The notes under the pieces were generated by a model that saw only the letters and a list, made by a program, of their open reading frames with translations, searched no databases and was not told where the DNA came from. Positions 1 through 64,000 of a DNA stretch of 64,000 nucleotides are shown here, one piece after another. A program made the translations under genes and the position numbers. Each line of letters starts with the position of its first letter. Positions within the stretch are counted from its first letter, which is position 1. The stretch lies in assembly GCA_965215265.1 (NCBI GenBank), contig OZ244048.1, positions 2,304,001 through 2,368,000 of the forward strand. The letters run 5' to 3'. The stretch comes from Candidatus Poribacteria bacterium (GTDB lineage: Bacteria > Poribacteria > WGA-4E > WGA-3G).

Positions 1-154
1 TGGGGGAGCACTGCCGAAAGTCAGTTTCGTCCGGGAGGTCCTCCGCTTGATTAGCAATTGAGGTTTTCTTCCGTTTTTGTAAGCCTGAGGTGCAGAAAGC
101 CGACCTGCAAACCGAGGCAAAGTCCTGAGTTTAGACTAAACCTGGGGTGATAAC

Positions 155-1264
155 ATGGATAAAAAATATCGCATTCAGAACGTCGATAGCATACCGAGTC
201 CTTCACTTGTTGTCTATTTAGCCGAGGTTAAGCAGAACATAGAACGGGCGATTGCCCTCGTTAATGGAAATTTAGAGAAACTACGTCCGCACGTGAAGAC
301 ACATAAAACTGCGGAAATCGTTGCGATGGAACGCGAAACAGGCATTCTCAAGCACAAATGCTCCACCTTGCGTGAAGCCGAAATGTTGGCGGAAGTCGGC
401 ATAAAAGATATTCTCATCGCGTATCAGATACTCGGACCCAATATCGACCTGCTTATCTCTCTACTGCGTGCATTTCCACATGTAGACTTCAAGGTTCTTG
501 TTGACCACCGCGATGGCGTAGAGGCGCTCGCCGCTGCGATGACGCACCATCATCTCAACATCAAGGTCATGCTCGATATAGATGTAGGAATGCATCGAAC
601 GGGCATTGCCGTGGGCGATGCTGCCGTGGAACTGTATGCACATATTGACGGTGCGGCCGGCTTACATCCGTGGGGCTTGCACATTTACGACGGACATATA
701 CACGATAAAGATGTAGCCGCGCGTAGGCGTTCCTGCGACTACAGTCTTGCACAGGTTGAGGAGATGCGTTATAAACTGAGACGTAAAGGCCTTGCCGTGC
801 CAGTCGTGGTGATGGGTGGTACCCCGACCTTCCCAATCTATGCAAAAACCCCGGGCGTGGAGGCATCCCCCGGCACGTTCGTCTTCCATGACTATGGGTA
901 CGCCCACCGTTACCCAGATCTCGGTTTTACGCCGGCGGCGGTGCTCTTAAGTCGTGTTATTAGCAAGCCTACTGCGAATCGCTTTACCTTAGATTTAGGC
1001 CATAAAGCGATCGCTGCAGATCCGGATGGCGTTCGCGGGATTGTCTTAAACGTTGACGGTGCGGAGGTTGACAAACAGCATGAAGAACATTGGGCGGTTA
1101 ACATTCCGGATGGGACTGCCGTTAAACTTGGGCAGGCGGTTTATGTCTGCCCGACGCATATCTGCCCTTCAGTGGCACTGCATCCGTACTACTATGTAGT
1201 AGATGCAGATGGATATTGCAGAGAAACATGGGAGGTAACTGCACGAAATCGGAGTCTGTTTTAG
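155..1264 (+). CDS. D-threonine aldolase/DSD1-family PLP-dependent enzyme (alanine racemase fold type III)
   Basis: RPHVKTHK PLP-lysine motif, DVGMHRTG, YDGH, GGTPT, EEH and PTHICP motifs. Confidence 0.85.
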   Translation: MDKKYRIQNVDSIPSPSLVVYLAEVKQNIERAIALVNGNLEKLRPHVKTHKTAEIVAMERETGILKHKCSTLREAEMLAEVGIKDILIAYQILGPNIDLLISLLRAFPHVDFKVLVDHRDGVEALAAAMTHHHLNIKVMLDIDVGMHRTGIAVGDAAVELYAHIDGAAGLHPWGLHIYDGHIHDKDVAARRRSCDYSLAQVEEMRYKLRRKGLAVPVVVMGGTPTFPIYAKTPGVEASPGTFVFHDYGYAHRYPDLGFTPAAVLLSRVISKPTANRFTLDLGHKAIAADPDGVRGIVLNVDGAEVDKQHEEHWAVNIPDGTAVKLGQAVYVCPTHICPSVALHPYYYVVDADGYCRETWEVTARNRSLF

Positions 1265-1304
1265 ACACGTTGGTGCAGTGGTATTTCTCTTTTTAGCAAT
1301 AGAG

Positions 1305-1550
1305 TTATTGCAGTTTACCGTCAATCCACAGTTCGTATGCGTAATCCCAAGTTCGATGGAAAATCCGGACGATACAAGGGAGCCCATCAAGTTTGAAGCG
1401 GTGCTCTAGCCCTATGTCAAATAATCTGTATTGCCTTTCATAGATTAATTCTTCGTCAACCCAGATATATGTCGTCCCAGAGAATTGTGAATATTTAACC
1501 CGAACAGTATGAGATTTTGGGGTTTCTACCATTCATTCACGAGTCATCAT
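1305..1550 (-). pseudogene. FAIM1-like small beta protein; in-frame TGA at codon 6 (downstream ORF 1305..1532 intact)
   Basis: GGAG RBS precedes ATG at 1550; reads MMTRE*MVETPKSHTV...SGTTYIWVD...YAYELWIDGK, which resembles a FAIM domain. Confidence 0.5.
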
Positions 1551-1570
1551 TAACTCCAATCTTATCTTAT

Positions 1571-2665
1571 CTAATCGAAAAGATTTTCGCTATTTTCTTG
1601 ATGTAGTTTCTGAATTGCATCGACCAATTTTTCAGGTCCAAATCGCACGACATCCGTTGCTGGTAGTCCCGTCTCCGCTTCGGCCGCGTGAATCGCGTTG
1701 CGAGCGTCTTCTTCTGTTAAATCGAAGCAATTCAATGCCAACGCGATGACTTTGGCAGGTTTAATCGGTTCCGTCAGAATCTCGTACTGTGCAATCATTT
1801 CCCTCAACGAAGGTAAAGGCACTGTATAGCGCGCCACGGTATCGCGCGAGGGCTGATGACAAAATATCATTGCATCCGGCATGCTACCGTGGAGAAGACT
1901 TAACGTCACCCCAGAGTAGCCTGGATGGACAAGTGAACCTTGCCCCTCAACCAATAGCACGTCACGGTTTTTCGCACCTTCAAGTACAATCTGCTCTGCG
2001 GCCCCGGCTGTGAAGTCAGAGACGACAGCATCAATTGCGATGCCCCAGCCCCATACCATAATGCCGTTCTGCCCGGTTGGACAAAACTCGGCATTGAGCC
2101 CGCGTGCTCGCGCCGCATTGGTTATTTCTATGCCGGATAACATTTTACCGACACGGCAGTCTGATCCGACGGTTAAGATAACGGTTGCACGGACTTCCGC
2201 TGCTTGACATGTTGCTACATGCAAATCCAGCGGGGGTTTCCGTGCATCCCATAACGTGACTGCGTGTTTTTTCGCCAGCGTTGCGAATTCGTCATCCTCG
2301 CTCAGAAAGTGATGGAGCCCACTCATGACATGCAGCCCCTGTCCGATAGCCTGCTTGAGAGTTGCTCGCCACGGTTGTGGTAACTCACCGCCGGGTGGTG
2401 CGATTCCGATAGCCAGCATCGTCGGTTGAAAACGTATCGCCTCAGTGAGGCGACTGACGATTGGAATCCCTTTCCCAATCCCAATAACCTCACTGACCTC
2501 TTTCCCTGCCTGTGTACTATCAATCACTGCTACAACATTTTCAGGGAGGTAGCGCACGAGGACCGTTGCTGTTTTTGATTCAAGCACTCCGAAGTAGCCT
2601 TCGGCCAGAATCGCGATTCTCTCTGATTTAGGGTTTAATTGCTGTTTCATTTTTTGTCGATTCAA
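1571..2665 (-). CDS. DUF1611 domain-containing P-loop protein
   Basis: KTA..LVRY, IGIAPPGG, SGLH, TVGSDCRVGKM, TGQ.G, VEGQGSLVHPGYSGV motifs. Confidence 0.9.
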   Translation of the reverse strand: MNRQKMKQQLNPKSERIAILAEGYFGVLESKTATVLVRYLPENVVAVIDSTQAGKEVSEVIGIGKGIPIVSRLTEAIRFQPTMLAIGIAPPGGELPQPWRATLKQAIGQGLHVMSGLHHFLSEDDEFATLAKKHAVTLWDARKPPLDLHVATCQAAEVRATVILTVGSDCRVGKMLSGIEITNAARARGLNAEFCPTGQNGIMVWGWGIAIDAVVSDFTAGAAEQIVLEGAKNRDVLLVEGQGSLVHPGYSGVTLSLLHGSMPDAMIFCHQPSRDTVARYTVPLPSLREMIAQYEILTEPIKPAKVIALALNCFDLTEEDARNAIHAAEAETGLPATDVVRFGPEKLVDAIQKLHQENSENLFD

Positions 2666-2844
2666 AGGTTACAGTCTATTCAGCGTTAGCATACGTTTGC
2701 GCATCTTGTCAGTGGGTTTCTCGTTTTTCACCTTTGTTAACAGATTACCAAGCATCCAAATCCAGGTCAAGGAATATCATAAAGTTCAGAAAAAAACAGG
2801 CTTCCTCCTTTTAGTTTTGGAGCGTCGAGTACCGTCCAAGTTTA

Positions 2845-3732
2845 TCAGCGTTGTGGCAAAAATTGGCGAAGGTAGCTGCCTCCGAGGGCAAAACCTTCTA
2901 GTCCTGGTATACCGCGGTCTTCGTTTTCAACACATAGCACATAGTCGTAGCCCGCTTCGAGTAACGCGCCGATGATAGTGCCCCAATTTAACTGCCCACG
3001 TCCTGGCACGCGATATTGCCACCACCAATTGCCGATAATGCCTTGTCGGAAGCGCATCTGTGGACTAATTTCACAATCTTTGACATCCGCATAATACCAT
3101 TTGCCGTTGAACATGCGGATGGCATCTTCAGCAGGTAAAATACCCAGCCATAGCCAATGCGACGGATCACATGATAACCCGAGTGCGTCAGATGCTGCTG
3201 CATCAAGTATCCGTTCCCACATCTCCGGATTACAAGCGATATTTCCCATGCGTACGGCACAATCCAAAGCGAGCCGGATGCCTTTCTCTTCAGCAAACCG
3301 GAGTACAGGATGCCACATTTCCGTGAATCTCTGGACCAGTTCAATCGATCTGTCGCCCGGGTTGCCTGGTTCCGAAGAAAATTGTCCGTAGAAATGCCAA
3401 CTCACAGGACTGCCAGCATACGTGACCAAAACTGGAACCTTGAGGAGATGTGTCGCCTCAATAGCCTTTAACAGTTGGTTGCGGGCAGACTCCCGTTTTT
3501 CGGCATCATCGTCTAGTAGATTACAATGTGCTGTTAAAGCGGCCAGATAAATGCCGTTCGCGGAGAGGATTTCGTTGACATTTTCACCGCCGGATTGTAT
3601 AATAGTATTTGGTTCAACGATACCTGTGGCATTGAGTCGAATTGCGTTAAAACCGTGCGCTTTTGCCCACTGTGCACATTCTTCAAGGCTCCATGTATCA
3701 TCTCCGATACTCGTGCTGAAACTGATATCCAT
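2845..3732 (-). CDS. Sugar phosphate isomerase/epimerase (xylose isomerase-like TIM barrel)
   Basis: DPSH, KD, YRVPGRGQLNW, GYDYVLCVENED motifs. Confidence 0.85.
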   Translation of the reverse strand: MDISFSTSIGDDTWSLEECAQWAKAHGFNAIRLNATGIVEPNTIIQSGGENVNEILSANGIYLAALTAHCNLLDDDAEKRESARNQLLKAIEATHLLKVPVLVTYAGSPVSWHFYGQFSSEPGNPGDRSIELVQRFTEMWHPVLRFAEEKGIRLALDCAVRMGNIACNPEMWERILDAAASDALGLSCDPSHWLWLGILPAEDAIRMFNGKWYYADVKDCEISPQMRFRQGIIGNWWWQYRVPGRGQLNWGTIIGALLEAGYDYVLCVENEDRGIPGLEGFALGGSYLRQFLPQR

Positions 3733-3775
3733 AAGTTTTACTCCTCAAAAAACTGTGAGACGAGCTAAGTCTATT

Positions 3776-4459
3776 ATGCAAATTATTTGTGAAGCACCAC
3801 ACAATGAAAGGGTGCTTAACCTCTATCATCGACTCCGAGAGCAACATGGGCCGCAAACCTGGTGGCCTGCCGATACTCCGTTTGAGGTCTGCCTCGGTTC
3901 TATTTTAACACAAGCGACGGCGTGGCGCAACGTAGTCAAAGCGATTGACAATCTCAAATCTGCTGATGCGTTTACTCCGCGACAGCTCTTCTACGTTGGC
4001 CAATCAGAGTTAGAGAAACTCTTGCGCCCGTCACGGTATTACCGCGCCAAAGCGAAGAAGGTACGGGCATTTGTTGAGCATATCACGAAGCGGCCTATGC
4101 ATGTAATGTTTGCCCAACCGGTGCCGGTGCTGCGGCAGGAATTGCTGTCTATCTACGGTGTGGGTCCCGAGACAGCCGATTCGATTATTCTATACGCCGC
4201 GAGAAAACCGAGTTTTGTCGTTGATACCTATACTTATAGGCTCCTCTCGCGATTGGGCTGGATTGAGGGCAACTTCCACTATGCGAAACTCCGCGCCCTC
4301 TTTATGGAGAATCTACCGCACGATGTCGGTTTATTTAACGAATATCACGCGCTCATCGTTCGGCATGGTGCAAGAGTATGCCAGAAAACGCCAAAATGTC
4401 AAGCATGTAATTTTCAAACAAGGTGTACCTATTTTTCCGTTTTGGAGGAGAAAGTTTGA
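3776..4459 (+). CDS. Endonuclease III-related HhH-GPD DNA glycosylase with 4Fe-4S cluster
   Basis: WWPADTPFEV..G.ILTQ, GVGPETADSI, VVDTY, C.KTPKC..C motifs; start inferred at ATG 3776. Confidence 0.85.
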   Translation: MQIICEAPHNERVLNLYHRLREQHGPQTWWPADTPFEVCLGSILTQATAWRNVVKAIDNLKSADAFTPRQLFYVGQSELEKLLRPSRYYRAKAKKVRAFVEHITKRPMHVMFAQPVPVLRQELLSIYGVGPETADSIILYAARKPSFVVDTYTYRLLSRLGWIEGNFHYAKLRALFMENLPHDVGLFNEYHALIVRHGARVCQKTPKCQACNFQTRCTYFSVLEEKV

Positions 4460-4720
4460 GAATCTTCCGTGCAATACGTCAAGGATTTTGTTTGGACTCA
4501 CTCGATTTTCTCACAGAACACGGCATTACAGACATGCCATTTGTCTATGTCCTTTGAGCGCTTTTCCACGGTACTGCGAGCCGAGCATCCTGCGTGGGAT
4601 AGGTTATCTTGGACAAGACGCAGATGTACGAAAAAGCAGGTGGACGGTTTGAGACACGCCGCTTGATTTACCGCACTACCTGCAATGAATGTCTCTACTG
4701 GCCCGAGGTCGCGCGCGATG

Positions 4721-6418
4721 TCAGTTCTCCTTCACAACAAGAATCTGATTGGTTTTAATGTTTTGCCAGGTTTCACTTTGCCCGCAAGGCCACCTAACTG
4801 TTAGCGTATTAACCGACTCTGCATCGCCCAATCCAAAGTGCAAGCGCAAATCGTTCTGACTCAGGTATCCCGAACCGCTTTTGACTTCTCGGATTTGTGT
4901 CAAGTTGCCGTTACTAACCGTCACTCGTGCACCAATTGCGCTTCGGTTGCAATGGTTTCCCACTAATTGAATCTGCAACCACCGCTGGATATTGCCTGTA
5001 GTGTTCCGTAACAAAGTTGATGTCTTGTTCAGATTTGAGACGACAACGTCGATGTCACCATCGTTATCAATATCGCCGAAAGCCGCCCCGCGACTGCTAT
5101 AAACATTCTGTTCGACAGGCGTTATAGCCTGGAAATTGAGCCCCCGGTTGTTCAAAAACAGTTGATTGGGCTGGGCATACGTGCCGATAGGATGGATTTC
5201 CGCAACGTTGTCGTCAAGATGGCCGTTAGCAATAAAGACATCCAACCAGCCATCGTTATCAAAATCTATGAAATCAACACCCCATGCTAAATATCGGAGA
5301 CTCTTCTCACCGATTCCTTTTTGAAAGCTAACCTCTGTGAAAAATCCGTTTTGCGTATTGTGATAAAGGCTGTTCGTCTGCTCCTGAAAGTTAGTGATAA
5401 CGATGTCCAGATTGCCGTCGTTGTCAAAATCCCCCAAGTTTGCGCCCATGCCGCTGTAGGCACGCCCTTCTTCGCTAAGCGCAACGCCTGCGAAGAGTGC
5501 ATCTTCAGTGAAAGTGCCGTCGCCGTTGTTCCAATAGAGGAAATTCGGTGTCGTATCGTTTGCAACGAAGATATCAACAGTACCATCGGAATTAATATCG
5601 CCGCAGACAACCCCTAACCCTTTTCCCGGGGACAGAGCGATGCCTGCGTTTGCGGTAACATCCGTGAACGTGCCATTGCCGTTATTGCGGTAGAGGATAT
5701 CCGCTGCGCTTGGGAGTACCTCCGGTGTGCAATAGGTAGGGATGCCTCGTCGGCTGCAATGCGGATTTGCCTCGAACGTAAATTGAACGTAGTTGACGAC
5801 GTAGAGGTCCAGAAAACCGTCAGCATCATAATCGATAAAAGCACAACCTGTGCTAAGCTGCCCCTTTCCTCCAACGTCTGCGTCCTCTGTTACATCCGTG
5901 AACGTACCATCACCGTTATTTCGATAGAGAACATTGGTACCGTAGTTAGTTACATAAAGGTCTGTGAACCCGTCGTTGTTGTAGTCGCCGACGCAGCAGC
6001 CGAATCCGTATCGAGTATCCCCCACGTTGGCTTTATGTGTCACATCGCTCAGCTCGAGGGGGGCGTGTGAGTTTCGCGTGTTTTGCCGACTATCGTTGCG
6101 ATACAGGAGATTTGTGGCTAAAACGGGTGGTTTTTCTATTTCGCTTGGAGTTAAGTCAGTTCCATTGACAAAATAGATATCCAAATCGGCATCGTTGTCA
6201 AAATCAAAGAGGGCAACACCACTTCCAAGCGGTTCAATAAAATACTTTTTCCCAATTGCACCGTTTGTATGGCGAAATTCGAAGCTGCCCGGTTCTGCTA
6301 TGAGAGCAACACGTTTTTGTGCTACCGCTTCAAGTAAAAAGAGAGATATCAGAGCCAGGATTGTGAACAACATAAATTTTTTGTATCGCATTGCATGTAG
6401 ATATGCTATAATAAACAT
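4721..6418 (-). CDS. CRTAC1-family FG-GAP repeat / ASPIC-UnbV secreted protein
   Basis: Repeated DFDNDGxxD and YRNNGDGTFTDVT motifs; C-terminal GSGYLSQNDLRLHFGLG. Confidence 0.9.
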   Translation of the reverse strand: MFIIAYLHAMRYKKFMLFTILALISLFLLEAVAQKRVALIAEPGSFEFRHTNGAIGKKYFIEPLGSGVALFDFDNDADLDIYFVNGTDLTPSEIEKPPVLATNLLYRNDSRQNTRNSHAPLELSDVTHKANVGDTRYGFGCCVGDYNNDGFTDLYVTNYGTNVLYRNNGDGTFTDVTEDADVGGKGQLSTGCAFIDYDADGFLDLYVVNYVQFTFEANPHCSRRGIPTYCTPEVLPSAADILYRNNGNGTFTDVTANAGIALSPGKGLGVVCGDINSDGTVDIFVANDTTPNFLYWNNGDGTFTEDALFAGVALSEEGRAYSGMGANLGDFDNDGNLDIVITNFQEQTNSLYHNTQNGFFTEVSFQKGIGEKSLRYLAWGVDFIDFDNDGWLDVFIANGHLDDNVAEIHPIGTYAQPNQLFLNNRGLNFQAITPVEQNVYSSRGAAFGDIDNDGDIDVVVSNLNKTSTLLRNTTGNIQRWLQIQLVGNHCNRSAIGARVTVSNGNLTQIREVKSGSGYLSQNDLRLHFGLGDAESVNTLTVRWPCGQSETWQNIKTNQILVVKEN

Positions 6419-6592
6419 AATCAGAAATTTATCGCATAGACTGGAAACAGAGCATTCTAAGGTTTTGATTATCCCGGTCAGCAGTTCTCCTTAGGCATCC
6501 TGTTTTCAAGTCCATCATGAGATTTTAGAGGATATGACAATCCTTTTTTTAGCATGAACTAACTGTCTATTTGTGCATAAGGAGATTCTCTT

Positions 6593-7561
6593 ATGGCTAA
6601 AAATCTACGATTTGGCGTTATCGGTTTAGGTATGGGCATGAACCGTTCTGGCATGATTCACCAGACCGATGGAGCCGAATTAGTTGCTGTTGCCGATCTT
6701 GTAGAGGAGCGGCGTAAGACAGCAGAAGAACGTTTTGGTTGCGCGAGCCACGGTGACGCAGTTGAAATGCTCGAGCGGGACGATATCGACGTAGCGATGA
6801 TTATGACACCCAGTGGTCTCCATGGCAAGTTTGGGATGGACGCGGCGGCCCGTGGCAAACACGTTATCACCACTAAACCGATGGATGTCAGCGTTGAAAA
6901 CTGTGATGCACTTATAAAAACTTGTGAAGACAACGATGTGAAGCTGCTGGTGGACTTCGGTGAAAGGTACGGCAAACACAATCGTCGCATCCAAACAGCA
7001 CTTCAAGAGGGGGCAATCGGCAGACCCTTGCTGTGTGAACTCCGTATGAAATGGAAACGTCCAGACAGTTACTACGTGGGGTGGCACGGCACGTGGAAAC
7101 TTGATGGCGGTGGCTCGATTATGAACCAGGGCGTACATTACATTGATTTGATGCTCTGGTTTATGGGTCCTGTCAAACGCGTTATCGGTGCACACTTCGG
7201 TGTCTACGACCACGAAAATTGCGAAACAGAGGATATGACTTCCGCGATCCTCGAATTTGAGAACGGTGCACTTGGCCATGTTCTCACAACCACAACGTTC
7301 CCTGGGAGCAGTGTATCGATGATTCACATCCACGGCGAAAAAGGCATCGTTGGTCTTGGGCCGGAGATGTGGGATTTCGTTGATGGCGACGAACCCGACA
7401 TTACGCTTCCGCCTTATCCGAATAACGTCATAGAGGATGCCATCCGGGTCATCAATGACGGTGCTTCACCGGCAGTAGACGGCTATGAGGGCAGACGTTC
7501 TGTCGAGTTGAACATGGCAATCTACGAATGCGCGAGAAGCGGCAAGGCGATTAGTTTATAA
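6593..7561 (+). CDS. Gfo/Idh/MocA family oxidoreductase
   Basis: GVIGLGMG Rossmann motif, TP...H, GKHV...KP, DGGG.IMNQGVH. Confidence 0.9.
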   Translation: MAKNLRFGVIGLGMGMNRSGMIHQTDGAELVAVADLVEERRKTAEERFGCASHGDAVEMLERDDIDVAMIMTPSGLHGKFGMDAAARGKHVITTKPMDVSVENCDALIKTCEDNDVKLLVDFGERYGKHNRRIQTALQEGAIGRPLLCELRMKWKRPDSYYVGWHGTWKLDGGGSIMNQGVHYIDLMLWFMGPVKRVIGAHFGVYDHENCETEDMTSAILEFENGALGHVLTTTTFPGSSVSMIHIHGEKGIVGLGPEMWDFVDGDEPDITLPPYPNNVIEDAIRVINDGASPAVDGYEGRRSVELNMAIYECARSGKAISL

Positions 7562-7669
7562 TCAGTTCTTCCGGTTTTATTTTCCTATAAAAAGTTGCAA
7601 AGCCGGTAAAACATATCCACAGTGTCTAAAGTTGCAAAGCGTAGATCTCTTTGAAACTTTAGGCACTTT

Positions 7670-10357
7670 TTAGCCATTCTCAGCCTTCGCCTTCAAATCG
7701 TAGAGGATATTTACGGCATCTAGGGGTGTTACATGTGCCAGTTCTAAGTTTCGGATTTCTTCTATGAGCGGGTGCGTTTTCGGCGTGAAAAGTGCCATCT
7801 GCAGCGAGTCGTTCTGGATGGTTTTTCTTGAAAGTCGTCGGCGAGGCTGCGGTAATTTCGGCTGTGCTTTAGACGGTTGCGCGGTTGTACCATCGGCATC
7901 AACACTAATATTGTGTTGTTCAAGTACTTCTAGAACCTGTTGTGCGCGTGAGATGACAGTTTGAGGCAAGCCAGCCAACCGAGCAACATGGATGCCGTAG
8001 CTCTGGTCTGCGCCGCCTGCGACGACTTTTCGCAGGAACGTTACTTTTTCGCCATCCTCATGGACAGCGACGTTATAATTCTTGGCCCGTTTATATTTAC
8101 TCGCCAATTCAACAAGTTCGTGGTAGTGGGTAGCGAAGAGCGTCTTCGCGCCCATCCGCTTTTCATCGAGAAGGTATTCTGAAACAGCCCATGCGATACT
8201 GAGGCCATCAAAGGTGCTGGTGCCGCGTCCAACCTCGTCCAAGATGACGAGGCTTTTGCGGCTGGCGTTATTGAGAATATTGGCAGTTTCGTTCATTTCG
8301 ACGAGGAATGTGCTCTGCCCCATCACAAGGTTATCGGATGCGCCGACGCGTGTGAAAATTCTGTCTACAAGTCCGATTTTCGCGGCGGATGCTGGTACGA
8401 AACAACCTACTTGTGCCATTAGAACGATGAGAGCTGTCTGCCGTAAATAGGTGCTTTTCCCACTCATGTTTGGTCCGGTGATAATATGCAGTTGTTCATC
8501 ATCACAGTTGAGTTGTGTATCGTTTGGAACGAATCCTTCTTGCGTAAACAGTTGTTCGACGACTGGATGCCGCCCCTCACGGATAATAATCTCATCGCTA
8601 TCATCCACGGTCGGTTTAACGTAGTTATATTTGGAGGCGACATAGGCAAAATTGGCGATAACATCAATTGTCGCGATCGCCGCTGAGTTCTCTTGGATAG
8701 TTTTCGTATACTGAGCTACCTCCTCCCGGATTTGACAGAAGAGTTCGTATTCTAAAGACTCGATCCGGTCTTCGGCGTTGAGAACCATAGCTTCCTTCTC
8801 TTTGAGTTCAGGTGTAATGAAACGTTCGGAGTTTCGCAGGGTTTGCTTCCGGATATAGTGCTCAGGTACCAGGTGCAAGTTCGGCTTGGTTACGTCAATA
8901 TAGTATCCGAAGACCTGGTTAAACCCAATTTTCAGTGAAGGGATGCCGCTCTGCTTTCGCTCTATCTCTTGTAATTCCGCCATCCACGCCTTGCCTTGTC
9001 CGACAATTTTCCGGAGTTCATCCAGTTCCTCATTATAGCCGTCGCGAATCACGCCCCCTTCGCGAATCGTTACCGGTGGCGTTGGATGGATGCCCCGTTC
9101 AATCAATTCGACAAGTTCTGTCAACGGATTCAGAGTCGCATTTTGAGAAACTAATACTGCTGATTCGCAGTTTTTAAGTTGCTGCTTGACAGCGGGTATT
9201 AAAAGGAGGGAATCCTTGAGTGAATGCAGGTCGCGCCCGTTTATCGACCCGAGGCTAATGCGCGTGATCAGGCGTTCCATATCGTACATCTGTTCAAGTG
9301 CATCACGCAATTCTTCCTGAAGGTTAATCTGCGTTTTGAGTTCTTCTACAGCGCTGAGTCGTTCCTCGATCTCTTTTGAGGAAAGCAAGGGTTGCAGCAG
9401 GTATTGCCGGATTTTTCTGCCGCCCATGGAGGTCACCGTCTGGTCAAGGACTTCAAGCAAAGTGCCTTTTGATGAACCGTCGCGAATGGAGGCTATCAAT
9501 TCAAGATTGCGTTGCGTATCAGCATCCAGTACCATAAAATCGGAGAGTGAATAGGTATGGAGAACGAGTATATGTGCTACTTCTTGTTTTTGGGTTTCGT
9601 GTAGGTAATAGATAAGGGCACCGGCGGCACAAATGGCGGCGGGGAGGTGCTCGCATCCGAAACCATCCAGCGAAATAGTTCGAAAATGTTGTAGGAGTTC
9701 GGTACGTGCAGTATCCAATTCAAAACGCCAGTCTGGTAAAAAATTGACCGTTGCTCTCAAGTCGGTTTTAACCCGATCGAGCAGTTCATCATCGTCAAAG
9801 GTTTCTGAGAAGAGGCATTCCTTGGGGAAGAAGCGGTATATCTCCGCCCAGAGTTTTGCAGTATCCGTGACTTCGGTCACCCAAAATTCGCCGGTAGAGA
9901 GGTCTGCAGCAGCGAATCCGTAACTGGTTTTGCGCTGGTAAATTGAGATGAGATAGTTGTTGGATTTTTGCTCAAGTACCCTCGGATCCGTGACTGTGCC
10001 GGGCGTAACAATCCGAACAACATCGCGTTTCACCAAGCGGTTTTCCTCCCGTGCTTGCTTCGCATCTTCCGTCTGCTCCAAAATCGCTACTTTGTACCCA
10101 GCTTTGACGAGTTTGTAAAGGTAGGAATCCAGCGCGTGGTGCGGTATTCCAGCCATCGGGGGTGAGGGTTCTTTCTGGTTTTTATGGCTTCTTGCTGTTA
10201 AGGTAATTTCGAGCAGCTTTGAGATTAATTCCGCATCTTCAAAAAAGGCTTCATAGAAATCACCCACTCGACAGAGAAGGATAGTATCTTTATGCTGTTT
10301 TTTGGTCTGTTTATAGAGTTCTATTAATGAAGTTTCTGACTGTCTCAAACGTGGCAT
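7670..10357 (-). CDS. mutS: DNA mismatch repair protein MutS
   Basis: GDFYEAF, ITGPNMSGKSTYLRQ, DEVGRGTST, FATHYHEL; start chosen at MPRL (ORF extends to 10411). Confidence 0.97.
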   Translation of the reverse strand: MPRLRQSETSLIELYKQTKKQHKDTILLCRVGDFYEAFFEDAELISKLLEITLTARSHKNQKEPSPPMAGIPHHALDSYLYKLVKAGYKVAILEQTEDAKQAREENRLVKRDVVRIVTPGTVTDPRVLEQKSNNYLISIYQRKTSYGFAAADLSTGEFWVTEVTDTAKLWAEIYRFFPKECLFSETFDDDELLDRVKTDLRATVNFLPDWRFELDTARTELLQHFRTISLDGFGCEHLPAAICAAGALIYYLHETQKQEVAHILVLHTYSLSDFMVLDADTQRNLELIASIRDGSSKGTLLEVLDQTVTSMGGRKIRQYLLQPLLSSKEIEERLSAVEELKTQINLQEELRDALEQMYDMERLITRISLGSINGRDLHSLKDSLLLIPAVKQQLKNCESAVLVSQNATLNPLTELVELIERGIHPTPPVTIREGGVIRDGYNEELDELRKIVGQGKAWMAELQEIERKQSGIPSLKIGFNQVFGYYIDVTKPNLHLVPEHYIRKQTLRNSERFITPELKEKEAMVLNAEDRIESLEYELFCQIREEVAQYTKTIQENSAAIATIDVIANFAYVASKYNYVKPTVDDSDEIIIREGRHPVVEQLFTQEGFVPNDTQLNCDDEQLHIITGPNMSGKSTYLRQTALIVLMAQVGCFVPASAAKIGLVDRIFTRVGASDNLVMGQSTFLVEMNETANILNNASRKSLVILDEVGRGTSTFDGLSIAWAVSEYLLDEKRMGAKTLFATHYHELVELASKYKRAKNYNVAVHEDGEKVTFLRKVVAGGADQSYGIHVARLAGLPQTVISRAQQVLEVLEQHNISVDADGTTAQPSKAQPKLPQPRRRLSRKTIQNDSLQMALFTPKTHPLIEEIRNLELAHVTPLDAVNILYDLKAKAENG

Positions 10358-10818
10358 ACTGCTCTCCTTGCTGATTACGTAGCCTACACTTGCAAGACCT
10401 GTAGGAGTCATCCTTCGATTGCTGTGCGCTACATGTGTTAGTCAGTTTTACGAAAACTTGATTTTAATACCATACCACAGTTTTATTTTTTTTTCAACCT
10501 TTTTTACGATATTTACCATCATTCACGGATAAGTAAAACGTTTTTTAGGGTGATAGTTCTTCGTAGAATGAATTAAATTATTCCAAGGAAAGACAGAGAC
10601 AGGTAAAGGTACTTTTGAACATCAAAGGACACCCACAATACGTTAGACAAAAAACTTGACAATTAGAGCGCCAATCTATATCATGATAGAAATTTATTTT
10701 TAAGGATGTGAAGCGGTGAGTTGGCATTCTCTTATCGTAGTTTTACGTTTGCGTGATGGTGAAGAATATCCCAACCAAATAACGTTCTATAAAAAACAGA
10801 CTGAATAGGAGGCACAAC

Positions 10819-11832
10819 ATCCAAAAAAAGGGACTCCAGGGGATAGCCCAAATTATCGTACCGACAGCCCTGGCAATCGTTATTAGTTACTTCCTGCTAA
10901 AAGAAATTGAGCTTCAAGAGATACCAAAAACGCTCAGCCGTTTATCGATTAAGGCGATGCTCATCGGTTTCGGATGTTATTGCCTGCTTGTGTGGAGCAA
11001 AACGCTGCGGTTCCGCGAGTTATTGAGTTTGGCGATCCGGGTGCATCAACTCTTTCCTATACTCGCCTTGCACACCTTTTGGGGGAATCTTTTGCCGATG
11101 CGCACTGGTGATGTCTCTTATGTTTACCTGATGCAAAGGCGGCAGCAGGTGGAGGCAACACAGGGGATTGCATCCCTTCTGGTTGCAAGCGTTATAGATT
11201 TGGTACTGTTAATCAGTTTGATGGTTAGTACTGCTTGGCTGCTGCGTCCAAAACTGAGTGGCCGGTTTTCATGGGCTTTTCTGTACCTGATGCCCCTATT
11301 AATGGGAGTCTGCTTGGTGGTGGTGCTACTCTTCGCGTGTCTTGCGCCAAACTTCTGTAGTGCGATTGCGAATAAGGGTGCCGCAGTACTATTACGTGTG
11401 AGTTCTCGGTTTCCAAGTCCGGTGCCGAGCTTGCTCTGCTGGGCAATCAATAAGGGCCTGGAGGTCATCCAAGAATTTACGGTGGTACGATTCAATGCCC
11501 GTTTCCTGAGGGTTTGGGGATATTCGGTCGTCTGCCTTGCAATTCGTTTCGGGTTTCAATGCTATCTTGTTGCGGAGATGGGTGTCAATATCCCGTTAAC
11601 AGAGGTATTATTTGCCCTCGCGTTTACAAACGGTTTTAACCTATTGCCGATCCAAACTGTTGGGAATTTTGGGACAACGGAATTTCCATTTACCTTTTTG
11701 CTGTCGCATTTCGGCATACCAAAAGAGATAGGCACCGTCACAGGATTTAGTTTGCACATTATAATACTGCTATACTGCTTACCTTTAGGCGCGTATGGAT
11801 TCTTATCATCAATCCGTAGAAGAGGTAGGTAG
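10819..11832 (+). CDS. Lysylphosphatidylglycerol synthase TM-domain (flippase-like, UPF0104) membrane protein
   Basis: NLLPMRTGD and LLP...GNFG..E motifs, multiple TM helices; frame is open from ATC 10819 behind AGGAGG (first ATG at 10957). Confidence 0.8.
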   Translation: MQKKGLQGIAQIIVPTALAIVISYFLLKEIELQEIPKTLSRLSIKAMLIGFGCYCLLVWSKTLRFRELLSLAIRVHQLFPILALHTFWGNLLPMRTGDVSYVYLMQRRQQVEATQGIASLLVASVIDLVLLISLMVSTAWLLRPKLSGRFSWAFLYLMPLLMGVCLVVVLLFACLAPNFCSAIANKGAAVLLRVSSRFPSPVPSLLCWAINKGLEVIQEFTVVRFNARFLRVWGYSVVCLAIRFGFQCYLVAEMGVNIPLTEVLFALAFTNGFNLLPIQTVGNFGTTEFPFTFLLSHFGIPKEIGTVTGFSLHIIILLYCLPLGAYGFLSSIRRRGR

Positions 11833-11881
11833 CGGTTCATCGGTTAGAAGGTTTTGGCATAAACAACTCAGGAGAAATCAG

Positions 11882-12712
11882 ATGGCAATTATCGACCCGC
11901 ACGTTCACGTATGGAAGAACGACCCGCGGTTTCCGTGGGCCCCTGAGACAACACATCCGCCGTCTGAAGATGCGACAGCGGAAATGTTACTGGAATTGAT
12001 GGCAGAAAATGGGGTTGAAAAAACAGTACTTGTCCAGGTTATCCACTACCGCTGGGATAACAGTTATGCGGCAGATGCCTTAAAGAGATATCCGACTCAA
12101 TTCATGGGAGTCTGCCGGGTTAATCCGGAAGATCCGGAGGCACCCGACCATCTTAGCCGATGGACTGAAGAGGAGCGGTTCCATGGGGTTCGGCTGAGTC
12201 CTTCTGTCAATGCTGCCGGGGATTGGTTTACAGGTCCCTTCATGCCTCCTATCTTTAGTCGTGCGGAGGCACTCGGTGTACCGCTGCTGATGCTAACAGG
12301 TCCAGAGCGATTGGTGGATCTGGTCCCACTTTTGGAACAGCACCCGGACTTGGATGTTGTGATAGATCACATGGCAGATTGTTCACCAGAAGCACCTGAA
12401 AAATTGGAATTGCTACTGAATCTCGCCCGGTTTCCGAGAGTTTATGTCAAAATCAGTCATACCTGGTCGATTTCCAAAATGGGATATCCTTGGACAGATA
12501 CACACGAACAGGTAAAAAAAGTTTACCATACATTTGGTGGCAGGCGGCTAATGTGGGGTACAGATTGGCCTGTTTGTCTGAGCAGGGCAAGTTATTCGCA
12601 AACATTGGCTGTTGTGCGTAACGAGATGGACTTCTTCACGCCTGAAGACCGGGAATGGGTTTTAGGGAAGACAGCACTGCAGCTATGGAAGTTTGATAAA
12701 TTCGAAAAATAG
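11882..12712 (+). CDS. Amidohydrolase family 2 protein (lactonase-like)
   Basis: IIDPHVHVW, VVIDHM, RLMWGTDWP motifs. Confidence 0.85.
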   Translation: MAIIDPHVHVWKNDPRFPWAPETTHPPSEDATAEMLLELMAENGVEKTVLVQVIHYRWDNSYAADALKRYPTQFMGVCRVNPEDPEAPDHLSRWTEEERFHGVRLSPSVNAAGDWFTGPFMPPIFSRAEALGVPLLMLTGPERLVDLVPLLEQHPDLDVVIDHMADCSPEAPEKLELLLNLARFPRVYVKISHTWSISKMGYPWTDTHEQVKKVYHTFGGRRLMWGTDWPVCLSRASYSQTLAVVRNEMDFFTPEDREWVLGKTALQLWKFDKFEK

Positions 12713-12792
12713 AAATCACCGGCATCTTGCAAAATTCTACTAATTTGTGTTAACATAGAATTATTCAGATAACTCTATTACGATGAGAGGCA

Positions 12793-13155
12793 ATGACTAT
12801 GCCGTTTTGTCCTGAATGCAGCACAGAACACACGGTAGAAACGCCAATATGTCCGGATTGTCAGGTAGAACTTGTTCCAGCTGTAGCACCCACGCAACTG
12901 CCCGAGGCTATCGATTGGTATGCGATTGAATCCGTCCCGAACGAAGTCGCAGGGAATATCTTGAAAAGTGTTTTGGAGACTGAGGGCATTGATGTGTATT
13001 TGCGATGCAACGAAATGCCTGCTTATGGCGGTGCCATCATGGGCAACGTCGGAAAATCCGAATGGGGTGATATTCTTGTACCGGTTGCATCCATCTCGCG
13101 CGCCCGGGCATGCCTTAAGAACTATTTTGACTCTCTCTTAGAAGTTCGAGAATGA
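12793..13155 (+). CDS. Zinc-ribbon + DUF2007 putative signal-transducing protein
   Basis: FCPEC...CPDC followed by ILKSVLETEGI...ILVP. Confidence 0.7.
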   Translation: MTMPFCPECSTEHTVETPICPDCQVELVPAVAPTQLPEAIDWYAIESVPNEVAGNILKSVLETEGIDVYLRCNEMPAYGGAIMGNVGKSEWGDILVPVASISRARACLKNYFDSLLEVRE

Positions 13156-14330
13156 AAGCACGTATGCAGAGACTCCTTTTTACCCTAATTTTAATCCTTT
13201 TTCTCGCAAACGCCCCGGTTTTCGGGGAAAGTTACCGCATCCGGGAAGGTGATACACTTATTATCGCCATCATCGGCCAACCGGAGTATACGCAAACGGT
13301 GCAAGTGCGAGAAGACGGCATGATGAGTTACTTTGGAGGTGACTTGCACGTTGCCGGTAAAACCGCCGATACAGTGAACCAATACATTCGAGACTTTCTA
13401 GTGAAGCATGAGCTCGTCAGGAATCCTGTCATCATGGTTTCACCGGTGCCACAAGAGAATGGCATTTTCGTTGGCGGTGCGGTTACAACACCAGGTCGTT
13501 ACGTTATCTCACCTAATGCAAATATCGGCTTGTACCGGGCGATTGCACTTGCAGGAGGTATGGCGGAAAATGCTGATGTCCAACAGGTACAACTCATTCG
13601 TGCAAAAGGTAAAGAATCAGAGGCAGTTGTTGAAACCTACGAGCTCTCTATAAACCGACCGTACCGGAACATAAGCGTTAATGTGGCCGATCTGGTGTAC
13701 GTGATGCCGATGAGCGTGGTTGAGGTGCAAGGGGAAATAAAAGTGCCGGGGAAGCTGTTTATCCGTGGTAAAATCGGCGTTGCTGAAGCATTAGCGAAAG
13801 CAGGCGGATTGACAGAGGAAGCAGACCTCACAGCACTTGTCAAAGTTAGCAGAGACGGCAATCTTTCTGAATTCAGTCTACCGGAACAGTTTTGGAAACC
13901 TACGGGAACACCGAAGAATTTGAATGCCGTGCCGCCTCCTTCGTTATCCGATGGTGATGTGCTGTTTGTACCAAACGCATTCAAGGTAACGCCTATCTAC
14001 ATCATCGGCTATGTCCAGACTCCCGGTGCGCAACGCGTGCGCGGTCCGGTAACCCTGGCGCAAGCTATTGCACTCGCCGGTGGGTTCGAAGATCTGGCAA
14101 ATAAGGAAAACGTCATTATTCATCGTCGTGACGGTAGCAGTATCGAACATCCATTTGTTTTTAATTATAAGGGAGCTGGAAGCAACACACGTGAAGACTT
14201 GGTATTGTTATATCCTGGGGATATTTTGGAGGTAGACAAGCGGTTTCAGGTGAACTGGGGGCTGGTGAGTACCGTCACTTCTACAGCGCTTGGGATAATC
14301 AGTTTTATCATCGCATTTACCGGAAATTAG
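13152..14330 (+). CDS. Polysaccharide export / SLBB-domain protein (Wza-like)
   Basis: Signal peptide, YRIREGD..VREDG Poly_export motif, three G.V..PG...AIALAGG SLBB repeats, C-terminal TM helix. Confidence 0.8.
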   Translation: MKARMQRLLFTLILILFLANAPVFGESYRIREGDTLIIAIIGQPEYTQTVQVREDGMMSYFGGDLHVAGKTADTVNQYIRDFLVKHELVRNPVIMVSPVPQENGIFVGGAVTTPGRYVISPNANIGLYRAIALAGGMAENADVQQVQLIRAKGKESEAVVETYELSINRPYRNISVNVADLVYVMPMSVVEVQGEIKVPGKLFIRGKIGVAEALAKAGGLTEEADLTALVKVSRDGNLSEFSLPEQFWKPTGTPKNLNAVPPPSLSDGDVLFVPNAFKVTPIYIIGYVQTPGAQRVRGPVTLAQAIALAGGFEDLANKENVIIHRRDGSSIEHPFVFNYKGAGSNTREDLVLLYPGDILEVDKRFQVNWGLVSTVTSTALGIISFIIAFTGN

Positions 14331-14405
14331 AATGTTTTCACAAAGTTTTACACACTGACGAAAATATATCCGCCTTCGAAGATTCAACTTAAGCGGAGAC
14401 ACTTT

Positions 14406-15338
14406 ATGAACAAATTCTTCATCCCATCTATCATCATAACGTTTATTCTGGTTGGGCTGCCCGCTGCGGCACAGAATACTGATATCCATGAAAATGCGGG
14501 TACCCGCGCAATGACGTTCCTAAAAATCGGTGTCGGCGCGAAGGCAATCGGCATGGGCGAGTCCCATGTTGCCGCTGCAGACGATCTCTATGCATCTTAT
14601 TGGAACCCGGCTGGGCTCTCACAGTTACAACAGCCACAACTCGCCCTGATGCATAATGAATGGTTCGCTGGCATTAACCACGAATTTGTTGGCTTTGCGC
14701 TCCCGATTCGTGATATAGGGACGATCGGGGCTTCTGCGAATTTCTTGTCGTACGGTGAATTGCAAGGGCGAGACCGGGACGGCAATGAGACGACCCTCTT
14801 CCGTCCTTACGATCTGGCACTCATCTTCTCGTATGCCCGGGCTTTCGGAGCGTCGCTGGCGTTTGGTGCAAACGCAAAATTCTTGCGCGAACAAATTGCT
14901 GATACAAGTGGCAGCGGTATCGCCTTCGATTTTGGGGGATTGTACAGGTTCATAGAACTTCCACTCTCGCTTGGGTTCAACGCACAGCATGCGGGACCTC
15001 GCGTGCAGTTTATAGAGGAGGCTTTCGGTCTTCCGTTTACTTTCAGGCTGGGTGCGGCTTACCGTGCATGGGGCGATTCTCTCATCCTAACTATGGATGC
15101 CATTCGTCCTTCCGACAACGATATTGCTGTCGGAGTTGGTGCAGGCTATACGATAGCTAACATTTTGCAGCTTCGCACTGGTTATAAATACAAACTGGGC
15201 GGTAACGATTTAGGTGCGACTTTTGGACTCGCTGGTGGTTTTGGGCTTACGCTTGGGCAATTCCAAATTGATTACGCGCTTGTACCGTTTGGGGTGTTGG
15301 GATTGACGCATCGGTTTTCGCTTGTTGCCAATTTTTAA
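14406..15338 (+). CDS. PorV/PorQ-family outer-membrane beta-barrel
   Basis: FLKIGVGAKAIGMG, YWNPAGL, IDYA..PFG.LG.THRFSL ending in F. Confidence 0.85.
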   Translation: MNKFFIPSIIITFILVGLPAAAQNTDIHENAGTRAMTFLKIGVGAKAIGMGESHVAAADDLYASYWNPAGLSQLQQPQLALMHNEWFAGINHEFVGFALPIRDIGTIGASANFLSYGELQGRDRDGNETTLFRPYDLALIFSYARAFGASLAFGANAKFLREQIADTSGSGIAFDFGGLYRFIELPLSLGFNAQHAGPRVQFIEEAFGLPFTFRLGAAYRAWGDSLILTMDAIRPSDNDIAVGVGAGYTIANILQLRTGYKYKLGGNDLGATFGLAGGFGLTLGQFQIDYALVPFGVLGLTHRFSLVANF

Positions 15339-15366
15339 GGGATTTTAAGGGGCTGTAAGTTTTTCT

Positions 15367-16068
15367 TTAACCACGCTCCTTACTCAGTTTGCTATGATAG
15401 TTTATAGCAGCGTCGATAAACGCCTCAAATAACTTCCGTGCATGTTCACGAAGGGCTGGGACTTTCAGCATCCGTTCCGGGTGGTATTGCACGCCGAGAG
15501 CGAAACGTTTTGAAGGCATTTCGATCGCTTCTATCACTCCATCTTCTGTGTACGCTGTAACAACGAACCCATCTGCAGCTTTGTCCACTGCCTGATGATG
15601 CGCGGAATTCACTTCTGAGACGCACTCGCCGGTGAGTTGGCTGAGCAGGCTCTCTTTCACAATCTCAATTTTATGTCGAGAGTCGTTGTAGTCTTCGTCT
15701 CTTGTATGACGTAAGGTTTCTCCTGGAATCAGCGAGATATCTTGATAGAGGTTTTCCCCCATTGCTACGTTCATTACTTGGATGCCGCGGCAGATGCCAA
15801 AAATAGGTATGTCGGCTTCAAGTACCTGTTGGCACAACGGGAGCTCGAGCTTATCGCGTCTTTTATTAACATATATAATACTTTCATGGCAGGCTTGGTC
15901 GTAATAGCATGGGTGGATATCGCCACCTCCAGTTAAAAGCAGACCATCAAATTTTGGAGGTTTTTCATCAGGACCCAAAAGAATTGGTTCCCCGCCGTAC
16001 AGTTCAATTGCACGAGTATAATTGCTAACTTCACTCACGCCCTTTGTAATACAGATAACTGGTTTCAT
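15367..16068 (-). CDS. Gamma-glutamyl-gamma-aminobutyrate hydrolase family (peptidase C26, class I glutamine amidotransferase)
   Basis: LLLTGGGDI, GICRG.Q, VNSAHHQ, GVQYHPE. Confidence 0.9.
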   Translation of the reverse strand: MKPVICITKGVSEVSNYTRAIELYGGEPILLGPDEKPPKFDGLLLTGGGDIHPCYYDQACHESIIYVNKRRDKLELPLCQQVLEADIPIFGICRGIQVMNVAMGENLYQDISLIPGETLRHTRDEDYNDSRHKIEIVKESLLSQLTGECVSEVNSAHHQAVDKAADGFVVTAYTEDGVIEAIEMPSKRFALGVQYHPERMLKVPALREHARKLFEAFIDAAINYHSKLSKERG

Positions 16069-16231
16069 TTTTATTTTAAAGGCTCCTTTCTGTCATGTCT
16101 GTTATTTATAAATTATACCTTTTTTCCCATCAATTTGCAAATCGAGTCCGTAATTAGTTTATCTGATGAATGCTGATTCAGAAAATGAAATTAAATTGCA
16201 TTAACAGCCAACTGTATGGTATAATTAACCT

Positions 16232-17014
16232 ATGGCATTCAGGTTAGAAGAAATTTCCGGAGCAGAACTATCTATCAGAGAGAATAGCACGCCAATCCTT
16301 ACCTATTGCTATGGCGATTCTGCAGAACCGCCATATTTTCATCCGATTTATGCCCCGGGTGGACAGCAGACGACCGGGGCAGCGGAGGTAAAACAACGGG
16401 AATCGAAAGGACTATATTTCACTTGTGGGACTGTTCATGGCAAAAATGAGCAGAATGCACACATGTCCCGGAAGATGCAGAATGTCATCTCCACGGTGGA
16501 AATCGTAAAATTTGAGTTAACGACAAGGTGGAACGTTCCAGACCTGATGTTTATGGAACAGTGCCACGTGACAGTTTATCCTTGCGAAATAGATGTACAA
16601 GTGCTCGATCTGGAAATCAAACTCCACGCACCGACAGTCACTCTGGCTTTTGAAGACAATACCGGGCTCGGTTACAACGCCGCTGAGATGGAATATCGGA
16701 AAGCAGTAGATGCCAACGGCCGTATCGGTGAGTCAGAAGTGAGCGGACAATTCTCAGCATGGGGCACGCTCAGCGGTATTGCTGCCAATAAACCTATCGG
16801 GGTTGGAATTTTACCGCATCCGGACAATGGGCAGACACGGTTTGAAGCGCAGGATGCATCGCTCGGATTTCTGAAGGCGTGCCCTGAACCTTTCAGGTTG
16901 GAAGTAGGCGGTACACGCGCGCTAAGGTACCGTGTACTTATCTACGTTGGCGACCTTTTTACTGTAGATGTTGCCAATTATTATGATGCCTATTGCGATC
17001 GCGCCTTGCACTGA
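16232..17014 (+). CDS. PmoA/DUF6807-like hypothetical protein
   Basis: PYFHPIYAPGG, HPDN and LRYRVLIY motifs typical of the family. Confidence 0.55.
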   Translation: MAFRLEEISGAELSIRENSTPILTYCYGDSAEPPYFHPIYAPGGQQTTGAAEVKQRESKGLYFTCGTVHGKNEQNAHMSRKMQNVISTVEIVKFELTTRWNVPDLMFMEQCHVTVYPCEIDVQVLDLEIKLHAPTVTLAFEDNTGLGYNAAEMEYRKAVDANGRIGESEVSGQFSAWGTLSGIAANKPIGVGILPHPDNGQTRFEAQDASLGFLKACPEPFRLEVGGTRALRYRVLIYVGDLFTVDVANYYDAYCDRALH

Positions 17015-17023
17015 GGGATAACC

Positions 17024-18460
17024 ATGAGCAAAAATACCACCATAACACTCCCGTTAACAATTCGTACCGGACAGACGCATGTGAAAGATGATCTGGTACG
17101 AGAACAAACGGGGCAGCAACAAAATGCTGAAGCGGGTGGACGTAAGGTTTACATAGAAACCTATGGCTGTCAGATGAACGTCAGCGACAGCGAACTGATG
17201 GCGGGTATCCTAAACCAAAGTGGCCACCAGACGGTCTCAACCCTTGATGATGCAGATGTTGTTCTGGTGAATACTTGTGCAATCCGGGAGAACGCTGAAA
17301 CAAAGGTGATAAACCGGTTAAAGCAGTTAAGCCACCGGAAACGCCGGTACCCTGAATTTGTTATCGGTGTATGTGGTTGTATGGCGCAACACCTACGCGA
17401 ACGGCTCGTGGCAGCAGCCCCATACGTCGATCTGGTGATGGGTCCCGATGCGTATAGACATTTGCCTCTGGCATTGAACTCCGTGACAAAGCGCGACCCG
17501 TTTATCAGTCTACAGCTGGACAAAAGAGAGGCTTATAGCGATATCACGCCCATCCGAAAAGAGGGGATTCGTGCCTGGCTTACCATTCAGCGTGGCTGTG
17601 ATAAAATGTGCACTTTCTGCATCGTGCCGTTCGTGCGCGGCAGAGAACGGAGCCTGCCCCTCAAACGCATCGTGGAAGATGTAGAGAAACTCGTTGACCA
17701 AGGGTTTAAGGAAGTTGTGCTATTGGGTCAGACTGTGAATTCCTATCGCGATAGAGGTGCCGACTTTGGCGAGCTGCTCTACGTTGTAGGCAATGTGAAA
17801 GGTGTAGAACGGGTACGGTTCACCTCGCCGCATCCGGCAGATGCTACGGACAGTATGATTGACGCGATGGCGAGTTGTCCTACCGTCTGTAAACACCTGC
17901 ATCTGCCGTTGCAATCCGGTGCAACCACTGTCTTGGAACGGATGCGCCGTACCTACACAGCGGAGGAATATGGAACGCTTGTTGCGCGTTTGCGCGAACG
18001 CATCCCTAATATTGCCCTGACGACAGATATTATAGTCGGCTTCTCTGGTGAAACGGAAGAAGAATTTATGCAGACCTACGAACTCATGGCAGATATTCGC
18101 TACGATTCGGCGTTTATGTTCAAATACTCTGACCGGACGGGTACGCTTGCTCACAAAGCATTCCCAGACGATGTACCCGCAACTGAAAAAGGGAGACGTT
18201 TAACGGCGATAATTGAACTCCAAGAGCAGATCTCTGCTGAAATCAACCGTAGTGCTATCGGAAAATCGTACACCGTGCTTATTGAAGGTGCATCAAAACG
18301 AAACGTTGATAACTACCACGGGAAGACGGACGGCTTCAAAACAACTGTCTTTCCGAAAGAAGACAGCAAAATAGGCGAATTCGTTGATGTTTGCATTGAG
18401 AATGCGACGGCGCATACCTTACTCGGGCGAATCGTTTTTTCGTCTAGTGCAGCCCAATAA
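17024..18460 (+). CDS. miaB: tRNA-2-methylthio-N6-dimethylallyladenosine synthase
   Basis: ETYGCQMN..DSE, NTCAIRE, CxxxCxxC (GCDKMCTFC), RFTSPHP, C-terminal TRAM domain. Confidence 0.95.
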   Translation: MSKNTTITLPLTIRTGQTHVKDDLVREQTGQQQNAEAGGRKVYIETYGCQMNVSDSELMAGILNQSGHQTVSTLDDADVVLVNTCAIRENAETKVINRLKQLSHRKRRYPEFVIGVCGCMAQHLRERLVAAAPYVDLVMGPDAYRHLPLALNSVTKRDPFISLQLDKREAYSDITPIRKEGIRAWLTIQRGCDKMCTFCIVPFVRGRERSLPLKRIVEDVEKLVDQGFKEVVLLGQTVNSYRDRGADFGELLYVVGNVKGVERVRFTSPHPADATDSMIDAMASCPTVCKHLHLPLQSGATTVLERMRRTYTAEEYGTLVARLRERIPNIALTTDIIVGFSGETEEEFMQTYELMADIRYDSAFMFKYSDRTGTLAHKAFPDDVPATEKGRRLTAIIELQEQISAEINRSAIGKSYTVLIEGASKRNVDNYHGKTDGFKTTVFPKEDSKIGEFVDVCIENATAHTLLGRIVFSSSAAQ

Positions 18461-19031
18461 AGGTTTATGCTATGTTAAAGCCCTTACAAATCTCGTCAGA
18501 GCCGTCTGATTTCTACGAATCATAACATCAGAACTTGACGACACCGCTAAAGAGTGCAGGCTCGGAAATAAGTCTGATTTCTACGAATCATAACATCAGA
18601 ACCCTCCGACGAGATTTACACACGAGTACCCACGACATAAGCGTTGATGGTACGGAAATATACAAAAACACAAATCTCGTCAGAGCCGTCTTAGGTTTAG
18701 AATCTAAACATCTTTTCGTCTAGTGCAGTCCAATAAAGGCTTTTTCGGCTACCGGGGCCCAACAATGATTAATGTTTTGATAACCTTAGCATAAATCTCG
18801 CTAGTGGCAGGATAGGTATCTTTCTCTGTCCATGAGAGAAGATTACCTTTTACTCGCCACCCATTGGGAAAACCGAACTTGCCAACCCATTGGGAAAACC
18901 GAACCCCGCCACCTGCCACCCACTGGGAGCCGTTTATGTTTAGATTTTAAAGACATTACCTAGAGCGTCTCCGACGAGATTTACATCGGAGCGTAAAAAC
19001 ATAACCTTTGATGGTACGGAGATATACGAAA
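18435..19031. repeat. Composite of palindromic MITE/ERIC-like repeat units with a nested second element
   Basis: Arms ttttcgtctagtgcagYccaataaagg...aaatctcgtcagagcc and ctccgacgagatttaca...ttgatggtacggaRatatacRaaa recur in inverted orientation. Confidence 0.8.
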
Positions 19032-19034
19032 GAT

Positions 19035-19814
19035 ATGCAAAAACTGAGCATCAAGAGTAGACATGAAATTGAGAAGATGCGGCAGAGCGGCAAAGCTGCT
19101 GCCAGTGTACTGCACCAAATTGCGAGAGCAATTCGACCGGGTGTTTCCACTGCAGAATTGGAGTCGGTAGCACAAGAAGCAACTGCTGAAGTCAATGCTG
19201 CCCCATCCTTTCTGGGTTATAAGATAGATGGGCATCCTCCGTATCCTGCCCGGATTTGTGTATCTGTTAACGACGTGGTCATCCACGGCATTCCGAGCAA
19301 AACTGAGAAACTCAGAGAGGGCGATATTATCGGAGTAGACACGGCAGTGAAACGGGGTGGATTCCACGGAGATAATGCCTTCACGTTTCCTGTCGGGGAA
19401 ATTTCTGCGGAGGTACAGAGGTTACTTGATGTCACGAAAAAGTCGCTTTACGCTGCAATTGCGGAAGCCAAGCCGGGGAATCGCATCGGTGATATCGCCT
19501 TCCAATTGCAATCTGTCGCGGAGGATGCAGGGTATTCCGTGATTCAAGCGTTTGCTGGCCACGGCATTGGGCGGCACATGCACGAAAAACCCGAAGTACC
19601 TTGCTTCGGTATACCCGGGATAGGTGAACGTTTGAGAGCGGGCATGGTGCTTGCCGTTGAAGCGATGGTGAATGCCGGCACTTCCGATGTGCAAATAGGG
19701 CAAGATGGGTGGACAATCGTTACTGCAGATGGTAGTCTCTCCGCCTTCTATGAGCATACGGTCGCCGTACTTTCGGACGGTCCCGAAATTCTAACTGGCA
19801 GCCCGATTTGGTGA
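19035..19814 (+). CDS. map: Methionine aminopeptidase type I
   Basis: CVSVND.VIHGIP, GD, GHGIG..MHE, SA.YEHT motifs; ATG 19035 follows the repeat-borne GGAG. Confidence 0.93.
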   Translation: MQKLSIKSRHEIEKMRQSGKAAASVLHQIARAIRPGVSTAELESVAQEATAEVNAAPSFLGYKIDGHPPYPARICVSVNDVVIHGIPSKTEKLREGDIIGVDTAVKRGGFHGDNAFTFPVGEISAEVQRLLDVTKKSLYAAIAEAKPGNRIGDIAFQLQSVAEDAGYSVIQAFAGHGIGRHMHEKPEVPCFGIPGIGERLRAGMVLAVEAMVNAGTSDVQIGQDGWTIVTADGSLSAFYEHTVAVLSDGPEILTGSPIW

Positions 19815-19816
19815 TC

Positions 19817-20243
19817 TTTTGTCTTTTTGTCTACTGCAGCCCAACAAAGGCTTTTTTCGTCTACCGGAGCCCAACAATGATTAATGTTTTGATTTTTCGT
19901 CCAGTTCAGCACGTCAACCTGCGATGTTTTGATAACCTTAGCACAAAACTCGCCAGTGGCAGGATAGGTATGGCAGGATAGGTATTCTTTATCTCTCCTT
20001 TCAGGAGAGATAAGATTCCCTTTTACCTGCCACCCACTGGGACAAGAAAACCGAACCCCGCCACCTGCCATCTATAGACCTGCTTAGGTATCGTCTTTAA
20101 AGTCAAAACCTAAGGAATCTCAGACGAGATTTACACGGTAATAAACATAACATCAGGCGTTATCGGGCTTAAATATACAAAAAAACGAGATTTTCACACG
20201 AGCCATCAATACCTAAGCGTTGATGGTCCGGAGATATATAAAA
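19817..20243. repeat. Palindromic MITE-like composite repeat
   Basis: Same motifs as 18435-19031; near-identical inverted copy at 26392-26955. Confidence 0.8.
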
Positions 20244-20245
20244 GA

Positions 20246-20914
20246 ATGAAAATTATAGCGATTCTGACAACCCTTCTCCTCTTCATCTCACTCTATCTCA
20301 TCTTCGCGTATGCGCCGGTCGAACGGACGATGCTGGAAGTACAGAAGATTTTCTACTTCCACGTATCCGCGGCCCTCACCGTTTTCCTTGCGTTTGGCGT
20401 GAATTTTGTGCTGAGCATCAAGTACCTCATTAAACGTAAAATAACCGATGATCTGTTAGCCAGCGCGGCGGCTGAACTCGGCTTGTTATTCTGCACAATT
20501 GCGTTACTCTCAGGTCCGATTTGGGCCCGGTATGCCTGGAACACTTGGTGGAATTGGGAACCGAGGCTGACCAGCACGCTCATTCTCTGGCTGATGTACG
20601 TCGGATATTTTATCCTACGAACCGGCTTATCGGGAGACAAACGGAGGCTATATTCTGCTGTGCTCGGTGTGATTGCCTACCTTGACGTGCCTATCGTCTA
20701 TTATGCTGTCGATATATGGCACGGTGGATTACATCCAGACCGCGGCACAAAATGGAACCTGGAACAGGCGATGCAATGGACGTGGATGATGTCTCTCGCG
20801 GCGTTCATCATGCTCTTCTGCTTCTTGCTTATTCTACGGTATCAGAGTAAAAAGAATGAAGCACGTTATGATATTCTTAGACAACATTACTTAGAGGGGG
20901 AGGGAGCGGTCTGA
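20246..20914 (+). CDS. ccmC: Cytochrome c biogenesis heme exporter C (CcmC/CcsA family)
   Basis: KIFYFHV, WARYAWNTWWNWEPRLTS (WWD motif), LHP. Confidence 0.85.
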   Translation: MKIIAILTTLLLFISLYLIFAYAPVERTMLEVQKIFYFHVSAALTVFLAFGVNFVLSIKYLIKRKITDDLLASAAAELGLLFCTIALLSGPIWARYAWNTWWNWEPRLTSTLILWLMYVGYFILRTGLSGDKRRLYSAVLGVIAYLDVPIVYYAVDIWHGGLHPDRGTKWNLEQAMQWTWMMSLAAFIMLFCFLLILRYQSKKNEARYDILRQHYLEGEGAV

Positions 20915-20925
20915 ACGGTGCATCG

Positions 20926-21050
20926 CTTTTTCGTATACTGCAGCACCTAGAAACCCTCCGACGAGATTTGTACAAGGCTTATCAAAACATCGCAGGTTGA
21001 CGTGCTGAAATATACAAAAAGTTAACGTGCTGAAATATACAAAAATAGGT
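20926..21050. repeat. Short copy of the MITE-like repeat
   Basis: ttttcgtatactgcagc, ccctccgacgagattt and two copies of cgtgctgaaatatacaaaa. Confidence 0.7.
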
Positions 21051-21059
21051 ATTTTATCT

Positions 21060-21413
21060 ATGCGAATTCTCATCTTAGCTAGTTTTTTGATTAGTTTTAG
21101 TCTCTTCTTAACAACCCAAATTCCGGTAACCTTAACAGCAGATGAAATCTCACAGTCCGTGTCCGATGCAATTGCAGAAACACAAGTTAATGTGGATGAA
21201 GATGAAGTGGAACGGGCAGTGCAACTGTCGGTTACCAAACTGGAACAAGCACAACGCAAGCGCTTGAAATACCTTGCCGGTGCCTACTTCGTGATATGGT
21301 TGGTATTTATGCTCTATGTGTTGAAGTTGGCACAGCAGCATAACACCTTGGACAAACGTTTGGCGCAATTAGAACAAGGGTTAGCGTGGGACGAAAAAGC
21401 AGACACGCTATAG
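21060..21413 (+). CDS. CcmD-family protein with N-terminal extension
   Basis: C-terminal YLAGAYFVIWLVFMLYVLKL..Q..L..RL..LE; directly after ccmC. Confidence 0.65.
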   Translation: MRILILASFLISFSLFLTTQIPVTLTADEISQSVSDAIAETQVNVDEDEVERAVQLSVTKLEQAQRKRLKYLAGAYFVIWLVFMLYVLKLAQQHNTLDKRLAQLEQGLAWDEKADTL

Positions 21414-21456
21414 GGTGTCGATCTTCCGTAAAGTACAAGCGGTGATGCGATTGCAT

Positions 21457-21927
21457 ATGAAAACCTCTCGGTTCAGAACGCAACAGACAATTCAGAAACC
21501 GATTGAAACTGTGTTTGCGTTCTTCTCTGATGCACATAATCTATCCGTACTGACACCTCCGTGGCTGCGGTTCGAAGTACTCACGCCGGCCCCGATAGAG
21601 ATGAAAGTTGGTACTCGGATTAATTATAGACTGAAACTACACGGTATCCGGATACGCTGGCAGAGCGAGATAACGGTATGGGAGCCCCCGGGTGTTTTCG
21701 CTGATGAACAACGTCGCGGTCCCTATCGTCTCTGGCGGCATACGCACACTTTTGCCGAAACATCAGACGGGACCGTCGTAGCGGATGATGTCGAATATGC
21801 CGTGTGGGGACATTCCTTTGTTAATGCGTTGTTCGTGCAGCGGGATATAGAGAAAATCTTCGAGTACCGCACGAAGCAGCTAGAGCGAATCTTCCAAGAA
21901 CCGCGTAACCCTGCAAACGTCATCTAA
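21457..21927 (+). CDS. SRPBCC family protein
   Basis: VFAFFSD..NL..LTPP, F.DEQ.RGPY..W.H.H.F, IFEYR; start may be GTG 21415. Confidence 0.85.
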   Translation: MKTSRFRTQQTIQKPIETVFAFFSDAHNLSVLTPPWLRFEVLTPAPIEMKVGTRINYRLKLHGIRIRWQSEITVWEPPGVFADEQRRGPYRLWRHTHTFAETSDGTVVADDVEYAVWGHSFVNALFVQRDIEKIFEYRTKQLERIFQEPRNPANVI

Positions 21928-22606
21928 TGTGCTGCAGTAGACGAAAAAACGGCATTTCCCGATAAAAACGTAATCGTTCATAGTAGTATATGACGCGTTC
22001 GACGTAGGCAATCGTCTCATGGAAGCCGTCGAAATAGCCGTGCGGTGGTTTAGCTTGCGCTTTCCACACGTTTTGATGGAGCAGGACATCTTTCTTAGTC
22101 AATCGCGGTAGCGTAGCTCTGACAATAGCCCATGTGTGCGGATCTGCACCTTGGTGGCGGACAAGCGTTTGTGCGTCGCGAAGATGCCCAATCCCGCCGT
22201 TGTAGCTGGCTAAGGCAAGTTTGAGTCTATCTTCGTGTGGGCTGTTCGGAAAAGCATCATACAACGTCCGTAGATATCGGGTTGCACCTTCAACATTCTG
22301 TTCGGCATCAAATGGGTTGCGGACACCGAGTTCTTCGGCCGTCGTTGGCATGAGCTGGGTTAACCCTTGCGCCCCAATTGAACTGATAGCGTGTTCGTTA
22401 AAGCCGGATTCTTGAATGATAAGTGCACAGAGCAGCCGCCAATCTAATTGCTGCCTCGTGGCATATTTCTGGAGAAGTGGACGGTAGTGGAGAATTTTGG
22501 GCATCAGTGCAAGCAACCGAATATCTTGTGGACTCTCAATCAATAGATAGGACAGCACAATTAATATGAGGGTTGCGAGAATCAAAATTAGTGTGCGTTT
22601 GTGCAT
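21920..22606 (-). CDS. Lytic transglycosylase (SLT domain, MltF-like C-terminus)
   Basis: QESGF, GAQGLTQLMP, ALASYNGG.G, ET..YV motifs. Confidence 0.9.
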   Translation of the reverse strand: MHKRTLILILATLILIVLSYLLIESPQDIRLLALMPKILHYRPLLQKYATRQQLDWRLLCALIIQESGFNEHAISSIGAQGLTQLMPTTAEELGVRNPFDAEQNVEGATRYLRTLYDAFPNSPHEDRLKLALASYNGGIGHLRDAQTLVRHQGADPHTWAIVRATLPRLTKKDVLLHQNVWKAQAKPPHGYFDGFHETIAYVERVIYYYERLRFYREMPFFRLLQHIR

Positions 22607-22680
22607 TTTGTGTTTTTGTCTATTTCCGTACCATCAACGCTTATGTCGTGGGTACTCGTGTGTAAATCTCATTTTTTTAT
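22607..22680 (-). repeat. Right arm of the MITE-like repeat overlapping the wzi-like stop codon
   Basis: Reverse complement of 22621-22670 is identical to 18611-18660. Confidence 0.85.
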
Positions 22681-24301
22681 ACAAAAAGCTGATGTAAAGT
22701 GCGAGATGGTACTCGGTGTGTGTTTTGTCTAGGTGATGTCCCCGGTTTCGGATAGTCTGCCATGCATAGCGGAGGCTGGCATTCCACGATGCCAAGGGAC
22801 GATAAGAGATGGTCCCGCCGATTCGGGTGATATATTCGACAACGCCAGTGGGGAATGGGAGAGCTTTGAAGTCTTCGCCATAAAACCGGTCTGCTACGGT
22901 GGCTTCGCCGTTTCGGGTTAGGTTGGCTGTGAGGGCGGTCTTAGTATCTGGTGTCCATTGGTAAGAGAGAGAGAGGTTGAAAGTGTCGGCATCTGTTCCG
23001 ATGGGATGTCCGATGATGTGTCCGAAGTGCGTGAATTGATTTTCCGGGACAAGGTGTGTATAAGCCCATCGATTGACGCGGGCGTATTCTGTGTGAATGC
23101 CGAGTTGTCGTCGGAGTTTGTCGGGGTACCACGTCACGCCACAGAGCCATGCGACAGCGTGCGGGTCGTTTGCCCCGGGTACGTATTGTAAATCGTCAAT
23201 GAGCCACTCGGCATAGAGGCGCAAGCCGTCAACGGGACGGACAGCGACATCCAAAGCGAACATGACATTATCGTCGGCCTTGGCATTATATTGCAACGCA
23301 TAGTAAAAGGTGACGGGATTTGCATATTTGAAATCGAGTGTTTGTGCATCGCCGCCGTAGAGTACCCATTCACTGAGCCCGATGTTAAGCCGGTCGAAGT
23401 GTTGGTACTCAAGCCGATGTGCACTCAGATAGCGTTTGGCGAGGTAACGGGTATTACCGTCATCGTACCAGGTAGCATCGAGTTGTGTAGTGAAGGCGGT
23501 GGCTTTGAACCTGCCGAATGTGCCGGTGAGACGTAGCATGTCAAACGGTGGGGAATTATCGGAAATTCCGACGGAATATTGTGGTGTCGCGCCCCAAAAA
23601 ATTGCATCTCTGCCTACCAATAGTCTGAGTCGCTCATTGTATGTAGCCAGCTGCAAATAGCCGCTTTTGACGTTTCCGGTATATCCGCCCCGCCAGGGTT
23701 CCAAACGTTGTTCGGCGGTTTTGCCTTTAGCAAGCGTGGTAACATCTTGCCGGTGAAAATCTTCAAAATTTTGGAATTCACACTCGGTGTAAATTGTTAG
23801 GTTTCGGTATTGAAAGTGAAAAGCGCCCTCAAGTGCTGGGGCGATTTTTTCTTGCGTGGCACGTAGTTGAGGGAGCACGGCGAGTTCGACGTTTTCACTG
23901 CCAAACATCGGAACCCTCCGACGAGATGTACACAGTGATTCACAATGTGTCAGGGGGTGTAGGGCTCCAGTATCCGAAAATCGGTGTGCGAGTTCTGTGT
24001 GAAACTCGCGTTTTAACTTTTCAAGGAGCTTCCTATCGATCTCGGAAAGTGAGCCGGTGTGTGCACGACTCCGTTTCTCAGCATGTTGGATGATGCGTAC
24101 AATCTCTGTGCGTGAGTATGGGGCGGTGTGTCGATGGAACCCTCCTGTGATGCCATCAGTTTCCAATTTTGCGAGTGCTTCACCGACCCAACCATCAAAG
24201 TTAAGCGGTGGATGGGGGGCAGCGTGCAGAGCGGTGAGATAGCAGAGGAGGATCACGGTGGCTGTGCCAAAGATATCTAGCGCTTGTCGTTTTTTTTGCA
24301 C
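22634..24301 (-). CDS. Capsule assembly Wzi-family outer-membrane protein
   Basis: GRD..FWG, SDN.PP.D, SAHRLE, DN, LYAEWLIDD, IGHPIG motifs; GTG start with GGAGG RBS (ORF track extends to 24352). Confidence 0.7.
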   Translation of the reverse strand: MQKKRQALDIFGTATVILLCYLTALHAAPHPPLNFDGWVGEALAKLETDGITGGFHRHTAPYSRTEIVRIIQHAEKRSRAHTGSLSEIDRKLLEKLKREFHTELAHRFSDTGALHPLTHCESLCTSRRRVPMFGSENVELAVLPQLRATQEKIAPALEGAFHFQYRNLTIYTECEFQNFEDFHRQDVTTLAKGKTAEQRLEPWRGGYTGNVKSGYLQLATYNERLRLLVGRDAIFWGATPQYSVGISDNSPPFDMLRLTGTFGRFKATAFTTQLDATWYDDGNTRYLAKRYLSAHRLEYQHFDRLNIGLSEWVLYGGDAQTLDFKYANPVTFYYALQYNAKADDNVMFALDVAVRPVDGLRLYAEWLIDDLQYVPGANDPHAVAWLCGVTWYPDKLRRQLGIHTEYARVNRWAYTHLVPENQFTHFGHIIGHPIGTDADTFNLSLSYQWTPDTKTALTANLTRNGEATVADRFYGEDFKALPFPTGVVEYITRIGGTISYRPLASWNASLRYAWQTIRNRGHHLDKTHTEYHLALYISFLYKKMRFTHEYPRHKR

Positions 24302-26391
24302 GTGTGTGCCTCCAATTTTTTGACGGTTTGATCTATTTTTCGGAATTGCCATGTCCAGCGTGTGTTGTAAAGGAATTGCCGCAAATCGAAGCGGTTATCG
24401 TCGGGGGAATAGGCTTCTGCATGATAAGCCGGGGTTAGTGTTGTCATTTTGTGTCGATTCATCGCATAATATTTGAAGAAGTGTTTGACCTTTGCGGCAA
24501 CTTCCTGGGGTGGGAGGTGGTGCCACTCGTCTCTTAATTTTTCAAACATGCTGACGGGACCGCATCGCTGCATTTTTCGGAGTTGTCCGAACCGGCTGAG
24601 TTCAGCATAAGTCATGCCCATATCTTCTTCATCGTTTTGTGTGTATGTTTGAGTTATCGGTTCAAGTTCTGCAGTTGGGGTGGCTTTAACAATGTCGGAT
24701 AGAGCGGTATAACCAAAGCGTTGCTGTGCCCAACTGAGAAATCGGCGCAGGTCTCGCTTACTAATACCGCCAATGGGGTTGATATCGCCACTGCTACAAT
24801 CGTACTTTGTGAGGTAACCGCGGAGAGCCTCATCGACGTTGCCGGTGCCCAGGACGAGGAGCGTGCCTGGGCGTTTTCGTATCCAGGGCATCATTTGCGC
24901 GAGTAGATAACTGATGACCATTCGTAAGCGCGCTTGTATGTTTTGAAGTGCAAGGTTCTCGGTGAAAGAGCCTCCCTCCACTTTGAAACGCGGTTTTTTG
25001 TTTGTAATGTGCGTGAAGAGTGCCTCTAATGCGCTTACGAGGGGGTCCATGTTGATGTCCAAGTGCTTCGCGCCGAGCTGTTCAGCGAGCTGTTTTGCAC
25101 GTTTCTGTGTCTCGCGCGAACTATTTTGTGTGCCGATGTAACAAGTATAGAGCAGACGCTGGGCAAGGACGCTCGGGTTTTCGAATATCACAAAAGTCTC
25201 GTCGCCAACAAGCCATCTTTTGACATCATCTCTGGTAGTGGTATTTCCGTCCCGAATGGCTTGTGAGACGAGATGGCACATAGAACCGACAAGTGTTGCG
25301 ACAGCACCGCTGTCAGCTCCCCCAGAGAGCGGTATAAAATATCCTTCGGCACCGGAACGGCGGAGGTAATCCCAGAGCCAGCAAGCAGGACCGAGGGCGA
25401 TCTCTTCCTCAGGGGTATGGGCGGTCGGTTGCTGATGCGGTGTTGTTGAAAGCGTGCTGACTTCGTGTGATGCAAATTCAAAGTCGGCGATGTTAATTTG
25501 TGGGAGTGGTGCTGTTTGGCTTGCTTGTAGGGTGCGACTCGCTTTCGCTGCACGGTAGGAACGGACATCGTTAAGGTTGACGGTAGCGGTGATAACTTCC
25601 ACCTCGTTGAGTGAGAATTGTGATGCTTGCGCGAGGAGTTCACCGTTTTGTGCGATTAACGCGGAGCCATCAAAATAGAGCCGTCCGCCATCACATCCTT
25701 GTTGATTGGCGTATAGATACACACCGCCATTTTTTGCAGTTGCGTTCCGGATGAGGGCGATGCGGGTATCGAGTTTACGCAGCTCATGATGTGAGCCGGA
25801 GCCGTTACCGATAATTTCGACACCGGCGTTCCCTAAGTGAGTATGCGGACTTATGGGTGCAAACAATTCCTCGCAGGATTCTGATGCCAAAAGCGTGTCG
25901 CTGAGGGCAATAGTGGCGAGTCCGATAGGCACTGTGTGTTGCCCGGTGAGGCGTGCGATGTCGTCCGGAAGAGTGAACGGTTGGGTGGTCCATCCGTGTT
26001 GCCACGCAGCAAACCAGCGCGGTTCGCGGTAATTTCCGTCTCCGGCAAGCACGAGTTTCGGACGGATGAGCCGAAGTTTGCCGTTTAGGACGAAGACGCG
26101 ACAGTTGTATCGGACATTTTTGTGTAGGATGGGCATCCCGATGTCACAGAGGATGTCTGCAGTGTATCCGCCTTTGAGGATTTCGGCGAGTGCCTCCCAG
26201 CTGTGGATGAGTGTATCATGTTCGAGAAAATGGTCCTCGCAGGAGTAGCCTGTGATTTCAAGTTCAGGTCCCAACCGATATCGCGCACCGCGCGCTTTCG
26301 CGATTTTTATGGAGTCAATGATACGTGCTGTGTTGCCTTCAAAGTCGAGACTCCATTGATTGAGATTACAGGTTGCAAGTGTCACTTTCAT
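24277..26391 (-). CDS. nadE: Glutamine-dependent NAD(+) synthetase, eukaryotic QNS1/NADSYN1-like
   Basis: Nitrilase domain (GPELE, RPK, CEEL) fused to synthetase domain (PLSGGADS, NIQARLR, TKYDCSSGD). Confidence 0.93.
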   Translation of the reverse strand: MKVTLATCNLNQWSLDFEGNTARIIDSIKIAKARGARYRLGPELEITGYSCEDHFLEHDTLIHSWEALAEILKGGYTADILCDIGMPILHKNVRYNCRVFVLNGKLRLIRPKLVLAGDGNYREPRWFAAWQHGWTTQPFTLPDDIARLTGQHTVPIGLATIALSDTLLASESCEELFAPISPHTHLGNAGVEIIGNGSGSHHELRKLDTRIALIRNATAKNGGVYLYANQQGCDGGRLYFDGSALIAQNGELLAQASQFSLNEVEVITATVNLNDVRSYRAAKASRTLQASQTAPLPQINIADFEFASHEVSTLSTTPHQQPTAHTPEEEIALGPACWLWDYLRRSGAEGYFIPLSGGADSGAVATLVGSMCHLVSQAIRDGNTTTRDDVKRWLVGDETFVIFENPSVLAQRLLYTCYIGTQNSSRETQKRAKQLAEQLGAKHLDINMDPLVSALEALFTHITNKKPRFKVEGGSFTENLALQNIQARLRMVISYLLAQMMPWIRKRPGTLLVLGTGNVDEALRGYLTKYDCSSGDINPIGGISKRDLRRFLSWAQQRFGYTALSDIVKATPTAELEPITQTYTQNDEEDMGMTYAELSRFGQLRKMQRCGPVSMFEKLRDEWHHLPPQEVAAKVKHFFKYYAMNRHKMTTLTPAYHAEAYSPDDNRFDLRQFLYNTRWTWQFRKIDQTVKKLEAHTCKKNDKR

Positions 26392-26955
26392 TTTTTTTGT
26401 ATCTCTCCGTTAAGAATTGTCCCTGCCAGCGGGGCGAATTCTTCCATCAACGCTTAGGTATTGATGACTCGTGTGTAGATATTGTTTTTCGTATCTCTCC
26501 GTACCGTCAACGCTTAGGTATTGATGGCTCGTGTGTAGATATTGTCGGAGGTGCCTTAGGTTTAGTCTTTTAAATCAGAACATATTTGTATATTTCAGCC
26601 CGATACCGCTCTATGTTATGATTTTTCGTATCTCTCCGTACCATCAACGCTTAGGTATTGATGGCTCGTGTGTAGATCTCGTTTTTTTGTATCTCTCCGT
26701 ACCATCAAGGATTATGTATTGTTAATGCCTATGTACATCTCGTCTGAGATTCCTTAGGTTTTGACTTTAAAGACGATACCTAGAGCGGCTCAGGCGAGAT
26801 TTATAAGGGTTTTAACATTGCATCCGCCTTGATTGCGCTCTTGTAGACAAAAAAACGAGATTTGTGCTTAGGTTATCAAAACATAGATTGTTGACGTACT
26901 GAACTGGACGAAAAATCAAAATATAGACCTTTGTTGTGGTGCATTGGACGAAAAT
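26392..26955. repeat. MITE-like composite repeat with ~60-bp tandem units
   Basis: ccatcaacgcttaggtattgatggctcgtgtgtagat ... tatctctccgta present three times, plus other family motifs. Confidence 0.85.
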
Positions 26956-28262
26956 TAGGTTTTTTGTTTTTTTTTGCGTGCTGCGGGAAACAAGATGTTG
27001 TTCAAAATGAGGCGATAGCCGGGCGAATGTTTGTGCAAATCGAGGTTCGTGGGGATTTTGCCTTCTCCGACTAAGTGGCGATAGTCCTCCGGGTCGTGTC
27101 CGCCGAGGAAAGTAAAGGTGCCTTTGCCTAATTTTCCGTGTATATATTTTGCGTAGTTGGTGCCTTCAATCTGCCCTAAAATGGTGACGGAACCCCGGAG
27201 CAAATCCATATTAAAAGATGTGGTCTGCCCAAGGAAACCGGGTACCACATTCACATGATTTTGCGTGAGCATAGTAGGTATTGGATGGTGTTTTGCGGCA
27301 AATTCAAAAAGTGCGAAGTCTTCAACCCCGCTCTGTGCATCTCTATCAGGCTCAGGATTGTCTATATCTGAGAATTCGTATCGGTATGGATTTGTGTAGA
27401 GCGTAAAATTCTCAAAAGCCAAGGTGCGCTGTGCTTTGAAATTCTGTGCGAGCCGTGTTTGGAAATCGCCATCAATCGGTGTTCCATCAAGTTCAGGTGC
27501 GACGATGTCAATCATTCCGCCGCGTGTTGCTAATGCAATATCCAAGGTTTCCGGTGCGGAGCACATTGCGAAAACAAAGCCGCCGTTAGCGATGTAGTCC
27601 GCTATCATCAATGCGGTTTGTCCTTTGTATTTCGGGACACTTGAAAAGCCAGCCTCTGCAGCGGCTTTTTCAAAGAGGTGCATCCGTTGCTGATACCAGA
27701 CCTGCCTAGAAAAGGAGGCATGAAACTTTCCGTGCTGTCCAGTGAAGTCTTCGTGGTGCAGATGCAACCAGTCGTAACCTTGCGTCTGTAGTACGCCGCT
27801 CTGTACTTCTTTGTCCCAGAGTTCGTCGTAGGGGATCTGTGCGTAATCGAGTGCGAGCTTAACTGCGTCGTCCCACGGGTCACGGTATGGCGACTTCTCT
27901 GCAGGGGCGTATACTGCGATTTTGGGTGCTTTCTCTAAGCGGATCTCGTCCATATTATTGGCCTGTAGGACGGTTTCTTGGATACGGTTGTAGTCCGCGA
28001 TGCTCATCGGCTCAAAAAGGACACCCATGAAGGCTGCACGGGTTCGTACATCTTGGGAGTCCGGCAGCACGAAGGCACCGCCTCGGTAGTTCAACCACCA
28101 ATAGCATCTATATTCGCGTGGTGGGGCTAACGCCCAGTATGTCAAGCCGTAGGCTTTGAGATGATTGGTTTGCCCGTTTTGTTCCATTGGGACTAAAAGC
28201 CACTGTGCAACGGCTGGGACGCTGCAAATGGAAAGATAGAGGACGATGATGAGTTTTTTCAT
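26955..28262 (-). CDS. Secreted glutamine-amidotransferase-like protein (family often labelled 'asparagine synthetase B')
   Basis: Signal peptide MKKLIIV; NHLKAYG, WWLNYRGG, PWDDAV, LHHEDFTGQ, GGHDPEDY, GYRLILNNILFPAA. Confidence 0.65.
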   Translation of the reverse strand: MKKLIIVLYLSICSVPAVAQWLLVPMEQNGQTNHLKAYGLTYWALAPPREYRCYWWLNYRGGAFVLPDSQDVRTRAAFMGVLFEPMSIADYNRIQETVLQANNMDEIRLEKAPKIAVYAPAEKSPYRDPWDDAVKLALDYAQIPYDELWDKEVQSGVLQTQGYDWLHLHHEDFTGQHGKFHASFSRQVWYQQRMHLFEKAAAEAGFSSVPKYKGQTALMIADYIANGGFVFAMCSAPETLDIALATRGGMIDIVAPELDGTPIDGDFQTRLAQNFKAQRTLAFENFTLYTNPYRYEFSDIDNPEPDRDAQSGVEDFALFEFAAKHHPIPTMLTQNHVNVVPGFLGQTTSFNMDLLRGSVTILGQIEGTNYAKYIHGKLGKGTFTFLGGHDPEDYRHLVGEGKIPTNLDLHKHSPGYRLILNNILFPAARKKKQKT

Positions 28263-28505
28263 TTTTTTGTATATCTCCGTACCGTAAAGGTTTAGGTTGT
28301 GGTTAATCCAATGTTGGCAGGTAAGGTATGGCAGGGTTCGGTTTTCTTGCCATGAGACAAAGAATACCTTATCCCTGCCCCCTATAGGTTCTTGTCTCTC
28401 CTGCAAGGAGAGTGGCGAGATTTGTACAGGATTTTTCATAGCAATCGCCTTTGTTGTCCTGCAGTAGACGAAAAACTTTATTGTCCTGCAGTAGACGAAA
28501 TTGCC
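28262..28505. repeat. MITE-like repeat with nested tggcagg-type element
   Basis: tatctccgtaccgtaaagg, ggcgagatttgtac and two copies of gtcctgcagtagacgaaa. Confidence 0.75.
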
Positions 28506-31354
28506 GGTGCCTGCCCGAATACAATCTGTCCGTTGTGCATTAATGGGGTTTCACTGGTGCCGGGGTTCTGGATATCCACGGACCAGAGTTGTCCGTTGTT
28601 TTCATAAAGTATCCAACGGCCGGCAGGCGGCATCCACACTGGATGTCTGCCGCCGTACTGGGTTAACTGCTGTTCGGTTCGGATGCCTGTGTCTGAATAC
28701 ATAACAAGCCAAATCTGTGATGGTTCTTCTTCAACCGTTCGCGTGAAGGCGAGTTGATTCGGATTTGCCGGAGACCAGGCAGGTTCTGCATCCTGGGCAG
28801 GGGAGATAACAATCGGTTCGATACGCTTTGTCAAACTGTCGAAGGCGTAGATATTCCGTTTTGCAGTGGTATCTGGGTTTTCAATTGTGCCTTCTGTGAC
28901 ATAGGCCAGTAGGCTACCGTCGCGGTTCCATGCAGGGTTGAAACTTTGCAGTGCGGTTGAAGGCACGGTGAAGGTTTGATTGCTGGGAAGGTGTTGAATC
29001 ACAATCAACCGTCGGTTGGTTGGCCCGGTTTGTGTATAGGCGACATAGTTTGCATCCGGTGAGATAGCGGCATCACGTGCAAGATGGCGTGCGTCCAGTA
29101 GTATGCGGCCGTCGGGTGAAACAGAGTCGTGAAGGATGAGATTGCCGTCGATATCTTCATAGAGCAGCGTCCCATCAGCAGCGACAGTTGGATTGGTGCC
29201 GGCGGCGATAGCAGTGATGCCTGTGTCAGCAGTGAGACTCCATAGGACACCGTCATAACCGAAATAGGTAAAGATGCCGTCTGTTCTTAAGAAATCCTCC
29301 GGTGTGCTGTTTAGCGGAGCGTTGCCGCCATCAATGGTGTGCAAATCCGGTGGTTTTTCGATTTGTGCGGTTTCGGCTTTTTGTATACTAGAGCCCCACA
29401 ACGCCCTAGGTTGTGTCAATGACTGTGAAAATCTCGCCTGAGATTTTCTAGGTTTTGCATCCGAAAGGGCTGCTGCGGAGGGCTGAAACTGCTCGGCATC
29501 AATAAATTCCCATCCGGCACCTGTCGTCCGCCATCGAAACCCGAGTCCTTTTGTCCAATACTTCCATTCTTCGTTCCGCTGTCCATTGCGGTTAATAGTG
29601 AAAACATCCTCGGGTTCTCCGTATCGCCGTCGAATTTCCCAGCGTCCGCCATCCATAATTTCTGTCAGTGTGCCGGCTTCATCAATATAGGTTGCGAACA
29701 TTTCTATATCAATATGCGAAGTGGTGTGCCCGGGTAAGACAGTGACAGCAATAGGCTCACCGCGCACCGGGAAACGTGTGCCATAAAGTCCTACGTTGTC
29801 TGTGAGCCCTGTGGTACCGTCGTTATTCTGGTCAAGTACTGCCATGGCGTAGTAACGTCCAGGCAGCACGTGTATGTGGTAACGCCCGTGCTCGCTGAGT
29901 GTAATAGGGATGGGGAGGGGTGATTGGAAGTCAGGCGTGTAAGAGAGACTGATAATTCCTTGCGTGCGTGCTACGGGTTTCCCATCGGCGAGGAGTCTTC
30001 CGGAGATGCTGCCGTGTTCAATGTGTGTTTCAATGCCGGGTGGTGCGGGGCGGAGTTGGCCATCAGCATCATAGCGTGCAGTGATAAGGATATCAACCGT
30101 GCGATCGTCCGTGCTTTTGGATTCAGTCAGAACAAACGGGGTTGGCGGGTGCATGCTCATATCTAAGGTCCCATATCCGCCGACACCATCACCTTCGCTG
30201 TATCTGCCATTTTTATCGGCATCGAGATTGGCGATGAAGTAATACTCGCCGGGTGGTAAGGCAAGCTGGAACGTTCCGCTCGGATGCGTCTCTGCACTTG
30301 CGAGGGGTGTGACTAAAGTCGGTTGAGCGTAAACTTCAACGCGTGCTGTGATATCAGTGCTGTCGGTAGGCATCGGAGATACTGTACCGGTAAGTGCAAC
30401 CCGTGTCTGGTTTTGTCTATTTGTATCTGATGGATACGTGTGAGTGATGGCGATGTCCACATTTTGGGTGAACCGGTTCTCTGCAATGAGGATAGGCTGC
30501 GGTTTGTTATGTGCGTTTTTCAAAAAGGGTTTTCTTGCCGTGCTAGTTGAAGTCCTACCGTTGCGGCTGTGAGGTGTATCAATGCCGTAGAAACCGAACG
30601 CATCGCCAGCATCGAGCTTATTGGTGTGGTTGTTGTCGATAATAGCCATCAGGTAATATTTTCCGGGTGGTAAGTTAAGGGTCCATTCGCCGGAGTCTGA
30701 GACGCGCGTCATAGCGGCACGGTATTTCCACGTAATATCCGTATATGCAAGAACGAGGGCTTGTGCACCGTCATGGACGCGTCTCTGAACGCGGAGATGC
30801 CCGTGGCAGCCACTAGTAACTTTACGCAGTTCACTCTGAAACTGTTGAAATTCGCTATTTTGGTATTCGGAAATCGAGACAATTTTAAGTTCACCGTTGA
30901 CCTCACCGGCACGTGCAGTAATAGGTATCTCTAATCCACCGATGCGTTCTCCGTCGCGTATTTCGAGGAGTTGCTGCTTTTGGGCGGTAGAAACCCAATT
31001 AGTAATTCCGTAGATACCGAGCCCATCTCCGGTATCAAAATGTCCTGACCGGTCGACATCAACGTACGCAACGAGATAGTAGCGGCCTGGAGCAACACGG
31101 AGTAGGAATTTACCGGCTTCTTGTTGTGGAATACCACTGACGTAAAGTTCCGTTAGCGCCTCATCCCGATAGACGGAGACGTTTGTGTTTGAGAGATCTT
31201 GCCCTTCCCAGATTACTGTTCCTTCAAGTGTTGCTGTCATCTGTTTTCCTACCTGGGTGTCTATCAAGGGTTTCGGCGAAGCTTCTTGTGATAGTGCAGC
31301 ACGCATATAGGAGCTAAGGGACATCATTAACAGAACCAGCAGCAATCGTTTCAT
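28478..31354 (-). CDS. Large secreted protein: four Ig-like/DxDxDG repeats + TolB/PD40 beta-propeller
   Basis: Four PG.YY..A..D.D.(S/N)G....GD..G.YG repeats; ISPD, PAWNRDG, PAWSP WD40-like repeats. Confidence 0.7.
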   Translation of the reverse strand: MKRLLLVLLMMSLSSYMRAALSQEASPKPLIDTQVGKQMTATLEGTVIWEGQDLSNTNVSVYRDEALTELYVSGIPQQEAGKFLLRVAPGRYYLVAYVDVDRSGHFDTGDGLGIYGITNWVSTAQKQQLLEIRDGERIGGLEIPITARAGEVNGELKIVSISEYQNSEFQQFQSELRKVTSGCHGHLRVQRRVHDGAQALVLAYTDITWKYRAAMTRVSDSGEWTLNLPPGKYYLMAIIDNNHTNKLDAGDAFGFYGIDTPHSRNGRTSTSTARKPFLKNAHNKPQPILIAENRFTQNVDIAITHTYPSDTNRQNQTRVALTGTVSPMPTDSTDITARVEVYAQPTLVTPLASAETHPSGTFQLALPPGEYYFIANLDADKNGRYSEGDGVGGYGTLDMSMHPPTPFVLTESKSTDDRTVDILITARYDADGQLRPAPPGIETHIEHGSISGRLLADGKPVARTQGIISLSYTPDFQSPLPIPITLSEHGRYHIHVLPGRYYAMAVLDQNNDGTTGLTDNVGLYGTRFPVRGEPIAVTVLPGHTTSHIDIEMFATYIDEAGTLTEIMDGGRWEIRRRYGEPEDVFTINRNGQRNEEWKYWTKGLGFRWRTTGAGWEFIDAEQFQPSAAALSDAKPRKSQARFSQSLTQPRALWGSSIQKAETAQIEKPPDLHTIDGGNAPLNSTPEDFLRTDGIFTYFGYDGVLWSLTADTGITAIAAGTNPTVAADGTLLYEDIDGNLILHDSVSPDGRILLDARHLARDAAISPDANYVAYTQTGPTNRRLIVIQHLPSNQTFTVPSTALQSFNPAWNRDGSLLAYVTEGTIENPDTTAKRNIYAFDSLTKRIEPIVISPAQDAEPAWSPANPNQLAFTRTVEEEPSQIWLVMYSDTGIRTEQQLTQYGGRHPVWMPPAGRWILYENNGQLWSVDIQNPGTSETPLMHNGQIVFGQAPAISSTAGQ

Positions 31355-31776
31355 GCTTTACTTCTCCATTCTATTTTTTGAAACTTAGGGGGTCCAAAGT
31401 TTATTTTTTTATGATAACACATGCGTGAATAATTTTCAAGGAAAGATAAATAGTGCTCACTTACCCCCAATTTTTGTAGCAGGCTTGTGAGAAACGGGTT
31501 CAGGAGATATAGGTTGGGGGGTTGACTGATAGGGTTTCTCACACGGCTACCCTTCCATCGCCCCCACCCGCAACTCACAAAAAAAGTGCCGCTAAATCAG
31601 ACTCCCATACATTTTTCTTACAATTTTTTTTCAAATATGATATATTAATGTGAACATCATAAAAATCTGCCTGACAATGTTGCAAACCTGCTTATCAGAG
31701 GAGACAACCGCATGCACAATAAACTCACAAAGCCCAGCCTCGTCCCTCAACCGCATGGCCCCAGAGGAGCAAACGC

Positions 31777-34700
31777 ATGAACAAAGAACACATCAGAGAG
31801 GCTCTCGCTGCAATATGCACTGGCCCCTTTTTACAAACCGCGAAAAACCTGCTCGCCACGCTCGGCTACCGCAGCGATTTGACAGAAGCATTCTCTGGAA
31901 CAGCCGGCGACTTTATAGAGACTTTCCCCGCATTCAACCCGAACACCCAAACGGAACAAGCCCTCCGAAACCACGCAGCCTCGATACACTTCATCTTCCA
32001 ACTCACAGACGCAGAAATAGATGCCGAAACGCAACAGCGGTTAGAACTCTTTGAAGGAAACGATGCGGAAAGTTTCTTTTTCTTCGCCGTAGAACTAAAA
32101 GAGAAAACCTACTCCCGCGGTGCGTACGCAGAATTGACGCGAGAAATCAATAAGCGTCTGATTGTTCCGACGGTGGTGTTATTTCGTGTGTCAACCCGGC
32201 TAACCCTCGGTTTTGTGGGACGCCGTCCACACGAGCACCACCCAGAACGTGATGTTCTCCAACAAGTGACACTCATCAAGGATATTCGTCTTGAGGCACC
32301 GCACCGTGCGCATTTAGATATCCTCTCTGAACTTTCACGAACAGAATGCCTGAACTGGATGGACGCAAATAACAGACAGAAAAACTTAGCCGGACTGCTA
32401 TCCGCCTGGCTAGCGAAACTCAACACCGAAGCGCTCAATAAGCAGTTCTACCGAAGGTTGTTCAGCTGGTTTGAGTGGGCAGTGAGGGAAGCCAAGTTCC
32501 CGACAGCCGAGCTGAATCCGTTGGGTTCCGAAGCACACATCATCCGGCTCATCACGCGGCTGCTCTTTATATGGTTCTTGAAAGAAAAAGGGCTTGTCCC
32601 CGAGTGGCTTTTTCAAGATTCCGGGCAGAAAGAGCAGGCGGGCACGCAAAACAACGAGCTGTCTGAAGAATCTGAACAGAATAGGCAGGTAAGCCTGCAA
32701 AACAACCAACAGTCTGAATACCCCCCCCTTACAGACGTTAAGTCTTCTGCCGAACTCCACGACAGAAAGCAGCCTGCACGCACACCTCAAAAACTTTGAG
32801 CCCGACACATCCGACTACTACCAAGCCATCCTCCAAAACCTATTCTTTGCTACTCTCAACACACCTATAAATCAACGCACATTTAGCACACACGATAACC
32901 GGAGCCACCGCGACTCAAGCAAATATCGCTATGCTGACCTGCTCCAACAACCCGACACCTTCCTTCAACACCTAAAGCACGTCCCATTTGTCAACGGCGG
33001 ACTGTTTGACTGCCTCGATACCTTTGAGGCAACCGGCGACGGCGGTGTCCGAATAGACTGTTTCTCTGATAACAAAACAGTTCGGCAAAAATTACACGTC
33101 CCCGCAAAACTCTTCTTTGACAAAACACACGGCCTCTTTCCTCTCTTCGCTCACTATAAGTTTACCGTCGAGGAAAACACACCCATTGAACAAGAAGTCG
33201 CGCTCGATCCAGAACTGCTCGGACAGATATTCGAAAACCTGCTCGGCACCTATAACCCCGAAACGCAATCCACCGCACGCAAAGCCACAGGCTCTTACTA
33301 CACACCCCGCCAAATCGTTGAACACATGGTAGACGAGGCACTCAGCACCTATCTCATCCAAAACGTCAAACCCTACGACGGAAACACACAATCCCTTGAG
33401 GAACGCCTCCGCGAAGACCTCCTCGCTTATGAATCCCAAGGCAACATTGATGAAGACGCACATCACCTCATTCATCCAGAGGAAATTCAACCCCTCATTC
33501 AGGCGATAGACGCACTCAAAATCATAGATCCAGCCGTCGGCTCCGGGGCTTTCGCTATGGGCATCCTCAATAAACTCGTGCTCATCCTCCGAAAACTCGA
33601 TCCGCAGAATCAAAACTGGAAGCAGCGACAACTTCAACAAGCTGAAAACATACCAGACCTCCATAGCCGCGAAAGCGCAAAGCAGGCAATAGAGGCAGTC
33701 TTCTCTCAACAAAACCGATACAACGACTACGGACGCAAACTCTACCTCATCCAAAACGGCCTCTACGGCATAGATATCCAACCCATCGCCGTCACCATTG
33801 CCAAACTCCGCTTTTTCATCTCTCTCATCATAGAGCAGATACCCAACCAGAACCCTGACGACAACTACGGCATCAGACCCCTCCCCAACTTGGAGACGAA
33901 GTTCGTCGCCGCAAACACCCTCATCGGCTTGAAGGGGGCAAAAGAAACGGATTTTCAGCGCTTGCTGGAAACAGACACCATCCAACAACTCCGCAACGAC
34001 ATTGAAGTCATCCGCGCCAAACACTTCTCCGGCAGCACCCGTCGGCAAAAACTTGAGGCGATGCGAAAAGAGGAAAAGTGCCGTGAAAAATTGGCACTCG
34101 CGCTAAGAACACAGTCGGAACAGTGGACGGTGCAGGAGCAAAGCCGGATATCCCAACAGATTGCGCAGCTGCCAAAAAAGGAGGCGCGCAACCAACTCCG
34201 GGAAAAACTCGAGAAAGCGTATGCAATTCGTCAGCAAAAGCTAACAGCCAGCGTAGAAGAGGCACAGAAAATCGCAGACTGGAATCCATACAACCAGAAC
34301 GCCGTCGCCGATTTCTTTGAACCCGCATGGATGTTCGGCATCCACCACGGCTTTCACATCGTCATCGGCAATCCACCCTATATCCGACACGAAAAGATTC
34401 GCCACCTCAAGCCTGCCTTGCAAACACACTTCGGCGACTTCTTCGCCAGCACCGCAGACATCAGCGTCTACTTCTACAAACGCGGAGCCGAGTTGCTACG
34501 CCAAGGCGGGTTGCTCACTTACATCTGCACAAACAAGTTTATGCGCAGCGGCTACGGAAAAAAACTACGCCAATTCCTAACCGCTGAGATGGCACTAAAA
34601 ACAATTTTGGACTTCGGCAGCCTCGCCGTCTTTGACGCAGCAGTGGACACTTGTATTGCGCTTGTGCAAAAGTGCATCCCCGCCACAAACCATACCCTTC

Positions 34701-35683
34701 GCGTCGCAACCCTAAGGCATGTTTCAGAGGAATTTAACGTCCGGGAGGCATTTCAAACGCAGGCATTCCCGATGCAGCTCGCCCACTTATCTTCAGAAGA
34801 ATGGACGTTAGCACGCACAGAAACACTCGCCCTACTACAGAAATTGCAACACACGGGAACATCATTCAGCGAATCAATACAAGGCAAATTCTATTTTGGT
34901 ATCAAGACAGGGTGCAATGACGCTTTTATCATAGATGAAGCCATCTGTCAGCAGCTAATAGCAGAGGATGCCAAAAGCGCACAACTCATAAAACCTTTAC
35001 TTCGTGGACGGAATCTCAAAAAATGGAAAGCGGTATCAGCAAACGAGCACTTGATAGCAATAGCCAGCAGTGCCAATAAGCAGTGGCCCTGGTCAAACGC
35101 AGAAAGCGAATCAGAGGCTGAACAGATTTTTGAAAAAACCTATCCAGCAATCCATCGCCATCTAATACGCTATAAAGAGCGGCTTTTACCCCGTGATGAT
35201 CAGGGGAAATTCTATTGGGAGTTGCGTTCGTGCGCCTATTACGACGCGTTCGAAAAGCCAAAGATTATCTATCCAGATATTAGCTCATCTATGCGTGCGT
35301 GTTATGATACCACCAAGGTCTTCGGAGAAGCAACAACATTTTGCATACCTGCTACTGACTTCTCTTTGCTTGCAATTTTAAACAGCCAACTTTTTGATTG
35401 GTATGCGCGCTACAAATTTCAAACCCTTAACAACCCATGGGCAGGAGGTGGATTACGGTTAAAGAAAATATACATGCAACACGTCCCGATAGCCAATGGA
35501 ACAGAAGCACAGAAAGCCGCACTCTCACGCCTCGTCGCACAGCTCTTGGCAGAACCCAACGGCGATGCCGTGAACGCACTTGAGAAAGAGATAGATACCT
35601 TAGTCTATCAGTTATATGAGTTAACGCCGCAAGAAATTCAACTCATAGAACAGACGTATCGCGACGCAGGAATGACAGTATGA
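31777..35683 (+). pseudogene. Eco57I/type IIG-like restriction-modification N6-adenine methyltransferase, frameshifted
   Basis: ORF 31777-32799 continues in the +1 frame (YYQAILQNLFF, NGGLF, LDPELLGQIFENLL, GSYYTP) into 33326-35683 (DPAVGSGAF, GNPPY, TaqI_C-like FEKPKIIY). Confidence 0.85.
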
Positions 35684-35894
35684 AGCACCACGCTCTATAT
35701 TATAGCAACCCACCAGAATTGCGGTTTGGAGCCAAACATCTGAAGTTGCGATATGAGCCGTTTTCACGAAAAAAAGGCTTTTGTATTGTCTGAACGCAGT
35801 CGGCGTCTACGCTCACGAAAACCTCTCGTGAAACTTTTCGTGAATTGGAGACTTTGGAATCAAATGTCGCCTCTTTCAGCACAGCAACCCCTGA

Positions 35895-36045
35895 TGTTTT
35901 GAGCTGTCGTATCTCTCCATACCATAAAGGTTATCTTTTGCTAATACCCGATTATGATTCAATACATCGAATGGCTCTGGCGAGGTTTGTAAAGCACTAA
36001 ACATAACAACTGCCTTTATTGGACGAAAAGAGACGAAAACCTTTC
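35895..36045. repeat. Degenerate copy of the MITE-like repeat
   Basis: cgtatctctccataccataaagg, ctctggcgaggtttgta, ttggacgaaaa. Confidence 0.6.
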
Positions 36046-36289
36046 ACGACAAACCTTCAAAAAAAAGGGGAGTAAGTGACATCTTACAAAAACGTTTGAC
36101 TTTTGGATGAGAATATGTTATAATATTTATCGTAGCATTATAATGTTTAGACAGAATATCGGGCTGTTTCTGTTCTCGCAACTATTTACCTGCCCTGAAT
36201 CACAGAGTAAGGTACGTTACCTGAATATCCGATCTTCTGTGATAGTACTATGTGAACGGCAACAAGAAAGTTGTACAGGAGAAATCACA

Positions 36290-37051
36290 ATGAGAAAAGC
36301 GTATTGGATTTGCGTGATTTTGCTGACGCTGAGCATGCCAATTTCAGCGTTTGCACAAGGTGCCCAAGCAGACAATCTGCTCGGCTGGTGGCTATTTGAT
36401 AGCCCAAAAGACGAAATGGGAAATTGGGATGATATAGATCTGCATGGGGCAAAACTGGACGGTGGACAATTAGTTGTCGAAACGACTAAATGGGCACATG
36501 CGCTTAATTATACGGGCCCTGACATTGAAGAGAAGACCTTAATGTCTTGGGTGAGTTTGGATGATCTTGCAGCGACGGAAGGTTCTGCCTTAACGCTTGA
36601 TAAAGAGAGCGAAGATCAGTTTAATGGACTCGTCTATGCAGAACGTCAACCCAATCAGTGGATGTCCGGTAGTAGTTGGTTTCACCGTACCGAAGATTTT
36701 CCAGATGCAGTTAACGAGAAGAACGAGGGTGAAATGATTTTTTTAGCTGTCACGTATAAGAATGACAAAGGCAGCTACAAGATTACCGGGTACCGTAACG
36801 GTGAAAGCCTTGGCAGTTACACGAAGGGTGAGCTCAAAACCTGGCCGACAGGTGATGCAGAAGCGATTTGGGGCAAACGTCATACGAATGGACTTGCCGG
36901 ACCAGGAGACCTTAACGCGCATATAGAAGAATCTCGAATTTACGCAGTTGCATTAACGCAAGACGAGATTCAGAGCCTGGAGATAGGGACACTTACGGTT
37001 GAACCACAAGGCAAGTTGGCTACGCAATGGGCATCGCTAAAAGCGAAGTAA
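36290..37051 (+). CDS. Secreted LamG/concanavalin A-like protein with C-terminal KLATxW tail
   Basis: AGGAG RBS, signal peptide, WWLFD...IEESRIY..AL, ends VEPQGKLATQWASLKAK. Confidence 0.75.
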   Translation: MRKAYWICVILLTLSMPISAFAQGAQADNLLGWWLFDSPKDEMGNWDDIDLHGAKLDGGQLVVETTKWAHALNYTGPDIEEKTLMSWVSLDDLAATEGSALTLDKESEDQFNGLVYAERQPNQWMSGSSWFHRTEDFPDAVNEKNEGEMIFLAVTYKNDKGSYKITGYRNGESLGSYTKGELKTWPTGDAEAIWGKRHTNGLAGPGDLNAHIEESRIYAVALTQDEIQSLEIGTLTVEPQGKLATQWASLKAK

Positions 37052-37058
37052 CGTGCGA

Positions 37059-37110
37059 AAATAGGTTCAAAAACCGATTGTTCCACGGATAACCGTTTTT
37101 TGAACCTATT
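37059..37110. terminator. Probable intrinsic terminator hairpin
   Basis: aataggttcaaaaa ... tttttgaacctatt inverted repeat just after the stop codon. Confidence 0.55.
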
Positions 37111-37188
37111 CTCGTTCTTACATCTTCATGATTCTGATATCTTAGAGACTTTCATCATAAACGGCCTTATCCTTCTCTATCTACAACA

Positions 37189-37857
37189 ATGAAAAAGTTG
37201 TTTCTTATTGCCTTGATTTACCTCTGCCTCACCATAAACGGTGTCGCTGAAGAATACCGCTGGGCATTTGACGATGATGCCAGTGATTGGAAGGCGGCGA
37301 ACGGTACCTGGGAAGTGCAGGACGGTGCCTATAAACAGACAACCCGTTGGGGCAAAGCGATGCATGCGTTAGTTGATAGCATGGAATGGAGCGATCATGT
37401 TCTTGAGGCGAAGGTGCGACTTGAAGCAGGGCATTGGGCTGGTATTGTTTTTCGGGCACGGAATGAGTTTGAATATTATGTCTACCTTTTGTGCCCGAAG
37501 GAAAATAAGTCAGAGTTGTGGCGGCATCGGCGTAGTACTGCTTTTCAGGACGGTTTTGAGGGGCGTGACGAAATTGAACACAATATTCCGCCTATCGGGC
37601 TGACAATTACCCGTCATGAATGGTTTAAGCTGAGCGTTGCGGTTGAAGGCGACAGAATAGCGGTAGCGATTAATGACATCCAACAAGGCGTCTTCAAAGA
37701 TGGCACCTACGCAACAGGCACGGTTGGAGTTTGGACATGGGATACGCAAGCCAGTTTTGATGATGTCACGCTGACCGACAACGTCGCACCGGTCACGTCT
37801 GTCCAACCGCGAGCGAAATTGGCCACCACCTGGGCAAGTTTAAAGAAGAAAAAGTGA
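37189..37857 (+). CDS. DUF1080 / 3-keto-disaccharide hydrolase-like secreted protein with KLATTW tail
   Basis: G.W.V.DG, AGIVFRA, W..L.V.V.GD, G.VG...FDDV; ends VQPRAKLATTWASLKKKK. Confidence 0.75.
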   Translation: MKKLFLIALIYLCLTINGVAEEYRWAFDDDASDWKAANGTWEVQDGAYKQTTRWGKAMHALVDSMEWSDHVLEAKVRLEAGHWAGIVFRARNEFEYYVYLLCPKENKSELWRHRRSTAFQDGFEGRDEIEHNIPPIGLTITRHEWFKLSVAVEGDRIAVAINDIQQGVFKDGTYATGTVGVWTWDTQASFDDVTLTDNVAPVTSVQPRAKLATTWASLKKKK

Positions 37858-37994
37858 ACTATATTTTGATTTTTCAACGGTGCTTTAGATTCGGAATACG
37901 ATGTTAGCTGGCCAAGGTGTCTCTGACATGGACGGAGATGTGAAGTTCGTACGAGAGTCACGCTATTTGAGCCACAGAGAAAAAAGGGGTTTTT

Positions 37995-38462
37995 ATGTTA
38001 GAAGTAGGAAGCGCTGCACCTGATTTCACCTTAAATGGGGCAGTGAATCAAGAAGATACCGAAGTTTCGTTAAATGACTATGCAGGCAAAAATCTAGTTG
38101 TCCTTTTTTATCCGCTCGCGTTTTCACCAGTGTGTGCGGAACAAGTTCCAGATTTTAATGAGCATCTCACTGCAATTGAGGCGAAAGGTGCGTCGGTTAT
38201 AGCTATCAACCGTGATTCAACTTTTGCGCACAAGGCGTGGAGCGAGGCATTGGGTGGCATTAATTTCCCGCTTCTTGCGGATATGAACCTTGCTGTATCG
38301 AAGCAGTTCGGTATGGCACTGGAGGAAGTAGGGATAACCACACGCGGGGTTTTTATCATTGACGGAGACGGCAAGATAGCCTTTAAACACGTGGAAGAGG
38401 CACCGCCGGACAATACATTGGCAGCAGAACAGATTTTGAACGAGCTGGATAAGCTGCAATAA
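37995..38462 (+). CDS. Peroxiredoxin (AhpC/TSA, AhpE-like)
   Basis: APDF, FYPLAFSPVC, FPLLAD, RGVFIID. Confidence 0.9.
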   Translation: MLEVGSAAPDFTLNGAVNQEDTEVSLNDYAGKNLVVLFYPLAFSPVCAEQVPDFNEHLTAIEAKGASVIAINRDSTFAHKAWSEALGGINFPLLADMNLAVSKQFGMALEEVGITTRGVFIIDGDGKIAFKHVEEAPPDNTLAAEQILNELDKLQ

Positions 38463-38530
38463 AACCAGATTTTTAACGACATAGGGCGGATATAGCTTCA
38501 CGGATGCATACCCGCCCTTGTAATTTAAAG

Positions 38531-38560
38531 TTGAAAACGACTATAGTCGTACCGTATAAT
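38531..38560 (+). promoter_or_regulatory. Sigma70 promoter of tRNA-Gly
   Basis: TTGAAA-N18-TATAAT ending 9 nt upstream of the tRNA. Confidence 0.6.
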
Positions 38561-38569
38561 ATCATAAAT

Positions 38570-38641
38570 GCGGGTGTAGCTCAGCGGTAGAGCGTCAGCT
38601 TCCCAAGCTGAGGGTCGCGGGTTCAATTCCCGTCACCCGCT
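38570..38641 (+). tRNA. tRNA-Gly(CCC)
   Basis: Cloverleaf; anticodon arm tcagc-tt-CCC-aa-gctga; T-arm GGTTCAATTCC; CCA not encoded. Confidence 0.95.
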
Positions 38642-38743
38642 TGTCTTTAAAATTCAATGCGAAGATGCTTCTGACGTGTTTGACAATCCGACATGTACAG
38701 GCGAGCGTTGCTATTTCAAGTTAGAAACAATAAGAGGAAAACC

Positions 38744-39862
38744 ATGGCAAAAAGCAATCGGTTGAGTAAAGAGGAAATTAAAGAAGATAAGTTTGTTGAT
38801 TTCGTGCTGCAAACGTACGAATTCATAAAAGACAATCTCAGAATCATCCTAATCGTTTGCGGCATCGTTGTGGTTGCTGTAGCGAGTTATGCAGCGTACC
38901 ATCAAAATCGTGAGAATCGTCGAGCAGAAGCTGCCTTTGCCCTGAACAAAGCGAACGAAGCGTATCAAACGGCTGAAGCGACCCTTTTCGATACCGCGAA
39001 ATTGCAAGAAAGTGAAGAAGCGATTAAGACTGCCCAGACCCAGCTTCAGGCAATTTTTCAGCAAAACCCGAATACCACTTTCGCTGACAATGCCCGGTAT
39101 CAGCATGCGAAGACCCTCTATTACCAGGGCAATTACGTTGAAGCCCGTACACAATTCGAGCAAATTATTAACACACATCAACCTCAAAACCAGATTTATA
39201 GTCTCTATGCCCAGAAGGCAATAGGGAATTGCTATGAACAAGAGGGAGACTATGAAAAAGCTATCACGGCATATCAGGCAGCGAGATTCTCGCCTACTCC
39301 GAATCTCCCTCCTGAGATTCGCCAATTTGTGCTTGCCAATGCAACATTCCACCAAGCGCTCTGCTATGAGAAATTAGGGAATACGGAAATGGCGCAAGCT
39401 TCATATAAAGAAATTTTAGAGCAGTTCCGCACCACGCTCGCAGGTGGACTTGAGCAAAAAAGTGCGGAGATGCTTCAGGACGCTAAAAGAGTTGTCGATG
39501 CTATTAACGAACCCCTGGAATTGGGAACTGCGGAACAATTTGAAAGCGAAGGACGTTACTATGATGCTTTTGTGGCGTATACGGATGAGATTCGCACCTA
39601 TAAAGTGAAACAAGACGTTCAGGGCGGGCTGGCCTCCGATTTGCGAAAGCAGATTCGCGATTTTGAAAAACATGCAACGACAATTATAAAAAACGTTGAG
39701 GCTGCTCGGCGTGCAGATGCTGCCGGCAGAACAAGCACAGCCCTCAATAATTATAATGCCGTAGTTGAATTTGCACATCTCGGGCTCAGTCGTCACCTTT
39801 ATGAGAATTCTCTGCTTAACCACAATAGACTCACAACCGCCACAACCGGCAAAAGCGAGTAG
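38744..39862 (+). CDS. Tetratricopeptide repeat membrane protein (YfgM-like)
   Basis: KEEIKEDKF N-terminus, single TM helix, TPR helices. Confidence 0.75.
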   Translation: MAKSNRLSKEEIKEDKFVDFVLQTYEFIKDNLRIILIVCGIVVVAVASYAAYHQNRENRRAEAAFALNKANEAYQTAEATLFDTAKLQESEEAIKTAQTQLQAIFQQNPNTTFADNARYQHAKTLYYQGNYVEARTQFEQIINTHQPQNQIYSLYAQKAIGNCYEQEGDYEKAITAYQAARFSPTPNLPPEIRQFVLANATFHQALCYEKLGNTEMAQASYKEILEQFRTTLAGGLEQKSAEMLQDAKRVVDAINEPLELGTAEQFESEGRYYDAFVAYTDEIRTYKVKQDVQGGLASDLRKQIRDFEKHATTIIKNVEAARRADAAGRTSTALNNYNAVVEFAHLGLSRHLYENSLLNHNRLTTATTGKSE

Positions 39863-39867
39863 ACACG

Positions 39868-40869
39868 ATGAAATTTATCAAAAACCGTCACCTTTTCGTT
39901 GCGATGTTCTGTTTGATCCTCGGCCAGTGTTGGATGGTCCTGTTTGTGCAAGCGCAGCCGATTGGACATCTTACGTATGCTGTCAATGGCTTTGACGAAA
40001 ATCAGGGGCGTTTTGACTGGAACCTTTACACCACAGCACTGCGCGGTACAAAAGATTTTAGAGCAGTTCCGTTGAATCATAAAGGGATGTACCCATCCTG
40101 GGGCATGGATGGGGAAGTGCTCTATTTTGTCCAATGGGATGCCGGACATGCGGATATTTATTCAATTAGACCGGATAACCCCAAAAATAAAACACGAGTT
40201 ACCCAAATTTCTGGTACCTACCGATTCCTCGCCGTTTCACCTAACGGCCGGCAAATTGCTTTCAGTGGCTGGACAATAGAGCAGGTGCCTCAAGAAAATC
40301 AGATCTGGTTGCTAGATATTGCCAGTGGGGAGATGGAGCCTGTGACAGAGGTTCCGCATTTCGGATGGCCCTATTCCTTCTGGGGGATTTCTTGGTCGCC
40401 CACCGGCAAAAAACTGGTGTTCTCTCTTTCGAGACCCGGTTGGCTTGAACAACTCTATCTCTTAGATATTGAAACAAAAGAGGTAGAAATTCTGACCGAA
40501 TTTAACAAGGACTTTTATCCGGTATGGGGACCTGATGGAAAACGCATCCTCTTTCTGAGATGGAACAGAGAATTCGACACGTTCTACACCGTTGATGTTG
40601 AAACGAAAGCCCTGGAACCGCTCTTTGATGTGGATAAAGCAACAGGCTATTGGAGCGACTGGTCTCCGGATGGGCAGTACATAGTCTATTCAAGATGGGG
40701 AACGATATACATATTTGATATGGCAACAGATGAAACAGAGGAGCTCGTGGAGGTGGACGGTAGTATATTTGTGATAGCGTGGCTGCGAGAAGGTATCTTA
40801 CCTGTAAAGCCGCGTGAAAAATTAGTGACGATGTGGAGTCAAATCAAAGCCACAAGCTTGCAGCGTTAA
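39868..40869 (+). CDS. TolB-like PD40 beta-propeller secreted protein with KL.T.W tail
   Basis: SPNG, WSPTG, WGPDG, WSPDG repeats; ends VKPREKLVTMWSQIK. Confidence 0.8.
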   Translation: MKFIKNRHLFVAMFCLILGQCWMVLFVQAQPIGHLTYAVNGFDENQGRFDWNLYTTALRGTKDFRAVPLNHKGMYPSWGMDGEVLYFVQWDAGHADIYSIRPDNPKNKTRVTQISGTYRFLAVSPNGRQIAFSGWTIEQVPQENQIWLLDIASGEMEPVTEVPHFGWPYSFWGISWSPTGKKLVFSLSRPGWLEQLYLLDIETKEVEILTEFNKDFYPVWGPDGKRILFLRWNREFDTFYTVDVETKALEPLFDVDKATGYWSDWSPDGQYIVYSRWGTIYIFDMATDETEELVEVDGSIFVIAWLREGILPVKPREKLVTMWSQIKATSLQR

Positions 40870-40873
40870 TCTC

Positions 40874-43318
40874 ATGACAGAAAAGAGGCAGGCCATGTTC
40901 CCTGGCGTTGAAAACGTTTTGGAGTACGATAAAATTAAGCGGTTGTTGAAGAAGTATACCGCTTCTCAGTTAGGCGCAGCGTGCGTGGATGCACTCGCCC
41001 CGTCTGACGAGTTGGACACTGTACGAAAATTGTTGAAACTCTGCAGTGAGACAAAAACCTTCCATCAACTCTACAACGGAATCCCTCTCAAAGGTTTAAA
41101 AGACATCCGCGGTTCACTAACACATGCGGCTAAGTCTGGTTCAATATTAGACGTTGACGAGCTGCTGGATGTTGCGAAAATTGCGCAGATTCCGACAGAT
41201 ATCCACAAAGCATTTTCAAAATGTAATCAATCCGAATTTCCGCATCTATTTTCTATTGTCGGTGCACTACCAAGGTTTCCTGAACTAGCAAAAACAATTT
41301 TGGATTGCATCGGTCTGGATGGTGTGTTGCTTGACCTGGCGAGTCCGGAATTGCGTGCTATCCGCCGAAAGTTGTCACGCCTCCGCGAAAATATCCATCA
41401 AAAGTTAGAGACAACGCTCCGCTCCGCCGAATACCAAAAATCAATTCAAGAATCGGTCATCACTTCCCGAAACAATCGCTATGTTCTGCCCATTAAACAA
41501 GAGGCACGCTCGTCATTTCCAGGCGTGGTGCAAGGACAATCAACAAGCGGTGCGACATTCTTTATTGAACCGCTTGCGATCGTTGAAATGAATAATGCAC
41601 TTCATGAAACAGTCGAGGCGGAACATCGTGAAATTAGACGTATCCTACTCTCCTTGACAGATGAGGTACGCGTACACCTACACGAATTGGAGCTCGCGCT
41701 AATGCTATTAGCGGAGCTGGATTTTTTAACCGCCAAGGCCCGTTTGAGTCTGGCCTTGGACGGTGTTGAACCGAGGTTAAATACCCGTGGGGTAGTGGAG
41801 CTGTTTGCAGCACGTCATCCGATACTGGAATACCATCTGCGTGAAACTGTTGCGCGTGCGGATAACAAAACCGATGCCAACGTCCCGGAACGAATTGTTC
41901 CTACAGATGTTCACATCGGAAAATCGTTTAAAACCCTCGTGATTACAGGTCCGAATACTGGTGGCAAAACCGTCGTGCTCAAAACAGTCGGGCTATTAGC
42001 GCTGATGGCACAATCCGGATTGCATATTCCGGCGGCGGCGGGGAGCCAGCTGGCTATTTTTAAGCAAATTTTCGCTGACATTGGGGATGAACAAGGAATA
42101 GAACAGAATCTAAGCACTTTTTCTTCACACATCACCAAAATCGCTGAGATGTTAAAGCGGTTGCCTGATGATAAGGGGTGCCACTCGCTCGTCCTATTGG
42201 ATGAAATCGGTGCTGGCACAGATCCGAGTGAGGGCACCGCCCTGAGCATGGCACTTCTTGATTGGCTATCGAAAAAACGTGTGAAGACTATCGTCACAAC
42301 GCATTATGGTGCGCTTAAGGCGTATGCACATACGCAAGCGGACATGGAAAACGCCTCCATGGAATTTGATTCGACGACGCTCCGTCCGACGTATCGCTTA
42401 CAAGTAGGTGTTCCGGGTAGTAGCAATGCGATAAAAATAGCGGAACAATTGGGAATTCCGGGCGAGGTGCTAAAAGCAGCACAAAAGCACCTAGGCAATA
42501 ATAGGGTTGCTGTTGAAGATCTGCTGGTGGAATTACAAAAGACAGAACGTGAGTTAGAAACAGAGCGTTTGAACCTTCAGGATAAGATTCGCGTGGCTGA
42601 GGCTGCTGCGCAGAAGCACAAAACAGTTGTTCAAAACTTGGAAACCGAACGCCGTTCGTTAATACAGAGGGCGGAAAACGAGGCACTTGAGACAGTTTCT
42701 GATGCACGTCGCACTGTAGAAACACTCATCGCCGATATCCGCAGAGAAAAAGCCTCGAAAGCGAGCATCCAATCTGCCTTTTCCAAAATTGGAGCCGCTA
42801 AAAAGCAGCTAAGACCTAAAAAATCGCCGAAGAAACCGCAGAATCTGGTTCAGCCGAAAGTCGCAGTCGGTGACAAAGTGCGTGTCAAAAAACTGAATCG
42901 GTTTGGCGAAGTTAACGCCATTGGCCAACACAGCAAGGCTCCACTTCAAATCAGCGTCGGGAATATGCAAATGCAAATCGGCTATGAGGACATTGACTAC
43001 ATTGAGCCGAAAAAAGGGCACGCCAACCTTTCAACGTCCGTTTTAGATATCCAATATAGCAAAGCCGATACAATCCAAACCGAGCTCAATGTGCGTGGCA
43101 TGGTTGTAACGGAAGCGTGGGCTGCTACAGATAAATACCTTGATGATGCCTATCTTTCGGGCTTACCAAGCGTGCGCATTCTGCATGGCAAAGGCACCGG
43201 CGCGTTGCGAAAGGCGATTCATCAGGAATTGGCGGAGCATCCACACGTCACGAAATACCAACTCGCACCACACAGTCAAGGCGGCGAGGGTGTTACAATT
43301 GTCACGTTCAAAGAGTAG
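40874..43318 (+). CDS. mutS2: Endonuclease MutS2
   Basis: ITGPNTGGKT, DIGDEQ.IEQNLSTFS, DEIGAGTDP, C-terminal Smr domain HGKGTG. Confidence 0.95.
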   Translation: MTEKRQAMFPGVENVLEYDKIKRLLKKYTASQLGAACVDALAPSDELDTVRKLLKLCSETKTFHQLYNGIPLKGLKDIRGSLTHAAKSGSILDVDELLDVAKIAQIPTDIHKAFSKCNQSEFPHLFSIVGALPRFPELAKTILDCIGLDGVLLDLASPELRAIRRKLSRLRENIHQKLETTLRSAEYQKSIQESVITSRNNRYVLPIKQEARSSFPGVVQGQSTSGATFFIEPLAIVEMNNALHETVEAEHREIRRILLSLTDEVRVHLHELELALMLLAELDFLTAKARLSLALDGVEPRLNTRGVVELFAARHPILEYHLRETVARADNKTDANVPERIVPTDVHIGKSFKTLVITGPNTGGKTVVLKTVGLLALMAQSGLHIPAAAGSQLAIFKQIFADIGDEQGIEQNLSTFSSHITKIAEMLKRLPDDKGCHSLVLLDEIGAGTDPSEGTALSMALLDWLSKKRVKTIVTTHYGALKAYAHTQADMENASMEFDSTTLRPTYRLQVGVPGSSNAIKIAEQLGIPGEVLKAAQKHLGNNRVAVEDLLVELQKTERELETERLNLQDKIRVAEAAAQKHKTVVQNLETERRSLIQRAENEALETVSDARRTVETLIADIRREKASKASIQSAFSKIGAAKKQLRPKKSPKKPQNLVQPKVAVGDKVRVKKLNRFGEVNAIGQHSKAPLQISVGNMQMQIGYEDIDYIEPKKGHANLSTSVLDIQYSKADTIQTELNVRGMVVTEAWAATDKYLDDAYLSGLPSVRILHGKGTGALRKAIHQELAEHPHVTKYQLAPHSQGGEGVTIVTFKE

Positions 43319-43420
43319 TTTCACTTTTTTCTACGGTGTGCTCAGTGGATTTTCCGATAATTCTACAATGGTGTTAATTTACTGAGAAAATACAGTCCAT
43401 TATTCCCGACAGGTACCCAG

Positions 43421-45244
43421 GTGAGGGAAAAGAGCGTGAACCTAACTCGGACAAAAAACCAAATTCCGCGCGAAATCATTGAGGAAATTCAGCACGGGAG
43501 CGATATTGTTGAAGTGATTTCCGAATGCGGTATCCCGCTGCGCCCCGCCGGCCGTAATTACAAAGGGCTCTGTCCGTTCCACGATGAAAAGACACCGTCC
43601 TTTACTGTGTCTGTGGATAAGCAGATTTTTTATTGCTTCGGTTGCCAAACCGGTGGCAATGTTATCTCTTTTGTCCAAAAGCATGAGGGTAAAACCTTTG
43701 TTGAGAGCGTGGAGTGGTTAGCAGGGCGGTTGAATATTTCGCTGCCGAATCAGGATGTGCGTGACAGTGCGAACCGCAAAAGGGTTACGTCACTTGAAGA
43801 GCTCAATAAGTTCGCGATAGCATACTATCACCGCCAGCTTCTCACAGAAAGCGTAAGCGGACATGCACGCCAGTATCTGCATCATCGCGGGGTCCAGCCG
43901 AAAACGGTGCGGTTGTTTCAACTCGGATATGCCAAGTCGATGCACCGTGACTTCGTAAAAGCCGCAACAGACACAGGCTTTACTATCCAGCAATTAGTTG
44001 ATGCAGGGCTAATTAAGGATGATGCCCACGGTCCCCAAGACCGGTTTTGGAATCGACTCCTTTTTCCTATTCATAATGAACGTGGTGTACCCGTCGGTTT
44101 CGGTGCCCGTGCACTCACTGAAGAGCAGCAGCCAAAATACTTGAATTCGCCTGAGACAATTCTGTATAATAAAAGCAATGTTCTTTATAATCTGGACAAA
44201 GCACGGCAAGCCATCTATAAAAAACAGGCTGCGCTTCTGGTTGAAGGGTATATGGATGCGTTGATGCTCTACCAACATGGCGTTGAGAACGTCGTAGCCT
44301 CTTCAGGTACCGCACTCAGTGAAAACCAGGCAAATTTGCTAAAAAGGTTCACATCCGAGGCTATCATAGTTTATGACGGGGATGCTTCTGGTTTCCAAGC
44401 AGCACAGCGCGGTTTACAGCGTTTATTGGGGGCCGGCTTACAAGTTCGCATAGCACTACTGCCAGAAAAAGAAGATCCGGATTCCTTTGTGCGGAAGCAC
44501 GGCAATCATGCATTTACACAACTCCTAGACAAAGCGGTGAACCTGATTGAATTTCAGATTCAAACCGCTATCCAACAGCGGAACATTCAACAAATTGATG
44601 TGAAAATGCAAATTGTCAAAGAAATTAGTACCATATTGCTGAATCTTCAAAACCGTGTAGAACGACGTGAGTACATTAAATATGCAGTGCGCGAGCTGGA
44701 TGTTGATGCAGCGCTACTTTGGCACGAGCTGCGTGAGTTAGGACTCAAAGAAGCCCCTGCCCCCTATCGCACTAAAGCGAAGCAACCCAAGGAAAAATTA
44801 TCAACGAGACAGCAAATTGAGGCACAACTGATTGAAGTACTCATCCAAAACCCGGAGCTGCTGCCAGAGATTAAATCGCAATTTCACTATAACGATTTGA
44901 CAGAACCACACTTCGCACAAATTGCGCAATTGCTGTGGCAGAGAAGTACGGAAAACGAAACATTTGATATTCAAAACCTCCTCAACGAGTGTCCTGCTGA
45001 AGAGTTAAGAGCGCTAATTTCAAACGTACTCGTCTCCAAAACGCCGCCGCCTAACCCACGGGCAAGAGCAGAAGGATGCCTCAAAAAACTAAGACATTTT
45101 CTCTTAAAAGATATTGAACAGCGTGTCCGTTCAAACGCACTTGCTGAGGGGGCAGATGAACTTGAAACGCTTAAGGAACTTGTTGAACTCTCTAATCAGA
45201 GACGTGCCTTGACAGAGCAACCGCTTCATAAATCAGAGTTGTAA
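43421..45244 (+). CDS. dnaG: DNA primase
   Basis: CPFH.EKTPSF...CFGC zinc finger, PKYLNSPET, VEGYMD, YDGD, DPD. Confidence 0.97.
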   Translation: MREKSVNLTRTKNQIPREIIEEIQHGSDIVEVISECGIPLRPAGRNYKGLCPFHDEKTPSFTVSVDKQIFYCFGCQTGGNVISFVQKHEGKTFVESVEWLAGRLNISLPNQDVRDSANRKRVTSLEELNKFAIAYYHRQLLTESVSGHARQYLHHRGVQPKTVRLFQLGYAKSMHRDFVKAATDTGFTIQQLVDAGLIKDDAHGPQDRFWNRLLFPIHNERGVPVGFGARALTEEQQPKYLNSPETILYNKSNVLYNLDKARQAIYKKQAALLVEGYMDALMLYQHGVENVVASSGTALSENQANLLKRFTSEAIIVYDGDASGFQAAQRGLQRLLGAGLQVRIALLPEKEDPDSFVRKHGNHAFTQLLDKAVNLIEFQIQTAIQQRNIQQIDVKMQIVKEISTILLNLQNRVERREYIKYAVRELDVDAALLWHELRELGLKEAPAPYRTKAKQPKEKLSTRQQIEAQLIEVLIQNPELLPEIKSQFHYNDLTEPHFAQIAQLLWQRSTENETFDIQNLLNECPAEELRALISNVLVSKTPPPNPRARAEGCLKKLRHFLLKDIEQRVRSNALAEGADELETLKELVELSNQRRALTEQPLHKSEL

Positions 45245-45306
45245 AAAATTTAAATTACCCAATCAGAACGTAATTAAATTTTTTAATTTTCAGAAAAAGG
45301 AGTTAA

Positions 45307-46860
45307 TTGACGATGGATTTCAGAGACCACCTTCCTCTCGAGTTTCTTGAAACCGACGGTACGGATGAAATGGAATATGAGGAGGACATAGATCTGTCCC
45401 TACAGTATCCCAGTTATACCGACGACCCGGTAAAAGTGTATATGCGCGAAATGGGTAAATTTCCGTTGCTCGATAAAACACAGGAGGTCGAACTGGCTAA
45501 AAAGATTGAGGTTGGCTACCGGACTGCCCAGAAAGCCACCTTCGGCACACGTATCGCTATTACTGAGATTCGGAAACTCCTTTATAAAATCTCGACCGTC
45601 AAAAAGCGCGCATCAGATATTATAGATATGTCGGTCTCGAGTACCTCGACGCAGAACAAGGAGCGGAAGCTGCGTGACCAGGTTAAGAAAGCGTTAAACA
45701 CGATAGAAAAACTAGAGGCTGAACGGATTACGAAACTGCTTACGGCTCCTGCTGGCAAGGGTACAGGTTCTTCTAAAACATCGAAAATCAAGTGGAATGG
45801 ATCCAAGAAGTTAATCACGACAATAGAGAAGCTGAAAATAGATCGCGAAGAGATTAGCAAAATCTCCGATATTGTTAAACAGGCTGAGCACAAGATTAGC
45901 CATTGGGAACAGGAAATCTGCCGCCTTATGCGGTTGCATGAGATACCGGAGACGATGCTTGCACAGCCGCCGCCTGCAGATTTTCACTTCAAAACGGAGA
46001 AAGCCAAACACGCTTATATAGAGGCGATTCGTCTCCGACGCTATATTCAGCAACACATGAAGGAAATCGGTGTCTCACGCAGCGAGCTCAAACGTCTGAC
46101 GCAGCAGATTGATAAGGGGGAGACGGACGCGCAAGATGCGAAAATGGCGATAGTTGAATCGAATCTCCGGCTTGTTGTCAGTATCGCAAAAAAATATAGG
46201 CACCGCGCCTCCGGCCTTGAATTCCTTGACTTGATTCAAGAAGGTAACATCGGTTTGATGCGTGCCGTGGACAAATTTGACTACCAACGCGGCTATAAGT
46301 TTAGCACTTATGCAACTTGGTGGATTCGACAAGGTATCACACGGGCTATTGCAGACCAAGGGCGTACTATCCGACTGCCTGTCCATATGCACGAACGAAT
46401 TAACAAAATCCGACGAGTCCAACGTTCACTCATACAAGAATTAGGGTGTGAACCAACTATTGAGCAGATCGCCGCGGATATCGACATTCCACTCAGTAAA
46501 GTCAATGAAGCACTCGGTGTGGCTCCCGAGGCAGTCTCTTTAGAGGCACCGATCGGGGAGGACGATGACAATTCACTAGGCGAATTCATTGAGGATACAA
46601 CGCTCAATTCACCGGTCCGAGACACCGAATTGAGCATGCTTAAAGAACAGATCCAAGAAGTGCTTTCTGACTTGACCGACCGTGAGCGGACGGTCATCGT
46701 TCTACGTTTCGGCATTGAAGGTGGCTATCCGAAAACGCTTGAAGAAGTCGGCCGTATGTTTAATGTTACGCGCGAACGCATCCGGCAAATAGAAGCGAAA
46801 GCACTCCGCAAACTACGCCATCCGAGACGTAGCAGGAAATTGCGGGACTTTATTAATTAA
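45307..46860 (+). CDS. rpoD: RNA polymerase primary sigma factor
   Basis: [51 protein letters not shown]; follows dnaG. Confidence 0.95.
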
Positions 46861-46972
46861 CTAATATACCTCCTTTCATAAATGCTTATATAACGGAATA
46901 CCCGTGATTTGGATTGATAAAAATTTGCTTTTTCCTTAAAAATAGCGTATAATTCTGCATAGTAAACGATAA

Positions 46973-47045
46973 GGGCCCATAGCTCAGTGGTCAGAGCCGC
47001 CGGCTCATAACCGGCTGGTCCTAGGTTCGAGTCCTAGTGGGCCCA
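46973..47045 (+). tRNA. tRNA with CAT anticodon, probably tRNA-Ile2
   Basis: Cloverleaf, ccgg-ct-CAT-aa-ccgg; GGGCCCA acceptor stem resembles Ile2; located after rpoD. Confidence 0.85.
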
Positions 47046-47137
47046 TCTCTTTAAGGGTAAATCGCGCAATAAGCTCACGTGAGATGTGACAAGGATTCCC
47101 TAAAAACAGTCCTGACTACTTAAATGCATGAAAAAAT

Positions 47138-47210
47138 GGGGCGTTAGCTCAGGGGTACGAGCGCTACCTTCACACGGTAGAAGTCACTGGTTCAAATCCA
47201 GTACGCCCCA
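47138..47210 (+). tRNA. tRNA-Val(CAC)
   Basis: Cloverleaf, ctacc-tt-CAC-ac-ggtag. Confidence 0.93.
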
Positions 47211-47321
47211 TCATTTTAACCAAGTTAACCAAGTTAACCAAGGTGCCAGCCGTGAAATTCTAAAAATTATTATGACAGCCTCTGCTGCTACCGTGGTATA
47301 AGAATTTATCAGGAGAAAGAG

Positions 47322-48428
47322 ATGGCTCAGGAAGCAGGACTGACACCGGCGTGTTCTAGGAGATCTGCCATATCAGCCGAATTTGTGCAGGCAGGTATCC
47401 GTGCAATTGATTGCGATATTCACAACGAAGTGCCCTCGTTACAAACGCTCTTTCGGTATATGTCTGATTTCTGGTGCGACTACTGTAGTAATTCTGGATT
47501 CCGGGGGCCCGATGCAAACGATTATCCACGTGGTGCACCAATAACAACACATCCGGATGCGACACCGCCCTGGGAAATCGATTTGCCCCATATCCGTGAA
47601 CGTTTACTTGACGGCTGGAATCTTGAGTACGGTATCCTGAATTGCGCGTATCGAGTCCAGAGCGTCCATAACCCGGATCTGGCGGCGGCGATTGCTCAAG
47701 CGATAAACGATTGGCAAATAGAGTCATGGTTAGACCCGGAGCCGAGGCTCCGGGCATCCGTTGTTATCCCGAGCCAGATTCCGGACCTCGCTGCGAGGGA
47801 AATTGAACGGGTAGGCGAACATCCGGGGTTTGTGCAAGTGATAATGCCGGTTCGTTCACGGACCCCGTACGGCAACCGCCTGTACCACCCAATTTATGAA
47901 GCCGCTGTCCGGCATCAGCTTGCGGTCGGTATTCATTACGGGGGTGCCCCCGGCAACCAGCCCTCACCGACAGGATGGCCCTCAACTTATCTGGAAGAAT
48001 ATGCCGGAATGACGCAGGTATTCCAAGCACAAGTTATCAGTCTCGTCGCAGAGGGAATTTTCGACCAGTTTCCGGAGCTCCGTGTTGTCATGATTGAAAG
48101 CGGTTTTACGTGGCTGCCAGCTGTGATGTGGCGTATTGATAAAGAATGGCGTGGACTCCGAAACAACACCCCATGGCTTAGGCGCCCGCCTTCGCACTAT
48201 ATGCGCGAACATATTCGGTTTACTTTACAACCTATTGATTCACCACCCAATCCGAAACAACTCCTGCAGATAATTGGGCAGCTGGAATCCGAAGAGATGC
48301 TGATGTTTTCAACAGATTATCCGCATTGGCAGTTTGATACACCGAATGATGCACTCCCCTCAGAATTGCCCGGGCAGCTCGCCCGTAAAATTCTGAGTGA
48401 AAATGCACGCGCGTTCTACCAACTCTGA
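47322..48428 (+). CDS. Amidohydrolase-2 family protein (AibH1/PtmU3-like oxygenase subunit)
   Basis: IDCDIH, GIH.GG, IESGF.W, FSTDYPHW. Confidence 0.8.
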   Translation: MAQEAGLTPACSRRSAISAEFVQAGIRAIDCDIHNEVPSLQTLFRYMSDFWCDYCSNSGFRGPDANDYPRGAPITTHPDATPPWEIDLPHIRERLLDGWNLEYGILNCAYRVQSVHNPDLAAAIAQAINDWQIESWLDPEPRLRASVVIPSQIPDLAAREIERVGEHPGFVQVIMPVRSRTPYGNRLYHPIYEAAVRHQLAVGIHYGGAPGNQPSPTGWPSTYLEEYAGMTQVFQAQVISLVAEGIFDQFPELRVVMIESGFTWLPAVMWRIDKEWRGLRNNTPWLRRPPSHYMREHIRFTLQPIDSPPNPKQLLQIIGQLESEEMLMFSTDYPHWQFDTPNDALPSELPGQLARKILSENARAFYQL

Positions 48429-48445
48429 ATCGGAGGCAAAATAGT

Positions 48446-49555
48446 ATGGAAAACACTTCAAACTTAGAACGCACCCTGAATTCTGACAAGCAAGTATTGA
48501 AACATGAGAGTTCTATCATCGATTGCGACATCCACAATTCTGTGCCACCTGGCGGATTGTCGCCGTATCTATCGAAGAAATGGCAAGAGCATCACGCGCA
48601 ATTTGGACTCCGCGGCCGTATTGGCGGTTACTATCCCCGCGCACTCTTAAACGCCGCACGACACGACGCATGGCCGCCCTCCGGACTTTCACCCGGGGCT
48701 GACTTGGAGTTCATGCAGGAACAACTGCTAGATGCCTGGCAGATTGAATACGGCGTGCTTAATCCTTTAATACCTGTCGGCGAACAGTTGAACTTAGCAT
48801 ACGGGGCTGCGCTCGCACAGGCAGTTAACGAATGGCAAATTGCCTCCTGGGTCGAGCCGGAGCAGCGTTTGCGTGCCTCTATTGTTGTTACGTATGAAGA
48901 TGGGGAATTAGCAGCCGAAGAAATCCATCGCTGCGGGCCACATCCGGGGTTCGTCCAAATTTTGCTCATTGCGCGTACGAAAGACCCGCTCGGAAACCGA
49001 AAATATTGGAAAATCTACGAGGCGGCGGTTGAGTACGACCTCCCCATAGGTATACACTTTGGGGGCATCGCTGGACCGATCACGGGTACAGGCTGGCCGT
49101 CATATTACATTGAGGACCACGGTGGAATGCCGCAAGCCTTTCACACGCAGGTCAGCAGTTATGTATGCGAAGGCGTTTTTGACCGGTTCCCAACGCTCAA
49201 AATTGTACTGATTGAGGGTGGATTCGCTTGGCTCCCGCCTCTAATGTGGCGACTTGACGCAACGTGGACGAAACTCCAAAGCGAGATCCCAGAACTCCGC
49301 CGTAAACCATCCGAATACATCCGAGACCACTTCTGGCTCAGCACACAACCCATGGAAGAACCACCGAAACGCGAGTATTTTGAACAGTTGCTCGAACAGA
49401 TGGACATGAATGATAAACTCATGTTCGCGACAGATTATCCTCATTGGGATTTCGACGCACCTGACCGGGCACTGCCGAATTTCCTAAAACCGGAATTGCG
49501 ACGGCGGATTCTAGCGGATAATGCCCGCACACTCTATCAATTTGAGAAAAATTAA
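48446..49555 (+). CDS. Amidohydrolase-2 family protein (AibH2/PtmU3-like oxygenase subunit)
   Basis: IDCDIH, YIEDH, IEGGFAW, TQPMEEP, ATDYPHWDFD. Confidence 0.8.
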   Translation: MENTSNLERTLNSDKQVLKHESSIIDCDIHNSVPPGGLSPYLSKKWQEHHAQFGLRGRIGGYYPRALLNAARHDAWPPSGLSPGADLEFMQEQLLDAWQIEYGVLNPLIPVGEQLNLAYGAALAQAVNEWQIASWVEPEQRLRASIVVTYEDGELAAEEIHRCGPHPGFVQILLIARTKDPLGNRKYWKIYEAAVEYDLPIGIHFGGIAGPITGTGWPSYYIEDHGGMPQAFHTQVSSYVCEGVFDRFPTLKIVLIEGGFAWLPPLMWRLDATWTKLQSEIPELRRKPSEYIRDHFWLSTQPMEEPPKREYFEQLLEQMDMNDKLMFATDYPHWDFDAPDRALPNFLKPELRRRILADNARTLYQFEKN

Positions 49556-49624
49556 GAACATAAGAGATTTTCAACGCAGTGCTATTGCCTCAGAAACTAG
49601 ACGATGCTGAAACAGACAAAAAAA

Positions 49625-50062
49625 ATGGCTAAGTACGTAGTTGCAACTCCAGACGAAATCCCGCCCGGTGAACGTAAAATTGTTGATATCGGGGGGCGTT
49701 CCATCGGCATTTTTAATATTGACGGCGAATACTTCGCCATCCGGAACAGCTGTCCACACCAAGGTGGCCCGCTGTGTAAGGGGCACGTCACCGGCTTCTT
49801 AGAATCCCCTGCACCCGGAACCTATAACTATATCCGCAAGGGCGAATTTCTACGCTGCCCGTGGCACAATTGGGAATTTGACATCAAAACCGGACAGTCG
49901 TGGTGGAACCCCACACAGCGACGCGTCCGAAAATACGATGTCCATGTAGAGAGCGGAGAACAGATTGAGGCTGCCACGTCCGAACCAGAAAAAGGACCTT
50001 ACCGGGCAGATACGTTTCCTGTCACCGTTGAACAGCAGTACCTCGTCATTGAAATTGGGTAA
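49625..50062 (+). CDS. Rieske (2Fe-2S) ferredoxin
   Basis: CPHQGGPL ... RCPWH.WEF. Confidence 0.92.
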   Translation: MAKYVVATPDEIPPGERKIVDIGGRSIGIFNIDGEYFAIRNSCPHQGGPLCKGHVTGFLESPAPGTYNYIRKGEFLRCPWHNWEFDIKTGQSWWNPTQRRVRKYDVHVESGEQIEAATSEPEKGPYRADTFPVTVEQQYLVIEIG

Positions 50063-50234
50063 TCTCAAGCGTTTTTTGTCGTATAATTCATGTTAATCGG
50101 AATCAGGACGAGAATCTTCCGAAGGTGACGAAAAAAAAGTGCGAAAATGGCTTGACTATTAATCCGAATTTGTGCTAAAATCGGTAATAACAGTGGAAAA
50201 CTTGCTTTCTCTCAATTTTTTTTGCAAAAAAAGG

Positions 50235-50305
50235 TTGACAATTTTGTAATTTTGTCGTATAATTCATGTTAAAAGGTTGACAACTTTGTAATTTTGTCGT
50301 ATAAT
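50235..50305 (+). promoter_or_regulatory. Two tandem consensus sigma70 promoters (42-bp duplication)
   Basis: TTGACA-N17-TATAAT at 50235-50263 and 50277-50305. Confidence 0.8.
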
Positions 50306-50351
50306 TCATGTTAATCGGAATCAGGACGAGAATCTTCCGAAGGTGACGACC

Positions 50352-50555
50352 ATGAAAATCACGCACGCAGAGCTGCACATCAACAGAGCGATCGGTTTCT
50401 CCGTGATACAACGCGGCGGCACCCCAAACGGGGCTGCGTCCTGCTTCGCTGCTAAGGCAGCGTCGCGATATGGTGATTACGGCTACTTCACATCTGTTCA
50501 CTATACTCCGATTACCCCCCCCCTTCAAATTTTCTATTTTGTAACAAATCGTTAA
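50352..50555 (+). CDS. Short hypothetical / leader ORF containing a C9 tract
   Basis: AAGGTGA RBS then ATG directly downstream of the tandem promoters; no recognisable domain. Confidence 0.35.
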   Translation: MKITHAELHINRAIGFSVIQRGGTPNGAASCFAAKAASRYGDYGYFTSVHYTPITPPLQIFYFVTNR

Positions 50556-50923
50556 ATATAGAACTTGACAGTGTCGGCACTTACTGTCGGCCTGTCTCTG
50601 TTGTGCCTGCACGTGCTCTCTCTCGTATGATGGGGCTCGCTGTGGGCTCTTTCTGTTGTCATGACTGTAATATGCGGACTCAATTTGATCTACTCAGAGA
50701 TCAAATTGGATATTGTCCGCTGCATGTTTTCCTGCCAACGCCACGGTTGCAACTGTTTCCATCGTTACCGTTTGATGAAAAATACGACAGCACCCGCACG
50801 TTGGCAGCTGTTTTTAACTGGAGTCGGCGTAATCTCTTTAACATATGCAGAGGATTATGCTGAAATATTCTGTCTGATTCTGAATTAGACAGTAGGCTAG
50901 TGACAAACTAAAAGGAGTTTACC

Positions 50924-51250
50924 ATGCTAACTTGCAGATTAGTCCGAATCGTATGCCATAAGCAAGAGGATTGGACCGGCGACGATTCTCCGTACATCAA
51001 GATTAACGGCGAGATCGTCTGGGGTCCGAAAGATATGGATGCCGGACAAACACGCGAAATTCACCGTGGTTACCAATTCCTTCACCGGGCTAAGGTAGTC
51101 CTATATGAGGACGATGCCTGGGATGAGGATGATTTCCTTGGTGAACACGTTCTTACACGAGCAGATGTAGGCACAGGGCTCCAGGAGTTGGCGTTCAGAG
51201 AAGATGACGCTAATTATTCAATATGGGTAGAGGTGCTCTCTAATCGGTAA
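50924..51250 (+). CDS. Small acidic hypothetical protein (C2-like beta sandwich)
   Basis: AAGGAG RBS; EDWTGDDSPYI, LYEDDAWDEDDFLG acidic loops. Confidence 0.65.
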   Translation: MLTCRLVRIVCHKQEDWTGDDSPYIKINGEIVWGPKDMDAGQTREIHRGYQFLHRAKVVLYEDDAWDEDDFLGEHVLTRADVGTGLQELAFREDDANYSIWVEVLSNR

Positions 51251-51415
51251 AAACGTCTCCATTCTCCGTTGCGGTGGGTGTGCCGAAGAGATTGGCAAAT
51301 GCCCACCGCAACTAACATCTCTGAAGTATACGTGGGCGGGGGGACACACTCTCTCGCCTCTACACAAAGTAGGGAACCCATGCCGTGGGTTCCCGCATCA
51401 AAAAGGAGGATTCCG

Positions 51416-53344
51416 ATGAAAAAAACAGTGATTTTAACAATCCTGACGTTACTGGGCGTGACAACGCTACTATTAGCCACTTCATCAGACAATCATCCGT
51501 CGCAATTGCGGATTACAGAGCCAGAGCCAATAACGCTTACAGAACCAGAGCCAATAACGATCCAGCGAATTCTCATAAACGGGTTGCGGCTTGATGGCCC
51601 GGGAATAGTGAAGTACCCTACTAATCAGCTGCCTGACACTGAAGATTTCGCGTGTTACGACGACAACACGTTCATCTTACTGGAGCAATACAAGCAAACC
51701 TGCGGTATCACCTGCGCAGAGATGCTTTTGCACTACTACGGCAAGAATGTCAGCGCGGATCAGATCTGGGATAAGGGCGGCATTTATAGCGTGGATACCG
51801 GTGCGTGGCCTAACGAGTTAGTGGCTGCCTTGAGCAGACTCGGAGTGGATGTAATCTTGGAGAAGAGGCCGGATAATTGGTGGAAAGCGCTTCACGGTTT
51901 ATTCTACCAAGTAGAGCAGAACCGCCCGCCGATCGTCTTGCTCCGTTACGGAAACGTGTACCACTATTCGGTCGTCGTCGGGTTTGATACCACTGGTGTA
52001 ACTGATAAAGTAAAAGGAATCCGCAATGTTATACTCGCCGATCCGCACAACGTTTACCGAATCATGCAGCTGAATACGTTCCTAAAAGTCTGGTCTTTAA
52101 AGACTTCCGAGATAGAACTACCGGGAGGCGGCTTTAAGGGGATGGTGAACAAAGGTTTGGTAATCGCTGTGAACACGAAGGATTATAGGTACGTGAGCAT
52201 CAATCCGAGGATGCAACCGCAGGAACATTTCCCCCCGAATTGGTCACAACTGAAAGCCGATATGATTATCGGAGAAAAGAAGGCCAACTGGACCCTTGGT
52301 TTTTTCTCTAGTGGAAAGCGTCACTGGGAGCGGACGTACAGATTCAAGCATCCCTTTAAGTCTTACAGCGTCTCGGCAATAGATCCGTTGCTATGGGAGG
52401 TACCATCCTCGTGGGGTACAAGTGGCTATATGCAAGGGCATGAGGCCAAGTGGGGGGATGACGGTGCACACAAGCTGAGAATCTGGGGTCGCATTGAGCA
52501 CGGGAAGGTAACACGTGGGCATTTGTGGGTCATGGTCCGCACCTACCGGAACCGTAAGAAGGAAACCTTCCCCGCAGGCATGGCACTCATCCCCGCAGGC
52601 ACCTTCCAGATGGGCAGCGAGGATGCTGATGCCCGGGATAACGAGCAGCCTGTGCATACGGTGCATGTGGACGCGTTCTATATGGATACGCACGAAGTGA
52701 CGAACGCCGAGTATAAAACTTTTGTGCTGGCGAACCCCGAGTGGCAGAAGGGGCGGATTCCGGATGCCTTCCACAGCGGTAAGTACCTAAACCGTTGGGA
52801 AGGTAATAACTATCCTTCGGGTAAGGCAGACCATCCTGTGGCGAATGTGTCGTGGTATGCGGCGATGGCGTATGCCGCGTGGGCGGGTAAGCGTCTTCCA
52901 ACGGAGGCGGAGTGGGAGAAAGCGGCACGGGGTGGGAAGTCAGGGTTAAAGTATCCGTGGGGAGACAGGATAACGGAGAAAGATGCGAACTACGATAGGA
53001 ATGTAGACGATACAACGGCTGTGGGGAGTTATGCGGCGAACGGATATGGGCTATATGATATGGCCGGGAACGTTGAAGAGTGGTGTCTTGACGCTTATGA
53101 TTCGGATTTCTATTCTGCGTCTCCGTCTAGTAATCCGCTGAGTGGTGTGTCTGGCAATACGCTCGCGAATCTGGATGAGATTGTAGATAACTATACAGGT
53201 GTTAAGTCTCCTCGCGTGTTGCGCGGCGGTAGCTGGGGCCATAATAATTCACATTACCTGCGCGCTGCGGATCGCGACTGGACTCCACCGACGACCACGA
53301 GCCTCGTCGACGGGTTCCGGTGTGCGAGGGCTGTCACGCCTTAA
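51416..53344 (+). CDS. Secreted C39-like cysteine peptidase fused to FGE-sulfatase (CLec-fold) domain; putative DGR target
   Basis: AAGGAGG RBS, signal peptide, Q...TCG..C..M...YYG / HYSVVVG / LADP; C-terminal RLPTEAEWEKAARG, DMAGNV.EW, RVLRGGSW...GFRCAR. Confidence 0.85.
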   Translation: MKKTVILTILTLLGVTTLLLATSSDNHPSQLRITEPEPITLTEPEPITIQRILINGLRLDGPGIVKYPTNQLPDTEDFACYDDNTFILLEQYKQTCGITCAEMLLHYYGKNVSADQIWDKGGIYSVDTGAWPNELVAALSRLGVDVILEKRPDNWWKALHGLFYQVEQNRPPIVLLRYGNVYHYSVVVGFDTTGVTDKVKGIRNVILADPHNVYRIMQLNTFLKVWSLKTSEIELPGGGFKGMVNKGLVIAVNTKDYRYVSINPRMQPQEHFPPNWSQLKADMIIGEKKANWTLGFFSSGKRHWERTYRFKHPFKSYSVSAIDPLLWEVPSSWGTSGYMQGHEAKWGDDGAHKLRIWGRIEHGKVTRGHLWVMVRTYRNRKKETFPAGMALIPAGTFQMGSEDADARDNEQPVHTVHVDAFYMDTHEVTNAEYKTFVLANPEWQKGRIPDAFHSGKYLNRWEGNNYPSGKADHPVANVSWYAAMAYAAWAGKRLPTEAEWEKAARGGKSGLKYPWGDRITEKDANYDRNVDDTTAVGSYAANGYGLYDMAGNVEEWCLDAYDSDFYSASPSSNPLSGVSGNTLANLDEIVDNYTGVKSPRVLRGGSWGHNNSHYLRAADRDWTPPTTTSLVDGFRCARAVTP

Positions 53345-53589
53345 ATCTTTACCCCTTTACCCCTTCCGAGCTGCACGCAGCTCGGGTCGATGCGATTTTG
53401 TGTTGATTTTGAGATGTGTTATGTGTTCCCTGTTGCGACAAGCGTGGGGAGATTGTCCGAACAAGCGCCGGTCCAACAGGGAAAATCAGATCTATTTTAT
53501 ATAAACAGTATGGACAATGCCGTGGATGCTCTTGAAGAGATTCCGGCATCCGTTAGCCGCGAGCGTTTCGCGGCATGTGGAGGTATCTA
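53345..53589 (+). repeat. ~245-bp intergenic unit repeated at 54442-54685 (first ~45 bp again at 55679)
   Basis: Near-identical sequence from aatctttacccc to ggaggtatcta. Confidence 0.9.
53366..53385. promoter_or_regulatory. GC-rich 8-bp/4-nt hairpin after the variable region (DGR-target hairpin candidate); copies at 54463-54482 and 55699-55718
   Basis: ccgagctg-cacg-cagctcgg, about 21 nt after each stop codon. Confidence 0.7.
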
Positions 53590-54441
53590 ATGTGTAATAA
53601 AAAAGTGTCAATGATGTTTGCAATATTGGTGTGTATGGTTTTGGGGTTAGGTGGTGTTGGCGAAGTGTCGGGACGACGGGCCCCCGAAGGTATGGTGCTC
53701 ATCCCCGCTGGCGACTTCCAGATGGGCAGCGACGATGCTGAAGCCGATGGTGACGAGCAGCCTGTGCGGACGGTGTATGTTGACGCGTTCTACATGGACA
53801 CGCACGAAGTGACGAACGCTGAATATAAAACTTTTGTGCTTGCGAATCCCGAGTGGCAAAAGACGCGGATTCCGGATGCCTTCCATGATGGTGGTTACCT
53901 ATGGGATTGGAGCGGTAATAACTATCCAGCGGGTAAGGGAGACCATCCTGTGAGGTATGTGTCGTGGTATGGTGCGATGGCATATTCCGCGTGGGCAGGT
54001 AAGCGTCTTCCAACGGAGGCGGAGTGGGAGAAAGCAGCACGCGGGGGGTTAGTTGGTAAGAAATACCCGTGGGGAGACACGCTAACGCCGAACGATGCGA
54101 ACTACGATACTGGCGGTACAACGGCTGTGGGGAGTTATGCGGCGAACGGGTATGGGCTATATGACATGGCCGGCAACGTCTGGGAGTGGTGTCTGGATGC
54201 GTATGATGCGGATTTCTATTTTCATTCGCCGTCTCGGAATCCGCTGAGTGACGTGAACACCATATCGAATCTGGATGAGATTGTAGATAACTATACAGGT
54301 GTTAAGTCGTCTCGCGTGTTGCGCGGCGGGAGTTGGTACGGTACTACTACGCGGACCCTGCGTGTCGCCTATCGCGCCGGGTCTCCCCCGACGTACTCGG
54401 GCAACATCGGGTTCCGGTGTGCGAGGGCTGTAACTCCTTAA
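53590..54441 (+). CDS. Secreted FGE-sulfatase (SUMF1/CLec-fold) domain protein; putative DGR target
   Basis: GGAGG RBS, signal/TM segment, canonical FGE motifs, variable C-terminus. Confidence 0.9.
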   Translation: MCNKKVSMMFAILVCMVLGLGGVGEVSGRRAPEGMVLIPAGDFQMGSDDAEADGDEQPVRTVYVDAFYMDTHEVTNAEYKTFVLANPEWQKTRIPDAFHDGGYLWDWSGNNYPAGKGDHPVRYVSWYGAMAYSAWAGKRLPTEAEWEKAARGGLVGKKYPWGDTLTPNDANYDTGGTTAVGSYAANGYGLYDMAGNVWEWCLDAYDADFYFHSPSRNPLSDVNTISNLDEIVDNYTGVKSSRVLRGGSWYGTTTRTLRVAYRAGSPPTYSGNIGFRCARAVTP

Positions 54442-54685
54442 ATCTTTACCCCTTTACTCCTTCCGATCTGCGTGCAGCTCGGGTCGATGCGATTTGTGTT
54501 GATTTTGAGATGTGTTATGTGTTCCCTGTTGCGACAAGCGTGGGGAGATTGTCCGAACAAGCGCCGGTCCAACAGGGAAAATCTTATCTATTTTATATAA
54601 ACAGTATAGACAATGCCGGGGATGCTCTTGAAGAGATTCCGGCATCCGTTAGCCGCGAGCGTTTCGCGGCATGTGGAGGTATCTA

Positions 54686-55678
54686 ATGTGTGATAAAAAA
54701 GAGTCAAAGGTTTGGAGGGCAGTAATGTCCCCTAAAAGTGTTTCAACAGTTTTGAGGTATATCCTGTCCGCTAAAAAAGTATCAAAGGTTTGGAGGGCTG
54801 TAATGACTAATAGAAACGTGTCAGTGATGTTAGCCATATTGGTGTGTATGGTTTTGAGTTTAGGGGGTGTTGGCGAAGTGTCGGAACAATCGGCACCCGA
54901 AGGCATGGTGCTGATTCCTGCCGGTGAATTCCAGATGGGCAGCAACGATGCCGAGGCCGATGTTGACGAGCAGCCTGTGCATACGGTGCATGTGGACGCG
55001 TTCTACATGGATACGCACGAGGTGACGAACGCCGAGTATAAAACTTTTGTGCTTGCGAATCCCGAGTGGCAGGAGGGGCGGGTTCCGGATGCCCTCCATG
55101 ATGGTTCCTACCTAAGGCATTGGGAAGGTAATAACTATCCAGTGGGTAAAGGGGACCATCCTGTGAGGTATGTGTCGTGGTATGGTGCGATGGCTTATGC
55201 TGCGTGGGCAGGGAAGCGTCTTCCAACGGAGGCGGAGTGGGAGAAAGCAGCACGTGGTGGGTTAGTTGGTAAGAAATACCCGTGGGGTGACACGATAACG
55301 TGGGGTGACACGATAACGGCGAACTACAATGATAATGTAGGCGGTACAACGGCTGTGGGGAGTTATGCTGCGAACGGATATGGGCTATATGATATGGCCG
55401 GCAACGTTTACGAGTGGTGTCTGGACGAGTATAATGCGGCATTTTATTCTGCGTCTCCGTCTAGTAATCCGCTGAGTGGAGTGTCTGGTAGTACGCTCGC
55501 GAATCTGGATGAGATTGTAGATGACTACACAAATGTTATCTCATCTCGCGTGTTGCGCGGCAGTGGCTGGGGCGATAAGGTTGCACGGGACCTGCGCGCC
55601 GCTGATCGCGGCTGGAATAGGCCGACGTCCACGGACCTCTACACCGGGTTCCGGTGTGCGAGGGATGTCACGCCTTAA
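54686..55678 (+). CDS. Secreted FGE-sulfatase (SUMF1/CLec-fold) domain protein; putative DGR target
   Basis: Paralog of the previous gene; alternative starts at 54725 and 54803. Confidence 0.9.
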   Translation: MCDKKESKVWRAVMSPKSVSTVLRYILSAKKVSKVWRAVMTNRNVSVMLAILVCMVLSLGGVGEVSEQSAPEGMVLIPAGEFQMGSNDAEADVDEQPVHTVHVDAFYMDTHEVTNAEYKTFVLANPEWQEGRVPDALHDGSYLRHWEGNNYPVGKGDHPVRYVSWYGAMAYAAWAGKRLPTEAEWEKAARGGLVGKKYPWGDTITWGDTITANYNDNVGGTTAVGSYAANGYGLYDMAGNVYEWCLDEYNAAFYSASPSSNPLSGVSGSTLANLDEIVDDYTNVISSRVLRGSGWGDKVARDLRAADRGWNRPTSTDLYTGFRCARDVTP

Positions 55679-55859
55679 ATCTTTACCCTTTACCCCTTCC
55701 GAGCTGCGTGCAGCTCGGGGCGCTGCGATTTTTAACAGTTAGTAAAAAAGTAGACTGTAAATCCATCCTTATGCCTCCTTTTATTTTTCTTATTTATAGG
55801 ATAGCATAAGGATGGAGTCCCTCACACGCAAAATCAACTCATTTCTTAGGAGAGTTTAC

Positions 55860-56723
55860 ATGAGATACATCTATAACCCCTTCCTAAAAAGAATCCCGTA
55901 CTTCACAATTGCGATAGGCTTATTGGCATCCATCTTCTGCTTTTGCACAGGGTGCATGAACCTCAGCACCGTCGGGCGAGCTGGGAATTTACTCATTGAA
56001 GAATTAAGCGATGTAAACATCTTCACTGACGCAGAAGAGCGCCAATTGGGGCAGGCGTTCGTCGCACAGCATGAACAGAAAATTACGCTTTACACAGACC
56101 CTGTTGTCACGGACTATATTAACACGCTAGGACAGTCGCTCGTGCGTTACAGCAAACGCAGCAATATCCAGTATACGTTTAAAGTCGTAGACACGAAAGG
56201 TGTGAATGCCTATGCGGTGCCGGGCGGCTTCATTTACGTCCACCTCGATCTTATCCGGGCGGCGAAAACGGAATCGGAGTTAGCTGCAGTGATCGGTCAT
56301 GAAATCGGGCATATTGTCGGAAGGCATTCCATGAAACGCCTCACCCAAGTCTACGGTATTGAAATCTTAAAACAGGTAATTTTAGATGAGGACTCAGGCC
56401 ATGTCAAAAAACTAATCACGGAAATCTTCGCGGCAGGACTGCTCTTTCGATACAGTCGTGATCATGAACGGGAATCTGATGCTTACGGAGTCCAGAATGT
56501 TTACGATGCCTGCATAGCTCCCGAAGGGGCCGTGGCGTTCTTTGAAACCTTACGTGCGATGCGTGGAAGGGAACCCTCTGCACTAGAAAAGTTTCTATCG
56601 ACACACCCAGTGCCGCATGAACGCGTCAGGAATGTGCGTAACCAGATTGCCGGATTGCCGCCGAAATCCGGGTTGCGGACCGATTCCTCGCGTTTCCGTC
56701 AAATCAAAACGCGCATTCGATGA
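55860..56723 (+). CDS. M48 family metallopeptidase (probable lipoprotein)
   Basis: VNAYAVPGG, HEIGH, YSR..E.E.D, FLSTHP. Confidence 0.9.
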   Translation: MRYIYNPFLKRIPYFTIAIGLLASIFCFCTGCMNLSTVGRAGNLLIEELSDVNIFTDAEERQLGQAFVAQHEQKITLYTDPVVTDYINTLGQSLVRYSKRSNIQYTFKVVDTKGVNAYAVPGGFIYVHLDLIRAAKTESELAAVIGHEIGHIVGRHSMKRLTQVYGIEILKQVILDEDSGHVKKLITEIFAAGLLFRYSRDHERESDAYGVQNVYDACIAPEGAVAFFETLRAMRGREPSALEKFLSTHPVPHERVRNVRNQIAGLPPKSGLRTDSSRFRQIKTRIR

Positions 56724-56889
56724 CGCGTTAAATTAGCGCAACTTCTGAGCCTAAAAACGCGAAAATTGTTTGATTCCGATGCAAATTTATGATAGACTAA
56801 AAAATAAGCACTCACAGTTCACGTAGCTACAGCACAGTGCATGCCGATAATTTGGGGAAAACCAGACAAAAGGCTAAGGAGGTTTAACA

Positions 56890-57732
56890 GTGAAAACAGA
56901 CCTAAAGAAATTAGCACCTTATTCTCCCATTATTGCAATAATCGGAGTCATCATCGCTATCTCCGTGGGCTTCTTTGGATTGGATTATACGAAGGTTGGC
57001 TCGCTTGTTTCTAAGCGGCCAGCCGGTCCGCCTGAACGAGATACTTTTCCGCCTGAACGAGATACTTTTTCTTGGAACTTGGAGAGTAGAAGGGCCGTTG
57101 AAAGCGAGGGAGGCACAGTTCAGGCTCCCGGCACCGACAATTTTGTCAAAGGAGAAAGCGCATGTGGCACCGGTTTTGTCAGTAAAGAAAAAAGTGATGT
57201 CATCATAATTCCGTTGAAGAGCGAATGGAAGGACCCGCTCACCAATATAACTGCCGGCACCGTTGAATTGTGCGTAACCCCCTTACAGGATATCAACAAA
57301 AGAGAAGACAACCTTTCTTTTTTCAGAGCCCCACCGATTGACGGCACGTTGGTCTCTTTAAAGATTGTTAGTATTGAACGAAAAACGCCAGAACTGCGTC
57401 TGCGAGTTAAGAAAAACAGTGGTGAAAAGGGGAGCGTGAAGAGCACATCCATCCTTGATTGGAAATCCGGGGAACATCACCACATCATCGGAACATGGGG
57501 TGCAGCAGGACTGCATCTATACATAGATGGTGAGCACGTAGCAGGGAGGACTGACTTTAAAGGCGGGCCCGAAAATCTTCATGGAGAATTTGTGATTAAC
57601 AATACCTGGCACGAGGATGAACCTTTTAAATCCCCAACGCATTGCATCGTCAGCAACGTTCGCATTTCTAACTATCAGTGGGGCGCAGCAGAAGTGAAAG
57701 CACGTTTTGAGGAACTCCATCCGACCGAATAA
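56890..57732 (+). CDS. Membrane-anchored LamG-like domain protein
   Basis: N-terminal TM helix; GTVE, W..GEHHHI..TW...LYIDG, VRIS. Confidence 0.7.
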   Translation: MKTDLKKLAPYSPIIAIIGVIIAISVGFFGLDYTKVGSLVSKRPAGPPERDTFPPERDTFSWNLESRRAVESEGGTVQAPGTDNFVKGESACGTGFVSKEKSDVIIIPLKSEWKDPLTNITAGTVELCVTPLQDINKREDNLSFFRAPPIDGTLVSLKIVSIERKTPELRLRVKKNSGEKGSVKSTSILDWKSGEHHHIIGTWGAAGLHLYIDGEHVAGRTDFKGGPENLHGEFVINNTWHEDEPFKSPTHCIVSNVRISNYQWGAAEVKARFEELHPTE

Positions 57733-57866
57733 GTGCCTTGCGAGTCGCTTCGCGCACGCCCTAGTTTCCATCACTTTTTGTTGGGCACGCGCCTTATAAC
57801 TGCCTATTCCCTTCTGATCTAATCAACCTTAGAATTCTGTCCATCCGCGATTCAGACAGTGACATA

Positions 57867-59267
57867 TCACGATGCCCTCTTCGCTGAAAACGGCAGCCAC
57901 ATGAAAACTGTGGTGCCTTTACCGACTGTGCTTTCAATTTCTACATTCCCGCCATGCTCTTCAAGCACCCGTTTAACATTGGCCAATCCGAGTCCCGTGC
58001 CCTTTGTTTTCCTCGTAAAGAAAGGTTTAAACAGGTGTGCGAAATCTTCCTTCGGAATCCCGTCACCAGTATCCGAAACCTTGATGCCGACCTTATCCGA
58101 GGCGTTGACGGTAGATACAGTTAGCGTCCCACCTTGAGGCATCGCCTCTATAGCATTCAAAACCACATTCATAAACGCCTGTTTGAGTTTCTCGGCATCA
58201 AACGGAATTTCTTGCAATTCCGTTGCAAATTCGGCGACTAACTGAATTTGATGATGAGCGAGGTTCGCTTCCATTAATGCCAAGACGGCTTGCAATGCAG
58301 GGGCGAGGGGCTGTTGTACCAGATTGAGAGTGGTAGGACTTGCGAAATCCATCAATCCCTTAACAATGCCGTCGATACGCTCAATCTCCTCAAGGATATA
58401 CCGTAAAGATTGTTGGCTGCGTTCTTCAGTTATATCGGTTTTGCGGAGGAGCATTTGTGCCAACATCCGCATTGAGGATAGCGGGTTTCGGATTTCGTGT
58501 GCGAAGGAAGCAGACATTTTCCCGGCCGTGGCGAGCCGCTCCGCTTGAACAAGTTTATCCCGCGATCGTTCAAGTTCTCGCGTCATCGCGTTAAATGCAA
58601 TCGCCAGATCGCCAATTTCATCGTGAGTTTGCACATCGCAAGTTTTGTCTAATTCCCCCGTCGCAACCCGTTTTGTGAATTCAACGAGCCGATTGAGCGG
58701 CACCGTTAAATTTCTGCCAATGAAATGGCTGATTAATCCGACTGCTGCCATCACCAGCACAGCGATACCGAACATATACAACGTGAGGATCCGTTTTGCC
58801 TCCGCGATTTTTTCCATAGGTCGCAATAAGCAGTAGAGCCGCCCCTGAGGCAGTAATAGATAAAAGACTTTGTAAGGTCTTTCTCCGAGCGTTACGTCTT
58901 GTGTGACAGGGCTGCCATCAGGATTCTGTAGCCGTTGTTTCACCGCAGCAAGCCGCATTTTTTCAGCTAAATAACCCCAATCGTTCTCTTCATCAGAGAG
59001 CCCGGGCACCGTGCTGGCGTTAAGTGTATAATCTGACCCGAAAATCATCACCTCCGCGCTATAAGCCTGCTTAATTTTTTCAGTCCCTTCCTGAATATAC
59101 CCTGTTTTGAGAATCACATCAAGCCACCCTTGGGTTTCACGCGTAAACTGCTCGCTGTACTTCCACGCGAAGAATTCAACCGTTATTAACGGGACGACAA
59201 CCGTGACAACCGCGAAGAGCAGCAGAAATGGAAGCACAATTTTGGTTTGAATGCCATATCGTCGCAT
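57867..59267 (-). CDS. HAMP-domain sensor histidine kinase
   Basis: Two TM helices, DEIG.LA..FN.M, AHEIRNPL, N..EAM, DTG.GI, GTGLGL. Confidence 0.93.
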   Translation of the reverse strand: MRRYGIQTKIVLPFLLLFAVVTVVVPLITVEFFAWKYSEQFTRETQGWLDVILKTGYIQEGTEKIKQAYSAEVMIFGSDYTLNASTVPGLSDEENDWGYLAEKMRLAAVKQRLQNPDGSPVTQDVTLGERPYKVFYLLLPQGRLYCLLRPMEKIAEAKRILTLYMFGIAVLVMAAVGLISHFIGRNLTVPLNRLVEFTKRVATGELDKTCDVQTHDEIGDLAIAFNAMTRELERSRDKLVQAERLATAGKMSASFAHEIRNPLSSMRMLAQMLLRKTDITEERSQQSLRYILEEIERIDGIVKGLMDFASPTTLNLVQQPLAPALQAVLALMEANLAHHQIQLVAEFATELQEIPFDAEKLKQAFMNVVLNAIEAMPQGGTLTVSTVNASDKVGIKVSDTGDGIPKEDFAHLFKPFFTRKTKGTGLGLANVKRVLEEHGGNVEIESTVGKGTTVFMWLPFSAKRAS

Positions 59268-59584
59268 CAGAACGTCTCATCAGGTTTGTGGCCAGTATTC
59301 TCTTTCGAGAAATGTACCTTTTATGGTGAGTGTACCCGAATTTTGCGGCGATGTCAAGCGGTAAATGTTGAAGGAAAAGAACGGTTGCTGCGTCTCATAT
59401 AACATGACTGTTGCGAACTGTCCATAGTAGACGGAACTGCGGAGCAAAAAGGGAACTGTGTTATCAAGTGATGGACCCGATATACATGGAAAAATTGGAA
59501 CTTTTTAGACTGTAGGGTGTATAAACTTAACAGATTTCGCGAGTGAGATAAAAAAAATAATTTCGCCTACATGAGGTAAACAAG

Positions 59585-60268
59585 ATGGCAGATGCTAATG
59601 TAAAAAATGCTGACGATGTTGTCACAGGGTGCGTGCAATTACATTATATTGAAAAATCTTCGACAGTTCTCAATTTTGACAATGAGCAGGAACTGATTGA
59701 ACGGTTTCAAAATGGGGATACAGAGGCTTTTAATCCGCTGGTTCTTAAATATGAAAAAAAAGTGTATAACCTCATCTACCAACGTGTTCGCGACCGGGAG
59801 ACAGCCAAAGACCTGTGTCAAGAGACCTTTCTGAAGGCGTTTCAGGCGTTGGCTAACTTCAAACGTGAATCGGCTTTTTACAGCTGGCTTTACCGCATTG
59901 CTGTGAATTGTAGCATTGACTTCTTACGCAAAAGTAAGCGAAGCCCGGCCTTTAGATTTGAAGAATTAACACTTAGCGCTGACGACGAACTGAGGATGGC
60001 AGAATCGCAGCCGTCGGCATCGCAGGCTATTGAGAATAAAGAATTAGGCAGCATCATCCGGAAGGCTGTTCGTCATCTGTCGCCCGGACAACAACGTGTT
60101 TTTAATCTGCGGTACTACAAAGAACTTCAAATTAAAGAGATTGCTGCGCTTTTGAACCGTTCGGAAGGCACCGTAAAAACGCACTTGCATCATGCACATC
60201 GGCGTCTCCGGGATATGCTTCTCCCGTATTTGCAAAATGAACCGCTTACCTGGAACGGTGAAACTTAA
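59585..60268 (+). CDS. ECF (sigma-70 family) RNA polymerase sigma factor
   Basis: DLCQETFLKAF, FYSWLYRIAVN, EIA......GTVKT.LH.A. Confidence 0.9.
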   Translation: MADANVKNADDVVTGCVQLHYIEKSSTVLNFDNEQELIERFQNGDTEAFNPLVLKYEKKVYNLIYQRVRDRETAKDLCQETFLKAFQALANFKRESAFYSWLYRIAVNCSIDFLRKSKRSPAFRFEELTLSADDELRMAESQPSASQAIENKELGSIIRKAVRHLSPGQQRVFNLRYYKELQIKEIAALLNRSEGTVKTHLHHAHRRLRDMLLPYLQNEPLTWNGET

Positions 60269-60406
60269 AGCATGTACGGAATTGCTGCAAGTTTATCCGG
60301 ATATCGGCTATCAATTAAAGGTTAACACGGCATTTTAATTTGACAAACCCAATCAAATGTGTCTTCTTTGCTTGACGCTTTGATGATACGGGCTAGCATT
60401 TTAATT

Positions 60407-60434
60407 TGACAAACCCAATCAAATGTGGTATACT
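60407..60434 (+). promoter_or_regulatory. Sigma70 promoter of the tRNA cluster
   Basis: TTGACA-N17-TATACT; a 32-bp copy of its upstream part lies at about 60330-60361. Confidence 0.7.
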
Positions 60435-60467
60435 ATATACAACTTACCAATCAGGAAAATACAAACA

Positions 60468-60552
60468 GGTGGGATGGCTGAGTGGACGAAGGCGGCGGTC
60501 TTGAAAACCGTTGTGGCGCAAGCCACCGTGGGTTCGAATCCTACTCCCACCG
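60468..60552 (+). tRNA. tRNA-Ser(TGA)
   Basis: gcggt-ct-TGA-aa-accgt, long variable arm. Confidence 0.93.
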
Positions 60553-60600
60553 TTCCGTTGTGAAAGCAGTGCTTCCCATATTATTCTGTTTTTGCAAGTT

Positions 60601-60685
60601 GGAGAGGTGCAGGAGTGGTTGAACTGGACTGCCTGCTAAGCAGTTATGGCGCAAGCCATCGTGGGTTCGAATCCCACCCTCTCCG
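60601..60685 (+). tRNA. tRNA-Ser(GCT)
   Basis: actgc-ct-GCT-aa-gcagt, long variable arm. Confidence 0.93.
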
Positions 60686-60724
60686 TGTTATTGCTATTGT
60701 TGGTAACAGTTTAGAACTCTAAAC

Positions 60725-60798
60725 GCGCCTGTAGCTCAGTGGATTAGAGCATCTGACTACGGATCAGAAGGCCGGGGGTTCGAATCCTCTCAGGCGCT
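60725..60798 (+). tRNA. tRNA-Arg(ACG)
   Basis: tctga-ct-ACG-ga-tcaga. Confidence 0.95.
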
Positions 60799-60836
60799 TT
60801 GATGCCCTCATAAGATAGAGGTACAAGGGCGAAGAT

Positions 60837-61310
60837 TTGCAGAGCGATTCCTTCTGGATGGAGCAAGCACTCACATTAGCGCGACGTGCCGGTGAGAAAG
60901 GTGAAGTCCCCGTCGCAGCGCTCATTGTTAAGGATGGGGTACGGATTGCAGAATCACATAACCTCCGTGAGGCGTGCGGTAGCCCCATTGCGCACGCCGA
61001 ATTGCTTGCGATTCAGGCGGCCGCCGGAAAAATCGGCAACTGGCGATTAACAGGGACGACCCTCTACGTGACATTGGAACCATGCCCAATGTGTGCTGGC
61101 GCGATAGTGTTAGCACGAATTCCGAAAGTTGTTTACGCCACAGCAGATCCAAAGTCTGGCGCTGCTGGTACGCTGTACAATATACTCCAAGATGAACGGC
61201 TCAACCATCGAGTAGAACTTGTCAGCGGTGTCCTCGCGGATAAGAGCAGTGCACTTTTGAAATCCTTTTTTGAAGAACGCCGACATTCCTCAAAGCGATT
61301 TAGGAGCTAA
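60837..61310 (+). CDS. tadA: tRNA adenosine(34) deaminase
   Basis: GEVPV.A, AHAE, LYVTLEPCPMCAGA, DPKSGA. Confidence 0.93.
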   Translation: MQSDSFWMEQALTLARRAGEKGEVPVAALIVKDGVRIAESHNLREACGSPIAHAELLAIQAAAGKIGNWRLTGTTLYVTLEPCPMCAGAIVLARIPKVVYATADPKSGAAGTLYNILQDERLNHRVELVSGVLADKSSALLKSFFEERRHSSKRFRS

Positions 61311-61349
61311 CTTGCAAAATCGGCACAAAATAGTAACTTATAGACATCT

Positions 61350-61434
61350 GGAGAGATGCAGGAGTGGTTGAACTGGACAGTCTCGAAAACTGTTGTGACG
61401 CAAGTCACCGTGGGTTCGAATCCCACTCTCTCCG
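61350..61434 (+). tRNA. tRNA-Ser(CGA)
   Basis: acagt-ct-CGA-aa-actgt, long variable arm. Confidence 0.93.
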
Positions 61435-61522
61435 CTTTATTTGACTAACACCCTTAATATTTGTATTTTAGTATAGTAGGATTTAAGCGGCAATCAGCGT
61501 TGGAAGCGTGGCGTTGCATTGT

Positions 61523-61595
61523 GGGGCAGTAGCTCAGTTGGGAGAGCGCATCCCTCGCACGGATGAGGTCACGGGTTCAAATCCCGTCTGCTCCA
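61523..61595 (+). tRNA. tRNA-Ala(CGC)
   Basis: catcc-ct-CGC-ac-ggatg; G3:U70 pair in the acceptor stem. Confidence 0.93.
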
Positions 61596-61642
61596 TACAC
61601 ATTTAGACAGTTCGATGAGATTGTTTCGTCTGACAAAAATTT

Positions 61643-61731
61643 GGAGAGATGCAGGAGTTGGTTGAACTGGCATGACTGGAAATCATGTGTGCTGTGATGC
61701 AGTACCGTGGGTTCGAATCCCACTCTCTCCG
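61643..61731 (+). tRNA. tRNA-Ser(GGA)
   Basis: catga-ct-GGA-aa-tcatg, long variable arm. Confidence 0.93.
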
Positions 61732-61775
61732 CTAGGGGTGAAAATTGCCCGTTCGCCCTATTGAAACAAACGTCT

Positions 61776-62046
61776 TGGCTATGCTAGGTGGGGAGGTAGC
61801 GGTGCCCTGTATCTGCAATCCGCTAAAGCAGAACGGAATTCCCAGTATGCGGCCTGTTTTTGTGGGGACTGTCCCACGCACGTGGCGTTGATGGCTGGGT
61901 CTTGAGCAACGAGAATTTATCAAACCCCGTCAGGTCTGGAAGGAAGCAGCGGTAGATAGGTTTCTCGTGTGACACAAGGTCGCCTAGCCTGAGCTAACGA
62001 CGTGTGCAACGCCCGGAAGAGCATGTCAACCCTGGGTGCATAGCCA
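61776..62046 (+). ncRNA. ffs: Signal recognition particle RNA, large (Alu-containing) type
   Basis: Helix-8 motif gtcaggtctggaaggaagcagc; 5' ggggaggtagcggtgccctgt Alu-like segment; terminal pairing tggctatgc/gcatagcca; upstream of dnaX. Confidence 0.9.
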
Positions 62047-62083
62047 TTTAAATGCACGATTCCGATTGACTAAGGATACAGTG

Positions 62084-63856
62084 ATGTCATACGAGGTTCT
62101 TGCACAAAAATGGCGCCCTCAAAAATTCGCGGATGTTGTAGGACAAGAACACGTTACCACAACGTTAAAAAACCAGATTTTGTCTGAGCGAATCGGGCAC
62201 GCCTATCTGTTTTGGGGGCCGAGAGGAACTGGCAAAACGACGGTTGCACGTCTCCTGGCAAAAACTGTTAATTGTCCAAACCGGATTCACGAAACCGAAT
62301 TTGACAAAACACTTATTGCAGAACCCTGCAACACGTGTGAATTCTGTAGAGACATCGCGGCGGGTAAATCTTTTGACGTGCTTGAGATGGATGCTGCCTC
62401 TAACCGCGGTATTGATACAATTCGTGACCTGCGTGAAAACGTTAAACTCGCGCCAGCTACCTGTACCTACAAAATCTATATCATAGATGAAGCACACATG
62501 CTGTCCACTGAAGCTTTCAACGCTCTCCTCAAGACGCTTGAGGAACCCCCCTCGCATGTCATCTTCATCATGGCAACCACCGAACATGCAAAAATCCCGA
62601 AGACGATTGCGTCACGTTGTCAAGATTTTGATTTCCGGCACCTGGAAGATGAAAAAATCATCTCCCGCTTATCGTTAATTGCTGAAACAGAACAAATCGA
62701 TGCAAACTCAGATGTCCTGACTCTCATCACTCGGCAATCGGAAGGCTGTCTACGGGATGCGGAAAACTTACTGGAGCGCCTCGTCTCCTCAGCCGGAAAA
62801 AATTTAACCGTTACTACCGTTGAACAGACGCTCGGCCTGGGCTCTAGTTTTCTGATTGGCGAACTCACCGGGGCAATTATTAAACGGCATCTCGCAGAAG
62901 CACTAGTAACACTAAACAAATTAGTGAAGCAAGGCACAGATCTCAGCCAATGTCTGCACCAATTGATTATCCATTTCCGAGATTTGCGCCTCTTAGCGAT
63001 TGACAAAAACCTATCAGAACTCATCCAGAGCCCTAAATCAGATCTTTCTGAACTCCAACAGCAAGTTGAACAGATATCAGTCAACCGATTATCGCGGATT
63101 ATCAAAATTTTAATGCATACCAACCGTGAAATCAAACAGTACGGTTACGCGCAGCTCCAATTGGAAACCGCGCTGGTGCAGCTTAATTCGCTTGAGGAAG
63201 GCATTCAACTTCAGGAAATCGTGAATAAATTGTCGGAAATGGAACAGAAACTTGATTCAACAGCGGTTTCGGGAGTATCTTCTTCCGATAGCGAGCTGCA
63301 TGCGGACAAAGTCTTTGAGCCTGCCAGCCGGCCATCTCGCCAATTCTCGAATTCTATAGATATGGCGCAGAGAGGAGCCGAATCCGAACAGCAGCGGCCC
63401 ATATTCGCGTTTCAGGAAAGCACGACTACGAGCCTAGAGGAGCCAATAAAATCGCAGTCATCCGAACCCGCGCCCGATGTCAGTGATATTAACACGGTTT
63501 GGGAGGCGGTTAAAGCGAAACTCCCAGTGCATCTTCGCTCTGGTTTACTAAGCGATGCCGTCCCTTCTGCCAATGGCAGCTCTCATATCAAAATCGCCTG
63601 CTCCCCAACCTACCTCTCAATGATTGATGACGAACAGAGACAAAAGATTACCACTGTTGTAAACGAGATAGTGGGAAAATCTGTCGAAGTTGAATTAGTC
63701 AAGTTAGAGCATGTGCCCGAAACGGCCACGTCTACCGGCGCACAACCAAAAAAGGCACAGAAGACTCCCCTGGTGCAGCGGCTTGAAGCGGAAGACGATC
63801 CGCGGCTCAAAACAGCCCTTCAACTTTTTGATGCAAAAATTTTAGAAACGCAATAA
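62084..63856 (+). CDS. dnaX: DNA polymerase III subunit gamma/tau
   Basis: LAQKWRP.KF..VVGQ, GPRGTGKT, DAASNRG, IIDEAHML, SRC. Confidence 0.96.
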   Translation: MSYEVLAQKWRPQKFADVVGQEHVTTTLKNQILSERIGHAYLFWGPRGTGKTTVARLLAKTVNCPNRIHETEFDKTLIAEPCNTCEFCRDIAAGKSFDVLEMDAASNRGIDTIRDLRENVKLAPATCTYKIYIIDEAHMLSTEAFNALLKTLEEPPSHVIFIMATTEHAKIPKTIASRCQDFDFRHLEDEKIISRLSLIAETEQIDANSDVLTLITRQSEGCLRDAENLLERLVSSAGKNLTVTTVEQTLGLGSSFLIGELTGAIIKRHLAEALVTLNKLVKQGTDLSQCLHQLIIHFRDLRLLAIDKNLSELIQSPKSDLSELQQQVEQISVNRLSRIIKILMHTNREIKQYGYAQLQLETALVQLNSLEEGIQLQEIVNKLSEMEQKLDSTAVSGVSSSDSELHADKVFEPASRPSRQFSNSIDMAQRGAESEQQRPIFAFQESTTTSLEEPIKSQSSEPAPDVSDINTVWEAVKAKLPVHLRSGLLSDAVPSANGSSHIKIACSPTYLSMIDDEQRQKITTVVNEIVGKSVEVELVKLEHVPETATSTGAQPKKAQKTPLVQRLEAEDDPRLKTALQLFDAKILETQ

Positions 63857-63961
63857 TCGTTAAACGTGCCTAAAAAGCGCGATGAAAAAAGGAGATATAT
63901 CCGGAAAAATCGCGTGCGGAGACAGATGTCCGCACGACTCACGCCGGAAAACATTGTTATT

Positions 63962-64000
63962 ATGAAAATGAATGACTTGATGAAACAGGCCCAACAGATG
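63962..64000 (+). CDS. YbaB/EbfC nucleoid-associated protein (5' fragment, truncated by window end)
   Basis: MKMNDLMKQAQQM immediately downstream of dnaX. Confidence 0.7.
   Translation, partial: MKMNDLMKQAQQM

Follow-up and report, generated by a model that had tools for sequence, protein, structure and literature searches.

The three consecutive genes g1, g2 and g3, all on the plus strand of a 64,000-nt window of a Candidatus Poribacteria genome (GCA_965215265.1 OZ244048.1:2304001-2368000; positions are those of the window unless the genome is named), are very probably remote (trans) targets of the single diversity-generating retroelement (DGR) of this genome. They are classified as remote because the DGR cassette lies 934-936 kb away. 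The adenine pattern between template and targets, the cassette and a conserved 3' element are observed directly. The DGR is of a known kind and is notable for its unusually large target family of about thirty segments.

The reading frame of the g1 gene (51416..53344) is open from 51269; translation from the ATG at 51416, which is preceded by AGGAGG, gives 642 aa, and a record of exactly this product exists. In the protein, a hydrophobic N-terminus is followed by a Peptidase_C39-like region and, at the C-terminal end, an FGE-sulfatase/C-type lectin (CLec) domain (PF03781, E 1.2e-63; Peptidase_C39_2, E 7e-09). The Peptidase_C39-like region (51683..52048, residues 139-260 of the 691-aa open frame) scored 36.8 bits with PF13529 (cut-off 24) and 29.9 bits with PF03412 (cut-off 22). 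The g2 gene (53590..54441; 283 aa from the ATG at 53590, exact product on record) and the g3 gene (54803..55678; frame open from 54671) each encode a hydrophobic N-terminus and one FGE-sulfatase/CLec domain (Pfam E 4e-61 and 2e-63, respectively). The likely start of g3 is the ATG at 54803, which follows GGAGG; this start is only inferred since no product is on record for any of the starts tried (54671, 54686, 54725, 54803 and 54827). The stop codons of the three genes end at 53344, 54441 and 55678. Judging from their hydrophobic N-termini, the proteins are probably exported or secreted. Pfam FGE-sulfatase is found in all three (E 1e-61 to 1e-64), and in the PDB g2 matches FGE (5e-39) and Treponema TvpA (2y3c, 5e-10). 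The preliminary description of this DNA, made from the sequence, had proposed an FGE-type CLec scaffold and a high similarity among the three genes. Both hold: PF03781 and TvpA are matched, and the FGE domains 5' of the variable region show 84.6-86.9% pairwise identity.

Over a C-terminal stretch of ~100 nt, the differences among the three genes fall mainly on the first two codon positions. In the 214 aligned codons 5' of this stretch, 40, 38 and 72 sites are variable at positions 1, 2 and 3; in the 26 codons within it, the numbers are 15, 14 and 8. This is the reverse of synonymous drift (29:8 vs 78:72, one-sided Fisher p = 0.0027), as had been claimed. All ten codon triplets quoted in support of that claim are present in the codon alignment. 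Eleven codons vary at positions 1 and 2 with the third C/T fixed, and two more vary with the third G fixed. The coordinates and motifs first assigned were also correct: the conserved 5' block begins at 53213, 54313 and 55547, and the GC-rich tail of 18 nt, GGGTTCCGGTGTGCGAGG, occupies 53312-53329, 54409-54426 and 55646-55663. The tail is the IMH core of the variable regions VR1 (53213..53329), VR2 (54313..54426) and VR3 (55547..55663).

An RT and a template had been predicted elsewhere in the genome, and both are present, together with avd. The genome (4.83 Mb, one contig, 95% complete by marker genes) contains a single avd-RT-template cassette at genome positions 1,419,462-1,421,150. With two target genes, the whole DGR cassette occupies 1,416,737-1,421,150 in the order targets, avd, RT and template. 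The RVT_1 profile found one reverse transcriptase in the 4.83 Mb, tblastn found no second RT or avd in the genome, and no second adenine-rich copy of the template is present in it. The product encoded directly before the RT scored 120 bits with NF033474, the NCBIfam equivalog for DGR Avd (cut-off 80), and 83 bits with PF22296 (cut-off 40). The RT carries the motifs IGNLTSQ and YVDD, which we take to be DGR signatures. Its closest relatives are from a Poribacteria MAG (83% identity) and from many cyanobacterial loci (55-60%). As other types of RT, it did not reach the NCBIfam cut-offs for group II (143.6 against 300) or retron St85 (53 against 235), and every score for Drt2, 3a, 3b, 4 and 5 was far under the cut-off.

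The template repeat is non-coding and adenine-rich, lies 89 nt 3' of the RT and consists mostly of AAC and AAT codons when read in the frame of the targets. The template reconstructed in the preliminary description from the three genes agrees with it at 28 of 31 aligned codons. The other three are single-base misses at positions where the real template has A, and the reconstruction is one AAT codon too long. Adenines of the template are changed at 17/34 positions in VR1, against 4/78 for other bases (p 1.2e-07), with one 3-nt insertion. In VR2 they are changed at 20/32 positions against 5/77 (p 1.7e-09), with one 3-nt insertion and one 3-nt deletion, and in VR3 at 20/34 against 2/78 (p 3.6e-11), with one 3-nt insertion. 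IMH and IMH* are distinguished by GAGGGC in all targets and GAAGAC in the template. The 3' tail is ...GCGAGGGC in nearly all targets, ...GCGAGGGA in g3 and ...GCGAAGAC in the template.

Hairpins were folded as DNA and compared with shuffles (z). The 3' cis element of g1 (53342..53385) includes the stop codon, two CTTTACC-type repeats and a hairpin at 53366-53385 with a perfect 8-bp GC stem and a 4-nt loop (-9.6 kcal/mol, z -3.15). That of g3 (55676..55718) includes the stop codon, CTTTACC repeats and a hairpin at 55699-55718, also with a perfect 8-bp stem and a 4-nt loop (-9.0 kcal/mol). The hairpin of g2 (54463..54482) combines the two stem variants of the family and forms only 7 of 8 pairs; its stability (-4.7 kcal/mol, z -0.66) is no better than that of shuffles. 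Thus, the 8-bp stem that had been ascribed to every gene is present in only two of them. Of 41 IMH-like sites, 14 have a perfect stem of 7-10 bp, closed by a 4-nt loop, 28-37 nt to the 3' side. The two stem versions of the family differ by a compensatory change from G-C to T-A.

A count of further family members, suggested at the outset, gave a total of 33 variable regions, distributed over 26 genes or gene remnants; in a relative from another genus, 26 such regions were counted. All 33 copies show an excess of adenine mismatches against the template (Fisher p from 2e-14 to 1.6e-4). Among the 18 copies free of indels, adenine positions have an entropy of 1.64 bits and the other positions 0.24 bits (Mann-Whitney p 4e-18). 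The copies are spread at distances up to megabases, with one template for all. Several proteins of the family have two or three variable domains, and the N-terminal partners include dockerin, cohesin, caspase-like and C39-like domains. Three paralogs of ~930 aa elsewhere in the genome have 94-100% identity in most windows of 100 nt, the internal variable region included, and a few windows dip to 81-88%. Their terminal variable region, which carries the hairpin element, is only 62-71% identical. Internal variable regions, which have no hairpin, were unchanged after the duplication, and the terminal ones were rewritten. Such divergence between nearly identical paralogs indicates that rewriting at remote sites is recent.

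The enzymology presumed for the g1-g3 system follows the BPP-1 model. The template RNA would be copied by an RT-Avd complex, with random bases incorporated opposite template adenines, and the cDNA would replace the variable region of ~100 nt in the target. The GC-rich IMH tail, together with the hairpin ~36 nt downstream, would fix the 3' limit of the replacement, and homology the 5' limit. The outcome would be exported proteins of C-type lectin fold, whose predicted ligand-binding face is recoded at ~13 codons.

It is conceivable that no retroelement is involved and that the paralogs diverged under diversifying selection or by gene conversion. At 85-87% identity they are old enough for much change, and non-synonymous changes can accumulate where a binding surface is under selection. 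However, the variable sites are the adenines of a non-coding repeat beside an RT and avd, in 33 copies, and adenine-specific novelty is beyond the reach of gene conversion. The adenine pattern and the entropy test contradict this explanation, which is close to refuted and extremely improbable. Even more improbable is that the three proteins are working formylglycine-generating enzymes that mature sulfatases, as the strong FGE-sulfatase matches in Pfam and the FGE matches in the PDB might suggest. SUMF1/FGE has the same fold and belongs to the same Pfam family, but the stretch of its cysteine pair is replaced here by the variable region. The Cys-x4-Cys pair of FGE is catalytic; in the enzyme structures (6muj/2q17) it aligns to a gap and to cysteine-free variable residues of g2. 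No NCBIfam equivalog cut-off was reached. Counts of FGE-sulfatase domains in such genomes should not be taken as a proxy for sulfatase maturation.

Within the remote-target explanation, ongoing rewriting of g1 and g3 is a serious possibility, if not quite an even one, and ongoing rewriting of g2 is doubtful. Evenly balanced is the possibility that the three genes are fossil targets, written by an earlier, now lost version of the template, with alleles that are fixed and no longer rewritten by the present cassette; it competes only with the idea that the targets are still active. The lost version would have contained a third AAT codon and, for g2, class II markers. All three window copies have an extra AAY-type codon which is absent from the template and from the 30 other copies (Fisher p 1.8e-4). 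This codon counts against rewriting by the present template because full-length rewriting would erase it, but the 5' crossover could fall downstream of it. Length differences adjacent to AAC and non-adenine changes are also reported in DGR target-template pairs: among 372 DGRs, the former occur next to AAC repeats in 7% and the latter in 23%, and both are ascribed to non-canonical mutagenesis such as RT slippage (PMC5758913). The g1 gene has four non-adenine changes, two of them in the conserved CTGCGC block (GCT GCG), and this pair occurs together in none of the 29 other copies tabulated. In g2 the hairpin is mismatched, and five of six markers are those of a template version missing from the genome; all five non-adenine changes of VR2 are class II markers. 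On the other hand, the ORFs, IMH and hairpins of g1 and g3 are intact, and g3 has non-adenine changes at only 2/78 positions. In line with fossil targets, contigs across all three regions are identical to the reference in X5 and X6, the informative ones among four sequencing runs (X1, X5, X6 and X7). Their depth over the regions is 332, 343 and 315 in X5 (unique flanks 320, 358 and 302) and 40, 47 and 43 in X6 (flanks 43-58). Since these reference-identical contigs reach flank depth, no population hypervariation is seen in the X5 and X6 contigs, which drop rare variants and come from runs that are possibly the source of the assembly. Orthologs of the window genes were found neither in 30 relatives nor in a metagenome scan or 90% clusters; in a collection of 15 billion proteins clustered at 90%, the g1 protein and the g2 protein each stand alone in their cluster. 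Remnant targets without an active element are known in cyanobacteria (PMC7517822).

The third-position differences had been attributed to drift or more than one template. In agreement with this, six non-adenine marker positions divide the family into classes that cut across the gene tree. It is unlikely, at the same time, that a second template outside the assembly, located in a co-existing strain, in an unassembled replicon or in a population allele of the template, now serves the window array. In its favour, several class II copies match the consensus of their class, with 0-2 non-adenine changes, as cleanly as class I copies match the present template. The marker classes are also dispersed over the domain tree, with 8 changes where shuffling gives a mean of 9-10. 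Against a second template stand the single, 95% complete contig and its lack of any further RT, avd or adenine-rich template copy. The template of the relative has part of the class II state, which fits equally one template changing over time.

A close parallel is the Treponema denticola DGR with its TvpA-type targets, a cellular DGR with variable proteins of the FGE-type C-type lectin fold, in which one template also serves several remote targets in trans. Treponema, of another phylum, has seven non-adjacent targets, the most in a 2017 survey (PMC5758913), compared with the 33 copies here. Cyanobacterial DGRs, whose RTs are the nearest outside the family, likewise have the variable region at the 3' end of CLec genes, remote and remnant targets and transposase genes nearby (PMC7517822). 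That survey describes 121 diversified genes over 21 genomes, and the single family in the Poribacteria genome is far larger; the N-terminal partners it describes are kinases, in contrast to the dockerin, cohesin, caspase-like and C39-like domains here. Thiohalocapsa PB-PSB1 resembles the present case in its many targets per genome, diversification in trans by an RT or template from another locus, tandem variable CLec domains and unequal activity of individual variable regions (PMC10907252). It has nine DGR loci in four classes with 15 target genes, whereas the family here is served by a single RT and a single template. No NACHT or MoxR context, as in Thiohalocapsa, was seen within the window.

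The BPP-1 DGR (Mtd) shares the adenine-specific differences between template and target, the IMH and IMH* distinction, and Avd with RT. A GC stem (7-10 bp, 4-nt loop) likewise lies 3' of its target, and it is the structure of this stem that matters, not the sequence (PMC3240598). The BPP-1 target is in cis, whereas the targets here are in trans at 0.94 Mb, and the template lies downstream of the RT, unlike that of BPP-1. The loops here are CACG or CGTG and not of the phage GRNA consensus (PMC3240598). The hairpin here is ~36 nt past the 18-nt IMH core and in phages 4-34 bp from the end of the variable region, although the reference points may differ.

In a wider reading, which we regard as possible but improbable, a single RT and a single lineage of templates write over 20 dispersed targets, change in the template leaves a datable record in them, and the products form a set of lectin-fold binders. 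If so, no larger DGR target family with a single template is among those that we found described. With dockerin or cohesin modules fused to many of the targets, the cell could mount combinatorial, scaffold-displayed hypervariable binders of lectin fold. As the template itself changed over time, targets would record when they were last rewritten, through the class I and II markers and, in the window array, through its extra codon. A search of the literature on DGRs with Poribacteria, sponge symbionts or dockerin found no relevant report. The genome is a large and clean case of trans-acting DGR diversification. It includes natural controls in the hairpin-less internal against terminal regions, the compensatory stem change and the marker classes of template versions, so target choice, 5' crossover and indel formation can be tested on natural data.

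The spacers between the genes are also conserved. The full spacers g1-g2 (53345-53574) and g2-g3 (54442-54670) are identical at 221/229 positions. The intergenic leader 53386..53589 (plus strand) has no match in Rfam; it recurs between g2 and g3 and, with 84% identity over 171 nt, 5' of another variable-protein gene at genome 762287-763456. Its last ~37 nt are also found 5' of seven further variable-protein genes. The leader of g3 contains 2.9 copies of a 39-nt tandem repeat (54694..54805, plus strand), each unit of which has GGAGG followed by ATG.

Three adjacent genes in the window, g1 (frame open at 51269-53344, likely start 51416), g2 (53590-54441) and g3 (frame open at 54671-55678, likely start 54803), are co-oriented on the forward strand. 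Each matches the Pfam family FGE-sulfatase at E values of 1e-61 to 1e-64, and g1 contains an additional Peptidase_C39-like region. The fold is clear from sequence. The motifs and coordinates in the preliminary description of these genes were exact on re-check, and the ten codon triplets quoted there from the variable stretch are all found in the codon alignment. The upstream domains of the three genes are 85-87% identical. Ahead of the variable stretch, 214 aligned codons contain 40, 38 and 72 variable sites at positions 1, 2 and 3, respectively; the corresponding numbers for the 26 codons inside it are 15, 14 and 8. The normal codon-position pattern had been described as reversed in this stretch, and a Fisher test confirms this as significant (p 0.0027). 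An enzymatic role as FGE was rejected, since in the alignment to FGE the variable region occupies the stretch that holds the active-site cysteine pair of the enzyme.

This pattern had been ascribed to a reverse transcriptase (RT) and a template encoded elsewhere. The window's own genome, a single contig of 4,833,177 bases, was searched. The variable region of g1 (VR1, 53213-53329) gave 41 matches as a query, and the RVT_1 family gave exactly one. The surroundings of this single RT (genome 1,419,880-1,420,944; 354 aa) are a textbook cassette of a diversity-generating retroelement (DGR). They include two FGE-type target genes (genome 1,416,737-1,418,032 and 1,418,066-1,419,196), a 118-aa Avd that scores above the thresholds of Pfam bAvd and of the NCBIfam equivalog for DGR Avd, and the template, which repeats the variable region in non-coding, adenine-rich form from genome position 1,421,033, 89 nt after the RT. 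The RT reaches none of the cut-offs for group II intron, retron and Drt enzymes. Neither a second RT or avd (RVT_1 search and tblastn) nor a second template was found in the genome. The remote RT and template are thus present, together with avd, 934-936 kb from the window genes.

The template was aligned with 33 variable-region-like copies. Mismatches are in excess at template adenines in all 33 (p from 2e-14 to 1.6e-4). In the 18 indel-free copies, adenine positions have a positional entropy of 1.64 bits and all other positions one of 0.24 bits (p 4e-18), and the template adenine is retained in 240 of 612 cells. In VR1, 17 of 34 adenines are changed versus 4 of 78 other bases. The numbers are 20 of 32 versus 5 of 77 for VR2 (54313-54426), and 20 of 34 versus 2 of 78 for VR3 (55547-55663). 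The template sequence deduced earlier from the three genes matches the actual template at 28 of 31 aligned codons; it erred by single bases at three sites, where the real template has A, and contained one AAT codon too many. The 3' tail is GAGGGC in targets (IMH; GAGGGA in g3) and GAAGAC in the template (IMH*). In the BPP-1 model, the asymmetry between IMH and IMH* determines the direction of transfer, and to judge from the sequences the difference observed here is this asymmetry. The three-gene observation is real, and its reading as remote DGR targets is supported; the properties of DGR targets were found, except observed population diversity.

In terminal variable regions, the stop codon is followed by shared CTTTACC-type repeats and, after these, by a GC stem. 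A perfect stem of 7-10 bp with a 4-nt loop is found 28-37 nt downstream in 14 of the 41 IMH-like sites. Its sequence is ...GAGCTG/CAGCTC... in ten cases and ...GATCTG/CAGATC... in four. The two versions differ by compensatory change, an argument for selection on the structure. In the part of the BPP-1 study drawn on here (PMC3240598), the importance of the hairpin structure is demonstrated experimentally, and a selected stem in the present family would match that result. A hairpin had been described after each window gene. It is a perfect 8-bp stem with a 4-nt loop in g1 and g3, but that of g2 has one mismatch. The g2 hairpin joins one arm from each stem version, so that one pair is broken, and it folds no better than shuffled sequence. 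Isolated relics of ~50 nt, composed of IMH and the 3' element and lacking an upstream FGE frame, are seen at genome 2998823-2998872 and 4393851-4393900.

Three near-identical paralogs of ~930 aa, with three FGE domains each, provide a natural control for whether the hairpin is required (L115, genome 1562231-1565029; L120, 4140853-4143630; L122, 4441382-4444186). Identity among them is 94-100% across most 100-nt windows, including the internal variable region, with a few dips to 81-88%. Their terminal variable region, which is followed by the hairpin element, shows only 62-71% identity. Such divergence at the terminal region alone indicates that remote terminal targets were rewritten after recent duplication, whereas the hairpin-less internal ones were not. 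The closest fits to the present template are the copies at genome 4795103-4795235 and 4150241-4150365 (non-adenine changes: 0 and 1). Their reading frames are disrupted within AAC tracts, by an insertion of 2 nt and a deletion of 5 nt, due either to slippage during rewriting or to assembly error. Such indels are present in 7% of DGRs and are attributed to RT slippage in the consulted part of a 2017 survey (PMC5758913).

Six non-adenine positions sort the copies into three groups: class I, in the state of today's template; class II; and mixed copies. Several class II copies are only 0-2 non-adenine changes from the class II consensus. No class II template exists in the genome. On the tree of upstream domains the classes are scattered (8 changes versus a shuffled mean of 9-10), and thus they reflect the rewriting of the variable region rather than the descent of the genes. 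The template of a relative (L022) bears part of the class II state, which would fit one template altered over time.

Whether g1, g2 and g3 are still being rewritten is a separate question. The chance falls slightly short of even for g1 and g3, and ongoing rewriting of g2 is rather unlikely. All three retain intact reading frames and IMH, g1 and g3 also have intact hairpins, and g3 has only two non-adenine changes. Against this, g1 has four, two of them in a combination found in no other tabulated copy, and g2 has 5 of 6 markers of the second template version besides its weakened hairpin. All three also share an extra AAY-type codon absent from the template and from 30 of 30 other copies (p 1.8e-4), although the 3' two-thirds of the regions could be rewritten if crossover falls downstream of it. 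Around this codon, the genes nevertheless differ at adenine-derived positions. The combination points to a former template with a third AAT, or to selection of rare slipped cDNAs here. The L022 template was rejected as its origin, being of the same length as the template of this genome.

Contigs of sequencing runs X5 and X6 show the reference alleles in all three regions at a depth equal to unique flanks, which speaks against ongoing rewriting, with rare variants dropped from these contigs and the runs possibly being the source of the assembly. Many placed contigs derive from ~30 paralogs, and the table of other letters is therefore confounded. Of 199 placed raw reads of run X7, 0 reached 95% likeness, so that this run carries no information on the regions, and run X1 gave only 8 pieces among the matches listed, none covering a variable region cleanly. 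For cross-strain comparison, a search for orthologs of g1 gave only 33-35% matches in 6 of 30 relatives; the metagenome scan gave no orthologs, and the g1 and g2 proteins are singletons among 90% protein clusters. Cumulative GC skew over the whole genome is too noisy to place an origin or terminus, so the relation of target orientation to replication direction, an idea from the part of PMC12875486 consulted, was dropped.

The 33 copies are spread over 26 open frames, 23 of at least 201 aa and 3 broken, and six proteins contain two or three variable regions. A domain scan of 12 larger variable proteins revealed three FGE domains in six, Dockerin_1 in seven, and Cohesin and a caspase-like domain (Peptidase_C14) in one each. 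The loci with Dockerin_1, Cohesin or Peptidase_C14 are L111, L114, L116, L117-L120 and L122. The Dockerin_1 and Cohesin partners suggest that variable domains may be displayed on a scaffold.

Among 30 relatives, the RT is present in only one (G004, 83% identity), from the same family and a different genus, with 26 copies of its own template and the same adenine pattern. The single same-genus genome has neither the RT nor template copies. In another relative, G006:C1:2593537-2593652 is 80% identical to template positions 3-118, including the template-specific tail; no RT was found in G006 at an E cut-off of 1e-20, and the sequence may be an orphan template.

Remote action of DGRs in trans is already known. 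According to the consulted parts of the respective reports, Treponema has remote FGE-type targets, with seven non-adjacent ones as the maximum in the 2017 survey (PMC5758913); cyanobacteria have 121 diversified genes in 21 genomes, with remnant targets and transposases close by (PMC7517822); and in Thiohalocapsa 15 targets belong to nine loci, with action in trans (PMC10907252). As far as described there, the Poribacteria system works in the same way, but is distinguished by the size of its single-template family, its phylum, its dockerin and cohesin partners, and its internal controls.

The spacers at window 53345-53574 and 54442-54670 are identical at 221 of 229 positions, against only 85-87% identity in the flanking FGE domains. 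The spacer contains a 10-bp inverted repeat (TTCCCTGTTG ... CAACAGGGAA), and its last ~37 nt recur upstream of eight other variable-protein genes. A scan of window 50000-56000, spacers included, against Rfam yielded nothing at E values up to 1. No link is evident between the array and its neighbours, a Rieske protein upstream (49604-50062) and an M48 peptidase (55812-56723) and a Laminin_G_3 (concanavalin-like lectin) protein (56890-57732) downstream. The g3 leader contains 2.9 copies of a 39-nt tandem repeat (54694-54805) with GGAGG and ATG in each unit, and comparable units lie ahead of six other variable-protein genes. A 35-nt element, with no copy inside the window, is found in 22 copies (genome 1421283, 1422723, 1424195 and 19 other sites) and heads units of ~1.4 kb. 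These units directly follow the template and many variable-region genes, and a YhgA-like Transposase_31 protein is encoded at least in the unit adjoining the template.

Follow-up and report, generated by a model that had tools for sequence, protein, structure and literature searches.

A putatively exported C39-like cysteine peptidase joined to a lectin-fold domain with the features of a remote DGR target in a poribacterium

The known targets of DGRs are mostly binders, namely phage tail fibres, surface lipoproteins, pilus tips and intracellular sensors. Enzyme domains have also been found in such targets. In the sections of PMC7517822 used here, remote variable proteins of cyanobacteria carry a DGR lectin domain behind an orthocaspase-like peptidase or a Ser/Thr kinase; these remote targets are known by their homology to the template repeat (TR) near the 3′ end, a cruciform and the IMH are proposed to activate them, and most of the variable proteins are predicted to be cytosolic. 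The available part of PMC10907252 describes DGR targets of Thiohalocapsa PB-PSB1 that combine a CHAT protease, a TIR and a lectin-fold domain, the latter being proposed as the sensor. As a concept, the union of a peptidase with a DGR-diversified lectin domain is already published. The first-pass annotation of the gene described here, T1, did not know of a description of its architecture. The protease–lectin targets in the parts of the two papers just named precede it as a concept, and what is new in T1 is a papain-like C39-type enzyme, an exported setting and a remote target position. A literature search found no paper tying Poribacteria to DGRs in this way, and the words peptidase, protease, Poribacteria and sponge are all absent from the main text of a global DGR survey (PMC8144416).

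T1 lies in a window of 64,000 nt, the whole stretch of Candidatus Poribacteria DNA that was analysed, and its features are collected in Table 1. We consider it reasonably probable that T1 is intact and encodes a Sec-exported protein, in which a C39-like enzyme unit is joined to a lectin-fold unit that a single DGR targets remotely. The enzyme unit would be a papain-fold C39-like cysteine peptidase packed on a conserved beta sandwich, and the binding unit an FGE-type lectin-fold domain whose ligand-binding end would be the DGR target. In the mechanism that we propose, Avd/RT would reverse-transcribe the RNA of the adenine-rich TR, making errors at its adenines, and the resulting cDNA would take the place of the variable region under the guidance of the IMH-like sequence and of the hairpin past the stop codon. 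The lectin-fold domain would thereby acquire a new binding surface and carry the peptidase joined to it to another ligand. The order of domains given by the first-pass annotation is real, as judged from Pfam, the structure model and the contigs that bridge the fusion. In four of four sequencing runs, contigs span the beta/FGE junction (~52568-52585) without difference, so an assembly error does not account for the fusion. The TEPEPIT duplication noticed earlier was recovered by Tandem Repeats Finder as well.

Table 1. Features of T1 and its two downstream paralogues, in window coordinates.
Feature	Position	Strand	Basis or remark
9-bp palindromic hairpin, 5′ leader of T1	51372..51394	+	~20 nt ahead of start codon
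Shine-Dalgarno-like AAGGAGG	51403..51409	+	6 nt 5′ of ATG 51416; strong RBS
T1 gene, 642 aa	51416..53344	+	leader, C39-like peptidase, beta sandwich, FGE-type lectin-fold domain with variable region
Signal-peptide-like Sec-type leader, aa 1 to ~23	51416..51484	+	from translation
24-nt tandem duplication, TEPEPIT x2	51513..51559	+	Tandem Repeats Finder: period 24, 2.0 copies, 95% matches
Papain-fold C39-like cysteine peptidase domain (predicted), aa ~71-265	51626..52210	+	Pfam, conservation, model, fold matches, alignment
Q91 codon	51686-51688	+	
C96 codon	51701-51703	+	
H183 codon	51962-51964	+	
D209 codon	52040-52042	+	
Conserved beta-sandwich domain, aa ~271-385	52226..52570	+	models, conservation in relatives
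FGE-sulfatase-type domain (C-type-lectin fold), aa 388-638	52577..53329	+	PF03781, E 9.8e-64
TR-homologous stretch	53208..53331	+	TR = G000:C1:1421030-1421150
IMH-like homing-site sequence GGGTTCCGGTGTGCGAGGGC	53312..53331	+	TR at same place: ...GCGAAGAC
8-bp G+C-rich hairpin, 4-nt loop	53366..53385	+	34 nt past IMH-like sequence, beyond stop codon
T2, FGE-only paralogue, 288 aa	53575..54441	+	own TR-like region; hairpin with one internal mismatch
T3, FGE-only paralogue, 335 aa	54671..55678	+	own TR-like region; hairpin intact

The open frame around T1 runs from 51269 to 53344, and the homologue P0018 starts at an MKK equivalent to that of T1. Read by eye from the translation, the N-terminus MKKTVILTILTLLGVTTLLLATSS has a basic n-region and a hydrophobic core without a lipobox cysteine, and is probably a Sec-type signal peptide; Pfam gives no match in the leader at E ≤ 10. 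The description of the protein as secreted thus fits the leader as read, but the type IX secretion C-terminal domain of most relatives (Por_Secre_tail or FlgD_ig; Pfam) is missing from T1. A search of its own genome finds type IX sorting domains at 15 places with E ≤ 0.001, of which seven pass the cut-off. T1 is also without the dockerin that relatives and other targets carry. Since it has neither a type IX domain nor a dockerin, T1 may stay in the periplasm.

The hairpin in the 5′ leader was listed on the minus strand by the stem-loop search and is palindromic. The leader region of T1 is shared with the gene of the relative P0002, whose called N-terminus corresponds to the translation of the stretch upstream of T1. 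Rfam gave no match between 49900 and 58000 at E ≤ 0.1. An ORF of 108 aa upstream of T1 has no leader, a single homologue among the loci examined and no match in Pfam (E ≤ 10) or NCBIfam, which leaves its candidacy as a staphostatin-like inhibitor unsupported.

The whole genome has one reverse transcriptase match (RVT_1, 85.2 bits). Beside this RT is an Avd (NF033474 120.2 bits against a cut-off of 80; Pfam bAvd also matches), and just 3′ of it lies the adenine-rich TR. The RT sequence contains IGNLTSQ and YVDD, which we take to be DGR hallmarks. This cassette of Avd, RT and TR spans G000:C1:1419462-1421150, outside the window and 936 kb away from T1. Relative to the TR, T1 is changed at 20 of 38 adenines and at 5 of 83 other bases (Fisher p = 2e-8; the count excludes one 3-nt insertion), and 32 of the 36 in-frame TR adenines stand at codon positions 1 or 2. 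The variable core spans ~53237-53310, and the stop codon follows the TR-aligned stretch by 11 nt. The IMH-like 20-mer of T1 is the same as that of the RT-adjacent target, whereas the TR has GAAGAC where the targets have GAGGGC. The hairpin of T1 matches that of the RT-adjacent target in distance and shape, with a compensatory change in both arms (CCGATCTG/CAGATCGG against CCGAGCTG/CAGCTCGG). In work on phage BPP-1, the IMH and a downstream hairpin are reportedly required for homing. The adenine-specific match to the TR, the shared homing site and the hairpin together argue that T1 is a remote DGR target. With RT, Avd and TR all found and the homing signals intact, the C-terminal DGR variable region predicted by the first-pass annotation is borne out.

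The domain that carries this region matches the Treponema variable protein 2y3c (E 2.4e-10). In an alignment to solved FGEs, SWGHNNSH--YLRAADR of T1 is found where 6s07 has SFLCHESYCNRYRVAAR, with G-H-N-N-S-H opposite L-C-H-E/D-S-Y-C of 6s07, 5nxl and 6muj, and this segment is the variable region. The two catalytic cysteines of the C-terminal segment, which had been reported missing, are indeed absent from this alignment, by which the domain is not a true FGE. The two FGE-only paralogues downstream of T1 have the same pattern: T2 is changed at 23 of 36 adenines and 5 of 82 other bases, T3 at 22 of 38 and 3 of 83. The genome holds 52 FGE-type domains and 33 TR-like regions, T1 among them, for the one TR. 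From these numbers, the many 'sulfatase-modifying factor' domains of the phylum are at least partly DGR targets and not sulfatase maturation enzymes, and the finding on T1 therefore bears on how such domains are annotated in genomes.

According to the reading that we prefer, homing into T1 would still occur. The strongest competitor, which we nevertheless think unlikely, is that T1 derives from a once-diversified FGE paralogue in which homing has ended, so that the lectin fold is now a fixed binder. The population data speak for it. The first-pass annotation had held that the DGR can re-specify the targeting domain, and had named a comparison of alleles beforehand as the refuting test. For present populations the result fell on the refuting side: in four of four runs from two studies a single contig of 162 nt covers the whole variable region, shows 0 differences and has 0.87 to 1.31 times the depth found for the unique N-terminal part of T1. 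Contigs, however, do not show rare variants, and the four runs may come from closely related samples or include the source sample. Some contigs appear to skip the stretch from ~53236 to 53311; these were rejected as T1 alleles and assigned to other FGE genes, since their depth is that of a single copy and their flanks occur in all paralogues.

The sequence of the variable region can be read both ways. The 3-nt insertion is in frame and accompanied by four non-adenine changes within the repeat, which means that at least the 5′ half is not a fresh copy of the present TR. The distance of T1 from the RT fits an end of homing as well. Decay does occur in this cluster, where the hairpin is kept in T1 to T3 with a mismatch inside the T2 stem, and many other TR-like regions of the genome have 7 to 11 non-adenine changes. 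On the other hand, no non-adenine mismatch is found in T1 3′ of TR position 62, that is, in the 3′ half of the region, and T1 retains the cognate IMH-like sequence together with an intact, compensated hairpin. The RT-adjacent target has in-frame insertions too, and insertions are thus no mark of dead targets.

For the enzyme unit, Pfam assigns Peptidase_C39_2 (aa 90-211, E 6.2e-9) and Peptidase_C39 (aa 89-227, E 4.8e-7), both over the cut-off. Q91, C96, H183 and D209 are unchanged in all seven sequences compared; in a wider alignment of 33 sequences the H and D are invariant and the Q and C conserved to at least 90%. A profile alignment places them on the ComA chain positions Q11, C17, H96 and D112, presumably the catalytic residues of ComA. 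The Q/C, H and D set that the first-pass annotation had judged intact therefore holds at the level of conserved and aligned residues, from which a formed catalytic triad and proteolytic activity of the enzyme unit can be predicted. No ABC transporter domain is present in T1 or in the 41 relatives scanned with Pfam, and T1 is for this reason better named C39-like (PF13529) than C39 proper. A tblastn search of its own genome (E ≤ 10) found no paralogue of the enzyme unit beyond chance-level matches.

The AlphaFold2 model of aa 45-390 (mean pLDDT 86.0, pTM 0.88) gave 34 Foldseek matches at E ≤ 0.001. By Foldseek and VIA-align it resembles the peptidase domains of ComA and PCAT1, LahT150, Alr0975, staphopain and IdeS. 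The best ten rows of VIA-align have Z scores of 15.2 to 13.6, and the ComA PEP (5xe8_A) superposes with Z 14.4 and an rmsd of 1.9 Å over 130 residues. In the ESM Atlas the best score for the enzyme unit was 0.84, below the meaningful level, again with C39 and C70. Searching the solved structures with the plain sequence of aa 1-390 returned 0 matches at E ≤ 10, so a profile was needed; with it the closest solved structures are LahT150 (E 5.4e-5) and ComA (0.003), in a range that extends to 0.02.

These structural matches include enzymes of other kinds. Among the top ones are Alr0975 (Z 15.2), which is phytochelatin-synthase-like, and PeiR (Z 14.2), a pseudomurein endoisopeptidase. One relative, P0099, bears an Amidase_3 domain, a hint that cell walls and not proteins may be the substrate of the enzyme unit. 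In that case the papain-fold unit would hydrolyse or transfer something other than protein, for example peptidoglycan cross-links or gamma-glutamyl peptides, and T1 would be a retargetable cell-wall hydrolase or transferase. We find this rather improbable, given that the closest structures by sequence profile are double-glycine leader peptidases, that Pfam assigns C39 families, and that Amidase_3 occurs in only one of 86 relatives.

The structure models give the beta domain behind the peptidase six to seven strands. It always stands 3′ of such a C39-like domain and is conserved together with the peptidase in relatives. Pfam gives no match for it even at E 10, and Foldseek none at E ≤ 0.001. 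Searched alone with VIA, it reaches a top Z of 5.7, with AP1 mu, Helix pomatia agglutinin and phage tailspike ends among its matches. With matches this weak (Z ≤ 5.7) we treat the domain as unassigned and do not claim a new fold.

Of the 176 genomes in the phylum set, 40 contain the C39-beta unit, counting that of T1. Members of the family (P0002-P0047, P0091-P0162) share 30–50% identity with T1 over aa ~50-385 and have the same invariant residues. At the C-terminus most relatives have a FlgD_ig or Por_Secre_tail domain, frequently in combination with WD40, LRR or Big_1, and the partners among the 41 family representatives scanned include WD40, LRR, Big_1, dockerin and T9SS tails. A binding partner is thus the norm for this enzyme unit, and the lectin-fold domain would be the part that directs the enzyme in T1.

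The C39-beta-FGE fusion, in contrast, is rare. Besides T1, only P0018 ends in an FGE domain (1 of 7, 1 of 41 and 1 of 86 in three sets of relatives), with the same C39-beta-FGE order. A search for the C39+FGE architecture, suggested by the first-pass annotation, has accordingly produced this second case, while the idea of a protease with a DGR lectin domain turned out to be in print. When genome contigs were searched with the whole of P0018, FGE domains dominated and the C39-beta unit was found at a single locus, L019, out of 76; metagenome contigs scanned with the family alignment and with the T1 enzyme unit yielded no confirmed relative. In the enzyme-unit tree T1 and P0018 belong to separate clades, each with 100/100 support, so the FGE fusion must have arisen at least twice or have been lost several times.

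Classical C39 peptidases process leaders. It is very unlikely that the C39-beta unit processes, releases or attaches FGE variable proteins, with T1 as an enzyme fused to its partner and not a targeting device: an FGE-domain gene does lie within ~7 kb of the C39-beta gene in 6 of 25 relative loci (9.7% of random equal-size windows in the own genome, a rough baseline applied to related genomes that are not independent), and a DGR Avd/RT adjoins it in 2 of the 25 and Avd alone in 1 more, but 19 of the 25 have no FGE neighbour, in most of the family the partner is a WD40, LRR or Ig-like domain and not FGE, and the hydrophobic Sec-type leaders of T2 and T3, as read from their translations, rule these two out as double-glycine substrates.

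Returning to the reading of T1 as an exported enzyme with a remotely targeted binding unit, we can only tentatively go further and regard it as a working, re-aimable enzyme, in which the lectin fold, rewritable by targeted reverse transcription, sets the substrate. T1 would then belong to the genome-wide, outward-facing repertoire of a sponge-symbiont-type bacterium, made up of the 33 TR-like regions that the one TR serves, on proteins with dockerin, cohesin, PA14, caspase and C39-like domains; small neighbouring proteins with a type IX secretion tail might display the DGR repertoire on the cell surface. If this is true, the independent fusion in P0018 would reflect selection for coupling this enzyme to a diversifiable binder. 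An exported hydrolase on a DGR binder would also widen DGRs from variable recognition to variable catalytic targeting, and T1 would be a natural model for retargetable proteases.

How does T1 compare with the known systems? The C39 domains of ComA, PCAT1 and LahT have the fold and the Q/C/H/D positions of T1, with weak sequence similarity (E 5.4e-5 to 0.02). Different from them, T1 is without transporter domains, and its peptidase has a signal-peptide-like leader ahead and a family-specific beta sandwich behind. With TvpA of Treponema denticola (2y3c) it shares the FGE-type domain and the C-terminal variable region, and TvpA-type DGR proteins are alike in their adenine-specific TR/VR differences and in the cassette of Avd, RT and TR. 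Unlike TvpA, T1 has an enzyme unit ahead of the lectin fold, is 936 kb from the cassette, and belongs to a set of 33 TR-like regions that a single TR serves. The targets of Thiohalocapsa PB-PSB1, as far as the available part of PMC10907252 describes them, likewise unite a protease domain and a DGR lectin fold in one protein, but they belong to intracellular STAND or VMAP-type defence with NTPases and adaptors, whereas T1 lacks all of them and appears to be exported. Like the cyanobacterial proteins in the sections of PMC7517822 used here, T1 is a remote target that joins an N-terminal enzyme domain to a C-terminal DGR lectin fold; the cyanobacterial peptidases are of the caspase fold (clan CD), whereas that of T1 would be a papain-fold (clan CA), C39-like enzyme behind a Sec-type leader.

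T1, the gene for a leader, a C39-like peptidase, a β-sandwich and an FGE-type lectin-fold domain with a variable region, lies within a longer open frame, and its start is likely the ATG at 51416, with AAGGAGG located 6 nt upstream; the full-length homologue P0018 begins at the same MKK. As read from the translation, the leader of the 642-aa product begins with basic residues and has a hydrophobic core. The TEPEPIT duplication reported in the first-pass annotation is present and is encoded by a 24-nt tandem unit. When the homologue P0002 (408 aa, without an FGE domain) was compared with window positions 51299-51484, the upstream-leader translation of T1 was identical over 39 residues; the signal peptides differ by one change and the mature part is only ~50% identical. 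The leader seems to be common to different gene bodies.

Features of the window and, where marked G000:C1, of the contig of its own genome
Feature	Position	Remarks
Open frame containing T1	51269..53344	
T1	51416..53344 (+)	
TEPEPIT duplication	51513-51559	
TR-homologous stretch of T1	53208-53331	~124 nt at gene end
T2	53575..54441	FGE-only paralogue with TR-like region
T2 hairpin	54475-54494	
T3	54671..55678	FGE-only paralogue with TR-like region
39-nt units of T3	54676-54823	
Block	50064-57891	108-aa ORF without family, T1, T2, T3, M48 peptidase, Laminin_G_3 protein
58-nt direct repeat	50074-50131, 50292-50349	left block edge
Promoter-like sites	50235-50263, 50277-50305	
108-aa ORF	50924-51250	just upstream of T1
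Intergenic repeat families	18430-29414, 35874-35928	
Whole DGR cassette	G000:C1:1418066-1421150	
Cassette, first gene		FGE-type target adjoining the RT locus
Cassette, Avd		118 aa; Pfam bAvd; NCBIfam DivGenRetAVD, 120.2 bits, cut-off 80
Cassette, RT		354 aa
RVT_1 match	G000:C1:1420096-1420737	
Cassette, TR	G000:C1:1421030-1421150	adenine-rich
Weak type IX tails (six)	G000:C1:1261339-1261599, 1561876-1562136, 1692335-1692595, 1792711-1792971, 3733672-3733932, 4140473-4140733	

The FGE-sulfatase match (Pfam) of T1 covers aa 388-638 (E 9.8e-64), and the domain also matches the Treponema denticola variable protein 2y3c (E 2.4e-10). That it lacks the catalytic cysteine pair was confirmed by alignment to solved formylglycine-generating enzymes: both catalytic-segment cysteines are missing, with SWGHNNSH--YLRAADR of T1 aligned against SFLCHESYCNRYRVAAR of 6s07. 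No reverse transcriptase was found in the window; the whole genome, one contig of 4,833,177 bases, has exactly one RVT_1 match. The template repeat (TR) of the diversity-generating retroelement (DGR) has 32 of its 36 in-frame adenines at codon positions 1 or 2. T1 differs from it at 20 of 38 adenines and 5 of 83 other positions (Fisher p = 2e-8), T2 at 23/36 and 5/82, and T3 at 22/38 and 3/83. The T1 variable region carries a 3-nt in-frame insertion relative to TR, and insertions of 3 or 6 nt occur at differing places in other TR copies, the RT-adjacent target included. These insertions fall in A-rich codon runs (e.g. 53237-53239, 55579-55581 and the region of G000:C1:1419155) and may represent slippage during reverse transcription.

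Every TR copy ends in GCGAGGGC, and TR itself has GCGAAGAC. T1 and the RT-adjacent target share one 20-nt homing-site (IMH)-like sequence without any difference, and at both genes a hairpin (8-bp stem, 4-nt loop) lies 34 nt beyond it, past the stop codon; the T1 stem is changed on both arms relative to the stem at the RT-adjacent target, with pairing kept. Given that a target requires an IMH and such a hairpin in phage BPP-1, T1 is competent as a homing target as judged by its cis signals. The T2 hairpin (arms CCGATCTG and CAGCTCGG) has one internal mismatch, while the T1 and T3 stems are perfect; homing into T2 may therefore be less efficient.

In five sequencing runs, 50% or more of the words sampled from the T1 gene were present, and variation was checked in contigs from four of them (X3, X4, X6 and X7; two studies), which may include the sample behind the assembly. 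Each of the four has a contig spanning 51416 to about 52663 and a 162-nt contig (53179-53340) with the entire variable region, both with 0 differences. Because contigs bridge the junction between β-sandwich and FGE domain, the fusion is real. Depths of the N-terminal part and the variable-region contig are similar (6.7 and 6.1 in X3, 254.5 and 332.3 in X4, 26 and 25 in X6, 7.91 and 6.9 in X7), and therefore the reference allele represents essentially all T1 copies in these data sets, rare variants still being possible because contigs drop them. The expectation of a C-terminus variable among populations was not borne out in these contigs, and the single allele counts against ongoing, population-wide diversification.

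This single allele at full depth in all four runs also favours the reading that homing into T1 has stopped, leaving a fossil target, which we consider rather unlikely. The four non-adenine mismatches inside the T1 repeat are all on the 5′ side of TR position 62, as would be seen if the 5′ part were older and the 3′ part replaced more recently; a target gone quiet is also compatible with this pattern. Against a fossil, the in-frame insertion is not the mark of a dead target, since the RT-adjacent target and other copies have such insertions, and the IMH-like sequence and hairpin pairing are preserved. The proposal of a peptidase with a DGR-respecified binder is partly supported, by the adenine pattern, the cassette and the cis signals, and is weakened by the one allele.

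Pfam places Peptidase_C39_2 at aa 90-211 of T1 (E 6.2e-9), with a further match to Peptidase_C39 (E 4.8e-7). For aa 45-390, AlphaFold2 with an alignment of 33 sequences gave a model (mean pLDDT 86.0, pTM 0.88) whose first domain has a papain-like fold. In the PDB, 34 structures match it by Foldseek at E <= 0.001, the best being PCAT1, staphopain, Alr0975, a papain-like toxin and ComA; a second, independent structure search gave Z scores of 15.2 for Alr0975, 15.0 for PCAT1, 14.9 for LahT150 and 14.4 for ComA PEP (rmsd 1.9 Å, 130 residues). Q91, C96, H183 and D209 are invariant across the seven closest sequences; in the 33-sequence set H183 and D209 are invariant, and Q91 and C96 are conserved to at least 90%. 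The family profile places these residues on positions 11, 17, 96 and 112 of ComA chain 3k8u, which we take to be the oxyanion Gln and the catalytic Cys, His and Asp, and we infer the triad geometry of T1 from the fold match. Pfam, fold matches and conservation agree on the C39/papain-like domain with the Q/C, H and D set first annotated. The ~115 residues that follow (aa ~271-385) are modelled as a six- to seven-stranded β-sandwich, conserved along with the peptidase in all relatives; the two together are termed the enzyme unit. Modelled by itself (pLDDT 78.6), the sandwich gave no confident structural match (best Z 5.7, no Foldseek match at E <= 0.001), and Pfam gave none. A role for the papain-fold unit other than proteolysis, as a hydrolase or transferase whose substrate may be the cell wall, seems improbable to us; this reading overlaps with our main one in its targeting aspect. 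In favour of the non-protease role, the relative P0099 (870 aa) additionally carries Amidase_3 (N-acetylmuramoyl-L-alanine amidase), a hint that some family members may act on cell walls.

The enzyme unit has no paralogue in its own genome. Among 1.84 billion representative proteins, 85 matched it at E <= 0.001, 18 of them at or below 1e-30. The 41 of the 85 that rank next after the query itself (P0002 and P0008-P0047) were scanned with Pfam, and in them the partners of the unit are WD40 propellers, LRRs, Big_1, dockerin and, most commonly, type IX secretion domains (FlgD_ig or Por_Secre_tail); T1 is without this type IX tail, a dockerin or a lipobox. The domain order of T1 recurs among the 41 only in P0018 (579 aa), which shares 38% identity with T1 from end to end, variable-region-like end included. 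In agreement with this, word-index searches showed PF03781 in one of seven proteins around T1 (T1 itself) and one of 86 around P0018 (P0018 itself). With all 33 rows kept, a maximum-likelihood tree of the enzyme unit groups T1 with P0002 and P0008 (100/100) within an 11-row clade (100/100), and P0018 falls in the other clade of 22 rows (100/100). The FGE label needs two changes, two being forced by well-supported branches; therefore the fusion arose twice, or there were several losses.

Of the 176 genomes in the phylum set, 40 have the enzyme unit, T1's own included, with a concentration in one genus (33/65); the one other genome available for the genus of T1 lacks it. None of 31 examined, out of 43 matches outside its own genome, has an in-frame FGE domain downstream. 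Around 25 loci (up to about 7 kb each side, some limited by contig ends), an FGE-domain gene was found at six, Avd and RT at two (genomes G120 and G030; different families, different gene orders) and Avd alone at one. FGE domains are held by 9.7% of random own-genome windows of the same size, and the neighbourhood link is suggestive, not proven, since related genomes are not independent. This suggestive link is what would favour an enzyme acting on the FGE proteins themselves, which we think very improbable.

FGE-domain relatives in named records are labelled as Poribacteria, a sponge-associated phylum (73/76 loci), or as 'uncultured bacterium' (3/76). The block holding T1 is missing from the same-genus genome G069, where its flanking genes are about 140 bp apart. 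The copies of the 58-nt repeat at its left edge are 100% identical, 218 nt apart and not found elsewhere in the genome; the two promoter-like sites, 42 nt apart, are perfect sigma-70 consensus (12/12). Neither Pfam nor NCBIfam gave a match for the 108-aa ORF, which is present once in the genome; a second Poribacteria record has an ORF 64% identical to it (L075:6562-6894), some 1.5 kb upstream of FGE-type genes. The 5′ end of T3 has three 39-nt units, 64-76% alike, giving a repeated N-terminal extension. Elsewhere in the window, families of 40-90-nt intergenic repeats are irregularly spaced and found in either orientation; they do not form a CRISPR-like array.

The genome as a whole has 52 FGE-type domains, which fall into 28 clusters, and one RT/Avd/TR set that serves 33 TR-like stretches; these are spread over 26 open frames, of which two are short fragments. 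Fifteen of the other targets, scanned with Pfam, have dockerin, cohesin, PA14 or caspase domains, or two to three FGE domains in one protein. T1 thus belongs to a large repertoire, for the most part outward-looking, that a single TR supplies. In several proteins two or three FGE domains occur together and every one of them has a separate TR-like region; at locus L009, for example, a protein of 1139 aa combines three FGE domains with a caspase domain (Peptidase_C14). Six 216-aa frames have a type IX secretion tail at their end that scores weakly (21.9 to 24.3 bits, short of the cut-off), and in each case the next gene downstream is of FGE type and has TR-like regions; five of the six have a dockerin by Pfam, locus L007 being without. 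Such a frame and its neighbour look like an anchor-plus-cargo pair for surface display.

On balance we favour the reading that T1 is a targeted hydrolase: Sec would export the protein, the papain-fold unit would be the hydrolase, and ligand choice would come from the lectin-fold domain, whose binding end the DGR would have rewritten. The habitual joining of the enzyme unit to binders (WD40, LRR, Ig-like), together with acquisition of FGE twice, supports a binder directing the enzyme. The first-pass annotation knew of no description of this architecture. It is real in T1 and rare, with one further protein among the 41 scanned; its novelty is narrower, as remote targets, FGE-type variable regions and N-terminal enzymes grafted to DGR-diversified lectin-fold domains are already published (PMC7517822, PMC10907252). 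A full-text literature search for DGR with C39 returned no such protein by titles and abstract openings, and in a gut Bacteroides preprint proteases figure only in pilus assembly and methods. The grafted enzymes in the two published cases are orthocaspase-like peptidases and kinases in cyanobacteria (PMC7517822) and, in Thiohalocapsa, a CHAT protease domain together with TIR (PMC10907252). What is new in T1 is therefore the kind of enzyme: compared with these targets, its grafted domain is of clan CA, C39-like and, by prediction, exported.
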